Source of the DNA: Obrimoposthia wandeli | Lineage: Eukaryota | Direction of reading: 5' to 3' | Assembly: GCA_977020255.1 (NCBI GenBank) | Contig: CDROCS010000088.1 | Location: forward strand, 1 to 64,000 | Length of the DNA stretch: 64,000 nt | Shown here: piece by piece, positions 1-64,000 of the stretch | Numbering within the stretch: the stretch's first letter is position 1 | Layout of the letters: each line of letters starts with the position of its first letter | Notes under the pieces: model-generated | The model's input: only the letters and a program-made list of their open reading frames with translations | Told to the model about the DNA's origin: nothing | The model's database searches: none | Program-made: the position numbers and the translations under genes

Positions 1-443
1 ACAAACAAAATGATGAATCAATTTAATAACACAACAATAAAACAACAACCACACATTTAAAATAAACAGTACAATTCAGTACCGCAAATCAACCATATTC
101 TCCCAGAAACCCTTTACATATTAATGGAAAACATTTACAACTCCAGATACGAACGAAGTTGCATTGTTAAAATTAAAACTTATAGAAATGGACAATCGTT
201 ACAAAGAAATACATCAACAATATCAAAATAATGAAACACATACAAATAAAAGTTACACTCAATAAGAATTTGTTTAGATATGATTTACAATATACATTAG
301 AAAAAGGTACATATCCATTACAAAATCCAAACCAAATTACTCGAACACAAATAAGAAATCAAAAAACAAGAAAAACCAGAAACATGAAAAAGTCAAATAC
401 AAAAAAAAATTAAACATGTTATTTCAACATAAATATACAAAAT

Positions 444-1340
444 TTATGGAAAATAATTCAATTAATATTTATAATATCTCTATTTAGAAATATAATACAA
501 TCAATTAATGCTTTAGAAGCATATGACTGCTCAAAATATAAAATACAAAATAGATATTCCTTAATTGATTTACAACAATGCGCACACACTGACCCAAATG
601 AGATAAAAATAAAAAAATACTAAACTATATCAAGTATACCAAGAAACATACTTTATAAATGCTAAAGTTTTTGAATGTAGAGAACATGTAGAAACATTGA
701 TAACTTGTATTGTGACAAAGTTACAATTCAATAGTAAAACCTGCATTAAGAAAAATTGCAAGTAATAGTTGACGCATTAAATTGTAAAGTTACTTCGCTT
801 TACACTTAAAATTGAGAAAAGATAGAATATCAAAATTCAGTGACGAAAAATAAAATAATTCAATAAATGTTATCAGTTGTAGGTACGATTAAATGTGATG
901 GTGAATGTACAACAGGAACTTACGTCGTAATGGGAGTTAAGAAAGCTGTTTAGTAGTCATTAAAACTTTGAAGTCGAATTAAGAACTTTCAAAGCAACAT
1001 TCATTACTTCAACGCAATAGTAACAATACCATTTTGTGAAGCAACTATGGGTCACTGTAACAGAGGCTCTTCAATACTCACAAAGTAAAATGGATCAATG
1101 TAAATTAATACATTTAAAATCAGAAACTTTTCAAATAATTCAATGAAAAATATTTAGAGACGTCCAGAACTAAACAAAAAGCGACCCAGACAACGAATAC
1201 AATACAAAAGGAATTTACATACAAAATATATAGATAAATCAAGAAAATAAATTTTTATTTCCACAAATAAGATCCAGAATTTTAACACAAATCATAAGAT
1301 CGGTACTATACGAATTATGCGTCCAGTAAAACTTATACTC
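444..1340 (+). pseudogene. Degraded viral-type glycoprotein (env; chuvirus/gB-like class III) remnant
   Basis: Manual translation gives a hydrophobic leader LWKIIQLIFIISLF, then NALEAYDCSKYKIQNRYSLIDLQQC, QVYQETYFINAKVFEC and GTIKCDGECTTGTY. This resembles the AYDC..SL.D...C..Q..Q pattern of chuvirus-like glycoproteins. Several stops and frameshifts. Confidence 0.5.
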
Positions 1341-1654
1341 TCTCCAAATAATGTTATTAAAACCACTAAAATCACTATGTTAAAAATATAGAATAATTTC
1401 TGATTTTCGGTCGGCATTTTCTGGATTGGTTGGTATATGTTACTCTATTAATATGTTTAAAATTCTTTTGATGTTTGTCACATACTATATTTAAAAAAGT
1501 TGGTGGATTAACATGAAAATTATTCTTGGGATGTTTTCCAATTTTAGTAAAATTCCTTATTTTCAATCATTATTTAAATGCAATAAACGCATTATCAAAC
1601 GAAATGCGAGAAACGAAAATACAAACAATTACAGATATTAAGTTAAAACAATTT

Positions 1655-2200
1655 TTTCAACAGGAGAAGGACTGTATGAAGTTAATGTCTTATCGTTTGG
1701 ACTAACCAGAGCTCTAGCAACATTTCAGAGATGTATGAGCCATATTTTGATGAATGTAGATCATGTGATGGTATATATCGACAACATTCCAATCTTCTCA
1801 AAAATTTTGAAGAAAATTTAAATGATTTAGTAAACATATTTATAAAATTAAAAGTAGCAGGATTAAAATTAAAACTAAAAAAGTGTGAATGGATAAAAGA
1901 CAAAGTAAATTTTTGAGCCATGCAGTATCAGCAAAATGAATACAACCAGATGAGAGTAACAAGAAAAAATAAGGAATTTTCAATTCCAAAAATCATAAAA
2001 TATACAAGAATATTTGGGGTTTTAATTTTAATAATGGCTGATTCCAGTGGTTATGCGTAAGGAGCAGTTTTAGGACAACAAGGTGTAACGAGAAAGATCA
2101 TGTGATAGCATACATAAACGAATATTAAAAACATGAAATAAACTACTCAGCAATAGAAAGAAGTATTTAGCAATCTGTTGTTTTAAATAAATGAAATATA
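1655..2200 (+). pseudogene. Ty3/Gypsy RT-RNase H fragment
   Basis: Across frames: GEGLYEVNVLSFGLTRALATFQRCM, VMVYIDNI (YxDD decayed), LKVAGLKLKLKKCEW, and an ADSSGYA..AVLGQ RNase H start. Confidence 0.8.
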
Positions 2201-3132
2201 ATTAATTATTTATTTAGAAACCGATAAGGTGAAGGCTGTGCGGGAAGAGGCTCTTTCTATATTACCGTTGAACCAGAAACAAGCAGTTATTGCAAAAGGA
2301 GATGCAAGATATCAACGAAAATCATCTGAAACAAGAAGGTGAAGTTGGTGAAACAGACGAAACTATCGCAATAATAGATCAGGTGCAGCTGTCGGATGAC
2401 TTTATGGGAAAGGCTACTCATACCCTACCAAGGTGCAAGCGAGTAATGATGCACAAAGGAAAGGAGAGTCGTATGCATCAGTCTGCTTGAGTCTTCTGAA
2501 CTGACGATTGTGTAGCAGAGCTTCCTTCAGCGGTGGACAGGCCGATCTTGTGAGAGGATACCCGTTGCCCCGATACAGATAACTCACTCCTCCCAGCCAG
2601 TGTCGTCTGCAGGGAGCATTGCTGCTAACTCAACTCCGTCACCACTACCGGTTATTCACAGTCATCCATCATTCAAAACATGGCGGGAGCTTGGGAGGTT
2701 GTTTCTTCTATTCCTGTGGCATCCACAAGCCATTATTTGAAGGGCCATGCTCAATACGGTGTTGGACGATATTCTTGCAGAACTGGAGACTCCTTAAAAA
2801 CAGGCCATTTATCTTGTTTTCCACCACGAAAGGGTACAGTGGCGCGGTTGGAGCGTGAAGGAGGAGAGAAAAAAAACTCTAAATAATAAGGCTTCAATTT
2901 CATCAGGTGAACCATATACATCACTTGCAACGCCTCCCAAAAAGTTGCGGAAACTCCTGATAAAACTGTCAGGCACGGCAATAGCTGCACAGCAATTAGA
3001 AGAAAAAAGAAGAAGCCCAGCTGTTCGAAAAAGCAGCCAGTATCACCAAAACCTGTCCCTATAAATCGAAGGGATATCGATGAGGAGGATCCTAATGATG
3101 ACGTCGTCAAATGCTTTTATAAAATATAAATT

Positions 3133-3327
3133 GAAGTCACCAGTAGGTACACTCGATCACAGATCGAGTAGCCCTTTTAACTAACTTCGATATGTGATCG
3201 AAACAAGTTTACTGTTTAGGATCGAATCAATCTTTAATATATTATTTATTAAATATATTTATTTAAAATCATATGTAAATATTTTAAACACTTAAAAATG
3301 TATTAGTATGGTAAAAAGTTTTATTAG
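3133..3327 (+). repeat. Left copy of ~195-bp inverted repeat (partner 10860-11057)
   Basis: gaagtcaccagtaggtacactcgatc...aagttttattag is the near reverse complement of 10860-11057. Confidence 0.9.
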
Positions 3328-3931
3328 AATTTGAATGTAAAGTTATGGAAATTGTTATGGTTATGTGAGAAATGTATTGCCAAGATAAGGATAAAGTTTT
3401 GAATAAAGTTTGCCTCAAGTTGATTTTTTAATATGCCTTCTCCAATGTTTGAGGATCAAAAATTGGTAGCAGAACGAAAAAGATCCTACTAGTAGAAGAG
3501 GACTATAGAAAATGTTATGAAGAAAATGATGCCGATGACTTCAGGTGGTGATGTAATGGCATCATCTATTTCTCAACAAAAGTGCCTCCTCGGGATCAAA
3601 GACCCGAATTTGTAGCCCAAGTGACTTGTAATAGAGGCAGGAAAATGCAGTACTGACGTTTAATGAATAAATTCATTCAGGGCCAGTATACAAGTTCGAC
3701 ATTGCTAATTAAGTCTGCCTTCTCAAGGATAATGTTTCGGTTTATGCCGTTGATTCATTTAGGAAATGCACAGATGAGGTAACGACAATGCTTTAGTTTC
3801 TCAGTGGTGCAATTATGCTGATTTGGTTCTAATTGCATGTGGCACATGGATTTTACCTTGCATGGGTTTAATGCAGTTTAGTCTGAGAATGCTGGGATTA
3901 ATGCAGCTATTGTAGTTGACAAAGTTATGAG

Positions 3932-4167
3932 CATGGTTAAAGCTGGTTCTGTTCCATTGTTTTTGAAGCTACTTGAATCAAGCCATGGTAATGTGTAGGA
4001 GCAGACAGTCTGGGTACTTGGAAACATTATAGGATGGTTCAGCATTGCGAAAATATTGTATTGGCCTGGGTGTTGTTCAACCTCTTAAGTTTTGGAATGC
4101 ACAAGTACCAATCACGTTTCTAAGAAATGTAAGTTGGGTTATTGTAAATCTGTGTCGTAACAAGGAT
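3932..4167 (+). pseudogene. Importin-alpha (KPNA3/4-like) fragment 1, intronless
   Basis: [67 protein letters not shown] matches ARM repeats of importin alpha-3. Confidence 0.9.
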
Positions 4168-4375
4168 TTTATTCGTCACTTGTATCGTGGGATTCACAAC
4201 TTGAAGATGGTATCCATCACTGAGATTACTGATATTATGAAGGTGCTTAATAGTTTCAAAAATTACAAGCCTGTCAATGGGTTCGAGTGATCAAAGGTGT
4301 GTGCAAAAATGATTTAGCCAATGTCGCTGATGTGGAGGATGCACAAAATTTAATATTTCTGCCAATAATTAATTC
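4168..4375 (+). pseudogene. SPT5 (NGN-KOW1 junction)-like fragment
   Basis: [15 protein letters not shown]...[30 protein letters not shown] resembles SPT5 QMVPIKEMTDVLKV..LKP.WVRLKRG.YKDD.AQVD.V..AQN. One frameshift. Confidence 0.6.
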
Positions 4376-4524
4376 CTGGCTTGGACACGATGAAGAACCA
4401 GAGCGTGGAGGAAAGAAGCATCGTAGTCGCTCCAGTCGGAAAGTGTCAAATCCTTGAAACAATTGCGAAGTCAGGGTATTATTGATGATGAAGGACGAAT
4501 TTGTGATAATATTTTAATATATTA

Positions 4525-4765
4525 TATTTTAGTTGATACATTTTGGGACATATCTTATCTCACTGATGGTGGAAATGACCAAATTCAAATGGTCATTGAT
4601 GCAGATATTGTACGATTGATTGTACCATTACTGTCACACAATGATGATAAAGTTCAAACTGCTGCCTTGAGAGCAGTTTGCAATATAGTGACAAGAACAG
4701 ATGAACAGACACAATATGTTTTAAATTATGAAGCGCTCTCAGACTTTCCTCAATTACTTCGCATT
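4525..4765 (+). pseudogene. Importin-alpha (KPNA3/4-like) fragment 2
   Basis: [67 protein letters not shown], within ORF 4454-4825. Confidence 0.92.
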
Positions 4766-5839
4766 TCAAAAATATGGGCGCAACACCAATTACTTGAAGG
4801 CAGTGAGAAGCCAGTTAAAGTCTGAATCGGCTAAAATTAAAGACGAATTTACTCAATAAGTGAATTGCAAGAAAGGAACCAATAGAAACAGCGTCTTGCT
4901 AATGCTCAATAGCATTTTGCAGTAGAAAAACTGAATCTGAAGGCGGCAAAATGAAGTGAGTTAATAGAAGAAAGGTCAGTATGTATGATGTGTTATGAAG
5001 CGCTCTATGAACTACAGCGGAAAGGTGATGTACAAGACGGGATGGAACACTCTTCTTCGTTATGAAGAAACTGATGCTCTTATATGGCAGAAACAGTCAA
5101 TCAGACTGTAAATGAAGTCATTATATTTTTTGTATTATATTTTTCGTTGACTGATATTTGTTCAAATTTAATAAAAATAAAATCTTGTTTATATAGTTTC
5201 TGTGCTCTGGAACAACCAGGCGATAAGCGGGGGTTCTGGAGTATAGGAACACAAAGTAAAAATAATAAGGAGAAAAGACATCCTCCTCCCTTTTGTATTT
5301 TGATGGTTGTATGGATAGAGTGGTTATGGAACTCACGAAGGCTAGAGGAGAACGGGAAAAGTTAGGATGTATAGGGGTTGACGTGATAGAGGAAGTGAAG
5401 AGCGGGGGACTAAGAGAGGAACAGGTTTGGCTACAGAGAAAAGGAAAAAAAGGTACATCAGGAAGATAAAATTTATATTAACGACAAGATATACGTCATG
5501 CTACGCCTAAAGAGGAGGATCGGAAATTAAGGAAAAGAAACCAGCCAGATGTGATTTCAATATTGCAATAAACAATTTCATGCTGGAAGATGATAAGAAA
5601 AAGAAAAGAAGCAGAACATCTATGAAAAGTAGTATAGGTCATTAACCGAAATCTATGAGAAAAGATAGAGACGGCGTTTCAAGAGGATGACGAGCAGAAA
5701 AGAAGAAAAGATGGTTTAGTGAGCAGAAGAAGATGAAGCAGATTCGACGAAGTACAAAGGGGACAGTATGGGGAAAGACAGAGGACATGAAACCAAGGTA
5801 AGCTCAATGACCAAGATAGGCCAAGGGAAACCAGGAGTA

Positions 5840-8800
5840 AGTCAGTTGAAGAAAATTCGGCTCCCAACCTTTAGAGGAGAAGAACAAAAAGTACGAAAAC
5901 TGGCAGGCTATATTTAACAAGTGATTGACCAGTCACCGGTGGATAAAGAAGAAAAAATTCTGCACCTCCTGCAATATGTTGCCGGACAACCACTACGGCT
6001 AATTGACCGCTTGGGACCCTCCACAGAACGGTACGCTGAAGCGCTGAAGCTATTCTCAGTCAGCCACGGAGGCTTGGACAGGAATCATAGACAATTGATG
6101 GAAAAGGTGTAAGTTCAAGTCAATAAGGTGGAACAACTATCGGGATTTGGATATGTATAGCCAACTATTACAAAAGTAACCATTACGAGCACGACACTAG
6201 GAAAAGGAGGAATTAGGGGTGGTTTTCTATGTGAAAAATTGCTACAGAAACAACCAATGTTAGAAAAGTAGCATGGTCAGATTGGTTAGAAGCAGTTAGA
6301 CAAAGAGTATAATATTTTTAGAAGTATGGATACAACAAAAGGCCGAAAGTGGGCGAATAGCCGAGGAAATAGCGAGTTGCAGCAGAGAAGAACCAAAATA
6401 TAAAAATAGTGAAAGAGCAAAGACCTTCTTAGGAGAGGAAAGGCAAAAGGATAGAATGATTCCTGGACAATTTCAAAGGAGGAGGAGAGGGATAAAGTGT
6501 CTAAGGTGTAAGAAAGAGCATTACATGAACAACTGTGAAGAATTGCAGAGATTATCCGTAACAGAGAACATGATGAGTTGAAATGGAAAGTTTATGTAGA
6601 AATTGTCTGCAAAATAATCATCACGTAAAACAATGCAAGGTGGATAAATTGTGTAAAATTAGGAATTGCACCAAAAAACACCATTGGATATTACATGTGG
6701 ATGAAGATCGTATCGATGAACGTGCTGCAATCTATTTTACAAGAGGGACAAGAGAAGAAACTAAAATTTTGGCATTAAGAACCATACCGGTTATAATACG
6801 GCATAGAGGCCAAGAATTGGTGGTCAACGTCTTGTTAGATGATGTCAGCACACGCTCATATATTAGTAAGGATTTGTCACGAACGCTAAGAGTGTCAGGA
6901 CAAAAACAAAATATTCGGGTAAGTTATTGGAGGAAACGTGGAAACGATGGACTGTGTTGAAGTTAACATATAATTAAGGAGCACGGATCAAAAATATGTG
7001 AAACTAATCAACGCATTAACAGTACTAGAGATTACCGGGGACTTAGATGTAATAAATTGGTCAGTAGAAGCAAAAATGTGGAAGCATTTGGAGGGTATAA
7101 AATTCCCAGCGGTAAATGTAAAGAGAAAAGTTGAATTATTGTGGTTGCGGACAACCTCGAAATTGCAGAGTGCCCTTAAAGAAGTGAGGGAGGATCAGGT
7201 GCACCGATAGCACGATTGTTGCCGTTGGGATTGACTTGTATTGTCAGGTACGAAGAACTAATAGAGTAGGCAACACACGAGTTGGCCAGCACCTGTTTGG
7301 AGCCAGATCGAAACGGAGGAATTCAATATAGAAAAAATTTGGGAAGTAGAAACCGTACCAAATATTCAAAGCAAGTTAAGTTATAACGACAAAAAGGTAT
7401 TAAAAGAAACACGACTCGGAATAAAAGAAGTTGAAGGAAGGTATGAAGTCAGCCTACCGTGGAAAAATGAGAACGTTAATGTTAGATGGGATGGTGAAAT
7501 GGCGAACCAGCGGCATAAGAGTTTGGAGAGAAGATTAGACAAGAACACACGGTTGAGATCAGAGTACATGGCCGTCATCGAGAGCCATATCCAAAAAGGT
7601 TATATCAAGAAGGTACCGGAAGAAGAAGTAAAATGACAAAGTGGTTGTTACCACATTTTCCGGTCGTCAAGCGAGAAAATGATACAATGAAGGTGCGTAT
7701 AGTGTTTGATGCGGTGGCGGAGGTGCGAGACACAAGTTTGAATGATTTAATTCATTGTGAGCGAAGCTGCGGAGATTTAGTCACTATCTTATTAAGATTC
7801 AGGAAAAATGTGGTAACAGTTAGTTTGTGATATATCGGAGATGTATCTGAATAAAGGTGGCAGAGAAAGATAAAACGTGGCTGAGATTTCTATGGAAAGA
7901 CCGCGAACAAGTAAACACATACCGAATTGAAATGGGTAGTTTTGGGATCATTGTGTCACCATTCTTAGCACACTTGATGACACGAATAAACACTGAAAAG
8001 TTCATGGGAGTATGTGATGGGGCTATTGAGACGATATTAGAGTCGCCACATGGATGACAGTTTGGATTCGGTACCGGAAGTAGATAGGAGGCGATACAAT
8101 TACAACGGAGCCTACTGCAAGTGTGGGGCGGTGCGGGAATGAGTGCCCATAGTGGCTAAGTAGCAATCACCGAGTTAATCAACAAATCGCCACAGCAGAT
8201 CAAGCGAAGGTCTTACAAATTTTGGATGGCGAAACGATGCAAAGTATGAAGACGTTGGGAGTGGCGTGGAACGCGCAGGCCGACGATTTTGAAGTGACGG
8301 TGACGAATTTAGAGATGTTAACAACCATTCCAAAGAGGACATTTCTAAGTCTTCTGTCAAAAGTATTTGCCCCATTAGGGTTTGCTAGTCCGATAGTAAT
8401 AAGGACAAAGACATTATGCAGGAGCTATGGCTTTCAGGGAAGGAATGGGATGAGAAAGTGGAAGGGAGTATTAAAGAAGAGATAATCCTTTGGGTAGAAG
8501 ACGTAAAGTTACTGAATAAGGCTAAAGTTCCCAGATGGATACGGGCTGGAGTAGCTAGTAAATGTTCGATACATATATTTGTAGACGCTTCTGAGAAGGT
8601 GAATGGAGCAGTATGTTACTTGAGAACAGAATAATGGGAAAAAAATAGTAGTACGTTTCATAGCGTCAAAAACAAAAGTGGCACCTGTAAAAGTAAAAAG
8701 TATACCGCGTTTAGAGTTATTAGCTGCGGGTGTCGGTGTTAAATTGGCAAAGGTACTCACGAGTGCGTTAGAATTAAAGTTAGAAGAATTAAGTTTTGGT

Positions 8801-10570
8801 CCGATAGTTTGAACGTACTGTGTTATAATTGAAGAGCTGTATTATAATGCATTTGTTGCTAATCGCGTAGGACTTATACAGGAGGAAACAAGTATAGCTC
8901 AGTGGAGGCATGTACCCACAAAGTGAAACCCAGCGGATATATTGTCAAGAGGAGCCGAGGTTCATCGACTGAGCTAAGATAAACTATGGTGGGAAGGTCC
9001 CAAGTTCTTATTAGGCTCAGAACAGCGTGTGGTAACCAACACAAAAAGGAATGTCAACAGAAGTTAAAAATAAAATAAAATAAAAGTGACAATGACACAT
9101 GTTACGCAGAAGATCGATGGGTTCGACATAAACAAGTATTCGACATTAGTAAAATTACAAAGATGCATGGCGTAGATAATTCGCTTCACAACCAACACGC
9201 GATTAGATCGAGATAGACGATTATTGAAGGAACTGGATATCACAGAGATCCAAACAGCAACAAAGCGGTTGGTAAAAGATGAACAAAGAAGATATTATCA
9301 TGAGGATTATAAAAGGTTAGAACAACAGAAGTAAATAGAAAATAGCAGTGGACTAATTAAATTGAATCCATGGATAGATCCAGATGGAATAATCCACGCA
9401 AATACAAAAATGCACAATTTTTGGATTATCAGGCTAAGTTTCCGATAATATTACCATACGAAAGCTGGATCACAAGATTGATATAAGAATCCAACACAGG
9501 AAGTTGCACCATTATGCATTCGTGCAGCATGTATTGAGTGAGATCAATAAGCAATTTTGGATTCCAAAAGCAAGACGATTTGTAAGAAGCGTAGAGATCA
9601 AATGTGTGAACTGCCAAAAGAGTAAGGCGGGTGGAATGTCAGCGGAAATGGCTCCATTACCGTATTTCCATTTTGAAGAGCCACTCAGGGCATTTGTGAA
9701 CGTCGGAGTGGATTACGCAGGATCTTTTTTAACGAAGCAAGGCTGTGGAAATGTCAGAAGGAAACAGTACTTGTGTCTACTAACATGCTTACAGACCCGC
9801 ACAGTGCATTTGGAAGTCGCATATGATTTAACAACGGATGGATAGATCAGAGTGTTAAAACGTTTCATTGGAAGGCGAGGACGACCGAGAATGTTTTTAT
9901 CGGATAACGGGCGAAATTTTGTTGGAGCGATAGGAGATGTTAAGAGTTTTATACAAGTTACGTACAGTATTAAGAAAGAATTAGAAAAAGATGAGATCTG
10001 ATGGGTGTTTAACCCACCTTATACACCGCACTTTGGAGGAGTTTTTGAAATTATGGTGAAGTGTGCATAAAAGGCAATTTTTAAACTACTGAAGAACGCA
10101 GACATTAGTGATGAAGAGTTAACAACAATCTTCATTGAAGCCGAAGCGTTGATAAATTCACAGCCGATTGGGATAAAAAGTATAGATCCGAAGTAAAGCG
10201 AGGCGTTGACACTAAATCTTTTTTGATAAGCGAGGCACACGTAGAAACGGGTTTTGAAGGAGAACGGTGTGGTTTACAACAGGAGGTTCGTGCAAAAGTT
10301 GACGACATAGCTATGGAAACGATGGATGGAGGAGATTGTGCCAATGTGGGCACCTCGACAACGGTGGAATCAGGAACGTATGCCGTTGAAAAATGGAGAT
10401 ATATTTTGGGTTATTGATAAGCAAAGTGAGAGGGCAGGGAAGTTGGGGAGTGTCGTAGAGAAGTCAGTCCGGGAACAGATAAGAAGATGAGAGTAGCAAC
10501 AGTGAAGATTGGGGCCATGACGGAAGTAAAGTTGCTCAGACTCCTTTATAAGCTAGAATGTGAGGCGTGA
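5840..10570 (+). pseudogene. BEL/Pao gag-pol pseudogene (Gag with Cys/His knuckles, protease, RT, RNase H, integrase, C-terminal domain)
   Basis: LKKIRLPTF; CRNCLQNNHHVKQC..CKIRNCTKKHHWILH; VLLDDVSTRSYIS; LLPHFPVVKREND..KVRIVFDA; HMDD at ~8050; HIFVDASEK; IPRLELLAA; VGVDYAGSF; PPYTPHFGGVFE. Many stops and frameshifts. Confidence 0.93.
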
Positions 10571-10859
10571 GGAGGATGATGAAAAATAAAAGAAGGTGAA
10601 GTATGATCCGGCATGATCTGAAACTGAATCAAAGTATGATCCAGCATGATCTGAAACTGTATCGGGGGAAGGCTGTTAAGGTTGATCTAGTTAGATAAAA
10701 GGGGGGAGGATGTTTATGATCGAATTATTCTTTAATATATTATTTATTAAATATATTTATTTAAAAATCATATGTAAAATATTTTAAACACTTAAAAATG
10801 TATTGGTATGGTAAAAAGTTTTATTTGAATTTGAATGTAAAGTTATGGAAATTGTAAGA

Positions 10860-11057
10860 CAAATAAAACTTTTTATCATACCAATGCATTTGAACTGTTT
10901 AAACAAATTTTACATATGATTTTTTAATAATTTTATTTATTAATTAATATATTAAAGAATGATTCGATCCTAAACAGTAAACTTGTTTCGATCACATATC
11001 GAAGTTAGTTAAAAAGGGCTACTCAATCTGCGATCGAGTGTACCTTACTGTGACTTC
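10860..11057 (-). repeat. Right copy of inverted repeat (partner 3133-3327)
   Basis: caaataaaactttttatcatacca...gtaccttactgtgacttc is the near reverse complement of 3133-3327. Confidence 0.9.
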
Positions 11058-11921
11058 TGAAATGTAGCTAAATAAAATAATTATTTTTCCTGGATCTTAA
11101 CAAATGCTATAATCTTTACAGGAACGTAAGTTAAACGATTCGATAAGTAAATCAGAGTCAAAACAGTACATTAAATTATAAAATGAGTCTACGTTATAAT
11201 TTTATAAATTTTTGAAGTTACCTTTGGTCAAAATAAATAGATTTTATTCAAATAATCATATTTTTATTGCTTTATTTAATGAATTTATATTGTAATATTC
11301 ACGAATATTGAAAAATTAAACTTAACTTATAAGACATGTTTAAAAATTTAGACCATTAAACATATGTAATATTATTTCTTGTGATTTGTTTACAAAATGT
11401 TGTTTCTTTTTTGTGTTTAGTAAACAATTTTACTTATTTTATCGAGTTGTAAATAATTTTTCCAATCCTTCTGAATATCTGAAAATTTCATAGATAATAT
11501 GTTGTGCAAATTACATCAGTTCAGATAATTAGTTATTTTGAATGTATTTAAAATAAATTTAAAACTAAAATTGTTTTGTTCAATTTAAGTAAGTTTTCAA
11601 TTCTAAGATTTTTATAAATCACAACCAACACACAGCACGGATAACATAGCTAACAATAACAACAATGATAATGACATCAAATAGAATATTTTCTTTCATC
11701 AATTTTGATTAAACACAAAAATTGAAATGCAAAGTGATTATTTTTGAGATGAATAAATATCATAGTAATATAGATAGATGTATATGTATATGTATAAATA
11801 GCGATGTTATCTAACACTGTTGTCTGTGACTTTACAAGGCCAACTATTGCGTGCTAACGGGTCTCTACTACTATGCTACTTGCTAGCGTGTGAACCAGGG
11901 AAGCAACAAAAGATTCAGTAG

Positions 11922-12051
11922 TCAGGTCTTGTGGGCCATGTCAGAGCTGCGACGACAGCCACATGAGCAGCAAAACTTGGCGTCTTTGCTCGAGAAGCGG
12001 TGGCCACACTCCTGGCAGAAGTGCACCTTCTCTCCCGGTTTCGCCGTTATC
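11922..12051 (-). CDS. Probable terminal exon of a host gene with a C-terminal zinc ribbon (ZC2HC1A-like)
   Basis: Acceptor ttgctgtcctccag, then ITAKPGEKVHFCQECGHRFSSKDAKFCCSCGCRRSSDMAHKT*. The FCxECG..AKFCCxCG.RR motif resembles the ZC2HC1A C-terminus. Confidence 0.6.
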
Positions 12052-12174
12052 CTGGAGGACAGCAACCTTTAAACTCCTGATAGTCAACCTGTGCCTTCAA
12101 CTAACATGTAAGTAGAGAGATGTGTCCAGTTCCGACCACCCCCCCTAGCGAAAACCGAAGAAAAAAAAAATCTG

Positions 12175-12600
12175 CAAATTTCAAAAACATACTATAATAC
12201 TTATTTTTTCTAAGATCTATGTGAAAAGTAGGTCAAATTTTGTTGTAGTACACATGATTTTTGAGGGTTAAATTCATATTTATATCACTTTATACTATAA
12301 TACGTCTGTTTTTTAGTTGATTTTACTCTGAATGTATATGTTTTTGTTTAAAACATCAATTTTTATGCCCACAAATTTAAAACATACTATAACACGTATA
12401 TTTTTCAAGATAATTATTAATGAAGGTCACATTTTGTTATAGTACACATGATTTTGAGGCTTAAATTCATAAGTAGATCATTATGTGTTGTATTACGTCT
12501 GTTTTACTCTGAATGTATATGTTTTTGTTTAAACACATCAATTTTTATCCACGCAAATTAAAAAACATACTATAATACGACTATTTTCAAGATCATTATC
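12175..12600 (+). repeat. Subterminal ~190-bp tandem repeats (left end of A)
   Basis: caaatt..aaaacatactata units start at ~12175, 12372 and 12554. Confidence 0.8.
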
Positions 12601-12793
12601 AGATGTGTCACTTTTGAATCACATCACCCTATCCCTCCATATTTCACACAAAGTGAGATGTATTCTTATGTTAGAAACATTTTATTAATATCAAAAAGAC
12701 AAATCAAAATATGTAATAATATAGACATAAATCAACAGATGAAGAATATAATAAAAATATGATACAAATACGATAAAAATATACAATAAATAA

Positions 12794-13385
12794 TCATTCA
12801 TTCATGATATACTCATCCGGATGAAGATAATGACCATATGCAACTGACCGATTTTTTTCAACCCATTTTCGCTTATCATCCGCACTACACAATGATATTT
12901 TAGATAAATGCATAGTATATAGCTGATGATTAACGGAAGTTATACGACTTTGTTGAACACGCTCACTTATACCTGTCTCATAAACAGCTAAGTAATTCTC
13001 GTGTTTTAAATTACTCTGTTTAAGATTAATTCCCTTTGCTCTCATATGTGATTCATCATTGATAGTTTTTAGGCTATAACATTTTGGACGAAGAAATATA
13101 CATTCCGTATAAGTACAAATACCCTTACTTTCATCCTTAAATTTTCCTATCGCAGTGTTAGCTGTTGAATAAAGAGGGTGATTTTTAGGATACTTAGATG
13201 TATCTAATAATCCATCAGAAACCATTGCTGGTAGCAATTGTGCTTCTACATCCACATTTCTACATTTCAAGAAGAAACTGTCAGTATCCCCAGCAACAAT
13301 TCTAATATCACAACTAAATTCCTGCGATATTTTTCAAGTTGCACGTACTGGAGCTCATACATTCGCAATTTGCTAAGATCTAGTA
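12794..13385 (-). pseudogene. pPolB C-terminal fragment from a second subfamily
   Basis: LDLSKLRMYELQY..IVAGDTDSFFLKC..GKFKDESKG..LRPKCYS..DDKRKW..SVAYGH. Similar to, but distinct from, the C-terminus of ORF 19292-20233. Confidence 0.92.
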
Positions 13386-13633
13386 GTCATGAATGAGAAC
13401 TTGTAAATATATTGAAATCCTTTCATTCTACTGAATTCATGAATCATAAATCGACTCAATTATACCAAATCCATGATAATTAATCAAATACATCAAATAT
13501 CTGTATATTCATTGTAAAACACACATCAAATATCAAGTTAATCAATAAATACATGTAAATATGTTAAACCCCAACAAAGTTCTGGTCAAGCCTATTATAA
13601 ATAACTTTGAAAAGTAGAAAAATAAATTTTTTG

Positions 13634-13918
13634 AAGGTTTTAACCCTTAAAGGTTAGACCCTTGAGGATTAACCTTCGAAGAACCATCTGCAAAGTTCAA
13701 TGGGCTATCATATAGTTAAAACCTCATGTCAATACGATCTTTAGATAAAAAGTTATTCAAGTTTAAAACTATGTTACTAAGAATAGAAGGAAAAATAACA
13801 TGTTTAAAGGTTTTAACCCTTAAAGACCCTGAGGATTAACCTTCGAAGAACCATCTGCAAAGTTCGCTGGGCTATCCTATAGTTAAGTCTGCATGTCAAT
13901 ACGACCTTTAGATAAAAT
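13634..13918 (+). repeat. Direct duplication upstream of the MCP gene
   Basis: aaggttttaacccttaaag..gaggattaaccttcgaagaaccatctgcaaagttc..catgtcaatacga.ctttagataaaa occurs at ~13634 and ~13807. Confidence 0.85.
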
Positions 13919-15148
13919 GAGTTGTGCTAAAACCGAATTGTGTATTTTTGACAAACCACTGCCTCAGGTAGTAGTTGATAGTGCTAGTTTTGAGGAAATA
14001 TTTCCAACAAATACCGTCAGTGGAACTTCTTCTCCGGATTTGGAATTCAATATAAATGGATCGAATTCTCAATATCTTGATTTGAATGATAGTCTACTTC
14101 TCGTGAAATTGAAGGTTACAAATCAAGGAGGTGCTAAACTAGAAGATGATTTGGAAATCAAAGCGGCCAATTTCATGTTTCATACGTTATTTAAGGATGT
14201 GATTCTCTGTTTCAATAATGTTAAGGTCGAAGGAAATAATACAAGTTATACGCATAAAGCAATGATTGAAACATTACTGAATTACGGAAATGATACGAAA
14301 TTGATTAATCTTGATGCTATTGGATTTGATGATGACGCAGAAAACAGAAAAGCTTGGATTGAAAAGTCTAAGGTATTGTCACTTTGTGGAAGTCTTCATT
14401 TGGATTTCTTTTTAAGAAGCCAAAGTATCTTTTGCCTGGAATAAATGTCCATATTAGAATGAAGAGAAACCCTGTAGGTTTCAGTATTGTTTGCGCCGAA
14501 ACAATTACTCCTGCAATTGAGATTACAGAAGCAAAGTTGCTGGTTCGTAGAGTAAAGGTTGAACTATCAGTACTTATCGCTCATCGCATGGGGCTTGAGA
14601 AGCAAAATGCATGTTATCCAATAAGAAAAACTAATCTTGTTTCTCATGCAATTCCCACTGGAGCGCTTTCCTATTACAAGGACCAGATTTTCGGTGACAT
14701 GCAGCTCCCGAACTTTGTTTTGATTGCTTTCCAGAACACATCGACCTATGGAGGAAGTTCTAAAAGGGAAGTTTCTCAATTTGGTCATATGCATGTGAAC
14801 TCAATAAAACTTGCACGTAATATTGATTATCAGGAAACTTACTCTAATGACTTTGAAAACGATGATTATGTGTTTTCTTATGTGCAATCTCTAATTAGAA
14901 ATCTTGGTCATTTGGATAAGGATTCCAATGTCGGTATTTCATTGCAAGATTTCAAAAACAAGTATACACTATTCACATTTGTTCTTTCTCCGGATTTCGA
15001 CATTACCCAAGCTCAAATTCCTAAACAGGGAAATTTGAAAGTAGAAATCAAGTTTACCAAAGCACTTAAAAATCCAACAAATATCATAATCTATGGAGTA
15101 TTTGATTCTGAGGTTCAAATCACTAAGGGTGGAACTGTACTTGTATAA
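13917..15148 (+). pseudogene. Polinton major capsid protein (double jelly-roll), one frameshift near 14410
   Basis: MSCAKTELCIFDKPLPQVVV..YLDLNDSLL..KPKYLLPGINV..GNLKVEIKF..IYGVFDSEVQITK. Clearly homologous to 58965-60185. Confidence 0.9.
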
Positions 15149-15177
15149 ACAGAAAATGATTCAAAATCAATTAAAAA

Positions 15178-15565
15178 ATGAAGTAAGCCTCTTTTATTGT
15201 ATTAATTAATATATAATTTTAGTTCTGACGAGATATTAACTAGCGGAAGAAAACTACTCGGTTCGCGTTTCAATGGAGTTTTCAGTCTTGATCGTATACC
15301 ATCATTGATTCACTCAGGAGGATATGTAATAAATACGCATTCATCAAATCTGCCTGGAGAACATTGGATTGCAATATATGTCTTGCTAAACAAAATATTT
15401 GTATTTGATCCCTATGGCTTATATTACCTATCTAAATTAGTCTCTACAGTACTTGATTCAAATAAGAAAGTACATTTCAATAAAATACAATACCAAAGCG
15501 CTTTAACACAATCTTGCGGACAAATCTGTTTACTGTGGCTGGCAAGCATAAACAATTTCAAATAA
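15178..15565 (+). CDS. Adenain-type cysteine protease, two exons (15178-15182; 15223-15565), 40-bp GT-AG intron
   Basis: ATG AA|gtaagc...tttag|T TCT gives MNSDEIL..FNGVFSLD..GGYVINT..PGEHWIA..FDPYG..QSCGQIC with His/Asp/Cys catalytic motifs. Confidence 0.85.
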
Positions 15566-15582
15566 TAAATAATCTATCGAAT

Positions 15583-15997
15583 ATGTCTGTTTATTTTATT
15601 GATTTTGAAGCATTTATTGATAATAATTCTGAATTTATAATAAAGGAACTATGTATAATGAATGTGAATGCGATCTTCTATCCCAAACATTATGTTTTCA
15701 AAATACAACCAGTATGGGATAAGATGAATTATAAATCATTAAAAATAAATAGATATTTAATAAATCATTATCATTAATTGAATTTATGTGATGGATATAG
15801 TTTCTTTAATCCAAAGGAAATCAAAAAATCATTTTCCAATTCAATTTTCTAATTTTAGAATCGTTAATTACTCTAAAACGTTGAAGAGTCTTTCACCTGT
15901 TCCATTTAATATTAAATGCCCATATAATGATCATGGTCATCATTGCGCCTATAATAAATGTTTATCTGGATGTATAGATTATTTGAATATTAATTAG
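15583..15997 (+). pseudogene. Small DnaQ/DEDD-like Polinton accessory protein, disrupted
   Basis: YFIDFEAFID..FIIKELC..CPY..HGHHCAYNKC. Homologous to 60612-61064, with a stop and a deletion. Confidence 0.65.
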
Positions 15998-16101
15998 GAT
16001 TCGTTAAGGGCTCAAATGATGTAATACTGTCTCAAGAAAGTATACTGGAAAAAATTACATAATCATTAAATATTATTGGCCAACAAATTTCTTTAGATTA
16101 G

Positions 16102-16107
16102 TATAAA
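16102..16107 (+). promoter_or_regulatory. Candidate TATA box of the pPolB gene in A
   Basis: TATAAA lies about 35 bp upstream of the ATG at 16141. Confidence 0.4.
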
Positions 16108-16140
16108 GTACAGAACGAATCTAAAGAAAGTGCGCACAAT

Positions 16141-19100
16141 ATGAATAACGTAAGTTTTTATTTAAAATTTTTATATTTTATATTTATTTTTAGTGCAACA
16201 TGAACAAGAATCTATGCTTTGATGATCAACATCACGAGTGTGGAATACAAATGAAGGCCTATTTCAAGAAAATCTTCAACCGAAAGACATATTTTATCTG
16301 TCCGCAATGCGAATCAGTCCAGGACATCGGTTGGACGACGTTCGTGAATGAGCACGAGCGTCATCTCGGATACTTCCAAGCTCGTGGAAAATCAGCGATA
16401 TTCCGGAATTCTCCACAGAACAGCATGAGCTATAGATCAGTTCAAGCTCCAGTGGTAGTTGCTGATCAAGTTCAAGCTCCAGTGGTAGTAGCTCCTGTAG
16501 TAGTAGCTCCTGTAGTAGCTGATTCAGTTCAAACTTCAGTTCAAGATCCTGTAGTAGCTGCTGCTGATCCTGTCAATGTTCCTGCTGATGATGATCCTGT
16601 CAATGTTTCTGCTGCTGATCCTGTCAATGTTCCTGCTGCTGATGATCCAGTCAAAGTTCCTGCTGCTCCTCGAAAACGGATTATGCCCCCGTCAAGTATG
16701 TTAAGCGCGATACCATCAACTAGTGGTGCATCTGCGGCTAAGAGTGCTAGGTTAGGGGTTTTAAGAGAAAAGAGAGGACTAAGGGGGTCTTATGTGACAT
16801 TATCGTTAGATTTGACTAGCGATAATGTTTTTGAATTAAATGTGCCGCAACACTTTATAGAATCCTTAAAAGTAACAGTTGGAGAATTTGCTACTTGTAA
16901 AGTGCAATTCGGTATCAAGGTGGAGTTTGAGAATGAGAGTGGTGTGAAACAATGGAATGTTTCTAACAAGGCCACTACATTCACTCCCGTTTTAATTGAT
17001 AGGGGTATAGAGTCTCTCAATGCGAAAATTGAGAAGTACTCTCAGAATGCCAGTAATTGGGTTCTGAAGAGGGTACTTGAAATTTATTTCATAGTAACCC
17101 GAACAACAATAATCAATAGACTACAGGGGAGTGCATTTATTCCAACATGTGACGTGTTGAAGGCATCAAGGTGCATCATTAATATTCAAAATTCTGGTGT
17201 ACTTTGTTTCATTTACAGCATTTTAGCTGTTTTGAAATATAATATTATTCCGGGACATAGGTATAGGGCATCCCAATATAATGAATTTTTATGGGAATTG
17301 AAATACGAGGATGAGGATATGCCAATGAGACTATCGGATATTCCGAGATTTGAAAGAGAAAATCCATCTCTCTCAATCAATGTATTTTCCTATAATAGGT
17401 TTGGACTATTGCCGAATAATCAGGAGATTTTCAAGAATCCGTTTATTGATGTGATATATCGGACTTGTAATCCTGATGGGGATCCGGTGAATATCCTTCT
17501 TATTGAGGAGAATGGATCTTTTCACTACACTGCAGTACCGAAACTTAATAAATTACTGAATTTTCGTAATAGAGGAGTAGGTACGCAAATTCAGAGTACC
17601 TGCACGGGTTCCGGAGAGCGCTCAGCTACGAAAAGCATATTCCTCTCTGTCGCATGAATCTAGATCGGAGCACGTTATTCACCATGCCTGCGGACCCGGT
17701 GATTACGTTTAAGGATTTCAAGAAAACAATATCTCCGCCCTTCGTCGTATATGGGGATTTCGAGTCGGTTCTTGCTCCTCACGGGATTCATCATCAGATT
17801 CATCTCCCGATAGCGGCCGGTATGTTGATGTCTCCTGTTTCCGCGATTGGATACACCCAAGACTATTCGGTCTATACTGGAGAAAACTGTGTAGTTGACT
17901 TTCTGAAGAAACTGGAGGACTTGGTGAAGTCTGTGGTGCTGCCCTGGTACAGACAGCATGCAGAGGAAGTTATGAAGCCACTTACACCGGAACAGGTAGC
18001 GAGTTACGTAGCGGCCACAAAATGTTACCTGTGTAATAAGCGCTGCGTAAATAAGGTCCGGGATCATGATCACATGACCGGAGAATTTCTTGGAGCTGCC
18101 CATTCTAATTGTAATTTGTCACGAAGACTGAATCGTGCTCTCCCAGTAGTTTTCCATAACCTGAGAGGGTACGATCTCCATCACATTCTCAAGCATGCAC
18201 TGAGCAAGTTTCCTCATTGTAGTATTTCAGTGATTCCTCAATCAACTGAAAAATTCCAGGCGATGCTCGCGCACATTGATGGAGTGTGTATTCGATTTAT
18301 CGACTCACTTCAGTTTCTGGATAGCAGTCTCGAGAAACTCGTTGGAAATTTAGGAAATGTCCTGCTTACAAATTCAATTTTCCCACTTCATCTCATCACG
18401 GGAAAAGGAATCTTCCCATACGATCTAGCGGTATCGGAGACTGCTCTTAGAGAAATCCCAAGCCTCCCCGCGAAATGGAACGATGACATCAGCAATGACC
18501 AGTACGAGCATGCAAAGAAGGTATGGACCGATCTCCAGTGCACTTCACTCTGGGACTATATGTTGGTTTACCTGAAAATCGACGTATACCTGCTCGCCGA
18601 TGTCTTCACGGCTTTCCGGTATCGGGCTATCTCAGACGACGGACTGGAACCTCTCAACTTCTTCTCGATACCTGGTTTGTTTAAATATACTGTTTGTAAA
18701 GTTTTGGTAATATTTAAAAATACTCAAATTATTTTTGTATATTTTCTGTAATTTTTTGAAAAATAATCAATTTAATCAATTTCAGGATTAACCTTCGCGA
18801 GCGCCTTCAAATCATTACTGGGCACCGAGGCAACCGATACAAGCCCAGCTATTCCGGCAGGACCTACAGTGGAACTCATCCAGAATCCGGAAATGCATCA
18901 GATGTTTCATGAAGGAATTCGAGGCGGAATGACCTTCGTCAATGAACATCACGTATCCACGGAGAATGGTGACACTTTATTATATATTGACGTGAATAAT
19001 TTATATGGCTGGGCCATGTCCCAATTTCTACCGGTAGGAAAGTTTTCATGGGTGATTGATCGGGTAGAGTTAGGGGACTTAATATCAGAACTTTCATATA

Positions 19101-20233
19101 AGGATTTAAGCTGTAGTCAACATGCACATTTAGTTGAAGTCGACTTGTGCATTCCCGATAATTTACATGATTATTTAGATGATCTACCTTTAGCTCCTAA
19201 AAAGGATTGCCCACCTGGTAGCAAAACAGCTAAACTACTTTTGACTCATTGAGTAAAAAGACACTATCTTGTCCATTCTCGTCTGCTTCAGATGTATCTT
19301 AGACTCGTTGCAAAGATACAAGCTGTTCATCGTGCAGTCAAGTTTGAACAAACTAATGTCTTTGAGCAGTATATCAAATCAAATTCAGAAAAGAGGGCTA
19401 TGGCAACAAATGATTTTGAGAAAGATTATTATAAGTTAAAGGTTAATTCTCTTTTTGGAAAATTAATAGAAAATTTGAAAAAGAGAATTAACCTAAGAAT
19501 ATGTAATACAGTACAGAAACTTGTAACTTATTGTAGTAAGGCTCAATTTCGTAAGTCTATAGAAATAGATGATGACCTTGTTGCGGTTTTACTCAACAAG
19601 GATATTATTTGTTTGGATAGACCAAGTTACATAGGGCAGGCGGTATTAGATCTGAGTAAGTTGAGGATGTACGAGCTCCAATACACTCAGTTAGAGAAGT
19701 ACAGAGTACAATTTAACTGCTCCATTAGAATTGTTGCGGGTGATACGGACAGATTCTTTCTAAAATGTAGAAACGTAAATGTTCAAGCTGACTTATTGCC
19801 CGCCATGATAACCGATGGATTATTGGATACCTCTAAATATCCTATAACCCACCCACTCTATTCGACTGCGAATACGGAAATAGGCAAATTTAAGGACGAG
19901 AGTAAAGGGATATGTACTTACAAGGAGTGCATATTTTTAAATCCTAAATGTTATAGTATGTTGACTACGGCTGAAGATTCGCATATGAGAGCGAAGGGTA
20001 TTAGCTTAAGGCAAACTAACTTAAAACATAGTAATTTCCTTGCTGTGTACGAAAGCGGAGTAAGTGAGCGTGTGCAGCAGAGCCGCATAAGCTCATTTAA
20101 TCATCAATTGTATACAGTAAAGATGACTAAAATTGCCTTAAGTAGTTCTGATAATAAACGTAAATGGGTGGAAAAGAACCGATCAGTTGCGTATGGACAC
20201 TTTCTCTATCCAGATATTGTAGAAATTGTTTGA
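16141..20233 (+). pseudogene. Protein-primed DNA polymerase B of A, with introns 16150-16193 and 18675-18785; frameshift near 17600; stop near 19250
   Basis: Motifs: IINIQNSGVLCFIYS and FHY (vOTU-like); VVYGDFES; CYLC..RDHDH.TG..CNL; FHNLRGYD; YIDVNNLYG; KLKVNSLFGK; AGDTDR. Confidence 0.93.
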
Positions 20234-20488
20234 TTTAAGGAATATATTGTTAAGTGAATTGTGTTTATTTAAACTTGTTTTTCTAACAAATATTCTTTAT
20301 TTTCTTATATAAATTTCAAAATGTATTTTAAAACATAAATTTTAACGTAACCTAGAGTAAAATATCCTTTGATCCTAAACATGCATAAAGCTCTTACATC
20401 ATTTAACCCTTTACACACATTTACTTAGTTTCCCCATTTAGTATTACATCATTTAACCCTTTCCCAGGCTTCCAATATCTTATAATTT

Positions 20489-20820
20489 GAAAATTATGAA
20501 TTTATTCCATCAAAATTAAACTTGACCTAACTAATGACTGGAATTGGCTAACATTCAGTATTTGAAATTATTATTTCTGGATAGCCAGAGAGAAACTATA
20601 TTTAGAAATCAATAAATCATTACTTAAATTTAATTTTAAATCAAACATTTTACCCTTATTATAAATTCAAAAAATTATTGATTTACGAAAATCTGTTGAA
20701 AATTATGTATTTATTCCTTCAAAATTAAACTTGGTCTAACTAATGACTGGAATTGGCTAACAATTGGGATTTGAAATTATTATTTCTGGATAGCCAGAGA
20801 GAAACTCTATTTAGAAACCT
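20489..20820 (+). repeat. Direct repeat, ~120-bp unit, 209-bp period
   Basis: gaaaattatg.atttattcc.tcaaaattaaacttg..ctaactaatgactggaattggctaaca at 20489 and 20698. Confidence 0.85.
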
Positions 20821-20881
20821 TTCAAACACTAACGAATAGTAAATTATTCGAGTAGTATTTCGAGTATTAAAAAGCGTTAGT

Positions 20882-21295
20882 AATCGAGGTGGCCCGAAAG
20901 ACACACGGTTTATTTGGTCTAAAATGAGTGAAATAGCCCTAAAATCCCTTAAAATGCCTCGAAATTCAGGTTTTTGCCTGTAAATTTGCCTAAGACCTAT
21001 ACACATACGTAAAATCTACCTGGAAATATCTCAAAATTGTCCTGAGAGTCGCTTAAACAGCCTCAGGAATCGAGGTGGCCCGAAAGACACACGTTATTTT
21101 TGGTCTAAAATGAGTGAAATAGACCTAAAATCCCTTAAAATGCCTCGAAATTCCAGTTTTTGCCTGTAAATGTGCCTAAGGCCTATACACATGCGTAAAA
21201 TCTACATGGAAATATCTCAAAATTGTCCTGAGAGTCGCTTAAACGGCCTCAGGAATCGAGGTGGCCCGAAAGACACACGTGTTTTTCCGTCTAAA
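20882..21295 (+). repeat. 186-bp subterminal tandem repeats (right end of A)
   Basis: aatcgaggtggcccgaaagacacacg at 20882, 21068 and 21254. Confidence 0.92.
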
Positions 21296-24200
21296 ATATG
21301 TCCGAAAATGACCGAATATTGACCGAAAATGACCGATTTTGTCACGACGATTCGTCTAAATTTGTCCCTAATTTAGGGAGTACAACATGTTTTGACTAAA
21401 ATTTCCAGAAAATTCGTCTAAATTTGTCCCTAATTTAGGGAGTTTGACCAGTTTTGAGTGAAATTTTCTGAAAAAATTCTGTCGCTGGGGAGGGGGGTGG
21501 GGGGGGGGTGGCCCGAAAGACACATATCCCCCTACTCATGTAATAACATATATATGAAAATACCCATAACTGATGATACAGAAGGACATAGACAATGGAT
21601 TCACTTTGACTAATCAGCCCATTTATGGTACTGTAAAAAGCCGAGATTAGACAGACACCAATACTACAAATGTGGTTACTTAAAAATAAAAATTGACAAC
21701 TATTAATTATTAACAAGTAAAACCGACAACAAACGATAACCTTTCAGTTAAAAATACATTTCTATATAAAGTAATATATAATTTTTGCACTCAAACTGAT
21801 GGCGATACATCGAATGTTGCAAAAAAAAAGCACTATAGTAATAAAAATATTCCGCTATTAGATAAGATCCATATAGGCAATTGGGATATGAAACTACCAA
21901 GCATGTCTAGAAACTGAGATTGGAGTTTATCAATGTACAAGATTAAACATAATAGGTCTTCTTTTTAAATATTATTGTGAATCAAAGATTTTGTCTCACA
22001 TAATTTATTATTCCGAAACCAATCTTAAACATAAATTAATAAACACGGATAGTTTTATTTAGAAACTATGAAATATTTTCATTCCAAACATGAAAAATAA
22101 GCCTTTGGACAGGTGACATTTTCAACAAAGTTGCCTTCCTGAAATATTGAATCGGAACAACATAGAAACACAAAGATATTCATGAAATACAGTATGGTGG
22201 TACAATTGTCCTATTTCATCTAGTTAAGATTACAAATATTTATAACTGTCTAGCTGACGTGACTTGCATTTTTTTGTCTGCCACAGCTTATGCTGTACAT
22301 GTTAATAAAAACTTCAGTGCAATGCGCGTGTCTGTTACTTGTTAGACAAATCGCTCACGACAAAAATGAGTTTGATACCATACATCACTATTTTCTGTTA
22401 TATTAGATAACCCTTGTTTAGGTCTATTTGTATGTGCCCAATTTTGTGGCCATCATAGCATTTTAAAATAGTTTTTGACGAGTTTTAAAGTAGTTAAAAT
22501 AAATCGGGATTATTGCTTTGGGTTTTTCAGTATATTTAAACTTTTAAAATAATCTTTAAAAAAATCGTAACAAAAATGAAACAATCTAAATTAAAACACG
22601 CCATTATATACAGGATAATTCAAAGTAATGGTCACAAATTCAATTCCTAGTAATTTACAAAATTTACTTTGTATAGAATACATTTTTCTTTTAATTTCTT
22701 TATAAAATCTCAATTTCATGAGATTAGGAATTGAAGCTGAAATAGTCATTGTGATCACCTTCTACACATAAGTAATTTTTGCTTCAGATAGAGTCAAAAA
22801 TGCTACAATTTACAAATGTAATTAAATTTAAGAAATCAAAGATGCGTTATTATATTGATAAAAATATTCCTAAAAGCAATTTAAAAAAGTCGAACATTCA
22901 TATATTTTATAAGTTTTAATAGAATTATATAAACTTTATTTTTAATCTCTATCAAATGGCCCAGAAAATTCGAATCATTTCTGCTCTAATGGCATATATG
23001 TTTTTAACCCAATATGATTATGATTGATATAAATTACAATGTTAAATTTTTAAAATCCCTTGTTTATTAATCGAATTACCAACTTTGAAAATTTAAAATT
23101 TACAAGAAAGTCATTTATTGAATTTCAGTACAATTTTAATGGTAATTAAATTACGTTAATTGAAATTGCAAAATTAAAATCGTAAAGCAAATATCAAACT
23201 AATGAGCATGTCAGTTGTTTCTTAAAATCTCAATTCTCTGAAAACAATTAATTTAAACACTCAGAGGATGCAATTACTTTTTTCGTGAGTTAGCTAAAAT
23301 TAATTAAGCTAACTGAGAAATCAGTTTCAACAACACGACGAATTTACAGATTTGTCAACAATTCAAACAATTGTTATAATTTCCTTGGAAACTGTTAAAA
23401 AAGAAAGTTAGCCTCAAAATCAATGTATCTAAAATTTGCTACGTCAAGGTTTCACAATTTCATTTACTGAAATGTAGTGATTTTATAACGAATACCTTTG
23501 ACAGCGTTCTTTTCAACATATCGTTATTATTCTATCTCAATTTATTCCCCTTATTTGAAAAAAACTTTTAAAGATAAAAAATTATACTCATACAGTAACA
23601 TACATTTATTCAAATAGACTGAGTCTTTTTACACCGAAAATTACGACATCGAAAGTCGAATTTTATAACTTTAAAACATAAATTTCAAATTGACATAACA
23701 CAAATTAAAAAAAAATGATTACTAAATAATTTTTTTCACTGTTGGATGTTTGTTGATTATTTGTATTTACTATTTTTCATTTATTATCAAAAAAAGTATT
23801 ACAATTTCAGAGTTATGAAAAAGAAACATTGAATTCTGAATCCTTTTTAAATCTGAAATTAAAGTTTCAAAGTTAGGAAATTTTAATTTTTTAAATATTT
23901 ATTTTTTCTTTTATAATAAAATTTTGGTTTAAATTATTAAAATAAGTATTTTATATTTTCGTTCGTTCTCTCTGTGTTTATAAAGAATAATATTTCTATT
24001 GTTATGAAAACTTTTAAATTATATTATAAATTTTCAAAATTTCTGAATCCATTAAAAATAACGAAAAACTCCACAACATCTATTTTTTATAAAAGTTTTA
24101 CGACTAGTGATTTATTTATAGTGAATCAACATTATTTGAAAAAAATTCTTTAGGGATGATAATTTAAATGACTGGATATTAGTCAGTAATTCCTCCTACG

Positions 24201-25479
24201 TTAATGGCTTGGATGATGTAACAATGTTCTTCAACTGTCCAAACTTGTATTCAATTGAATGAAAAAATATGATGATATATACAAGTATTTTATCTCAATA
24301 TTACATTCCAGGGTTTCTTGAAAAAGTTAATTTTTATCAAAGAATACATTGTTCATGATGAAAGTTACATCCTCTATATGCTGATCATTAATTTCTACTG
24401 TTTGTTGGCTTTTGTATACATTTGTAATATGATAGACTGTCTATCCATGGAAAGTAACAGTCCTTTTTTATTTGAATGCCAGAACTCTTTCAATATGTCT
24501 TTCTCTTCTTGGAAAATATCTATAAATATGTTGCATTTTTCTGGGGCTTGAATCTTTCCAATTAACTTCATTTTCTTATTCTTTTTCTTAATTCTAATAA
24601 ATTATTATTCTTTTTTTTTATGTAAATTGGTCATAAATTATTATTCATTTTTCATTTTTGTTAACAATTAAAATTTAAAACCGTAACAAATAAATTAAAA
24701 ACCCTATATGATTTTGGTGTAATAATATTTTATCTTTTAATGAGTTCTGCATGATCTAGAAAGGGGTTTGAAATATAGATATAACTTATATATTGTAGTT
24801 TATCTAATATAGTTCTTCATATAATTTTTAAAATACATTTATTAGAACAAAATATCTAACTTTATCAATTGCTTTGTTCTTTGTTTATTAACAATCTCCG
24901 TAGTTCTCATACATAAATGATTTGCATATTGTTGAAATCTAAATATTGATCTTAAAATTCTCGATTAAAAATATTCTAGAAAGTGATGATTCTTTAGTAA
25001 CAAAATTATAATGATATTTAATACTGTTTTTCATATATTTTATCTCTTCGTATAGTTGTTACCACATCTCTAACAGTTCAATTTATCCATATGTTTTATG
25101 ATGATACGGACGTTACTGAATTGTATAATTCATATGATAGCTTATTAAAAACAAAGCTCACACAACCAATTAAAGAAATACTGGCGATTACAAGAAAGAC
25201 TTATTTTTTATTTTAATATGAAAACTACACTATAGATCAGATGAAAACAAAGACTGATATAGCGACCATTATGAATCAAAATATTCTTTATTTTAAATTT
25301 TGAGAAAATAAAATTTAGCTGCTCTTTTTGTTAACATACAAAGATAGGTTGAGTTACTTCCAATTTGAAATGATAATTTCTTCTACAATCATATGTAAAC
25401 CATTATAAACAATTATTTCAGAATGTTCTCAGATGTAAATTTTACTTGTGGTTTTCAAAGTGTTATTATTTTATTCAAG

Positions 25480-25720
25480 TCAACTTTCTACTTTAGACAT
25501 ATCACTGTGGCAAACGTTTTGTTTAAATCAGCATTGATAGTTGTAAAGCTTTCTTATTTGAAAGTCCATTTTTGGACTATGCGTGGCTTATCTTTAAAAA
25601 AATACATATTTCATCACACTCCATAGAAAGAAGTCTGAAAGTTTTAGGTCCGGTGACCGTGCTGACAATTCAATTGGCCTACATCACCTGTTTGGGGTAC
25701 GGAGGCTAGAACACATAAAT
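25480..25720 (-). pseudogene. Tc1/mariner-superfamily transposase C-terminal remnant
   Basis: The reverse strand gives IELSARSPDLKLSDFFLWSVMK..KDKPR, similar to WPARSPDLTPLDFFLWG. Confidence 0.6.
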
Positions 25721-27491
25721 ACTTCTTTATCTTCTTTATTGAACATAATCAAAAATATCAACAACATAGTATTAAATCGATACAATTAAAATTTCATAAT
25801 TTTTATCACCTTAACAATTTCTGACCACCTTAATAAAACAATGATAACTTTGTTTGGTATTTCTTCTTTCACCACTTTCACTACCCACCCACCATCGTCA
25901 TCTCAATGCCCCCTATTTAATTTATTTTGTTACTAAACTTTTACTATACTTGATTTGTTTCTGCTAATAATCAACTCTTCAACATCACCCAAAAAGTGAA
26001 TTTCAAAATTCCATATAACCATCATTGAACAACTAGAGTAAAATGGGGCTGCTCCATATTTATGGACAAAACAATTCTTGATTCCTATCTTGGGTAGAAA
26101 ATAAGTAGTCAACATTAGCAAATTATTTACAGAAATGGCACTATCTTCGAAGATAAAAGGGTAATTGAGTCCGTTAAATGAAATGATTGAACAAACTGTG
26201 AAACCTTGTAAAGATTTTTTCATTATATTATTATTTATCGGTTTTGATTTGACGAATACACAAAATTGTGTCTGTTTAAGTGACCATTCAGTTTAAATGT
26301 AGCAAATCAGACAATTGAAGAAAACCAGAAACAATATTGAAAATTTCAAAAAATCTTTTAACAAAATTTCATTCGCGTGCCTGCAATTACCATATTGCAA
26401 CGAGTTCAATAATCTTTAATGAATGTCTGTAGAAATGATTGATTTCAAATTGGGAGCAAATTTTGCCTCACCTTTTAGATAAATGTACTAGTGAAAATGT
26501 CACTTTTAAGTTGTCGTTTAAAATGAGTAACAGCTTCTGTCAACACAAATCTTAATTTCATTAAAATTTACATTTTTATGTTTTGGTTTTGCCATAACAC
26601 AACGTTTAATTTTATTTTATAACTTAAATGATTTTTTTGATGATATAAATTTAAGAAACTTCATTTTTAACTGAACACATTTTTGATATTGTTGATTTTT
26701 ACCTGAAATCAAAAAGAAATTTTGGAAAATAAAGAGAATCAAATTATTCTGCATCAAGCTTGTTCTAGGATTTAGATAAAAATGTCGGATATTATTGTGA
26801 TTTCAACCTCACATAACCATTGGACCGTCTAATTTCCTTACATATGTGTGATTCTTGGATATAAGTAATAAAGTTCTCTGAAACACTGTCATAAACTGAT
26901 ATTTTAGTCTTTATCAAATCTAGCGATTGAGATCCATCTTTTCGAAAATCATGTACTATTTTAGTACTTTTTAAGAAACAGTAATTTGGTCAATCCGTAA
27001 ACTCGATTCACTATTTAACCAGTTAGTCTTAAATTTTAAAATATTTTTTGCCTAAATATACTGTTTGAGACACAAAAAGTTCTAAAATAGTCACACGTGT
27101 AAACAGAAACGGTTGTAAACAGTAGTAGAAGGCGTGGTCAAAATAGTCCTAAAATCAGGGCAACGGGAATAAATTGGTTCAGCGCAGTGCGAATTCCGAA
27201 ACTACGTCATAGTTGGAAATGAAAAGAACATCTTTTAAATGGCATCCAAATGTGGTCATTTAACCAAATCTAGAAATGATGTAATGCTGATAAACGACAG
27301 TAATAAATGTAATAAAATGGTTAATAAATTTCTCTCTTTGTAGTTATTTAGAAAATTGGAAACCATTTATAGAAAGAATGGTGTTCATAAATATGATTTA
27401 TTTATTAAATAACACTTAAGGGATATTTAGTGATCTACCAATTTGAAATCACTGTACTACAGATGAAGAAATGTAGCGTTAACTGAAAGAG

Positions 27492-27869
27492 TTAACAAAG
27501 GAAGATTTGTTCATTATATAGACTTGCATTCGGATCAATTAAGGGGTGTGGCTCCTCAGTGGAGAAAGTGCATTGTACCGACCTGATTGCCGATCTGCCA
27601 CCGTCCTCAGTTCGACTAAGGGATTCCTGGAGAGATACGGTAGACCTGAACTTGACATTTCCACCCCCACCTCCTTGATCGGCGATTAAGACTGCTCTCG
27701 TATTCTTGCTGGCTGGTTGAGGCGATGGCTGCTGCTGCTGCTGCTGCTGGGATGTCGCCACGTCACCGTTATTCTGATTGTTATTTCCGAAGGTTGAGCT
27801 AACTACCAAGCCGGTCGAATTGTCACCTTGCGGCTGCAATGGCAACCTCCCATATTCATCTTGGATCAT
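27492..27869 (-). CDS. Probable host coding exon (low-complexity, poly-Q and poly-G)
   Basis: 125-aa GC-richer ORF with QQQQQQQ and GGGGG tracts. No family recognised. Confidence 0.4.
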   Translation of the reverse strand: MIQDEYGRLPLQPQGDNSTGLVVSSTFGNNNQNNGDVATSQQQQQQQPSPQPASKNTRAVLIADQGGGGGNVKFRSTVSLQESLSRTEDGGRSAIRSVQCTFSTEEPHPLIDPNASLYNEQIFLC

Positions 27870-28070
27870 GCATCAATATCATAATGACAACAATCTACCG
27901 TGCCTCCATACATGGAAATTAATTAAGGATCATTAAATAATTATACATCTTATGTGTAATTTTTACATTTTTATCTTAGTTATGCGCATTGTTATTAACT
28001 AAACAAAAGTACTGAATGTTGCCAATTTGTTTCACTTTTTCATTATGTCTTAACTTTTTATATTTTAGAG

Positions 28071-28745
28071 CAGGGTTTCTCAACCTTTTTTCACCACGGC
28101 CCCCTTTAGTTTGCAGCAAATTGCTGTGGCCCCCCTCTACTATGGACAAAAAGATTACATCGTATACGTATTGTTTTCAATTATACTATTCTGTCATGGA
28201 AACATTCAAAAAGATAATCAATGAGAAAACTATATTTAAAAAATGTTAGTGTGACCCTTGCGCTTGGCGTTTGCCAACAAGTGTAGTGAAATCTGGAGCA
28301 ATTTCAGAAAGTCGTAAACGGATTTCTGCATTGTCACACAACTTGAGATTCATCCGCTGTTTTGCGAACGAATGAAGGACAACTGAGAACCCCTTCTCAG
28401 CTAACACCGACGTCGGTAGATTAACAATAAAGGGATAAACCTTCTTGAAAATTTTCGGATAAATTTCTGAATTTTCCAGCCATGCTGCCACCCAATTCTG
28501 CTTTGACATGCTGATCATTTTGCCCTCATTGGGCTGGTACGCCCACGCAATAAGTTGACGCGTCGCGTCCATATGTAGCTAGAAGTCTATACTCTGTTTT
28601 TATTCCATGTCAAACATTTATTTGTGGCACACGTGTGCAGCCATCGAAGTGTTTAACCCAGTGAAAACAGGGGTGTTAATTTTTTATTTTTGTTTGGCTC
28701 GTGTGGCCCCCCAGGGGGCCCCAGGGCCCCCGTTGAGAAACCCTG
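28071..28745 (-). mobile_element. Non-autonomous hAT (Charlie/Buster-like) element with transposase C-terminus
   Basis: TIRs cagggtttctcaac / gttgagaaaccctg, with an 8-bp TSD TTTTAGAG on both sides. ORF 28246-28572 reads LPTSVLAEKGFS..IRLRLSEIAPD..RQAQGSH. Confidence 0.92.
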
Positions 28746-29499
28746 TTTTAGAGATACAACGTTCTGCCACATTGCTACAGCAATGAGCATTTTAAAAAAT
28801 AAAACCAATAAAAAAAAAAAATTAAAATTATTCACTACAAAATACAATAAAAAATTCAAGCAGTAACATGCCTTATGACAGTCGTTGCTAATGCAGGCTT
28901 CACTACCGGCATTTTCTAAAAATCCAGACAAAATGAAAATTTAAAAGCTCTCTACAATCCTATATTATTTTTGGAGATTTTACATTCGGATTTGGTGTCT
29001 TTTTACAAAAAATTATTAAGTCTTCATTTAATTTGCGAATCTTCTTTTACTCAAATTTTTCTTTTGATTTTGTTGGATTAGGAAAGTTATGAAATAAAAT
29101 AAAATGTATATTTATAAAAGAACTTAACCTAGGAAAAACAAGGTCGAAATTAAAATTAAAATAAAATAGTTTAAAAAAAAATTAAATTAAGAATGTATAT
29201 TAAGTAAAATGGAGAACTTGAAGAGGTCGTGAGGTGTGAAAAAAATGTAAAAAATGGACGTAGAGAATTCAGTCAAAATTTAAATATGTGTGAAAAGTTA
29301 ACCGTGCTATATTGCAAGTATTTCAGGAATTTAAAAGATCGCATATTGATCCACAAACTTAGACAATCGCAAACCGATCGAGCAGTCATTCGTACAGAAA
29401 GGTACGACCGCGACATTGCAGTTTCCGGTTTCGCGGACTACTGATAAGCGAGGTAAATTTAATATAAAAAAATAACTTAATACAGAAATTTAAAAACAA

Positions 29500-30180
29500 T
29501 CAAAGGCTGTTGTTGCAAATTCAAAAGCTTTTCTTGAATATAATACTCAAATTCTGTGATAGAACAAATTGCTGTTTGTAACAACCAACCAGGAAATTTC
29601 AAATCATGCAGATCTTAAAATCGATCGTTGAAGTCATCTATTAGCATTTTGAGATGATTGATAATCATAATTAATGTATGATATTTTATTTTTGCTTCAA
29701 TTCAAATTACGAATACTTTGAAACTCTCCTTGTAATTTCATTACGAATTATTTCCAATATTTCATTTAATCCAAGAATAGCAACTTGTAATGATAAATTC
29801 AATTGATTGAATTTCCAAAATAGTTCACTCAGCTATGCGATGTACATCTTTCCATCCTCATTCTATAATAGATGAACATAATTTGAGTTAAAAAATATTT
29901 TAACTTTTGTTAGGGTTCAAAAATCTTTCTAAACAATTTTCTTTTGATATCCAGTGTACGTGACTATGCATTAGTAGTTTTATATATATCGTAGAACTCT
30001 CCGCACAATTTATTTTGAAAATATGTTCAGTCTTTGGACTTATTTTTAACTTGTTGATTCATTGTATTACAGTCTGGAATATATCGGGAAGCATTGGTGA
30101 CAAATTCTTCGATACTATACTTTCTTGATGTAATTGACAGGAATAGTTTTTATTTTAGAGTTGTCTTCTTTCAACAATTT
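29500..30180 (-). pseudogene. hAT (Buster/Charlie-like) transposase fragment
   Basis: KNLSPMLPDIFQTVIQ*INKLK..LLMHSHVHWISKENCLERF resembles LLLHTEVRWLSRGKVLERF. Confidence 0.7.
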
Positions 30181-33100
30181 CAAATTTTTATTGAGTTAGT
30201 ATGAAGAAAAATATTAAACAGGAATATTAAAATCAGTTATGTAAAGTGGATAAATAACCAAACATAAGACTTTTAAATAATAAAAGAAAATAAGAAAAAA
30301 AGAATTTAGTGAAAGAAAACTGGAGAAGAAATTATATCCTTGATAGGATTCAGATGTGTAAAAATATATACGGAGGAACAATGTAAATAGAAGGGCCATC
30401 GAAAGAAAACATAAAGTCCAACTACTAGAAACCAACTGGTAGTAGTCAGAACTCGCAGAATCGATCAGTTAAACAAATGAATTAAATGAATTAGTCTAAA
30501 TTAATTTACACATATTATAATATCCACAAAATTTCAGAAAACAGTAACCAGAATACATAAGCACAGCACGAAACATGCAGCCATACAGAAATCAATCAGA
30601 ACTAACAAGTGTAAAATTTCGAAATTCCAAAATCAAAAAAGACATTTTTCAAATATCCACATATCCAGTAACGAAAAGATATCCATCAACCAGAGACAAT
30701 ATACAAAAATAAAATTAATCCAGGATTTTGGATCAGAACTTTACAAATCACCAAGCTGTGAACCCCGATGACAAAAGAAGCAACGGAGCGGATTACCATA
30801 CGTGGGTAACAAATTAGCGAGGTATCGGCAAATATATCACGTGAACAAAACGATACAGACTCCAGATGGACATAGCACTCAAGGCGGGCATAGGCATCTG
30901 TGAGCCCGCAATAATCGTTAATCTAATCTTTATTTTTGTGTTTAATTAGAAAATTAAAAGTAATAATCTGATCTGCTTTAGACACAATTAAGCGTATTAA
31001 AAAAGTTAATAAGGTTGAACAAATTTTTGTCGCAAAGTTTAATAAGTTAAGAAAAACTGTCATAAAGATTAATAAAGTAAAGTGAAATTATCGTAAAGAA
31101 AATAATAATCGCGTATCGGTTTGATAAATGAGCAACGTATTGAAGTTGTTGAATAATAGTGATAATAGTTTTGAGTAGAACATCGCTGTTTTAAAAAGTA
31201 TCAGCCTGAGAAAAAGTATTCCGGATAATTGTAATATCGTTGAAATAAATTAATTTAAAAGAATAAAGACTTGCAGAATTGTTGTCTCATTTAGCAACAC
31301 AATTACGTTGACAACACGAACTAGTCGAGTCTATATTGGATTATTTTTGAATCAAAATGCTATTTGACTAACCGGCTACCTCCCAAACCTATATCACACC
31401 ACAATGGCTTTAGGGAAATATTTCGGATTATTGAACACAGCACAAAACGTACAAACCAAAAACCTTCATTCAATTAGACTAGGTAGGCCAAGACCATAAA
31501 AAACCATCTCTATAGGACTCACGTTGGAGATTCTAAAAGATTTTGAATAGAAAACCACAACAATTTTATTTCCCAATCATTGCAGGTGCACATATGCTGC
31601 AAAAGCAATTAAAGAAGCTATGGGAATATTCAATTTATGAAGATAATTTGTAAATATTCTCTCTTTTTTACTAAAATTATCATTTAAAACAACATGATAG
31701 ATAAATAAGAATATAATACTATCATGACAGCAAAATAATTCAAATGAAACAACTAAAGTTGCAAACCTAACTGTTAATTAATTAAAAAAAATCAAATTTC
31801 CCACAACAATGCCTACGTAGCAGCAATTCATCGTGCTCATCGCGTTCGTTGTCGTCATCAGTAATCTTAGTCGCCCATTGAAGCCCGAAATTCCCAAAAT
31901 GAGCAGCTGCAAGTGATAGTTGATGCGAATGTCTGCAATAATTGAGCTGTCACAGGCTGCATCGGGGAGCTGATTCAGGCGCTTGGTGCTCTCATGACAC
32001 ATGACACACATACACACACATAATGAGTACTGGGTCGAGGCGCGACCTCGGCTAATTAGGGACTTCCCCTCAGTAACAATTTGTAGGCCATCCATTTGCA
32101 AATTGCCAGACAGTTTCCCATCTGACTTGTGCTCTGAATACTTCTTTAATCAGCAGCAGTATCCCCATACGGCCTACTTCTAATTTAATTAGGGAACCCT
32201 AATTGACATGACTCTTCTACTAATGGAAGCTGCATGTCTCTATCACCTTATGTCCATGACTTCTTTCCTTAGTCTCCGAATTTACTTGAACAGCCAGTGT
32301 ATTGAACACGCAGAGCACGAATGGTCAACATTTAAATCTTTTCACTCAATGTCGATCTTTATTTTCCTAACCACTACCGTCTTCACGTGAACTATACTAT
32401 TTGGTATATAAAGATTTTTGAATAACCCATCATGGGTTATAACACTTTGGTTGGTATCTGCATAGATTATTTTATGGTTTTCCTCAAAAATTAACTTGTT
32501 ATATTTATATTTTTTATAATTTAAGAAAGCCTGTAACACGTGAGGTCTAAACAGAGTAAGTCTTATTGAAGGGTCTACTATGATTCGTTTCAAATCTGAA
32601 TTCAACAAGAAATGCAAATATTACAAAACTAAAATAATGGTGTTCGTGGCCAAATTAATAGATTCAATCGACATATATGTGTTATATTGCTATTCAATTT
32701 CGGTTTATAAAACTTCACCATTCAAAGTCAATAAAATATGTTAATTAAGACAATTATAGTACAAAACAATATTCCTGTAGGGAATAACAATACACAAGGA
32801 AAAGATCAAAATCAATAACTATAACTTAACCAAAATACCACGACATGTCTGTCCATTGGAAATTGCACTACTTAGGGCTGTAACCCAGTCGGATAATTGT
32901 ATTTTAGATGTGGATGGAATAAATTGAATTTACTAATAAAGCTAAAAATCTGAATTTTGGTATGAAACGATCTTTGATTATATTGTTAGATTAAGAAAAA
33001 GCTAAAAAATAAATAAATAATACGTTTATTTATAACAAGTACTTTACCTCAAAATATTCAAGGTTAAAAAAATAAAAATATGTTCTATTAAATAAATTGA

Positions 33101-33399
33101 GACCTTAAAAGTCAAAATGGTGGGGTTTCTAATTGAATATCTTAGATCCTCGTATGGAGGCCCTCAACGTGAGCTCTGTAGCAATAGGGCTTACAGATGT
33201 TTGTGGCCTACTTATTCTTATCTTACTTAATTCGAGTCTCAATATGAAGGTTTTCTTTTTATGTTTTGTTGTTGGTGTGGTGTGTAAAGAGTTGTGTGCA
33301 ATATAACTGAGAGGGCCCTAAAACTAATGTAGTGTGATGTAGGTCTATAGTATGCATGAGAAAACAAAGAAAAAAATTAAATTATCTATAAATTTGGTT

Positions 33400-33780
33400 A
33401 ATAAACGATTTAGTAAAACGATTATAACAATTAACATAATTAATAAATGAAACTCATTTTTACAAGATTGATTTCATCTCTTGACAAACATGAAAAAGTA
33501 ACGTAATTCGATATCTTTCAAGGAGTTCTTTAAAGCTATTGTATTTTCTCAATAAGTATATGCTTGAAAAAGCTTTCTTTCCTATTCATGTATAAGAAAA
33601 AAGAATAAGATAAATTAAATTATTTATAAATTTGTTAAATAAACGAATAAGTAAAACGAATATAATAATTAACATAATGAATAAATGTAACTCATTTTGC
33701 ACGACTGATTTCATCTCTAGACAAACATGAAAAAGTAACATAATTCGATGTCTTTCAAGGAGTTCTGAATTGAATATTTC
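33400..33780 (+). repeat. Tandem duplication, period ~240 bp
   Basis: ataaacga..agtaaaacga..gatttcatctct.gacaaacatgaaaaagtaac..ctttcaaggagttct occurs twice. Confidence 0.85.
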
Positions 33781-34369
33781 ATCTAAAATATAATGCGCTG
33801 ATCTCAGATTGAACATTACAATCAAATGTTACCTATAACTCACAGTCTATCTTCATGTACAATTTTCTTTTTCTGCAACACATCAACATAAATTAAATAC
33901 GATAGATTCTGAGGAAAATTTTACACGGCTTGAACAAATTTCTATTTCGGATAAAAAGCTGTATACACTACAGTTGATTCACTTCATTAGGAAGCCTCTA
34001 GTTTGTGAGTCCTGAGAGGTATAGGACTGGCGTAGAAGGTCTATCCTATGAAGTCCCAAGTCTGAAGGTATTTTAGGCCATAATATAAATCTCAATCGGT
34101 TGAGTTTAGTATGATTAAAGTTGTATTCAGCTGATAGTTAAGGGCCTCACAAGATACAATTTTTAAATGATACAAGATGTATTCACAATTCCTAAAACAG
34201 ATTAGGTTATGTTAATCAATGGACCAGAACAGTTTAAAACAGGATATATGTAACCAGGGTTATTGCAAAATATATAATACGAATAGTTCATAAAATATAA
34301 AATAAGTAAGTTAAGAAAAATAAAATAACAGGTCAAAATAAAATAATTCTATAATTAAGTGACACTAGT

Positions 34370-34650
34370 GTTGATGTTTTCTTTCAGAACTTTGGAATCC
34401 TCTTATGGAGACCCCTACGTGAGTTCTGTAGCGATAGGGCTTAGATATGAATGTGGCCTACCTGTCCTAGTCTCTGAAGGTTTTTGTGGTGTTAAGAGTT
34501 GTGAACAGGATAATGTAAAATCCCTTAAACTTTTGTTGTGTTGTGTGGGGCTGAAAAATAAGCCGGTTAGGCCGAGTGGGATTTTAAGTTGTAAAATAAG
34601 TTTGGCAAAGCCAAGTCCAGAAATAGGCAAAAATTAAGCCGGACTGAATC
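34370..34650 (+). repeat. Interspersed repeat family (related copies near 33140, and inverted near 45510 and 46960-47230)
   Basis: Shared cgtgagttctgtag.gatagggctta..ctagtctctgaaggttttgtggtgtt..gtgttgtgtggggctgaa..aataagccggttagg. Confidence 0.8.
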
Positions 34651-37600
34651 AGTGTCGATGAATATGTCAGGACTTAGGTTAGCATATCACTGGTTAATTA
34701 TCGGATTTGTACTGATATCCTAGTTGCTATCAGATTACGTGGACCTATTTCATTTCGTTGTAGGTTCCCTTAAAATATCTTAGGCTGATACTTCGTATTT
34801 AATTCAAACTACATTTTTTTATGACAATGTGGATTTCTAGCAACAGTTGTTAGGGTTTTACGGGAGAGACTATAAACTAAGAGACTGGATAATCTTCAAG
34901 AGATAAAAATACTAAATCTCAATGAATAATTTATACAAAAACACGGCGACACTTTATACGTTCGCAACCAATATTCCTTTACCCAATACGTTATCAACTT
35001 TATTATAGTTTCCCAATAGTGATTATAAACTTTTAATTACAAACTACAACATATTCACATTTTAGAAATAGTGATTATAAATTTTCAATTACAATTACAA
35101 CGTATTTACATTTTACAAATAATGATTATAAATTTCGTTCACCGATTACAAATTACTTTGAAATATTTTCGAGAACAATTTAATCTTCTCCTAAATACGC
35201 TTTTAATCAATCCCTTTCTTTTGATTATACTTTTATAAAGCTGCTTCTAAATGGCCAGTCTTCTGAAACGCAGTACTCGTGCAGCTTTTCTCGATCACTC
35301 GATCCAAATTTCCTATATGAATTTTGTCTAAATTATGTAATGAAATAACTAAAAATCGCCTTTTATACTTGATGGTATGTTTAGCTGACGAGACCTTATG
35401 TGAGACGTATTTTGTGGGATAGATAAATTGTTCAATTATTACAATCTCGAATCGGCCCATCCACCCGTTGACATGCTGCACCGATGAGGCCGGATATTTA
35501 TTATGTGAATTTCACTATTTGTGTGAAATTAGCTTGATTATTCATCTGATCGATGCAATCGCTAACTTTGCAATTCTGCGGCTGATGTCACTTTACCACT
35601 AATTTGTTTCTTTCTTCTTTTTACTCTAATCTTCTAAGGCCCTTTTAACCTTTTTTTCTTAACTTTGAAACACATTTTCATGACCCTTTCAAGGTCTTAA
35701 ATTACTTAGTCCTTTTTAATCAAATTTATTTAAATTATTTTTTATTTAATTTTTTAACTTTATTATCTTTACTGAGAGGTTATTCCTTGAACCCATATAT
35801 ATATATATATTAATTTTTTATTTTATTTTCTACTTTCCTTATTCTAATACTTTGTCCAACTAATAAATTAAGAACGATTAAAGTATACCCATAGTGGACA
35901 ATACCAATGGTAATGTCCATCAGCTCGAAAATCCCGAATCCTGCATTTTTATATTTAATGAAAATCTATAACCAGTGCACGTAAATACTGTGTCCAAGTT
36001 TATCAAATTATGCAAATAAAATAGTTTAGTTTAGGAAGTTTAAAAATCAAATTAGGCAGATAATTAATTTAGTTTAGGGAGATTAAAAGTTCAATTAGAC
36101 AAATAAATAACTTGGTTTATGGAGTTTAAAAATCAGATGCCTCTGTGATGCCTCACCATCTGTATTATGGCCTTGGATTCTTTTTTAACCGCGGAGTTCA
36201 ATGCTTCTCTACTTAAATATTTATTTGTCCAAGCAATGTTAAAGTCTTTACGACAAGGATTAATCAGAATCGTCCACGAAAAATTGTCGATTCTGATAAT
36301 TCTATTCTTGATGGCGGACAACTCACGCCATTTCATCCGATGATGGATGCGAGATGCCTAATGTCTTCTAATCACTCAGTATTTACTGCAATGTATCACC
36401 GTTTTTATACCCCTAATCATTCCAGAGTATAATTAACTCGTTCTAGAAAAATTGAAAGTTACTTACTCTCAATTATCCTTTTTTAATTAATTTAATTTAA
36501 GCCAGGACTTTAAATATAGCCAAATTATTTTTAAAAAATTTATTTGTGTATTTCTGGACCTCAACAAAGAGGCAATATTTCAAAGTGGTTATCTAAAGAT
36601 ATAAAATTAAACAATATAAATGTTAGATTAGAAATTTTTAAAAAATAAATAAATAATGTCTATTTATAGTGAATAAATAACTTTCAAATTTTTTGAAGGT
36701 TAAAAATAATAAAATAAATAAATTATTTTTAAAAATCATAAACATAATAATTTAGAGATATCGAGGGTCATAAGAATGTATATTTATGTAAGGAAAATGT
36801 GAAAAAATATGCTGATGAAGAATTGAACCGAATTGGAAAGTCGCGAAACACCGTTAAGAATTTCAGAGAAAATTTTCAGTCAATAAATAAACTCGCCGAA
36901 ATTTCACATAGTTTTTTTTTCACAGTGACCACAAAGCATCAGGTACCACCAACGCGAAGACGGTGAACATTCAGACAGGTGATTACTATATAGGTGAACG
37001 CATTAACTTTGTTATTGTAGAGACAGGTTGATTCAATTGTAAAAGGTGACATCGGAACTATATATTTCAATTTTGGATTGCACTTACAAACAAAAGCAAA
37101 TTCAAGGATATCGGAGTACACTGTTCACGGGACCACTAACAACAAATATTACTATCGACGAGACCAGTTTGGTGTTGGAATCATTGGAATCAGCTGCAAA
37201 TCAACGACGAAGTAAAGAATCGGTGTAATTAAATTGTAGCAACATATTTGGAGAATCAAGTTATCAAGTAATATCAGAGTACATTCTCTTTGGTGAATCA
37301 TAAACCGTTATCAAGCAATAATTGAGTAAATTCACTTAGGTGAATTATAAACTGTTGTCAAGTTATATTAAAGAAAACATCATTATTTTCGGAATTGAAG
37401 AGACTTTATAGGAGTGTCGCTTACTTGTACAAATAGCATACTATATAATTACGGTATTTAGAAGAAAGTGCCTTAAATTGTGTTGTAATAGAATAAATTC
37501 TTAAATTCATACTGCGTGAACATTTTTGAGTATCGTTTCCCGCTACACTAGTGTTAATTAGAGTATATAGGAGACTTACAAGCCAAGAATTAACCAGTGA

Positions 37601-37799
37601 AACTTTAGCCTGAGCCCTGATATATTCAAAGGGTTACCGTCAACACTGATTGAGTCTGGCTTATTTTTGATAGACTATTTTTGAATATGAAATTATTTTA
37701 CGGCCTAAGTGACTTATTGATACAGCCACAAACAAAAAAACCAGTAGGGTTAGGGAATTTTATGTTATCCTAGTAAAGTTTGTGTTTCTTTTGCAACAC

Positions 37800-37995
37800 A
37801 GATATTTTGACCCGTCAGAACCAGCGCCAGAATTTTATTTCCTGAAAATGTTTAGATTTTTTTCTAAAATCCGATTTTATTGACTAATTTCAATTTTTTT
37901 TGTTAAAAAATTGATCAATTTCGGTCAAATTTTATCGTTTTTCGAAGTTTATGCAAAAATTGTGTGTCTTTTGGGACAAAGACCTGCTATCTGCC
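37800..37995 (+). repeat. Interspersed repeat (inverted partner ~45240-45470)
   Basis: gatattttgaccc..agaaccagcgccagaa..ggacaaagacctgctatc matches gatagcaggtctttgttcc..ttctggcgttggttct..gatcaaaatgtc in reverse. Confidence 0.75.
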
Positions 37996-39559
37996 CTCAC
38001 AGCAACCGTTACCATGTGTCTTTCGGAACAAATATGAAATCACCGTTGCTATGACGTCATCGACTAATATTTTTTGTTTTTCTGAAGTACAAATTATTGT
38101 TTTTAATTTTCGATATATATTTTTTAATTTTCAAAAATTTATCGTTGATGCCAATTTAAGTTTTTTTTTTCAATTACTTTTAATTGCAATTAACAAATAT
38201 TTTTCAATAGTTTTATATTCTATTTGTAATTTCAAAGTAGATAATTTTATTTTAAATTATTCTTGCGAATACTTCAAGTGGAAATATATTGAAGTGTTTC
38301 TAAAAATAGAATATAAAGATTTTAAGGTTATTATAAACCATGTTAATTTAAATAATATTTTAATATATTATCCAAATGAAACAAAAGATCCTTTCATCAT
38401 AAAGACCTTTTGTTTATATACATCAAATTCAAAATATATTATTTAAACAAAAGTCATTTAAATAAATGTATTATGTATATTATAATTTTAATCAGGTCAA
38501 TGTATCTAGGTTATTATGTACCATGTGCATTTTATTTAAAAAATTAATTATATAAACTATCCATTGTTTTGTAAAATAGAATTCTTTTAACGCAACAATG
38601 AAATCAATTAGACCAAGAAGATTATATAAGAGATTTTTTAATTTCTTTTCATATTTTATAAAATGGAATACAACAGAAATTTTTTACTGAAGGAGCTTCT
38701 GACAGCGAGAAGTAGTATCGTGATGAAGGTTTGATGCTCTGGAAGTCTCTTGAAATAGAAGAGATCCCGTGCTTCATTAGTTGGTCTTCAAATGATCAAC
38801 CACTCATACTGCCACATAGAAACTGACAGTGAGATCTTACCATGCACGCAGAGATCAATCCTCATTAGGGCTACATAAGAAAGAGATGGGAGGGACACTA
38901 ACGTTTGTTGTATTTTGGGGGTCTTAAAACGTTATATATAATTTTAAAAAATTTGCTACTTACTATTGAAAGTAGCTAACTATCTACTTGTAAAAATTAA
39001 TTCCTAATTTTATTTAACTACTCATCAAAATAAGTAGTACATGATTTACTAAATTTTATTTATTTATTTACTCATCAATATTTTCTTCTTCTAAAATTTT
39101 TAGCTCTAATATATTTTCCCTCAGAAATTTTGATCTTCAAAATTTTACTTCATATTTTCTCTAATAAATTTATATAAATTATTGTTGTTGTTTTAATGCA
39201 TCAATTTAAATGCGCACAAATTCAAAATTTATATTATACATATATGTTTGTTCTGGTTACGAGGATTCGCAAAGTGATTTTACTGCATCATAAAATAAAA
39301 TAAAAAAAAGACAGGTTCATATATTTAAGCGTACTAAAATGCGGGCATCACTTCATCTTTCATAAGTCATCTCATATATCATATTATCTCAACATAATAA
39401 ATTTCATAACTTCCTCATCTCTCCATATCTTCATCTCGATTTTTCTACATGTTATGGATTATTATACAAATAAAATTTCACCAATTATTGCAGTTATTAA
39501 TATCTCAAAAACTTAAGAGTCAATTATTGTTAAGGCAATGCTATTTCTAATGTAGAATT

Positions 39560-42500
39560 CAATATAAACTTGGAATATATACCCAATAAAAATATTAAAA
39601 GTGATGTTTAGAAGAGAAATTAATAAAATTTAAATTGATTTAGAAGTGAAATTAAAGCATAGAGCATATATTAACAAAATGTTTAGGATTTTTAAAGGTT
39701 AACGGATGCGTTCAAGAGGTTTTAGAAGAGGATAAAGGGTTTAGAGCTGAATTTAGAGAATGCTTATCAGATAAATTACTACATAAAAGGGTCTAGAGAG
39801 GAAATTATTTTTAGAAGGCAAATTAAGGGTTAGGAGGTTTCTGAAGAGAAGGATCAAATTGATCGGGGTATTTAGAAGGTTTCAATATAAAAAGTGTAGC
39901 CTATATTGGTTTTTTAAGGGAAATTAAAATCTTAGGAGAGTTATTTTCGTGATGTTGAGTTGGATCAAATGATAATTTAACGGGATATTTCCGAGGTTTC
40001 AGAAGAGAAATTAACATATAGAAGGTGTTTTTGAGATGAAATCAGCATCTAGATGAGGTTTAGATAAAGGTGTTTTATATATGATTTATGATATTTAGAA
40101 CTTTAGAAGAGAAACAATGAGTTATTTATAGGATAATTTAAGAGGCTGTATATGATATTTAAGTGTTAAGGAAGGAAATTCAACGAGGTTGAGGAGAAAT
40201 CCAATATAAGGCTTTGAAGATGAAACGAATATGTTTTAAAGGAGATGCTTTAGAAGAGAAATCAATGTGATTTATGAGATTTGGGATATTTTGATGGTTA
40301 GTTATTATAAGACTACTGTTCTAAGGTGAAATTATTCGTAATATTTTATCAATATTGCAGACATAGCATGTATTGATATCTTTGCATTCTCCGATTTTAT
40401 CATGGTTACAGAGCGTGAATTTTCAAAAATAGTTATACTAAATATAGTGTATGTATTCTACCCATATTTCTATCATAAAAAAGAAAATTATAGCTAAATT
40501 AGATATGTTGCTAAAATTCTTCTATACCTCTTATCTGAAATATCCAATTCACTTTTTCAAAGGAAACGTATAGTAATGGGTTCTAAATATAGTAAACTTA
40601 GCTGGGAGACGATTAGATGGAGTAATTGCAGCAGAAACATAGTAATCCACTGGAAATTAAGTAAATTGGAACAGAGTTTGAATGTGTTCTGATTGGTTGA
40701 TGCAAAATTTTGCATGTTGGTTGCAAGGAAATAGAACACAGAGACTATAGTAATATTGTGTATGTGGATACTTAGAAAAATATATGCACAATACTCACAA
40801 AATATGTACAAGGTATTGCCTACAAAAATGTATCTAATTATAAAACATTACATTATATTCTATCTTTGTTATTATTCATATTTTCAAATCCATATTGTAT
40901 ATCGATATTGTTTATCATAAGAAAATAACAACTATAGGTTTCTGATAAATGTCGAAGAAACTGAAGGCATAATAAGTAAAAAAGGATATATCTACTAATT
41001 AAGTTCTAAAAGTGAATTATTTATGTGGATAAGTTCAGGAAATTATACTTGATGAGAAATTATGGTTAATTAGATTTAAAAGTAAAATATTGATAACTTA
41101 TTCAATATATGTTTGAAAGTAGGAAAATTTGATCATGGTTTGTGTATGAGTTTCAGAAGGAAATTAGAGGGCTTTAGACCGAAATCAAAGCATATATAGT
41201 AACAATTTAGAAGGAGTTTAGAAGGAAAAATGACATAAAAAACAAATTGATGTGGTGGTTCAGAGGATATGTTATCCAGATGCTTCTAGAAAAGAAAAGA
41301 ACAAGATGGATTTGAAATGAACGATGTTAATCCAATTTCAGCTCGGTTTAGAAGACACATTAATAAGATGTTTAACCAATTATTCATGTGGTTTAGAGCT
41401 GAAATTTATGATGTTTAGGCGGTTAAGAAGTAATTTCAGTAAATGCATGATATTTAGGAGATAGGTAAAGAAATTAACAAGGTGTTCAAAAAATATATGA
41501 TATTCAGGTGAATAAGAAGAGAATTTAATAAGAGAAATTTAAGCATAGAAGGTTAATTTGTGCTATTCAGATGTTTTAGAGGAAACATTATGTGATATTT
41601 AGTGATATTTGTTGTGAGCATTGTTTGAAACGTTTCAATAATTTGGGGAATCATCGACATTTAGTACTTGTGGATGTATTTACAACATTTCGAGGTCATC
41701 ACCAATGAGGGAACCTCACAATTTCTTCTTTATTCCAGATTATATATTATTTTACATATGTTTGCGCGCACTTTCAAGTTCTTAAAGACAGCTAGAAGAC
41801 CAAAAGCCGGATTTACTGTGGAATTAATCCCGAGATGTAACGGCTGTTTGAAGAAGATATTCGCAGAGGAATGACATTGGTAACTCTGAGGGTGATTCTA
41901 TTTTGTACATTGATGTTAACAATATTTGTTTCACTTTTTACCGGTTGGATATTTTACCCCAGGTAACTGACCCATTAGAAGAAATAATTCGTGAGCTCTA
42001 AGGATTTAAGCTGTTATTCTCATTTGATGGAAGTAGATATAAGTATTCCGAATAAATTACATGAAAAACTTGATGATTTTCTCTTAAAAAAGAATATTAA
42101 AAGACTTCTAAAAAATTATTTTAAGTCAATATCCAAAGTAGTCTGATTTGATCATTTTATTTGCAAGAGGTTAAAGAAGAGAAATTAATGATATTTAAGT
42201 GGTTCTAGAGGAGAAATTAAAGATGTTCACCCAATTTGATATATTTAGAGGGTTCTATAAAAATAATGTATTATTGGATGTTACTTTTAACTCATTTTAA
42301 GCATTACATTCCCAGTTGCTTCAAATGTAGGCTAAAATAGATTTCATACATATAGCAATTCGGTTTGCACAAACCCAACACAAAGAAAATAATTCAACAA
42401 AATGGGTACTAATGATTTAGAATGATTTTTAATTTGATATTTAGATGGATAGAAATTAATTTCAGGAAATTTGAAATATTTATGAAGAGAAAAATAACGT

Positions 42501-42620
42501 GGTGGTCAAGAGATTTAAGAAGATAAAAATAACAAGTATTTAGGTTTAAGAAGTGAAAAATAACGTGGTCTTAGAAGTTTTAAGAAGAGGAAAATAACAA
42601 GTATTGAGGTTTAAGAAGCG
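39560..42620 (+). repeat. Highly degenerate minisatellite-like region
   Basis: Many recurrences of a g.ttt(t/c)agaagagaaattaa-like motif. Confidence 0.5.
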
Positions 42621-45600
42621 AATTTGCAAGAGAAAATCGCAGAATCCATGAAAGCAGACCCATATCAAGAACGAAACATCATATATTATTTAAACTGATA
42701 AATATTTAAATATTTATTAATATTGTAGCCCTGTTAAATAACGGTATCTCATTTATAAAAACATATATAATGATGGATGTTTTAAATAACAGGCATAATG
42801 CTGCGTCTATAAAGGGAAGAATGAGGGAGAGAAAAAGATATAGCCAATTATTTATAATTAATTTGAATTTTGGCCTTACTTATATATATCAATTTCTATC
42901 TTTATTTTTGTTGGTTGAAATCAACTATGTTGCAATTATTTAACAATATTCTACATTGCAGTTATATAAACATATTTTACGTGGTAGTTGTTTAACCAAT
43001 ATGATGAACTTCAAGTTGTAAAAAACTAAGAGTTTCCTTATAATATTTGAGTTAGATGATCAAATGAGAGTGTAAAAGGAAAATATTGGAAATTTATAAG
43101 AATGAGAATGAATCTAATAATCAATAAACAAAAATCCAGATATATCTATCCAGATATATCTATCCATTACTATCATTTCTCTGTCTATCGTTTCATGAAT
43201 CTTATATCAAAAACTTTCAACATAACCCTAACTTTCAGAGAAATTTCTAAATACCATAAATACCATGAATTCTTACATTATCGTAGATACATATTGATTA
43301 TTTAAACACCGAAATTATCAATATTATTATCAAAATCCAGTCTCAGTAGTTCTTACAGTCTCATAAACCAGCATATAGTTACTGATCAATGGAGCTCATA
43401 ATGATACTTCTAATATAGTATTTTATAGAAATTTGGAGCAATGTAGCTAATAATGAAGAAGACATAGATGTTTTAGACAAAGAATGCATTATTTAGATGT
43501 TTTAGAAGTTAAATTGATTATTTTCTCTTATACAAGACCACATACAATTCATTAATTTAATAACATGTTATGAACCTATATAGCTTCACAAAGAAACTTA
43601 TACAAAAATTAGCAATAATACACATATTTCATTAATATCATATAACATATGTTGTAAAATTCTGATAAAACCTTGATTATTGAAATTTAACAATAATGTA
43701 CGTAATTCATCAATATTACTAACGGATGATGAAAATAACTTTAGGGAGATTATTGATTATTTTCTAAAAATATCTCAAACATGTTTTGTTTTACAAAAAT
43801 CTTTATATATACATGTTTTTGAAACTTTTTGAGACTATTAGTAAATATTTGCAACTTTTTACAATTTTTTGTGAAAATGATATTTTTTTCTAAACGTTTT
43901 CTATTTTTAATTAGTTAAAATTTCTTAGAGAGTTTATTAAACTGATTCAATAAATATCAATAACGTTCAAATATAACCCTAACTTTCAGAAAGATGTCCA
44001 AAACTTCTTAATTGATCATAAATAAAACCATTGAAAGTTATACCGAAATTATCTATATTATCAAATGAAAACCCAAAATTGTCATATTCAAGCAATTCAT
44101 CTACATCCATTCTATCAAGTTAATCATCATTACGGTTTAGGTATGATATTTCTAAAGATAGCGTAGTTTCTCACCATTTTATTGAGGTATTCATATCACT
44201 ATTCATTACTATCATTTCTCTATCTATCGTTTCATAAGTAATCTGATTCAATAAATATCAATATTTCTATCAATATGTTCATAACCTGAACTTTTAAGAC
44301 TTCTTTCTTATAAATATTAATAAATAATTATAAAGGAAAAATAAAGAAACGAAATATAAAACATTTATTTATTAATTCCATCGAGTATTTTCCAAACAGG
44401 AGTCACCAATCTGTTGGGTCCGATCTTGTATCCTTGTATCCTTTGATAATTAATTTGGGTTCTTGCAGGTGATACTCACGATTGATTTTTGTAAGTATTT
44501 GATTGATTTTCTCAATATATGCTTTAATATTATCAGAAATTAAGTAATCGAATTTGAGTTTTTTTTAACGATACTGGATATATAAAATTGTAATGGATAG
44601 GCTTCCGGAGAAAATGCATATCATATCCGTGAAAAGTACGGACACGCTGGTATAAATCGGTAATTGCTTGCATGTTTAACAATATTAATGAAATATCTAT
44701 TCCTTTATATAAAACTGAAACTAAAATTAACCATTGAGAAAATATGTTGTAATGTTACTAAAATAGAACAAATGCAGAAAAAATGAATAGTTGCAAAACG
44801 TTGCAATGTGGTCTAAAAAAGATTTTTCAAATATTATATAAGAATCAGTTTATAATAATTAAAACATGTTTCTTCATAATATCAAAAACAAGGTTAGAAA
44901 TTCAGCGGAGATTGGAGTATATTTAATATATGATATCGAGATCAATGATCTATGCTTGCTTCGAAATCGGATTGATCTTTTTTTCCTAGGTTGCAATCTT
45001 AGGTAATTTACAGATAAGAAACTGCGGAGGTGAACATTGGAAATTTGATAAGACTTGGCTGAGGGGAGAGAAGTATGCTGTTACAATCAAATTTTAAGGA
45101 ATCAGGGTCAATCCATACTTTCGAGTTAGTACAAAATGGAAGATTGTCACTGCTCGTCATATTCCTTGCTAATAAATGTTATTGTTGTATTATCTTGTAT
45201 TTTAATCAACCACATAAAAATTAGTTGAAATAAACATAAGCTGATAGCAGGTCTTTGTTCCCGAAAACCACACAGTTTTCCAAAATACACGAAAATCGTC
45301 AAAAACTGATAATACTTGACCAAAATCGACCAAAATTGATCGACATTTACGTATAATTAATTTTTTTAAAAAAATTGTCAATAATATTACAATTTTGAAA
45401 AAAAATTGACAAAACTCTCAAAAAATATTTCTGGCGTTGGTTCTAGGTAGGGATCAAAATGTCTTTGTTCAAAATATCTCTACTTATCCTGTACACAACA
45501 TATTAACAAATCATAAAAACCTCAGAGACTAGGATGTGTTGGCCACATCCATCTATAAGCCATATCACTACAGAACTCACGTTGCAAGCCTCTGTACGAG

Positions 45601-46329
45601 GATTCTAAGTTTCAAAAGTAAACTCATATATAATGAAGAAAAAAAAATGGAGAAAAAGTAGGGTTTTTTAAAAAGCACAATTTCAAACTAAAAGTTCTTT
45701 GCCTTTGAATTTTTAAAAAAAATTAATTATAAGTCTAGATTTTGAAAATTAAGCCGATTATTTCTGCAGTGTGATAAGAATCAAGTTTTATTTTCTTAAA
45801 TACCTAGAAAAATCGTATTCATATTATAGAAAAATAACTTCATTTTCAGAAATAAATAAGATCAAATATAGATTACAAAAGTAATTATATAAAAGCTAAT
45901 TGAAGAAGAAGTTTTGACATTTACCCGTTGCAAAACAACAGTTTAAAAACATGGGTTTGAATCATTAAAGAGGTTAAATATTTTTATGCAGTTTTTAGAT
46001 AATTTGTCTAATTCAGAAATGTAATTTTCTTTTTCGATCTGCCTTTAACACTAGTAAGTTCTTTATTGTTAGACAAATGTATGTGTGTAATGTTGAGATT
46101 GTTGAAAGATGTAAAATAATACGCTTTGGAGAAAGCAAAGACTCATAGAGTAGCAAAGGTTAAAAGAAATTAAAGCCTGTATAGCTTGTTTCATCTTTAA
46201 TTGTAGAAGCTCAAAAATGCAATGAGTAGTTCAGGTTGGATGAGATTAATATACAAAGAGAAATCTAATTAAGAAAGACCAATTGAAATATTTTGCAGAT
46301 GAAACTAAAATTTTTTTAAAAGGTTAAGG

Positions 46330-47430
46330 GGTATCAAAAAGTACAAAGACTAAAACCATTTCTAGATGATTATATGTTAGTGAAGGCAAGTACACGAATA
46401 ATCCAAGCATAAGTTTTAGCTTATGACACTAAATACCCAATATTATCATAAAGAAATTGAGTAAGCTGATTACCACGAACATTGTAGACACTGGGTAGGT
46501 ATCCAATATGTATTAATCCAGCTTCAAAAATGTTTTAGATCTTGGAGGCAATGTAGATAATAAGAAAGGTCATAGTGTAATGTGTATTTTGTAACAAGCA
46601 CAGAGCGCAACATATGAAACAACAAAAGACACTGTTTCCAGCGAAAAATCGTGAAAAGTTCACGAGGACCGATAAGCATCTGGCTTTGTCAATTTCAAAT
46701 AATTGTGAATTATTCAACCGTGGGTTTCACAGCACAGCCGGATACAAGGCCGCACATTGACGACGCGATAACCGACATCGTCGACATCCGGACAGGGGTA
46801 ATTATTGTAAAAAGGGCGTTAATTGTCGGTTTCCGCAGAATTTGGAACAGCTCACGAATAATTTTGATTGATCATTTGAAAATAAACATCCAGACTGAAC
46901 CAATCGGTTACTGTGCCTAAGTACTCACCTATTCCGGCTACTGTCAGCATCGATTAAGCCCGGCTTAATTTTGCTTATTTTCTGGTCTTGGCCTCTCCAG
47001 ACTATTTTTGAATCAAATTCACATTCAGCCTAACCGGCTTATTGTTCAGCCCCACACAACACAACAATAATTTTAGGGATTTTACGTGTATCTTGCACAC
47101 AACTCATTAACACACCACAAAACCTTCAGAGACTAGAATAGATCGGCCATATCTACATGTAAGCTCTATCACTACAGAACTCACGCTAGCGGCCTACATA
47201 GGAGGATTCTTGAGTTTGAAAGAAAACCCCAACACTAGTGTACTACACTTCAGTGGAGTTTATGAAAAAAATGTGAAATCAGAGAGGCAGATAATGATGA
47301 AGGTAATACGACAAACGGATGAGGATTTGGAGACAATATTGATTGATGTAGAACAAATTTTAAATTCTCGTCCGATTATCTACAAGAGTAAGGACGAAAA
47401 GGTGTTACACCCAATTATTTTTAATACCTA
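46330..47430 (+). pseudogene. Scattered BEL/Pao integrase-region remnants
   Basis: PFLDDYMLVKASTRI..YDTKYPIII (~46360-46450) and DEDLETILIDVEQILNSRPIIY (~47320-47385). Confidence 0.6.
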
Positions 47431-49950
47431 ATGGAGTATAGGCAACTTCAAAACTTCAGTTACTTTTCCCTTTAGTATAGTATTTGTTAATTAAAGTATT
47501 TATATTTGTTTAACTTTCGATTTACGTATAATACAAATTAAGATTTTCTAAATGAAATATAACCACCAGAACATAGAGAATTGCTTGTGTACCATATAGT
47601 TTTTAAACAAAGAAATTATCTAATTCGGTTAAAATAATTTGAAGTTAAATATTTTCATTTATTTCTAAGGTACAAAAATCAACTAAAGCTAAAAATGTCT
47701 GAAAATGAAAGATTTCCGATCATTTAAGTTTCTAAAATTTAAATGATGGCCCATGTCAACTATTATTAAGTTGTTATCAGAACCCATATAAATATTCCAT
47801 TACTGTGTATCCATTATCTAGTCATCTACCACCTGCTGGCGCCAGAAACAAGAAGTAAGTTAGGGACAAAATGTAAAGATAAACGACTAATATCGTTGCA
47901 ATGAAACTATTTGATAAACAATAATTCAGCGAAAAAAAATTGTTTGACTTCATTTTATTATTTTTCAAAAGTTTGGTTAGCGTAATTATCCAAATTCTAA
48001 ATGCCAGTTTACTTGCATACCCTTTTATTGAACCTTTTTATTTATTTTCCATAATGAAAGTCAAAGATGTTGAGACTGCATTTGTATTGAACTTTTAAAA
48101 ACTTCTGCAGATTAATTTCAAATATATAAACAAATTATTCACATGTCCTGTGATGTTGTATGACATCATTCCTGGTACACTGGTCTTCTTCTCAATTCTC
48201 CGAACATTAGAGCTGGATTGTCTGCGTCTATTGCTTGCTCATCTTGTGGGGTCACGAGATTACAATTCTCGTCCGTTTCTTTGAAAATCTCTGTCGCAGT
48301 CGGCCTTATATGGGAGATATACGTTGTCGATGGATTTGTCCCTGTCACTGTTCCTATCTGCCATTGACTTGTGCACCTTCCATCCGTTGGCTTGGCGTAG
48401 ACTTGGTCGTCAGTCCTGTACTAACCGGCTTCAATATCTTGATCATGATCTTGAGGAGACTCCATTATCTGCTTGATTTTTGGAGTTGTGTTATATAAAA
48501 AAAACATTTTGATTAGGCTTCTATTTGTTCGCACTGCCATTCTTTTGATTGTTCTTTGGAATCACTCTACTATCCCATTTCCCTGATGGCGATACGCATA
48601 CCTGAAAAGTAAACAGGCGCACTCCCTCATTTGCAAATCTCTGACAACGCACAAAAACGAAAGCTTCATGAATAATCACATACAATTTCTTTTACTGATC
48701 GTCTTTCTAAGAAACTTCGACGAAGAACATTCGATTTGTTACCAGACATCTTCATTTGGTATCTTTTTCCAAATTGCAAAACAGCTAGGACCACTGTCCA
48801 CAATTGTTAAATATAATAAATAACGATAATATGTAACATCAATTGCAAGCCAGAACCATTCATCATCAACACTTAAACTCCCTTGCTCCCAATATATCGG
48901 TTTGGGATCAATGGATTTACACTTGGCAACTTTGAATAATTTTTAAAATTTCTTTATCATCGATTTCTGTTTCCTGTATCTTTATTAAATATGCTGTCAT
49001 ATCAAAGCCGATTTATTTAATATCTAGTCATTCCAACTACTCCAACTGTCATGTTATTTAAACAGACTCTCGGTACTCTGGTGAGTCTATCAGCTATGTT
49101 CTTTTCCGATCTTACTGTTACTGTAATTTATATGTTCATTTCTTCTTGAATGTTTTTGATGATAACTAACCGTCTCTTTTTTAGAAATTCTGAACTACCT
49201 CGAGTTAGGAATTTACCTTCACCAGTCAATGAGCCGAAATCCACCAAAAGACCGTTTGTGAGTCGGTTATGATCTCAATATTATTCAACCCCATGAAACT
49301 CCCAGGGTGAGGCCCGTTACCACAGCATCAAGTCTAGCAACATTGATGTGTCCGTAATCTGTCTTTTTCCTAAGATGTGATATATCTTCTATTACTCCAT
49401 TGTCGATTTTAACACGAGCACCTAACGCAATATTAATTGCATAACACTATATACGACTTTTTTTTTACTCCCACGTAAACCCTAACCATTTGTCTTACAG
49501 AATCTTCAGTTTTGACCTTGTGTAACACAAAGCTTAACATATTATTTGTTACATCATCATTCTCATCTTCCCATACTATTCCTTCTGCTGTTCTCTTGAT
49601 GTAGCTACAGGCCAATCTTAGCCAACTGGATAGTGTCCAACCACTTGACCACATACTGAGAAAAGCTTACGAGTTATTGGCAAATCACAGTTTGGTTCAT
49701 CGACTTTGTTGTTTATTGATCACATAAGATAATCATTTACCTTTTTTAGACGCAATCCCAGAACTCTTGCCCTATCGATTGGTTCCGGATCTTTCGAGAC
49801 TAGTCCATATTTTAATATATGTTTCTTGACTGTATCTACACTTATTTTACTTGTGTCAACGACAATGTCATATATAACTATCTGTTGCATCAATTATTGT
49901 GTGATATAAAGATAGAACTTTCATTAATATTTTAGTCATAATTCGAGGTG

Positions 49951-50830
49951 AGTAGGTGGAAGGATGGAGTCTAAGCCACTTGACCCCCCCCCAAAGGGTG
50001 TCACTCCATAAGGATGTCACACCATAAAAGGTGTCTTGCCACACCATAAGGGTATATGTTGCCTCACCTCTGGTGAGGCAACATATACCCTTATGGTGTG
50101 GCAAGACACCTTTTATGGTGTGACACCCTTATGGTGTGACACCCTTTAGGGGGAGGGGGGTCAAGTGGCTTAGACTCCATCCTTCCTTGATATACTACTA
50201 TGGTCGTCCATAGTTTAAAGGGTCAAGTGGCTTAGTCTCCACTCTTCTTTTTGAGATATACCACTATGAAAGGGTCAAGTGGCTTAGTCTCCACCCTTCT
50301 TTTTGAGATATACCACTATGAAAGGATCAAGTGGCTTAGTCTCCACCCTTCTTTTTGAGATATACTACTATGAAAGGGTCAAGTGGCTTAGTCTCCACCC
50401 TTCTTTTTGGCTAACTACTAATTCAAAGGATCAAGTGGCTTAGTCTCCACCCTTATTTTTTGTGATCTAGTCCATAATGAAAATTTATGATAAAGTTCAC
50501 ACTTAACAATTAAGAATGTATGACGTAATCATACACACACTATTCTATGTGAAATTTATACTAAGTTCACTCTTATTAGTTAAGAATGTATTACGTAATC
50601 ACACACATACTATTCTATGTGAAAATTTATGATAAAGTTCACTCTTATCAGTTAAGAAATGTGGTTTTTAACACACACATACACTATTTTACGTGAAATT
50701 TAAACTAAAGTTCACTCTTATCAGTTAAGGAATGTATTACGTAATCACACACATACTATTCTATGTGAAAATTTAGATCAAAGTTTTTTCCCAGGCTTAC
50801 ACATCTAAAGAATTATGTTAAAATTTGTAT
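49951..50830 (+). repeat. Left TIR of B: 229-bp palindrome, five 52-bp repeats, ~65-bp AT-rich repeats
   Basis: Palindrome 49958-50186 centred on gcctcacc-TCT-ggtgaggc. tcaagtggcttag cores at 52-bp period (units at 50221, 50273, 50325, 50377, 50429). Confidence 0.95.
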
Positions 50831-50898
50831 TAAATCAAAATTAAATCAAAAATAAATAAGAAAGAAGTCAGAGAATAATACAAAATTAAACACATTTA

Positions 50899-53800
50899 TT
50901 ATGTTATTTCATAATGTCCATAAGCGCGGCTTCTATTTTTCTCGATCCAATAGCGCTTGTCATCTGATGAGCTGAGAGCAGTCTTTTGTATTATGATTGT
51001 ATATAGTTGATGATTTATTGTTCCAAACTTCTTTTGAGGTATAGTATATGCAATACCGTTTTCATACACATCTAAATATGTTTGATGTACAACCGTTGAA
51101 CCCTTAAGATTTACTCCTTTTGCTTTATTATTTTCAAAGTCATCTTCAAACTTAAGTGAATAACATTTACAAAGTAAGAAAATCCATTCTTTATACATTC
51201 TTCCTTCCGATTCATCTTTAAATAAACCTATTTTACTATTAAATTTATTAGAATATAATGGATCATTCACATTATAATTTGACGTATCTAATAATCCATC
51301 TGCAATCATTTTTGGTAACAACTGTTTTCTTAAATTAACGTTTTTACATTCCAAAAAGAATGAATCGGTATCACCGGCAACTATATTAATTGAACAATTG
51401 AATAAATTACGATATATTTGCAAATCATGATACTGAAGAGTATACATTCGTAATTTGCTAAGGTCTAGTACAGCTTGGCCTATATAATTTGGTCGATCGA
51501 GACAAATAAAATCTTTTCTTAATAAAACAGCTATTAAATTATCATGAATTTCAATTGATCGTTGAAACATAGGTTTGCTAGTATATGTGATTAATTTTGT
51601 AGAACTAGTGCAGATGCGAAGATTCAATCGTTTCTTAACATTTTCAACAGTCTTTCTATACAAACTAACATTTTTAAGTTTATAAAAATCTTTGTCACAT
51701 TTATTCGTTGCTTGTGATCTCATTTCTGAATTATATTCTATATATTCTGCGAATATCTTAGCCTGAGAGAATTTTACTGCTCGATGAATAATTGTTACCA
51801 CTGCTCCTAAACTAACATACATCTGCAATAGTCTCCAATGAATAACATAATGACTTTTTGGCGAATGTGTCATTAAAAGTTTTTCAACTTTTTTACCAGG
51901 TGGACATTTCTTTTCTGGAGCTATAGGAAGATCATCTAAAAAGTCATGAAGGTTTTCTGGTATTACCAAGTCTACTTCCATAAAATAACCATATTCAATA
52001 TGTTCCATGTTCACATTTTTCATTTCATGCAATATTTCGTTTAATTTTATATCATCAAGAATCCATTCAAAATCTCCTTTGGTAAAGGTTGATCAAGAGC
52101 CCATCCATATAAATTATTAACATCTATATATAAAAGTCTTGTTTCTTCATCAGCGACTACATGATGCTTATTGACAAATGTCATTCCTCCTCGTATACCC
52201 GAAGAAATCATGTTGTACATTTCAGGATCCTGCATCAGTTCAACCTTATGTTTTAACATTTTTAGTGCACTTGCCCAACTCAACCCAGGAATGCTAAAAA
52301 AGTTAAGTGGTTCTAAACCATCTTCACTGAGAGCTTTTCTTCTGAATGTTTGAAATACGTCAGCTAATAAATATACGTCAGTCTTTAAGTAAACTAACAT
52401 ATAATCCAACATATTTCTACAATTGGTTATTTTCCAAACATCTTGTGCTTTTTGATATTCAGTGTCTGTGATTTTATCATTCCATTTTACTGGTAAACTT
52501 AACTTATTCTGGAGGACATTTAATGATGTAGCAAAATCATATGGGAATATTCCTTTGCCATCAATAAGTTTAGATGGAAAAACTGATCTTGTTAATGGAA
52601 TAGTTGGTAATTTAGTTGCTAAATTTTCCAAAGATGATTGTAAAAATTGCAAAGAATCTATAAATCTCAGAGTTATTTGACCTAATCTTACAATCATGGC
52701 TTGAAACTTTTCCGTTGATTGTGGTATAATATTTATATCCCAGTCAGTAAATTTATTCAATGCATGTTTTAAAATATGATGTAAATCATAACCTCTGAGA
52801 TTATGAAACACAATAGGTAAAGTTGGACGAAGTTTTCTTGATAAATTACATTCATTGCATGCCGGACCTAGATATTTACCAGTAAAGTGATCATGATCTT
52901 TAACATATTTTTCAGATGATTCGTGACATAAATAACATTCATCGGCATTGCTAAATGTATGAATCTCTGCATTTGTTAAGGGAATCATTACGTTTTTAAG
53001 AGCATCTAAATACCATGGCAAAACCTTTTCTTTAGCCAAGTTCTCTATTGACTGAAGAAACTTAACTATGCAGTCATCACCAACATTATATTGATACTGG
53101 GTTTCAATTTCATCTGTACTCATAAATAACATGCCAGATGCGACAGGCATATGCTTTTGATGATAACTCTCATCTGGTACTAATACAGATTCAAAATCAG
53201 CGTAAACGACATATTTCGGTGATATAGTTTTTGACCAATCGTTGAATTTAACGTACTTATTCTTAGGCATAGTATACATTGTAGTGCTTTCTTGATTATA
53301 GTCACATAAAACTTTATGCTTTTCTAATGACAAATCGGTTTTGAAACCATGTAAACACTTTTCACACCATTTTCTGCTAATTCTAGTCGTTCCAGTTCGA
53401 ATATTTAATAGCCGGTTAAGACAACTTATTCCTATATAATGAAATCGTTCCTTGGATTCTAGTAACAATAAATTAACTATAGTTCCTTCCTTCATTTTTG
53501 ATTTGTATGCAACATCGATATAAGGATTCTTGATAACATCAGTTTTTGATTCTTTTTCACTTACCTCGTTGAATATGAATACATTTATTATTATACCAGG
53601 ATTTTGCCGTTCAAATTTTGATATATTTGATATTTTCATAGGCATGTCTTTGGAATTATATACAAAATCATTTAAAAATCTTTCATAGTTGCTTGGTCTA
53701 TTTCTATGTGAGTCTATTTCATTATATTTAAGTATTGACAATATTGCATAAATAAAGCAAAGATTATCAGAGTTTAGAATATTTATGACTGCTTTAGATT

Positions 53801-54534
53801 TTGCAAGAGAATTTGGTGATTTAATATATGAATGACCTGACAATGCACAAATTTGACTATATTTAGTAACAATAAATGCATATTCAAGTATATTCATCAA
53901 TTTCCAACCACTACCTTTTTCTGAATATTCTTCAACTTTATTTTCCATTGTATCTTCCATTTCTGAAATTATAGCATGTGAAAAAATCATTGCTCGATGT
54001 GAAGCATACCATTCTTTAGTTTCTCCATCATTCTTTTCAAACCTCATTCTAATGATGTATTGTATCTTTGCTTTTCCCATTAATTGCACTATTCTTTCTA
54101 GTTCGTTTAATAATGAAACTGGAAAGACTTACAAGATTGAGATGATCTACTTTCATGGATATCATTGAATAACTATTTTCTAATGATGTTTTAGTATGTA
54201 TATTATCATTTATTTTACGTTTTCGTGACGTAATTGTAGGAGCTGAAATTACTATGTTTGATGGTACATTAATTATATCAGTTCTTTTGCTTAAAGCCGG
54301 TACTTTAAATAATTCTTTCTTACTAACATTTTCATATGCTTTTAAATGACTAACATGTCGACTATAAAATAAGTTGTAATCAACATTTTCAGTGCTTAAA
54401 CATTGTGGACATATGAAATAATTTATCTTTTTGTTTGAATAACCATAATATTTTTTCATTATATCATGACATTCTTGAGGATTAAAATGTGTATCCGAAA
54501 AACAAATATTTGAATAAGTTTTACATATACTCAT
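50899..54534 (-). pseudogene. Protein-primed DNA polymerase B of B, split into three frames
   Basis: ORFs 54049-54618, 52047-54089 and 50899-52032 are collinear with pPolB of A. Motifs: NSDNLCFIYA/FHY, VVYADFES, KDHDHFTG..CNECNL, YIDVNNLYG, KLKNVSLYRK, AGDTDS. Frameshifts near 54130 and 52080. Confidence 0.93.
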
Positions 54535-54640
54535 CTGATGATATGATTGATTTGATTGGACTGATTGGATATTGGTTGATTTGTAGACTGAATAAAAAAA
54601 ATATATATATAAATACAATAATTTAATTATTTTACTTACA

Positions 54641-55105
54641 ATGTTAACAAATATTAATTATAAAGGAATTTGCTTAGATGATGTATCCAAATTAAAATTT
54701 CGAACACGACCAGAACAATACGTTTATAAAGCCAAAGATTATACAATACTTATTTTTAGAAATAAGAAATGCAGGATTATGGGATGTAAGGTACCTATTA
54801 AAAATATTTCTTACCCTTTAAGAATAAATATACTTGGTATTCAATCAATTACGATATGTGAAAATTTAGAACAAAGTATCAATCTATTTATATTATCGAA
54901 TGTATTACGTAACGCATGTTCATTTGACCCTGAGGTTTTCCCAGGCTTAAGATTAAATATTTTCAATCCATTGTGTGTAAATATTTTCACATCTGGAAAG
55001 GTCGTAATTTTAGGTCTTAGAAATTTAGATTTTCAAGATCAAGTTAACGATATCATGACATACATTAAAAAAAAATTATATAAATACGAAACAATTTCTA
55101 ATTAA
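54641..55105 (+). CDS. TATA-box-binding protein (TBP)-like protein
   Basis: Second repeat SFDPEVFPGLRLNIFNPLCVNIFTSGKVVILG versus eukaryotic TBP SYEPELFPGLIYRM.KP.IVLLIFVSGKVVLTG. First repeat TILIFRNKKCRIMG versus TALIFSSGKMVCTG. Confidence 0.82.
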   Translation: MLTNINYKGICLDDVSKLKFRTRPEQYVYKAKDYTILIFRNKKCRIMGCKVPIKNISYPLRINILGIQSITICENLEQSINLFILSNVLRNACSFDPEVFPGLRLNIFNPLCVNIFTSGKVVILGLRNLDFQDQVNDIMTYIKKKLYKYETISN

Positions 55106-55278
55106 TTATGGTGAAACAAAGATTTCGGATATTCAAGAAGATGGAAGAAGTCTCATCTGGACCGATTCATACAGCGACCGAATATTTTGATGTTTAATAA
55201 ATATTTAATAAAATGTTGTTATTGTTATAAACATGTACTTATTCTGATATATTTATTTTATATTATTATTTATATATA

Positions 55279-55926
55279 ATGTTATTAACAAACAATTCGA
55301 CTTTTCAAGTAGTAGGACCAAGTGGTAGCGGAAAAACTTTATTTGTTTGTAAATTATTAAATTCAAAAATGTTTAAAAATAAATTTAATAAAATATATTG
55401 GCATCAAGGTGGTGATGGAGAAGCTGGTTTAACAAACCAAGAATTTAATAAAATAAAAAACATTAAGATTATTAACGGTTTTGATGAAAATTGGACGACA
55501 AGACTTGTAAAAGGTGATGTAATTGTTATTGATGACTTATATCAAGAGGCTAACAAAGAATCTGATTTTAATGATTTATTTACAAAAATTGCAAGACATA
55601 GAGAAGTTACTGTAATTTTTATAACCCAAAATTTATTTCATCAAGGAGGAAATCATCGTACTCGTAATCTTAATGTACATTATTTGATTTTATTCAAAAA
55701 TCCTAGAGATCAAACAGTGATAGATTTTATTGCTCGTCAAGCATTTCCTCATAACAAGAGTTATTTAATTGATGCGTTTCATGATGCTACATCTTTACCA
55801 CATGGTTATTTATTTTTAAATTTTACTCAATCATGTCCTGATGATTTAAGAATTGTTACTGATATATTTAACCGTAATGGTATTACAGTCTATAAACAAA
55901 TAAATAATAATAAAGTTTTAAAATAA
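55279..55926 (+). CDS. Packaging ATPase (FtsK/A32-like)
   Basis: Walker A VGPSGSGKT, Walker B VIVIDDL, ITQNLF, and LFKNPRD. Confidence 0.95.
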   Translation: MLLTNNSTFQVVGPSGSGKTLFVCKLLNSKMFKNKFNKIYWHQGGDGEAGLTNQEFNKIKNIKIINGFDENWTTRLVKGDVIVIDDLYQEANKESDFNDLFTKIARHREVTVIFITQNLFHQGGNHRTRNLNVHYLILFKNPRDQTVIDFIARQAFPHNKSYLIDAFHDATSLPHGYLFLNFTQSCPDDLRIVTDIFNRNGITVYKQINNNKVLK

Positions 55927-55927
55927 A

Positions 55928-56341
55928 ATGAATTTTAAAAAGAGTATTCTTAAACATAGTAAAAGGACAGATAAAGATGAAGTTAAAAAATTAATAAATA
56001 CTGTATTATATGATCGTAATAATATTGAATTTTCAAAAAGTTTACCTTATTTTAAAACCTTAATTGACGTACCAAAAACGAATAAAATGAAAATGTTGAA
56101 ATCATTTCCAATTTATGTAGTTGATGATTTAATAAAAATTTTAAATAAAATAATTTATGGTAAAATTAAACCTGATGATAATATTTTAAAATATAAAAAT
56201 TCATTAATAAATTTAGCAAATTCACGTGGTAAAATTAATAAAAGAAACATTATTTATAATCAAAATGGTGGATTCATATTGGCCCTACTGCCCGCTATAG
56301 CATCAGTAATAGCTAGTGTTATATCTTCAAGATGGGGATAG
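55928..56341 (+). CDS. Basic core-like protein with an adenovirus pX-like hydrophobic C-terminus
   Basis: Lys-rich, ending QNGGFILALLPAIASVIASVISS, with a GG|F candidate adenain site. Confidence 0.6.
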   Translation: MNFKKSILKHSKRTDKDEVKKLINTVLYDRNNIEFSKSLPYFKTLIDVPKTNKMKMLKSFPIYVVDDLIKILNKIIYGKIKPDDNILKYKNSLINLANSRGKINKRNIIYNQNGGFILALLPAIASVIASVISSRWG

Positions 56342-56485
56342 TTGTCTTAATAACGAAAATAATTACATTCATTCGTTTTATACAAACATATAAACAGATT
56401 AAAATATATTTAACTTTTATAATAATGGGGATAAACAATACAAAGTTGTCTAACTTATTTATAAATTTTAATTCTTCATGCTGCA

Positions 56486-57511
56486 ATGGAAAAGATTTGG
56501 AACAATCCAGAAGATCCAGACGGTTATACAGGGTTAGAAAAATTGACAAAAAGAGTCAAACAATCAAAAACAAACACACAAAAATGGTTAAGAAATGAAT
56601 TATCATATAGTCTGAATAAACCTTTAAGACGTAAATTCCCTACTAGATCATATAAAACTAATGGTATTAATTCGTTATGGCAGATGGATTTAATGGAAAT
56701 GATTCCTTATTCTTCAGTAAATAATGGATTCAAGTATATTTTAACTTGTATTGATGTATTTAGTCGTTTTGCAAGGGCAGTTGGTGTTAAAACAAAATCA
56801 GGTATTGATTTATTACATGCAATAGAATCTTTAATTGTTGATGATGTACCAGTAAATATCCAAACCGATGAAGGTAAAGAATTTTTTAATTCACATGTTA
56901 AGAAATTATTTAAAACTGAAAATATCAATCATTATTCAGTATATTCTCAATATAAAGCTGCAGTAGTTGAAAGATTTAATAGAACGTTAAGAGAACGGTT
57001 AAAGAAATATTTTACTAAACAAGGTAATAAGAAATGGGTGAATGTATTACCAAAAATTATTTATGCTTATAATAATTCTAAACATAGAGGTTTAGATGGT
57101 TTAAAACCTGTAGATGTAAATAATAAAAATGAATTTGATATTTTGTTGAAACAAAATCTAAAAGAAAAGAAACTTAAATCTAAATATAAAATTGATGATT
57201 ATGTTCGAATATCAAAAATAAGTACAAGTCCATTTATTAAAAATTTTAATCAAAATTGGAGTGATGAGGTTTTTCAAATTCATGATATTAATTATAAACA
57301 AAATCCAATAATGTATATTTTAAAAGATATTGATAACGTCATCATCAAAGGAAAATTTTATAAACAAGAGTTACAATTAATTGATAAACCTAAACTATAT
57401 CGAATACAAGAAATTTTAGAAACTAAAGGTCGTGGTAAGAATAAACAATATTACGTAAAGTGGCACGGATACTCTGAACCTTCTTGGATATTTGCTTCTC
57501 AAATTGAATAA
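56486..57511 (+). CDS. Retroviral-like DDE integrase with C-terminal chromodomain
   Basis: WQMDL, QTDEGKEF, VVERFNRTL; C-terminal IQEILETK..YYVKWHGY. Intact ORF. Confidence 0.96.
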   Translation: MEKIWNNPEDPDGYTGLEKLTKRVKQSKTNTQKWLRNELSYSLNKPLRRKFPTRSYKTNGINSLWQMDLMEMIPYSSVNNGFKYILTCIDVFSRFARAVGVKTKSGIDLLHAIESLIVDDVPVNIQTDEGKEFFNSHVKKLFKTENINHYSVYSQYKAAVVERFNRTLRERLKKYFTKQGNKKWVNVLPKIIYAYNNSKHRGLDGLKPVDVNNKNEFDILLKQNLKEKKLKSKYKIDDYVRISKISTSPFIKNFNQNWSDEVFQIHDINYKQNPIMYILKDIDNVIIKGKFYKQELQLIDKPKLYRIQEILETKGRGKNKQYYVKWHGYSEPSWIFASQIE

Positions 57512-58524
57512 TGTCAAAATATATTATTTTACCTAGTAATAGTTGTCCAAGTACTCAACCTAACAATACAGCCAATCAATTTACTGTAGATTGGGAAAAC
57601 TCTCTAAATTTAGATGGTGAATGGGAGGTTGCCTTGACTGAATTTGTATTTAATTTTACTCCTTTAACAATACAAACTAATTCAAAAATACTTTATAAAA
57701 CGGAAAAGATAGAAATGAAAACTTTCGATGTATCTTTTGCAATTTTAAATGGATTAATTTTTAATAATTTAAATACTGTTTTCAATTTCAAAATTACAAA
57801 GAATCAAAAATTAGAAATAAGTACAATTAACAGTATTCATCGAATGTTGTTAAAATTCGAAACTTTAGAAGAATCAAAAATTATAGGTTTTAATGAAATA
57901 CAAAAAATTTCTAGTCATGTTATAACAAGTGATGAAATTGTTGACATAAATAAAAATATTCATGCTAAAATGAGAATAACAATTTATTATTTAGCTGAAT
58001 ATGAATACGAAATAAAATTTAATCAAAATTATTTGATACAAGATAGTACTTCATTATGTAATATTATAGCCAGTAAATGTAATGAAATTTTTAAAAGCTG
58101 TAATATAGATTCAGACGGATTATTTGATATTTTATTAAAGAAAAATGTAAAATCAGTTTTATTTGACGAAAAACTTGCATCTTTATTAGGTTTTAATAAT
58201 GTTTTCTTTGAGAAACGAATTAAAGGTTTTCAAAAACCAACACTTTCTAGCTCATATAATCAAATGTATATTTATACTAGTTTAACAGATTCTGTCTTAG
58301 TAGGATCTGATTATGTTCCACTGTTAAAGTCTATTTGGTTAAAATCATTAAAATATCGATATGGAGATGTAGTAAATGTTAAAATTGATAATCCAATGTA
58401 CTTGAAAATGAGAGATTCAAGTATTAATAGAATCGAGGTAAATATACGTGATGATTCTGGTAATTTAATTCCATTTTCATATGGAGCAAAAACTAGTTTA
58501 ACTCTTCATTTACGTAAAGTATAA
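57511..58524 (+). CDS. Minor capsid protein (penton)
   Basis: LPSNS..PNNTANQF..L.LDGEWEVALTE; MYIYTSL..VG..VPLLKSI; IEVNIRDDSG.LIPF..G.TSLTLHLR. Confidence 0.88.
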   Translation: MSKYIILPSNSCPSTQPNNTANQFTVDWENSLNLDGEWEVALTEFVFNFTPLTIQTNSKILYKTEKIEMKTFDVSFAILNGLIFNNLNTVFNFKITKNQKLEISTINSIHRMLLKFETLEESKIIGFNEIQKISSHVITSDEIVDINKNIHAKMRITIYYLAEYEYEIKFNQNYLIQDSTSLCNIIASKCNEIFKSCNIDSDGLFDILLKKNVKSVLFDEKLASLLGFNNVFFEKRIKGFQKPTLSSSYNQMYIYTSLTDSVLVGSDYVPLLKSIWLKSLKYRYGDVVNVKIDNPMYLKMRDSSINRIEVNIRDDSGNLIPFSYGAKTSLTLHLRKV

Positions 58525-58567
58525 ACAATATAAATATATTTAAAATATAAATATATATATATATAAA

Positions 58568-58973
58568 ATGAATACATCAATTATAAAATTTTATAGCAAA
58601 AGTCAACAGGGCGGTGAACTTCCCTATTTCATTGGTAAACAATATGGATCTGGTTGGTATCAAACTATTTCTAGATTAGCTATTCCATTGTTAAAAAAAG
58701 TTGGTTTATCAGCAGCTACAAGTGCTGCCAATGTAATTGGTGAAACGGTAGGAACTGCGTTAACAAATCCAAAAACATAATTTCATCTCTCAAAGAAAAT
58801 ACAATCAAAGAAGTCAAAACTTTGATTCCAAAATTAAAAAAATAATGCTGTTGATAGTTTAAATAAAGTCGCAAATTGTGTTGAACAAAATGGAAAGGGT
58901 CTTAAACGTAAAAGAAATAATTTAAATAGTATAAACAAACGTCTTAAAGGTACTATTTTCCAAAATGACTAGT
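58568..58973 (+). CDS. Small core/membrane-active Polinton protein, with two frameshifts in A-runs
   Basis: QQGGELPYFIGKQYGSGW..ISRLAIPLLKKVG. Continues in shifted frames to QNGKGLKRKR..FQND*. Confidence 0.6.
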
Positions 58974-60185
58974 ATAAAATCTGAATTGTGTATTTTCGAT
59001 AGACCACTACCTCAAGTAGTGATTGAAAATTCATGTTTTGAAGAAATATTTCCAATCAATTCAATTACTGGAAAAAATTTAAATGACATAGAATTTAATA
59101 TTCATGCATCTGAAGAAGATTATCTGGATTTGAATGATACTTTGTTAAATATTAAATTAAAAGTTGTAAATGAAGATGGTACTGATTTAATGAAAGATAG
59201 TGATGTAACTCCAGAGAATTACATGTTTCAAACTTTGTTTAGAGATGTTATTCTAACACTTAATAATGTAAAGGTTGAAGGAGGAAATGGAACGTATACT
59301 CATAAGGCTATATTCGATACTCTTTTGAATTTTAGTAGTGATACCAAGTATACTAACCTTGAATGTAGTGGGTATGATGATGAAGCAGAAAATCGTAAAC
59401 AATGGATTAGTGAATCTAAAATATTTTCATTATGTAATTCAATTAGATTAGATTTCTTTGAACAACCAAAATATTTGATTCCAGGGATTAATGTTCATTT
59501 GAGATTTATGAGAAATCAGCATAATTTTTCGCTCTATTCAGAAACTTCAAAACCAATTATTCAAATTCTAGATGCTAGATTGTATGTTAGAAGAGTAAAA
59601 GTTGATTCTTCAGTAATGATTGGACATCAGTTAGGTTTGCAAAGTCAGAATGCAGTTTACCCAATTAGAAAAACTCAGTTAGTAACATATTCAATTCCTC
59701 AGGGTTCTTTGGAACTTAATAAAGATCAAATATTCGGAGACTATCGTTTACCCAAGTTCATTTTGATTGCTTTCAAAGATACACCTCAGGGTGGTAAGGA
59801 ATACAAAGTTAAATCTTCTACGTTCAATACATTTAATGTTTCAACAATATCATTAGCTAGAAATACAGATTATCGAGAAACTTATAATCTAGATAATAAC
59901 AATTTTTCATTAGCATATATGCAGTCAATTATTCGAAATATGAATATTTTAGATAAAAACGTGAATAATGGTATCATATTTTCTGATTTTAAATCAGGAA
60001 GTTCGATTTTCACTTTTCTATTAGCACCAGATTTTGATATAAACACTACTCAAGTGCCTAAAACTGGTAATTTAAGACTTGAAATTAGATTTAATTCTCC
60101 TTTGACCGTTCCAACAAGTGTTTTGATTTACGGAATATTTGATTCCGAAATTCAGATTACGAAAAATAAAACTGTGATTGTATGA
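58965..60185 (+). CDS. Major capsid protein (double jelly-roll)
   Basis: MTSIKSELCIFDRPLPQ..YLDLNDTLL..DFFEQPKYLIPGI..GNLRLEIRF..YGIFDSEIQITK. Intact 406 aa. Confidence 0.92.
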   Translation: MTSIKSELCIFDRPLPQVVIENSCFEEIFPINSITGKNLNDIEFNIHASEEDYLDLNDTLLNIKLKVVNEDGTDLMKDSDVTPENYMFQTLFRDVILTLNNVKVEGGNGTYTHKAIFDTLLNFSSDTKYTNLECSGYDDEAENRKQWISESKIFSLCNSIRLDFFEQPKYLIPGINVHLRFMRNQHNFSLYSETSKPIIQILDARLYVRRVKVDSSVMIGHQLGLQSQNAVYPIRKTQLVTYSIPQGSLELNKDQIFGDYRLPKFILIAFKDTPQGGKEYKVKSSTFNTFNVSTISLARNTDYRETYNLDNNNFSLAYMQSIIRNMNILDKNVNNGIIFSDFKSGSSIFTFLLAPDFDINTTQVPKTGNLRLEIRFNSPLTVPTSVLIYGIFDSEIQITKNKTVIV

Positions 60186-60557
60186 AGTAAGCTTATTGTA
60201 TATTATATTCTTTATTAAAATTAGTACTTTAGAAATTCATAAATCCGGAAAAATATTATTGAATAACAAATTTAATGGAGTATTTCATTGGATAAAATTC
60301 CATCATTAAAACCCGGAGGTTACATTATCAATACTCATACTTCAAATCTACCAGGCGAGCATTGGATAGCAATATTCGTTGACAGATTCGAGATTCGAGT
60401 GTTTGATCCTTTTGGATTCTATTATCCTGCAAAGTTGGTGTCTACACTTGAAAAAGAAAACATTCCAGTCTACTATAATCGAGTTAAATGTCAGAATCCA
60501 TTAACTAAAAACTGCGGACCTCTGAGTCTTTTATGGTTGAAACTTCAACACAAATAA
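60182..60557 (+). CDS. Adenain-type cysteine protease, two exons (60182-60186; 60225-60557), 38-bp intron, 1-nt frameshift near 60285
   Basis: ATG AA|gtaagc...ttag|T ACT gives MNTLEI..FNGVF; then GGYIINT..PGEHWIA..FDPFG..NCGPL. Confidence 0.85.
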
Positions 60558-60611
60558 TTTTAAGTATAAACAAATATATCATTTTAGTATTTCATTTTAT
60601 TTTATTTTCAA

Positions 60612-61064
60612 ATGGCTTTTATTGATTTAGAATGTTTTATTGATAATAATGGAGAATATATTCCAAAGGAATTATGTATAATGTATGTGAATGATATGAC
60701 TTGTCCATTTCATTACGTGTTTAAAAATCAAATACCATGGAGTAGTTTATCATTTACAGTTAAAAGAAAAAATCTATATTTGATAAATCATCATCATCAG
60801 TTATCCTGGTTTGAAGGTGAAAGCTCTGATATTCATATTGATGATGTTGAAACAATATTCTATGTTATGGATTCTATTGATGGAAAGAAAATTAATTTAG
60901 TGAAACGAATGTTTCCAAATTTGAGAATTGTGAATTATAATAAAAGTTTCAAAAATTTAAAGAAAATGCCAAAAAATATTCGATGTCCGTTTAGAAAACA
61001 CGGAAAACATTGTGCTTATTTGAAATGTTTTTCTCTATGTATTGATTATGTAAATTGTATATAA
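60612..61064 (+). CDS. Small DnaQ/DEDD-like accessory protein with a Cys/His C-terminus
   Basis: MAFIDLECFID..YIPKELC (DxE motif); CPF..HGKHCAYLKC. Confidence 0.65.
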   Translation: MAFIDLECFIDNNGEYIPKELCIMYVNDMTCPFHYVFKNQIPWSSLSFTVKRKNLYLINHHHQLSWFEGESSDIHIDDVETIFYVMDSIDGKKINLVKRMFPNLRIVNYNKSFKNLKKMPKNIRCPFRKHGKHCAYLKCFSLCIDYVNCI

Positions 61065-61119
61065 ATATATTTATTAAGGATATTTTATTTTAATATATAA
61101 TTTATGTTATTTAAATAAA

Positions 61120-61872
61120 TTTTACCATAATTCTATAAATGTGAAAGCCTAGGAAAAACTTTAGTTTAAATTTCACATAAAATAGTGTATGTGTGTGTTA
61201 AAAAACGCATTTCTTAATTGATAAGAGTGAACTTTATCATAAATTTCACATAAAATAGTGTATGTGTGTGTTAAAAACCACATTTCTTAATTGTTAAGAG
61301 TGAACTTTATCATAAATTTTCATTATGGACTAGATCACAAAAAAAAGAAGGGTGGAGACTAAGCCACTTGATCCTTTGAATTAGTAGTTAGCCAAAAATA
61401 AGGGTGGAGACTAGACCACAAAAAGATGGGTGGAGACTAGATCACTAAAAGAAGGGTGGAGACTAGATCACTAAAAGATGGGTGGAGACTAAGCCAATTG
61501 ACCCTTTCATAGTGGTATATCTCAAAAAGAAGGGTGGAGACTAAGCCACTTGACCCTTTCATAGTGGTATATCTCAAAAAGAAGGGTGGAGACTAAGCCA
61601 CTTGACCCTTTAAACTATGGACGACCATAGTAGTATATCAAGGAAGGATGGAGTCTAAGCCACTTGACCCCCCCCTAAAGGGTGTCACACCATAAGGGTG
61701 TCACACCATAAAATGTGTCTTGCCACACCATAAGGGTATATGTTGCCTCACCAGAGGTGAGGCAACATATACCCTTATGGTGTGGCAAGACACCTTTTAT
61801 GGTGTGACATCCTTATGGAGTGACACCCTTTGGGGGGGGTCAAGTGGCTTAGACTCCATCCTTCCACCTACT
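61120..61872 (-). repeat. Right TIR of B with palindrome 61642-61865
   Basis: Reverse complement of the left TIR. Centre gcctcacc-AGA-ggtgaggc at 61745-61763. Confidence 0.95.
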
Positions 61873-63615
61873 GAGGTGGACTATTTAAACCGAAACTTAA
61901 CTGAGTAAGTGCATATATCTTCCTATTTGATATTTCCACAAATATATATCAATAGCATTTGTAGATAGGCTGCCTTTAAATTTAAATGTGTCAAATTATC
62001 ATCCATTTTCCTTCACTCCATGAACGTTTCATAACACACACTGAACTATCTCTCGAATGATTTGACATGTATCTATTTAATTAAATAAAATAAAGAACTG
62101 GCCTAACCTTGGCTTTGTTCACCTGTCATTAATGATGTCAATCCGTCAAATTCATCATAAAATTATACGAGCCAACCGTTATCTATCCAAATCTGTAATT
62201 CGGCGCTCCAGTCATCTTTGATGTGAGGATTAATTCCATAATCACTAACTGTGTTTCAAAGAATGGGTGGATCAAATAATCCAATTCCATAAACTTTGCA
62301 CTAAAAACTGCATCATCATCTAAATCGTAAAGGACTTTATTACTAAGCATTCCACTATACACTCCCTACAACCTATCTTAGGTGTTAGAGATTTCTCTAC
62401 ACCTGACTCCACGACCATTTACGTAAATTACATCTATCACTAAATTACTGTCCACTAAAGCCACAGCATCCTTACTATAAACTTTGACGGACATTGTGAC
62501 CATACCCTGAGGCTTGCGTAATGTTGGAAAGCTTCTGGCGCATGTAGCTTCCCGTTAAGGTTTGAGGACAGTCTCGCTTAAAGTGTCCGGAATCTTGTCA
62601 GTTAAAGCACTTAAGTGGCTTTTTCTTTGGATATCTATTTGCAAGGTGGTCAACTGCCTTTCATATAAAACAGGACCTGGTTGCTACAAAAGCTTCTTTC
62701 TTAATGTAAGAGCCGACTCCACGAGCATTATGTGCATTTCTTGATCCAATCCGAATCCTGGCATGAGATAATAGCTTTTCAATCGAGTTTTCGTCATTCT
62801 TTTCGGATACTTGTAACTGCTTAGATAATTCTAGGGAGATCATCAACAAATGCAAGCCGCATCGCTTTACTATACAGCTCAGCATATCTGGCTTGACATT
62901 TGAGGTCAGACAAATATACATTGACTGTTTCTCCATCAACCTCCCGTCGCTCACGGAATTTTCGAAAATATAAGCATAATCTGCGCTATACGTCGAACTT
63001 TCAAGTGGCCTTAGTGCTGAAATTGTAGAAAAAATATCTTCTACGAGAAGAAGTTTTGCCCTCAGCTCCAATGCCGTAAACCGGTTTTTCACATTCTCGC
63101 TTCCAACAAAAATTAGAAAAACGTTCAAATTTCTAATTACTGATGCAATAGCTTATTCCATAATAAAAGTCAAGATGTCGTTGAGACTGCACTTGTATTC
63201 ATCTTTCCAAAACTTCTGCACATAAATTCTAAATATTTACACAAAATTTTCACAATTTATTAAAATTTGTAAGTATTTATAGAAATTAAATATATTAAAT
63301 CGTGAAAAAAATGAAACTTGAAAAATTTCACGACTTCAATTAATAAAATAAATTTGTGTATTAAATTTTTTTTACGATATCTTTTAAAACTCTTATATAT
63401 CTAATCGTTCTTCACACTAAATGAGTTACTAAACCTATGGCACTGAAAAAATAAATCTGGCAATAAAAAACTAAAAGTATAGAAAACGTTTGTTAAAGAT
63501 TCAAGCAAGCTGTCTAGTATTTTTTTAGTCAAAAAATATTATTTATTTAAAAAATCCAATAATCTTTCAATTTTAAAATAACGTTTGTGTTGTAATAAGC
63601 TAGTATGTAACCAAC

Positions 63616-64000
63616 CTTCCCTAGACTGCAATTAGAGCTGTATTTGACAGAAGTGCGTGGTGGACTGGCACCCTCTCCCTTATGATCAATTTTACGGCTG
63701 ATGTGCAGAAGGCTCTTGTTGGGGTCTTTGACCTTGTGCAGCTTAGAAGTCGACAGTGAGTCAGAGCTGAGCTGCAAAGACACGTTTTGGTGGATGCTGG
63801 TGGGAACAGAACCTGCGACGATGCTTGAGGACACAGGCTGCGGCGAGCCTGGTGGTTGGGGTGTGTTGTGGGACTTGATCTTGATTTGGACTTCGTTGCG
63901 AACTCTCTTTTGGCTAGCATCTGTCTTGGCGATTGCGGTTGGAGTGACACTACTCCGCAAGGGCAAGGAAACATTATCCATGCTGACAGACTTCTCCACA
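63616..64000 (-). CDS. Probable host exon (Ser/Pro-rich), runs off the window edge
   Basis: Open GC-richer frame ending ...SLGK followed by a donor-like AAG|GTTGGT at 63615. No family recognised. Confidence 0.5.

Follow-up and report, generated by a model that had tools for sequence, protein, structure and literature searches.

A position-conserved intron, probably old and ordinarily spliced, in the protease gene of an invertebrate Polinton lineage

The window (the whole 64,000-nt stretch of DNA analysed) carries two Polinton elements, one of them complete-ended. This element, B (49951..61872), has long terminal inverted repeats (AGTAG…CTACT) and the 6-bp target duplication GAGGTG on both sides; its terminal repeats (49958-50156 and 61642-61839) show a near-perfect hairpin with 85-bp arms and tandem units of 52 and 72 bp. 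The DNA polymerase B gene lies on the minus strand (50899..54657) and is broken in the window copy; it gave no DNA_pol_B_2 match, and it has an Endonuclease_7 insert and motif text in common with the polymerase of element A. On the plus strand, the interval 55231..58524 holds a packaging ATPase gene (55231-55926, Pox_A32, E = 7.2e-6), a small conserved gene, an rve integrase gene with a chromodomain (56465-57511, PF00665, E = 4.5e-10) and a conserved 338-aa gene without a Pfam match, with no introns seen; by its position after the integrase, the last of these is a candidate for the putative minor capsid protein (penton). The major capsid gene (58965..60185, plus strand) encodes a protein whose model (pLDDT 71) has its best matches in the iridovirus, PBCV-1, mavirus and Sputnik capsids (E from 1e-11 to 1e-14), and its predicted fold is a double jelly-roll. 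Its TGA overlaps the ATG of the protease gene (ATGA), an abutment that we considered as a special feature and rejected, since most neighbouring genes overlap likewise.

Element A is a partial copy in the window, its left arm missing. In place of this arm, 12794-13917 holds a piece of polymerase sequence in inverted orientation (73% complementary to 19710-20215), together with two direct repeats, both short. The major capsid gene of A (13887..15148, plus strand) is broken into two frames, encodes a protein 55% identical to that of B, and its stop ends 29 nt before the protease ATG. Downstream of the protease gene lies a protein-primed DNA polymerase B gene with an Endonuclease_7 (HNH-type) insert (16194..20233, plus strand), likewise broken in the window copy, with DNA_pol_B_2 matches in three frames (E from 1.9e-8 to 8.8e-6). 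The right end (20487..21536) is repeat-rich and ends in CTACT, a probable terminal repeat. In both elements the protease gene is followed by a conserved gene of about 155 codons (15583-16050 and 60612-61064), seen also in the other lineages viewed, including the metagenome loci L108 and L109; it has no credible Pfam match, and its acidic N-terminal motif presumably resembles that of DEDD nucleases.

Terminal repeats with a target duplication (in B), polymerase B, rve integrase, an A32-like ATPase, a capsid protein and an adenain-like protease were thus all found. The available text on animal Polintons or Mavericks (Eupolintoviridae, 'adintoviruses'; PMC8097293, 10.1101/2022.07.12.499685, 10.1101/2023.08.22.554363) describes the same repeats, 6-bp duplication, polymerase, integrase and ATPase, and likewise a double jelly-roll capsid gene with an adenain-like protease gene directly after it. 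The Endonuclease_7 insert of the polymerase recalls the HNH insert of nematode pPolB2 as far as that is described, a resemblance and not a tree-based relationship. Four protease queries against the 1.35 Gb assembly each returned at least 150 scored matches from 23,000-26,000 first-look candidates, numbers that are not to be read as copy numbers. Two of the loci also carry a dual-specificity phosphatase gene (PF00782; L252:1689-2372, E = 2e-7, and L258:1835-2482, E = 9e-10).

The two protease genes open with the same 10-mer, ATGAAGTAAG, which occurs at exactly two sites in the window, both strands counted, and both read ATG AA|GTAAG…TAG|T. In element A, a 5-nt exon 1 (15178..15182, plus strand) contains the start codon and two bases of codon 2; the predicted intron (15183..15222) is 40 nt long, in phase 2, 82% AT and bounded by GTAAG…TAG, with a stop in the ATG frame; and exon 2 (15223..15565) encodes an adenain-like cysteine protease that lacks an internal Met and retains the His, Asp, Gln and Cys motif residues. 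In element B, exon 1 (60182..60186, plus strand) is likewise 5 nt, the predicted intron (60187..60224, GTAAG…TAG) is 38 nt in phase 2, and exon 2 spans 60225..60557. Read without splicing, both genes yield Met-Lys-stop. Exon 2 matches Peptidase_C5 (PF00770) in A (E = 1.9e-4) and in the 3' frame of B (E = 3.3e-3), and a profile of homologues matches adenain 1avp (E = 1.7e-5), in an alignment that pairs His and Cys.

The coordinates and lengths given for both introns in the original prediction proved exact. Its further statement that splicing joins exon 1 in frame to the downstream exon is borne out, with one point that it overlooked: in the window copy of B, a frameshift follows about 20 codons into exon 2. 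In most of the B copies listed elsewhere, the frame stays open for 112 or 126 codons. Differences of this kind between copies (119/127 and 112/126 codons) were considered as intron loss and rejected, as they come from single-base changes inside the intron. The remark that the ORF caller had begun the downstream exon at TTG agrees with the table-11 ORF list, in which TTG 15305 (A) and TTG 60288 (B) are the protease starts; these would remove 20-28 conserved N-terminal residues. The interiors of the A and B introns have diverged, as had been noted, to the point of being no more alike than shuffled sequences (63% of 500 shuffles score as high). Of the 15 joints listed, out of 34, across 13800-16200 from four DNA-like runs of one sample, none falls at 15182/15223, a result that carries no weight either way.

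An intron at the same position and in the same phase (2) is found in the protease gene of six Polinton families of this genome and of two metagenome lineages, with lengths of 40 nt in A, 38 in B, 37 in C, 42 in D, 42 in E, 39 in F, 38 in L108 and 43 in L109/L111. GT and AG stand at the homologous site in all eight lineages; the donor is GTAAG or GTGAG in seven and GTAAT in one, with GTGAG or GTAAT in family E, L109 and L108. Five of the eight lengths are not multiples of three, and in every lineage the unspliced reading is a two-residue peptide. The ATG-NN-GT arrangement recurs in the best 30 loci of each search (29/30 for A, 29/30 for B, 27/30 for C and 29/29 for E), the acceptor AG in 30/30 of the best A loci, and ATG-NN-GT also in families D (two loci) and F (one locus). 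Copies of one family are near-identical, and their conservation is therefore no evidence of selection. Capsid proteins are 49-62% identical among distant lineages (mostly 50-62%) and 75-88% within A/C/F. Intron interiors exceed shuffles in just 3 of 28 lineage pairs (A-F, A-L111 and D-F), and no conserved interior motif was found among the eight lineages compared; a CTAAT close to the acceptor in family C could serve as a branch point, the other families having merely AT-rich look-alikes.

Removal of the intron restores a conserved frame, with a start motif and motif spacing like those of intronless homologues. After splicing, the Gly of the G-x-H-W motif is residue 46-49 of the protein, compared with residue 45-52 in 107 of 148 scored homologues, and M-(N/D)-(S/T) starts 58 of 150 homologues. 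No Met occurs in exon 2 of families A, B, C, E and F; in D and L111, residue 26-29 is an internal Met. Six database proteins (P0002, P0003, P0016, P0017, P0018 and P0039) have junk N-termini that end in Ser before the conserved start, which we read as a trace of the AG|T acceptor; that of P0003 begins MKYV, as expected from intron read-through. P0024 and a longer cluster mate were considered as spliced and unspliced forms and rejected, the same Met starting both. As a test of chance, the 70 nt preceding exon 2 were shuffled with dinucleotides preserved, and a similar ATG-NN-GTR…AG-like arrangement arose in 3/5000 cases for A and 5/5000 for B, and in 0-8/5000 for each of the eight lineages. TAAG is the baculovirus-type late promoter motif; such a promoter at the junction was considered and rejected, since E, L109 and L108 have GTGAG or GTAAT there.

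The metagenome set comprised 24 loci, of which seven close and ten distant relatives were viewed (L122-L128 stand outside this count); two of the close ones, L107 and L110, end before the junction. Two other close relatives, L105 and L106, have the same capsid-protease gene order and no intron, their proteases opening with Met-Asp-Ser straight after the capsid stop. No intron was found at the ten distant loci viewed, which all begin at an in-frame Met. Among viral contigs, 80 of 292 loci were retained, every one distant (28-51% identity over partial lengths). A 17-row capsid tree unites the eight intron-bearing lineages with the intronless L105/L106 in a single clade (100/100) whose base it does not resolve, and an AU test on 13 rows neither rejects nor shows the intron-bearing rows as one clade (p = 0.32). 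A weak protease tree (72 rows, 112 columns) places every intron-bearing, signature-bearing or mis-started row in one 23-row branch, the support for which (89/86) is not strong and which also contains four Met-start rows (L105, P0022, P0024 and P0045). Most simply, the intron would have been gained once, around the base of the clade, and losses would have followed, in an order that these trees do not fix. Given the close intronless relatives, the intron is dispensable over evolutionary time. The original prediction that the intron predates the split between A and B and has been maintained agrees well with its position and phase in six families and two outside lineages.

Other genes of these elements also appear to contain introns. 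In element A, the DNA polymerase gene begins with a three-codon exon (16141..16149, plus strand), a layout found also in other A copies and in family C, followed by intron 1 (16150..16193; 44 nt, phase 0, GTAAGT…TAG, 93% AT), which is 38-39 nt in four other A copies and 42 nt in two C copies. Intron 2 (18675..18785, plus strand; 111 nt, phase 1, GTTTGT…CAG) interrupts a motif that the B polymerase has in one piece, with no intron at this site; it measures 109-111 nt in three A copies and 140 nt in two C copies. Family C has an extra copy of polymerase intron 1 in a duplicated N-terminal block. Locus L260 pairs an F-type protease with the 3' part of a C-type polymerase, and L296 lacks polymerase intron 2; polymerase genes seem to have been swapped between families.

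A TBP-like gene accompanies these genes. In element B it is intronless (54641..55105, plus strand; PF00352, E = 4.8e-12), and in families A, C, D, E and G it has an intron of 37-40 nt, phase 1, at one shared codon; like the polymerase introns of A, this one splits text that is contiguous in family B. TBP-like genes (PF00352, E about 1e-11) were also seen at L246, L248, L250, L252, L254, L257, L242 and L292. An atlas search with the TBP-like protein returned TBP-domain clusters alone, with recognition under threshold, and a literature search on the subject found no mention of a TBP-like gene in Polintons. Just upstream of the B polymerase start, and overlapping the start of the opposite-strand TBP-like gene, is a 52-nt AT-rich stretch (54588-54639, minus strand) bounded by GTAAGT…CAG; with no in-frame ATG before it, it is a candidate leader intron. 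No introns were found in the ATPase, integrase and capsid genes: in the copies viewed, these genes read as one frame from an ATG of their own, though many copies are broken and a tiny first exon may have escaped notice in some genes. The protease intron is thus the most widely kept of the lineage and the sole coding intron found in family B.

For comparison with the host, an ab initio model was run on 20 host loci, and 60 of its 88 intron calls were retained by eye; the 28 discarded were junk 5' exons, frameshifted copies or poor models, short calls of 25, 35, 41 and 46 nt among them. The retained introns have a median of 280 nt, and 5 of 60 are at most 48 nt. These five, in CCT genes, are 40, 42, 43, 48 and 48 nt long and 76-88% AT, join conserved text that is contiguous in paralogues and, in four cases, lie near the 5' end of the gene. 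At L224, L225 and L227 the shortest host introns (40-48 nt) are near gene starts and most others are hundreds of bases long. The element introns look like this shortest class of host intron. In the comparison with host intron sizes that the original prediction had proposed, the host has similar introns of 40-48 nt, and the 37-39 nt of the introns in the B, C and F proteases fall slightly below the shortest found in this small sample (40 nt).

Published descriptions present these genes otherwise. In the available text, the ORFs of intact vertebrate Mavericks are called 'intronless', introns not having been observed (PMC8097293), and the core genes of nematode Mavericks are said to lack introns, which occur there only in cargo genes derived from the host (bioRxiv 10.1101/2022.07.12.499685). 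The portions available of 10.1101/2023.08.22.554363, PMC8502044, PMC11296320, 10.64898/2026.07.28.741278, 10.1101/2024.03.25.586562 and PMC11244446 do not mention spliceosomal introns in Polinton core genes. We found no report of the protease intron in the literature searched, though an earlier mention is possible, for instance in Repbase. From animal Polintons or Mavericks as described so far, the present elements differ in the introns of protease and polymerase and in the TBP-like gene that they carry; an inherited intron in Polinton core genes departs from the published intronless picture.

Introns are known in related systems of other kinds. In adenoviruses, too, the genes for the polymerase and the terminal protein begin in a very small exon upstream. 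The protease of adenoviruses and adomaviruses is homologous to that of the elements described here; these viruses use long-range alternative splicing from shared leaders, whereas here each coding sequence has its own minimal-length intron. Adomavirus late (virion) genes are described, in the text available, as using host splicing (bioRxiv 10.1101/341131). Dinoflagellate introner-containing polinton-like elements likewise have spliceosomal-type introns inside, which the accessible account describes as mostly young transposon insertions made after integration, about 25% of them in coding regions (PMC12166617); here, in contrast, lineages 50-62% identical have inherited a single intron at a fixed codon. 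Protist polinton-like viruses also have introns within their genomes, but these are, in the part of the source available, group I introns, self-splicing, structured and 309-376 nt long (PMC12220804), whereas the present ones are AT-rich, GT-AG and 37-44 nt (one of 109-140 nt).

We are highly confident that the protease feature is a real intron, as the original prediction held, from GT-AG in all eight lineages and the frame, start motif and spacing that its removal restores. That it is an old, ordinary major-class (GT-AG) spliceosomal intron, belonging to one invertebrate Polinton lineage, is the probable interpretation; splicing itself we infer from sequence. Element genes would be transcribed in the nucleus, presumably by Pol II, and the host spliceosome would join the 5-nt exon 1, with the sole start codon that can be used, to the remainder of the protease sequence. 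A single gain, at the root of the lineage or close to it, would have given rise to the intron, and its splice sites would have been preserved by purifying selection because damage to either leaves Met-Lys-stop. Its interior would drift within a narrow range of 37-43 nt, near the smallest introns of the host, and the intron would be lost only through an infrequent, precise deletion, of which the close relatives without it would be examples, such exact loss presumably being rare in an element that copies from DNA to DNA. The lineage would have gained or kept further introns, in the polymerase and TBP-like genes, and so behave as one adapted to a host-style gene structure rather than one with a lone regulated switch; dependence on splicing would then reach the replication genes as well.

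With no Met in exon 2 of families A, B, C, E and F, synthesis of the protease, and hence the elements, would very probably need the host splicing machinery. Adenain is a maturation protease, and a role of its homologue here in capsid maturation is suggested by that homology. To that extent the proposed dependence of capsid maturation on host splicing is supported by inference only, in its splicing part by the missing Met in five families and in its maturation part by homology to adenain.

Alternative readings differ in whether the feature is an intron, how it arose and what keeps it. That there is no intron, the protease starting at a near-cognate codon in exon 2 (TTG 15305/60288) or by re-initiation after the capsid stop with the motif as spacer or promoter, is extremely improbable. 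Stop-start overlaps are common in these elements and the table-11 list offers the TTG starts, but such starts drop the 20-28 conserved residues, the arrangement appears in eight lineages with donors GTAAG, GTGAG and GTAAT despite its rarity in shuffles (0-8/5000 per lineage), and length changes of 1-2 nt between families are tolerated, as for an intron. It is very unlikely, too, that introners or a hotspot placed introns in the same codon several times. The mostly unalignable interiors, the several changes that the tree requires at face value and the introners of dinoflagellate polinton-like elements (PMC12166617, as far as available) would fit such parallel gains; position and phase, however, are identical in eight lineages of one clade, the ten distant loci viewed lack the intron, the sequences of the eight lineages show neither an evident target duplication nor evident inverted ends at the intron, and the starred branches of the tree demand just one change.

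Two further readings accept that splicing is real and overlap partly with that of an ordinary intron. An intron kept for expression, raising output from its 5'-proximal place or marking the transcript as 'self' against silencing, is possible though unlikely. The protease intron, polymerase intron 1 and the TBP-like intron are all near gene 5' ends, as are four of the five short host introns, and the elements are very abundant (at least 150 matches per query, about 26,000 first-look candidates, neither being a copy number). Introns are described in the available text as shielding transgenes from HUSH silencing in human cells (PMC8770142), but this is a vertebrate result and HUSH may not exist in this host; moreover, the integrase, ATPase and capsid genes of the same elements are intronless, family B is abundant without the TBP-like intron and polymerase intron 2, and intronless kin exist. 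We regard as rather doubtful a switch, in which regulated retention gives Met-Lys-stop, so that a protease that could do harm is held back until late in the cycle or in a particular tissue. It would suit the in-frame stop directly after the ATG in 8/8 lineages, the wide retention of this intron (the only coding one found in family B), a size at the lower limit of the host, where splicing could be inefficient, and the splice acceptors adjoining start codons of adomavirus late genes (bioRxiv 10.1101/341131, as available). Yet a GTAAG or GTAAT donor itself supplies the stop at phase 2 and AT-rich introns hold chance stops, the donors are strong consensus ones (GTAAG or GTGAG in 7/8) around an interior in which no conserved motif was found, an early replication gene, the polymerase, also bears introns, and close relatives cope without. 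The late-gene switch of the protease suggested by the original prediction is hence unsupported: since the replicative polymerase and TBP-like genes also have introns, and L105 and L106 have none in the protease, an ordinary, constitutively spliced intron is likelier. Equally doubtful is the bolder idea of a widespread, overlooked clade of invertebrate Polintons in which the 5-nt exon and minimal intron give the element an inherent means of controlling the maturation protease. Capsid processing would there be timed by splicing at the limit of the spliceosome, the element would stay a transposon until splicing conditions allowed particle maturation, and its TBP-like protein may act in the same programme.

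If the intron is ordinary and old, as we prefer to read it, a gene whose sole start codon lies before an intron implies that the lineage has to rely on the host nucleus and host machinery for its transcription and processing. Surveys choose Polintons by uninterrupted ORFs, according to the available text of PMC8097293, 10.1101/2023.08.22.554363 and 10.1101/2022.07.12.499685. Gene callers would truncate or mis-start the protease, as in several database proteins, and intact elements would therefore score as defective. A read across the junction would be a DNA-proof marker of real Polinton expression, and the question of whether these elements run a capsid programme can therefore be tested directly here, the genome holding very many copies that are near-identical. 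Shared introns would also serve as rare characters for ordering Polinton families and for spotting gene exchange among them.

The host, an animal on a long branch, has an RPB2 at most 69% identical to any of the 120 matches listed. In a multi-copy COX1, motif context reads AAA as Asn and AGR as Ser, with the motif residues behind this reading being those we take to be conserved. Multi-copy mitochondrial-type DNA with AAA = Asn lies in long contigs at L221, L222 and L223, and the assembly also includes many contigs of bacterial origin and a further animal mitochondrial genome, unrelated to this one. Two contigs with Polinton copies also hold host markers: C480 (a CCT match) and C736 (the AAA = Asn COX1). 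An RNA polymerase I-like second-largest subunit gene (L103; G000:C3647, C767, C5418 and C5845) is present in many near-identical copies, some of them frameshifted.

Follow-up and report, generated by a model that had tools for sequence, protein, structure and literature searches.

Introduction

Genes of intact vertebrate Mavericks are reported to lack introns (PMC8097293, citing Kapitonov and Jurka 2006), and in nematode Mavericks the core genes are intronless, introns being found in captured cargo genes (10.1101/2022.07.12.499685). The elements analysed here lie in a window of 64,000 nucleotides (the whole stretch of DNA studied) at the start of contig C88, in a genome of 1.35 Gb. The host can be placed no more closely than among invertebrate animals: its CCT4 shares 60–66% identity with most of the animal proteins compared, none of which is a close match. 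They have in common with the vertebrate and nematode Mavericks a pPolB, an rve integrase, an A32-like ATPase, an adenovirus-type protease, a 6-bp target duplication and terminal repeats. However, unlike the elements of these two sources (PMC8097293, 10.1101/2022.07.12.499685), they have GT-AG introns in pPolB, in the protease gene and in a TBP gene borne by the element.

Introns have been described in other related systems. Dinoflagellate maverick-polinton-like elements contain, as here, spliceosomal-type introns inside the element (10.1101/2025.03.18.643946). The introners of those elements are recognisably mobile and were mostly inserted after integration (10.1101/2025.03.18.643946), whereas the introns described here appear fixed, old, mutually unlike and inherited with the element. 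Intron-rich mirusviruses also have short GT-AG introns in core viral genes, which have been taken as a sign of nuclear transcription (PMC12768974). However, mirusviruses are large protist viruses with very many introns, some of them holding endonucleases (PMC12768974), whereas the animal Polinton described here measures 10–15 kb and its introns are tiny, one or two to a gene. Cryptophyte polinton-like viruses contain self-splicing, structured group I introns of 309–376 nt (PMC12220804). By comparison, the introns studied here are 38–150 nt long and consist almost entirely of A/T, and Rfam at gathering score returned no match over 12000–21600, giving no sign of group I or group II self-splicing introns in that interval.

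In the literature covered, whose scope excludes subscription papers, Repbase and supplements, we found no description of spliceosomal introns in core genes of animal Polintons, nor any mention of them in the accessible parts of 10.1101/2023.08.22.554363, 10.64898/2026.07.28.741278, PMC11296320, PMC8502044 and PMC5718144. Polintons with old, fixed spliceosomal introns in their core genes are unusual for elements described as intron-free, and intronless core genes fit the viral view of these elements.

In the Drosophila P element, the third intron lies in the key transposon enzyme, its retention truncates the protein and its splicing is regulated. The likeness to the elements of the window is that of an intron in a key enzyme whose retention would truncate the product; regulation is known in the P element only.

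Elements A and B

Two elements of the window, A and B, are considered here, together with the remnant of a second polymerase type, C, inside A:

12111–21536, + strand: element A as inserted, with ends AGTAG..CTACT and the target duplication CATGTA at 12105–12110 and 21537–21542
12794–13333, − strand: 3′ remnant of a C-type pPolB, which is whole in other copies and has introns there at both sites
49951–61872: element B, with terminal inverted repeats, the target duplication GAGGTG, and genes for TBP, ATPase, integrase, protease and pPolB
50899–54534, − strand: pPolB of B, with no interruption at either site 1 or site 2 and with two frameshifts in the window copy

Their assignment to Polintons/Mavericks is based on a protein-primed family B polymerase, a retroviral-type integrase, a packaging ATPase and an adenovirus-type protease, and on the termini: inverted repeats with GAGGTG in B, AGTAG..CTACT ends with CATGTA in A. 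Pfam retrieved rve integrase, Pox_A32 ATPase, TBP and, below the cut-off, Peptidase_C5 in B; Peptidase_C5 was above the cut-off in A, as were two of the three pieces of A pPolB matched with PF03175. Neither Pfam nor PDB sequence matches detected capsid proteins, and the labels MCP, mCP, PW, PZ and EXO are putative, given from gene position. The pPolB frames of B extend to about 1,240–1,250 codons in many copies, and only B-like copies were matched when protein P0013 was used as a genome query.

The window copy of A has a broken pPolB (a frameshift near 17573–17657 and an in-frame stop at 19250–19252) and contains neither integrase nor ATPase. An integrase homologue was found upstream in nine of 16 sampled A loci, and the ATPase also lies upstream in A copies. 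In ten of the 16, integrase, further core genes upstream, or both can be seen, and nine of these ten are continuous with the capsid region of the window copy. Long terminal inverted repeats were sought for the composite in the window and not found.

As a separate observation, the two ends of this composite each hold an outward-pointing pPolB gene, one A-type and one C-type, which have diverged to about 71–72% DNA identity; the interior consists of capsid-like, protease and exonuclease-like genes, with no integrase or ATPase. The target duplication in the window indicates that the composite moved as a unit, although the window copy is without about 4 kb of the C-type gene. Three of the 16 sampled A copies are such composites, which also occur on contigs C1877, C1596, C829, C1515, C1368, C3763, C6690 and C4305.

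Two probable introns in the A polymerase gene

The sequence-only reading had placed GT-AG introns of 44 and 111 nt in the pPolB of A, the second splitting a Gly codon, and had held both to be absent from B. All of this was borne out: B is uninterrupted at both sites, and the gene structure of A is as follows:

16141–16149, + strand: pPolB exon 1, three codons (MNN)
16150–16193, + strand: intron 1, 44 nt, phase 0, GTAAGT..TTTTAG
16194–18674, + strand: pPolB exon 2, N-terminal region to exonuclease domain
18675–18785, + strand: intron 2, 111 nt, phase 1, GTTTGT..TTTCAG
18786–20233, + strand: pPolB exon 3, polymerase core

Intron 1, with 7% GC, separates codons 3 and 4 (MNN|CNMNKNLCFDD), and the 14-residue spacing of its junction is matched by MSICKTYSNICFSD of B. 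Intron 2 contains in-frame stops and has 16% GC, against 48–50% in the 200 nt of either flank. It splits the Gly codon of FFSIPG|LTFASA, and tblastn with the B protein opens a 37-codon gap exactly there. Only GT..AG fits the register, as read from the sequence; shifts by one base give GG..CA or TT..GG.

Among 120 homologues picked as single long ORFs, a choice that biases the set towards intronless genes, the residue after Pro is Gly in 115 and Ser in five, and exactly 29 residues separate it from GxRGG in 115, as in B. This constancy argues that the gap at intron 2 is not due to chance. The corresponding distance in A is 43 residues because of a 14-residue in-frame loop downstream, and would be 80 with intron 2 retained.

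The GT donor, AG acceptor and pyrimidine/U-rich 3′ end are those expected of U2-type spliceosomal introns, and the ends of intron 2 agree with the gap against uninterrupted homologues. A branch-point motif, TTAAT, is found at −14 in intron 2 and is also present in the protease intron of A; none was found in intron 1 or in the protease intron of B. The end of the preceding exon resembles the end of intron 2, so the intron may stem from a tandem duplication of the junction, but a pyrimidine tract followed by CAG explains the likeness equally well.

Fixation among copies of A

Intron 2 is not a copy-specific insertion, the outcome that the sequence-only reading had itself named as contrary to its claim, as every A copy with both flanks carries it. 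It was present with GT..AG in 30/30 of the best DNA matches among A copies, in 30/30 A loci found through the upstream exon alone, and, taking the first 30 of 226 matches to the downstream motif, in all 28 A loci that have both flanks (the other two are without the upstream exon); the three samples overlap. Its length varies between 79 and 148 nt. Over the 80 matched A loci, an in-frame stop lies within the intron in every case, and the length is not a multiple of three in 22. Intron 1, of 39–46 nt, was present in all 30 best A matches. A gapped pattern allowing 0–30 nt between the exons retrieved no intronless A junction in the host genome.

The same site in other polymerase families

The intron-2 position is also occupied in families C, D, E, F and G. 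At least five other polymerase families of the genome have a different AT-rich intron, of 38–425 nt, at the same codon. In family C, a GTTAGA..ATAG intron of 38–46 nt was found there in 26 of 29 loci; of the remaining three, two are without the motif and one corresponds to a neighbouring family. When the codons following the acceptor were searched for with a degenerate motif, the genome gave 3,201 matches. Among the first 30 of these, 26 have both flanks, and all 26 hold an AT-rich insert of 42–425 nt ending in AG; 23 inserts begin with GT and three with AT, and together they belong to at least six families. The motif for an intronless junction gave five matches, against 3,201 for the downstream exon. 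These five were rejected as false, since some introns end in ATTCCAG and so mimic Ile-Pro-Gly: three have a full intron upstream, and two are the AT-rich end of an intron without an upstream exon.

Interiors of intron 2 in A and C are no more similar than shuffled sequences (z −0.3), while those of D, F, G and I resemble one another (z 2.8–7.8). The donor is the non-consensus GTTTGT in most families and GTAAGA in family E. The ten codons after the acceptor, which precede the first Met of exon 3, differ from those of A at 5–8 synonymous and no non-synonymous positions across six families; the C loci in this comparison were found independently of the downstream motif. Codons directly after the acceptor are thus under purifying selection. 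Across families, exon 3 has a pN of 0.085–0.19 and a pS of 0.45–0.84, and nine of ten pairs of intron-2 families have a pS of 0.74–0.84, that is, they are synonymously saturated. Loci of families D and F also contain integrase or capsid genes.

Start-adjacent pPolB introns were detected in families C, D, F, G and H as well, the last of which is distant. Their register differs by 1–2 codons between families: MNN|C in A, MTN|C in C, M|NC in D and G, and MPM|ITC in H. In A, the third codon of exon 2 is itself an ATG, so that an open reading frame does not strictly depend on intron 1. The C-type exon 2 begins with CNINK and has no Met nearby; therefore, the upstream ATG, and with it intron 1, is needed in C. 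In family F (L257:3650–4240), the N-terminal cysteine module of pPolB is duplicated, with an intron-like GTAAG segment before either copy.

Introns in the protease and TBP genes and a candidate in the B leader

Element B is not free of introns. Three further features of the window concern the protease genes and the B leader:

15183–15222, + strand: intron of the A protease gene, 40 nt, phase 2, after ATG AA
60187–60224, + strand: intron of the B protease gene, 38 nt, with phase and position as in A
54588–54639, − strand: candidate intron in the B pPolB leader, 52 nt, GT..AG, 53 nt before the ATG

Of 30 A loci, 25 matched the protease intron, and it is present in 12/12 B copies. Among metagenome relatives, the start of the protease gene is visible in five, and in four of these the intron directly follows the start codon (L266, L269, L270 and L289, against L284). 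Common to A, B and relatives in other hosts, it appears to be older than intron 2. In A (L339, L344, L338, L333), in H (L253) and in another family (L256), the TBP-like gene borne by the element is split at one and the same codon by a phase-1 GT-AG intron. This intron is missing from the TBP-like gene of B (54641–55105), a distribution that points to its loss in B. The candidate leader intron, of 47–56 nt, was found in 29 of 30 B copies; it lies outside the reach of protein alignment.

History of the introns

The contrast between A and B had been read, from the sequence alone, as ongoing gain or loss of introns. That gains and losses did occur in this Polinton lineage stood up; that they are ongoing did not. 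Neither A nor its sister families were seen to be polymorphic for intron presence, synonymous sites are saturated among the families with intron 2, and B stands far from A on the tree, not as a recent intronless sister, and has an intron of its own in common with A. The sequence-only reading had proposed mapping the introns on a pPolB phylogeny, and among the sampled loci the intron-2 families form one clade with a single change, which fits a past event and not ongoing turnover.

The maximum-likelihood tree was built from natural stop-free stretches downstream of intron 2 (30 rows, one region of 436 columns). A single clade (100/100, stem 0.62) unites families A, C, D, E and F among uninterrupted relatives, and its sister is an uninterrupted metagenome locus (85/93). 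Families B and H are placed outside, and the intron-2 trait requires one change. A quick tree of 54 rows agrees; the 24 rows dropped from it were distant outgroups, long branches and near-duplicates. Seven of the 20 loci chosen from the genome itself had no stop-free stretch and were left out, so that families G and I are missing from the tree.

Downstream motifs retrieved 34 metagenome loci, and site 2 is uninterrupted in all 22 that cover it. No start-adjacent intron between ATG and Cys was present in the six metagenome loci with a visible pPolB start. A pattern scan of viral contigs gave 76 matches, no relative among them. Independently of these two sites, the metagenome relatives have three further GT-AG intron positions in pPolB, none of them common to A or B (L284; L285, L286, L288).

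Synonymous saturation among the intron-2 families indicates that the gain is old, and since more distant homologues are uninterrupted too, a gain on the stem of the A-C-D-E-F clade is the simplest reading. As judged from these comparisons, intron 2 is an old, fixed gain and not part of a continuing turnover; the history of intron 1 is less certain. Module swapping between elements, as in the composite of A and C, may distort the history read from the tree. Taken across pPolB, the protease and TBP, the differences in intron content indicate repeated gains and losses during a long history of this lineage.

Probable spliceosomal introns and alternative explanations

We consider that both segments are most probably (about 0.9) ordinary U2-type GT-AG spliceosomal introns removed by the host from the pPolB transcript, and that intron 2 was gained once. 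This is based on their position, ends and composition, on their fixation across copies, and on a common codon position with unrelated interiors. Introns of the same style are found in chaperonin genes of the host (e.g. GTTAGT..TTTTAG, 85 nt). Host RNA polymerase II would transcribe the element in the nucleus, and the spliceosome would remove introns 1 and 2; translation of unspliced RNA would end at a stop within intron 2 and not reach the polymerase core. The gain of intron 2 would date far back, to the stem of the clade formed by A, C, D, E and F, and the intron would have been inherited since, with free turnover of its interior.

Three readings without host splicing of old introns can be weighed against the same observations. 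If the inserts were unspliced and inactivating, the A-type polymerases would be dead and the elements copied by the intronless B family. B is indeed very abundant, with many open frames, whereas the window copy of A is broken and without integrase, and three of the 16 sampled A copies are composites lacking it, so help in trans likely occurs. However, purifying selection on exon 3 is strong across families, the unrelated sequences at the intron-2 site all keep GT and AG, and many A copies are open for about 850–900 codons around the exon-2 query, the length expected up to the intron stop; dead A-type polymerases are thus highly improbable. Equally hard to credit is a split gene, in which exon 2 would end at a stop in an AT-rich spacer and the core would be translated separately from a downstream Met. 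The site does lie between the exonuclease and polymerase parts, and a Met precedes GIRGG in exon 3, but the codons of LTFASAFKSL, between AG and that Met, change only synonymously across families. This conservation ahead of the first Met of exon 3 disfavours a split gene, which would also require neither a Gly codon split in a constant phase nor invariant GT and AG ends.

A recent, still-running gain of introns driven by an introner-like mobile element is only marginally more plausible. Many intron positions are compatible with it (pPolB sites 1 and 2, the three more in metagenome relatives, the protease and TBP), and introners have been reported in dinoflagellate polinton-like elements (10.1101/2025.03.18.643946). 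However, no polymorphism was seen within families, synonymous sites are saturated, and the introns of A are unlike one another (z −1.2 to −0.4). All five window introns are mutually dissimilar (z at most 2.1, for window introns only). Their terminal repeats do not exceed the AT-rich background (5–8 of 12 end matches), with a direct repeat of 1 nt only.

Ordinary host-removed introns could in addition have acquired a regulatory role. By analogy with the P element, intron 2 might act as a splicing switch, with the start-adjacent introns of pPolB and the protease gating in a similar way, which we regard as unlikely. Retention of intron 2 would then yield a stable product with terminal protein and exonuclease but no polymerase core, and its removal, for example only in the germ line, would yield the full enzyme. 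The location of intron 2 at the exonuclease/polymerase boundary, its persistence through synonymous saturation, the stop in 80/80 A loci and the retention of a non-consensus donor in most families are consistent with such a switch. On the other hand, family E has GTAAGA, host donors vary too, and stops are expected in any AT-rich intron. If true, the whole invertebrate Polinton lineage would have put its replication and virion maturation under the host spliceosome.

As ordinary spliceosomal introns, fixed and inherited in polymerase, protease and TBP genes, they would link these elements, over long periods, to expression in the nucleus with splicing by the host, and the lineage offers datable intron gains in genes whose relatives lack introns. 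With thousands of copies present, splice junctions would make it possible to tell active transcription apart from genomic background. Screens that demand a single ORF would score intron-bearing Polintons as decayed.

Other features of the window and genome

A tandem satellite of about 456 bp is made up of the end of intron 2 and the start of exon 3 (window 18716–19143; also contigs C1686, C2410, C5234 and C6874), and likely explains a 5–8-fold step in the depth of four sequence runs from one sample. Among the joints listed from these runs (15 of 70 in one mapping, five in another), none corresponded to intron 1 or intron 2, a result without bearing on splicing. Many start codons of the elements are preceded at a short distance by TATAAAC(A/G) (window 15147, 15545–15560 and 60565; L257, L258), a motif that is a possible shared promoter. 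The terminal repeats of B (49984–50156 and 61669–61839) contain near-perfect hairpins of 84–85 nt and tandem units of 52 nt. Outside the two elements, a 7.9-kb stretch between inverted repeats (3133–11057), with a hairpin at 10711–10976, contains remnants of Pao-type retrotransposons and an armadillo-repeat frame at 4427–4825. Elsewhere in the genome, about 20 intronless, full-length frames (about 550 codons) of divergent CCT-like chaperonins were found on many contigs (L301–L314 onward), beside intron-bearing host genes.

What the first reader, a model, noticed from the sequence alone, without database searches (positions are those of the whole stretch)
49951..50190. Each TIR of B contains a ~230-bp near-perfect hairpin starting 7 nt from the terminus
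Seen: arms 49958-50068 and 50072-50186 with a 3-nt loop (TCT), mirrored at 61642-61865. The arms carry nested gtcacaccataag repeats, and arm-specific mismatches are the same in both TIRs, so no flip/flop is visible in this copy. AGTAGGT stays unpaired. Established: protein-primed replication does not need terminal palindromes, whereas parvoviruses use them for hairpin priming; this pPolB class carries an HNH/endonuclease VII-like insert (CYLC..DHDH.TG..CN, seen here). Inference: ends may extrude cruciforms or fold back in displaced ssDNA, perhaps processed by that nuclease for excision, priming or resolution. This would be an unusual Polinton replication system.
Basis: partly seen in the sequence, partly recalled or inferred. 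Interest (0 to 1): 0.8.

Follow-up and report, generated by a model that had tools for sequence, protein, structure and literature searches.

The report
Fold-back hairpin ends of a Polinton
A virus-like transposon (Polinton) has a long DNA hairpin at both ends, and several distant relatives have shorter, co-varying end hairpins, which suggests an overlooked end structure used when these elements copy themselves.

Summary
The hairpin is real. Both ends of an 11.9-kb Polinton (49951-61872, 6-bp TSD) fold into a ~110-bp stem with a TCT loop (-144.7 kcal/mol, z -28). Three arm asymmetries are shared by both ends, so the hairpin was inherited through replication. The inner arm ends near an inverted copy of the terminus with a longer spacer.

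Terminal fold-backs of 104-159 nt also occur in two other lineages of this polymerase class (7 termini). In one, 15 of 31 pairs change on both sides, and 6 of 7 termini carry one extra base at position 20 of the inner copy. No flip/flop was seen.

The HNH link is unsupported: the motif is class-wide (98 of 120 homologs) and present in relatives without a hairpin, including element A in this window. The terminal-protein serine and vOTU cysteine are kept.

Best reading (0.45): an asymmetric fold-back end acting on single-stranded intermediates alongside protein priming. B's own 3' end is unpaired, so it is a poor primer. Terminal palindromes are reported in protist virophages/PLVs; my searches found none for pPolB Polintons. 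B's own family stayed untested.

The parts
49945..49950 (.). Left target-site duplication GAGGTG
49951..61872 (.). Polinton B, 11.9 kb
49951..50639 (+). Left TIR (88% identical to 61157-61872 overall; 2 substitutions and 2 homopolymer indels in the first 374 nt)
49951..49957 (+). Unpaired terminus AGTAGGT (Polinton-type end; slide-back role is recalled, not tested)
49958..50068 (+). Left outer arm: motif M (about 49958-49983), poly-C, 16-bp repeats with GGTGT-N-ACACC mini-dyads
50069..50071 (+). Loop TCT
50072..50186 (+). Left inner arm
50194..50199 (-). Inverted pseudo-terminus (AGTAGT on the minus strand), 6 nt further from motif M than the true terminus
50217..50460 (-). 52-bp tandem array (4.7 copies): inverted copies of motif M, 4 of 5 preceded by AGTAGT or AGTGGT
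50478..50785 (.). 73-bp subterminal tandem array
50899..54534 (-). pPolB gene, split into three ORFs in this copy (54534-54049, 54080-52047, 52023-50899)
53904..53915 (-). GSGW loop between predicted helix 35-55 and strand 60-73: predicted terminal-protein linking serine, followed by the vOTU NxDxxCF motif
   Evidence: position rule from PMC11071308 section 7
52845..52937 (-). HNH / Endonuclease VII-like insert
54641..55105 (+). TBP-like gene
   Evidence: Pfam PF00352 E 4e-12
55279..55926 (+). A32-like packaging ATPase
56486..57511 (+). rve integrase with chromo-like C-terminus
57511..58524 (+). Probable minor capsid protein (inferred from position; look-alikes unnamed)
58965..60185 (+). [quoted passage not shown]
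   Evidence: ESM Atlas look-alike clusters with PF21738 on 15-30% of members; a lead only
60285..60539 (+). Broken adenain-like protease gene, 59% identical to A's (family name recalled from the motif)
61157..61872 (-). Right TIR
61629..61634 (+). Right inverted pseudo-terminus AGTAGT
61642..61865 (-). Right hairpin: inner arm 61642-61752, loop 61753-61755, outer arm 61756-61865
61873..61878 (.). Right target-site duplication GAGGTG
12111..21536 (.). Element A, internal control: related Polinton (TSD CATGTA), same pPolB subclade and HNH motif, no terminal hairpin at either end

Best explanation
The hairpin is an inherited cis-element: the terminal origin region plus an inverted, deliberately mis-spaced inner copy of it, in an otherwise protein-primed Polinton. 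Step 1 (shown by anatomy): the element inserts through its rve integrase with a 6-bp TSD. Step 2 (inferred from retained motifs): first-strand synthesis is primed by the terminal-protein serine at the AGTAG end. Step 3 (computed, not observed): each end of the displaced or excised single strand snaps back into the hairpin. Step 4 (inferred): the fold-back serves complementary-strand synthesis or regeneration of the 3' end. In relatives the folded 3' end is fully paired and is a ready primer. In B the last 7 nt stay free, so the likelier use is a protected duplex origin motif with two complementary 7-nt toeholds that convert to the more stable TIR-TIR panhandle; self-priming would need a slip across a 2x8 loop or trimming. 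Step 5 (inferred): the extra base(s) on the inner copy stop it being read as a real end, so the orientation stays fixed. No nuclease is identified.
For: Three arm asymmetries shared by both TIRs, against about 0.5% substitution between TIRs. Two other lineages have terminal fold-backs: L030/L011/L005 (z -12.4, -3.8, -5.3; 9 of 40 pairs change on both sides) and L009/L058/L044/L046 (z -7 to -21; 15 of 31 pairs change on both sides, 0 on one side, 0 of 500 shuffles as high). One extra base at position 20 of the inner copy in 6 of 7 such termini, at 27 in L044, +6 in B, never on the outer arm in these 8; flanking pairs co-vary, so plain conversion should have erased it. Loops are in one orientation in 4 of 4 and 3 of 3. 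The 3' terminal base is paired with P >= 0.91 in 4 of 5 complete relatives. TP serine loop and vOTU Cys/His are kept. Panhandle -480 versus separate hairpins -306 kcal/mol. Precedents: a 1-nt spacer silences one arm of the MVM left-end origin (PMC1185569 passages); fold-back repair of TP-capped Streptomyces ends (PMC5449611).
Against: Dispensable: 6 of 15 placed elements lack it, including B's sister A and L022, a close relative of L046; the label needs 5 changes on the pPolB tree and is not clustered (390 of 500 shuffles as low). B's 3' tail is paired with P only 0.02-0.19, and pairing it costs about 7 kcal/mol against the best fold. In phi29, origins with single-stranded tails or a 5' hairpin are poor (PMC4150772 abstract and Discussion). 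Covariation can come from copying between arms without selection. Only 3 and 4 sequences per family, two of them near-copies. L018's inner copy is shorter and degenerate, against the pattern. No other copy of B's family was available, and homology between B's hairpin and the others is not shown.
Confidence: 0.45

Rival explanations
1. Near-neutral by-product. Template switching between the terminal motif and an older inverted copy made the palindrome, repeated switching keeps the arms alike, and ordinary panhandle replication copies it to both ends.
For: B's stem ends exactly where homology between the terminal motif and the array unit ends; the first inner unit has terminus-type M but an array-type spacer, like a conversion tract. 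Patchy presence among close relatives. The panhandle still wins thermodynamically. The Halocafeteria preprint names accidental annealing as an alternative.
Against: A 1-nt asymmetry at the same position in two families with different terminal repeats, kept while both flanks co-vary; recurrence in three lineages.
Confidence: 0.25
2. The symmetry acts in duplex DNA. Outer and inner copies are inverted protein-binding sites (integrase, packaging or promoter factors), and no hairpin needs to form.
For: The inner motif is amplified into a 52-bp array in B, with a similar short array in L018. In the two other families the hairpin lies about 70-180 nt upstream of the pPolB start. B and L018 share a TBP-like gene.
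Against: Binding sites predict conserved sequence, but the arms diverge between relatives while staying complementary (outer-to-own-inner 26-29 of 30 nt versus 17-24 across elements). B's pairing runs 110 bp, far beyond motif M.
Confidence: 0.15
3. One reading: the HNH/Endonuclease VII insert cuts a cruciform or hairpin to excise the element or to resolve hairpin-primed intermediates, largely replacing protein priming.
For: All hairpin-bearing elements checked carry the HNH motif with DH and CN residues; relatives have primer-ready 3' ends.
Against: The motif is class-wide and present without hairpins. The TP serine and vOTU are kept. B's terminus is not a copy of the inner arm, so symmetric hairpin transfer is excluded for recent rounds. 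No flip/flop. A cruciform in B would branch 7 bp inside the element, not at the host junction. PMC11071308 reads such inserts as homing-endonuclease invasions (passage).
Confidence: 0.12
4. Assembly chimera, or a fold-back MITE inserted at the ends.
For: Reading-frame breaks in three genes (four breaks) could mean an indel-prone assembly; a separate fold-back element lies at 10711-10976; L044 is a chimeric contig.
Against: Perfect TSD, shared arm substitutions at both ends with TIR-private differences; no TSD around the hairpins themselves in B or 6 relatives; independent relatives.
Confidence: 0.02

Closest known systems
Polintons/Mavericks with nuclease-insert pPolB (pPolB2-type; PMC10748475, passages)
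   Same: pPolB, rve integrase, ATPase, protease, probable capsids, TIRs, 6-bp TSD, HNH-type insert
   Different: That paper's main text has no 'hairpin' or 'cruciform' and no 'palindrom'. B is small (11.9 kb vs 13-25 kb quoted there), has a TBP-like gene and a 230-nt terminal fold-back.
Halocafeteria endogenous virophages and PLV subtype 4 (bioRxiv 10.64898/2026.07.28.741278, passages and section 7)
   Same: Palindromes in the TIRs next to the TSD; hairpin priming proposed, accidental annealing as the alternative
   Different: About 52 nt, mostly in elements with non-pPolB replicases, in a protist. Here the element has a TP-bearing pPolB, a longer stem and a mis-spaced inner copy.
Parvovirus MVM left-end hairpin (PMC1185569, passages)
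   Same: Terminal fold-back with a small spacer asymmetry that could make only one arm active; single orientation reported for a left end
   Different: No HUH/NS1 protein here; dsDNA integrating element with protein priming; B's last 7 nt are unpaired. Analogy only.
Streptomyces Tpg/Tap telomeres (PMC5449611, passages)
   Same: TP-capped linear replicon whose single-stranded 3' end folds back and can template end repair
   Different: Several short palindromes, internal origin, dedicated primase Tap; unrelated proteins.
phi29/adenovirus-type protein-primed origins (PMC4150772, abstract and Discussion part 1)
   Same: pPolB fold (best PDB match is phi29 polymerase), short terminal repeat, panhandle possible
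   Different: No terminal fold-back; in phi29 single-stranded tails or a 5' hairpin reduce activity.

Membership tests
Polinton/Maverick | Protein-primed family B polymerase with N-terminal TP and vOTU domains | tested here: met
   324 homologs, many with PF03175; model matches phi29 polymerase, E 4.5e-4; GSGW and NxDxxCF motifs. The gene is in three ORFs in this copy.
Polinton/Maverick | Retroviral-like (rve) integrase | tested here: met
   PF00665 above cutoff
Polinton/Maverick | TIRs of hundreds of bp, AG...CT ends, 5-8 bp TSD | tested here: met
   ~690-bp TIRs, AGTAG ends, 6-bp TSD
Polinton/Maverick | Packaging ATPase and maturation protease | tested here: met
   Pox_A32 above cutoff; broken protease gene, 59% to A's, family named from a recalled motif
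Polinton/Maverick | Double jelly-roll major and minor capsid proteins | tested here: inconclusive
   No Pfam hit; Atlas look-alikes carry PF21738 on 15-30% of members, recognition score under threshold
Nuclease-insert pPolB class | HNH/Endonuclease VII insert in pPolB | tested here: met
   PF02945 above cutoff; identity with the nematode/oomycete insert was not tested
Rolling-hairpin replicon (parvovirus type) | Terminus is an exact copy of the inner arm, so the 3' end is paired | tested here: not met
   B: 7 unpaired nt, P(paired) 0.02-0.19. Met in L009, L058, L046, L030.
Rolling-hairpin replicon (parvovirus type) | HUH/Rep nickase | tested here: not met
   None among 12 ORFs scanned against Pfam
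Rolling-hairpin replicon (parvovirus type) | Flip/flop hairpin isomers | tested here: inconclusive
   None in B's 2 ends or in 4 of 4 and 3 of 3 relatives; small n, and single-orientation ends exist in parvoviruses
Rolling-hairpin replicon (parvovirus type) | Hairpin-bridged replicative intermediates | not testable with these tools
   Needs reads or DNA from free genomes
Fold-back MITE insertion | TSD flanking the hairpin itself | tested here: not met
   0-2 nt direct repeats around 6 relatives' hairpins, none around B's 49951-50199

The most novel reading that the evidence does not exclude
Polintons of this polymerase class run a hybrid cycle: TP priming for the first strand, snap-back self-priming for the second, and MVM-like asymmetric resolution of the hairpin-bridged dimer, with the pPolB HNH insert as the nickase that reads the 1-nt (in B, 6-nt) spacer difference and so restores one fixed end orientation.
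Probability: 0.15. Interest if true: 0.9.

Novelty: new variant of a known kind. Interest (0 to 1): 0.62.

Why it matters
How Polintons leave the chromosome and copy their second strand has never been shown; the racket/panhandle model is a proposal (as redrawn in the Halocafeteria preprint). A recurring, co-varying terminal fold-back with a conserved spacer asymmetry gives defined short DNA substrates and natural with/without pairs (B vs A, L046 vs L022). With these, self-priming, end repair and HNH cleavage can be tested directly. If functional, it links protein-primed and hairpin-primed replication within one lineage. Such ends also matter for annotation, since they can break or truncate assemblies.

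Tried and rejected
Other copies of B's TIR: none elsewhere in the window or in the 64 loci. No fetched locus falls in B's own pPolB subclade among those placed on trees, so covariation and flip/flop in B's family stayed untested. tblastn against phage records found nothing. A PDB sequence search found nothing; Foldseek of the whole model gave only phi29 polymerase at E <= 0.001 and did not separately confirm the TP, vOTU or HNH folds.

Pairing B's terminal 5 nt with the inner pseudo-terminus is unfavourable: +1.4 kcal/mol locally and about 7 against the best fold. A motif scan limited to AGTAG starts missed the ACAC-type termini; they were found by an upstream-of-pPolB scan of 50 of the 64 loci, so those four were ascertained through their hairpins.

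Five candidate termini (L010, L013, L023, L027, L032) could not be verified and were left out of the count; none folded strongly (z -2.4 to +0.3). L007's terminus runs into an assembly gap at +110, so its 'no hairpin' call is uncertain. Hairpins in L049 and L057 near pPolB were left unassigned. Palindromes in L046:719-1223, L056 and L009:8046-8213 look like host fold-back elements and were not counted.

Kapitonov and Jurka 2006 is not held; Repbase entries could not be seen. No supplementary files were read; those of the bioRxiv preprints were closed and may bear on novelty. The host organism was not determined.

Full report
OBSERVATION. The finding is accurate. Positions 49958-50068 pair with 50072-50186 around a TCT loop, mirrored at 61642-61865. 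The first 300 nt fold at -144.7 kcal/mol; 0 of 200 dinucleotide shuffles reach this (mean -39.0, z -28). The two ends are the two most stable of 425 windows of 300 nt. The element spans 49951-61872, has a 6-bp TSD and ~690-bp TIRs. It encodes pPolB (three ORFs in this copy), a TBP-like protein, an A32-like ATPase, an rve integrase, probable capsid proteins, a broken protease and a 150-aa ORF shared with A. It is a Polinton; the capsid assignments are leads only.

HISTORY OF THE HAIRPIN. Three outer/inner differences (two substitutions, one extra T) are present in both TIRs. The TIRs differ from each other by only 2 substitutions and 2 homopolymer indels in 374 nt. The simplest reading is that the hairpin and its asymmetries predate this insertion and passed through replication; later conversion between TIRs is the alternative. 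The stem stops where the terminal motif M stops matching, and 7 nt further lies ACTACT. Read outward, the inner arm is an inverted copy of the whole terminus with a spacer 6 nt longer. The 52-bp array holds further inverted copies of M, 4 of 5 with the AGTAGT/AGTGGT start. Array copies differ from the terminal M at 2-3 positions where the inner arm is identical to it. So the inverted arrangement is old and the arms were homogenised later. Because both true ends read AGTAGGT and not the inner type, the ends were not templated from the inner arm in recent rounds, which excludes simple hairpin transfer (inference from sequence).

THE POLYMERASE. The middle ORF has 324 homologs at E <= 1e-30, and its model matches phi29 polymerase. 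A serine sits in a GSGW loop between a predicted helix and strand, where PMC11071308 (section 7) places the linking residue of Polinton terminal proteins; the vOTU Cys and His motifs are kept. Protein priming therefore looks retained. The HNH motif is present but class-wide: 98 of the 120 listed homologs and 40 of 64 loci by a strict pattern, many loci being partial, plus three more by tblastn. Element A in this window (12111-21536, own TSD) is in B's pPolB subclade (100/99; 100/100), has the motif, and has no fold-back at either end (z +1.2 and -0.9). A is rearranged and its ends differ, so it is an imperfect control.

RELATIVES. One scan of GTDB contigs returned 64 loci with related pPolB, which I take to be eukaryotic DNA binned into prokaryotic MAGs (inference). 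None matches B's TIR. Family 1 (L030, L011, L005): a ~129-nt fold-back from AGTAGT to ACTACT upstream of pPolB, with no Polinton gene upstream in L030; z -12.4, -3.8, -5.3; 9 of 40 pairs change on both sides. L011 and L005 are near-copies and are truncated by about 9-11 nt. Family 2 (L009, L058, L044, L046): 104-159-nt fold-backs starting ACACACAT; z -7 to -21, 0 of 100 shuffles each, against 1 of 60 random windows at z <= -3.8. On my alignment-based structure, 15 of 31 pairs change on both sides, none on one side, 0 of 500 shuffles as high; the tool warns that relatedness alone can beat shuffles, and n is 4. A GGTTCTG-like motif at the same offset aligns these starts with AGTAGT termini of L007, L022 and L018. 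There is no TSD around the hairpins, and upstream lies a LINE-like fragment in L009 and bacterial genes in L044, a chimeric contig. L018, which has B's gene set including TBP, has a weak 65-nt fold-back followed by repeats of its inner arm (z -4.0). Of 15 elements whose end I could place, 9 fold back (B, L018 weakly, and the seven above) and 6 do not (A, L007, L022, L028, L038, L045). This count is biased upward because four ends were found through their hairpins, only A and B have TSD-confirmed ends, and five unverified candidates were dropped. On a pPolB tree of 24 rows (L044 and L023 too short) the label needs 5 changes and is not clustered; L022 (none) sits beside L046 (fold-back).

THE ASYMMETRY. 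In L009, L058, L046, L030, L011 and L005 the inner copy has one extra base after position 19. L044 has it at 27 and B has six extra near position 6-8. It is never on the outer arm in these eight; L018's degenerate inner copy is shorter. Loops are in one orientation in 4 of 4 and 3 of 3 termini. With B's two ends, and counting L005/L011 once, that is about 1 in 32 under free flip/flop (my arithmetic; integration could select one orientation). A small spacer that silences one arm is known from the MVM left-end origin (PMC1185569, passages). In 4 of 5 complete relatives the folded 3' terminal base is paired with P >= 0.91 (L044 0.40); in B the last 7 nt are paired with P 0.02-0.19.

MECHANISM. 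I favour (0.45) a functional, asymmetric fold-back acting on single-stranded intermediates of a TP-primed element. In relatives it offers a ready primer or an end-repair template, as TP-capped Streptomyces telomeres do (PMC5449611, passages). In B it more likely gives a protected duplex origin with two complementary 7-nt tails that convert to the panhandle (-480 vs -306 kcal/mol). Against this: close relatives do without it, B's own 3' end is a poor primer, and phi29 origins with single-stranded tails or a 5' hairpin work badly (PMC4150772). Rivals: template-switch by-product (0.25), duplex binding-site symmetry (0.15), HNH-driven excision or resolution (0.12), artefact or MITE (0.02). Only the sequence anatomy, the covariation and the folding energies are shown; every step in the cell is inferred.

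WHAT IS IN PRINT. Ten full-text searches (result listings) found one direct precedent. A 2026 preprint reports palindromes in TIRs next to the TSD in Halocafeteria virophages and one PLV subtype, mostly with non-pPolB replicases, and proposes hairpin priming (10.64898/2026.07.28.741278, passages and section 7). Passages of PMC10748475, PMC11071308, PMC6431247, PMC11296320, PMC12747079, 10.64898/2026.10.13.758929, 10.1101/2022.07.28.501842 and 10.1101/2022.05.25.493380 describe no terminal fold-back in pPolB Polintons. Kapitonov and Jurka 2006 was not held; I recall, unverified, that it mentions a palindrome in a non-autonomous element. Repbase, subscription papers and supplements were not seen.

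VERDICT. A real, inherited feature and the extreme case of a recurring, co-varying terminal fold-back in this Polinton class. The HNH coupling is unsupported. New variant of a known kind; interest 0.62.

Noticed in passing
window 54641-55105 (+); L018 2029-2415: TATA-binding-protein-like gene inside the Polinton (Pfam TBP E 4e-12), also in L018 (47% identity). One literature search listed 5 papers, none titled on Polinton TBP (listing only).
   Followed up: partly
L009:9383, L058:2544, L044:9501, L046:2065: Polinton-like ends that start ACACACAT instead of AG(T), in register with AGTAGT ends of close relatives (L007, L022); the end type appears to switch between near relatives.
   Followed up: partly
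window 12111-21536: Element A: related Polinton with TSD CATGTA but dissimilar ends, an inverted partial duplicate of the pPolB 3' part (12815-13385 vs 19644-20215, 72%), no integrase or ATPase found, and terminal motif repeated in direct orientation.
   Followed up: partly
window 10711-10976 and 3133-3355: Separate AT-rich fold-back element (126-nt arms, 83%) with a partial second copy; probably a host MITE.
   Followed up: no
proteins P0051, P0056, P0069, P0081, P0088, P0105: The Endonuclease VII-like motif occurs in pPolBs named from a coral, sea slug, midge, wasp, beetle and mussel, wider than the nematode/oomycete range given for the HNH insert in PMC10748475; whether it is the same insertion was not tested.
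   Followed up: no
loci, e.g. L044, L060: 64 Polinton-type pPolB loci sit in prokaryotic GTDB MAGs, apparently as contamination; L044 joins bacterial carAB-like genes directly to a Polinton end.
   Followed up: partly
L018 versus window B: L018 shares B's integrase, ATPase, capsid, TBP and protease set (29-59% identity), but its pPolB lies outside B's subclade and the gene order differs, suggesting replicase module exchange.
   Followed up: partly
window 50899-54534, 58568-58965, 60185-60612: Reading-frame breaks in pPolB (two), the small core-like gene and the protease; decay or assembly indels.
   Followed up: no
L049:1-76; L057:1251-1316; L048:1-60: Further hairpins near pPolB genes or at contig starts that could not be tied to an element end.
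   Followed up: partly
window about 6300-10400 and 4427-4825: Decayed BEL/Pao-like retrotransposon fragments and an importin-alpha-like ARM fragment (names recalled from motifs, not searched).
   Followed up: no
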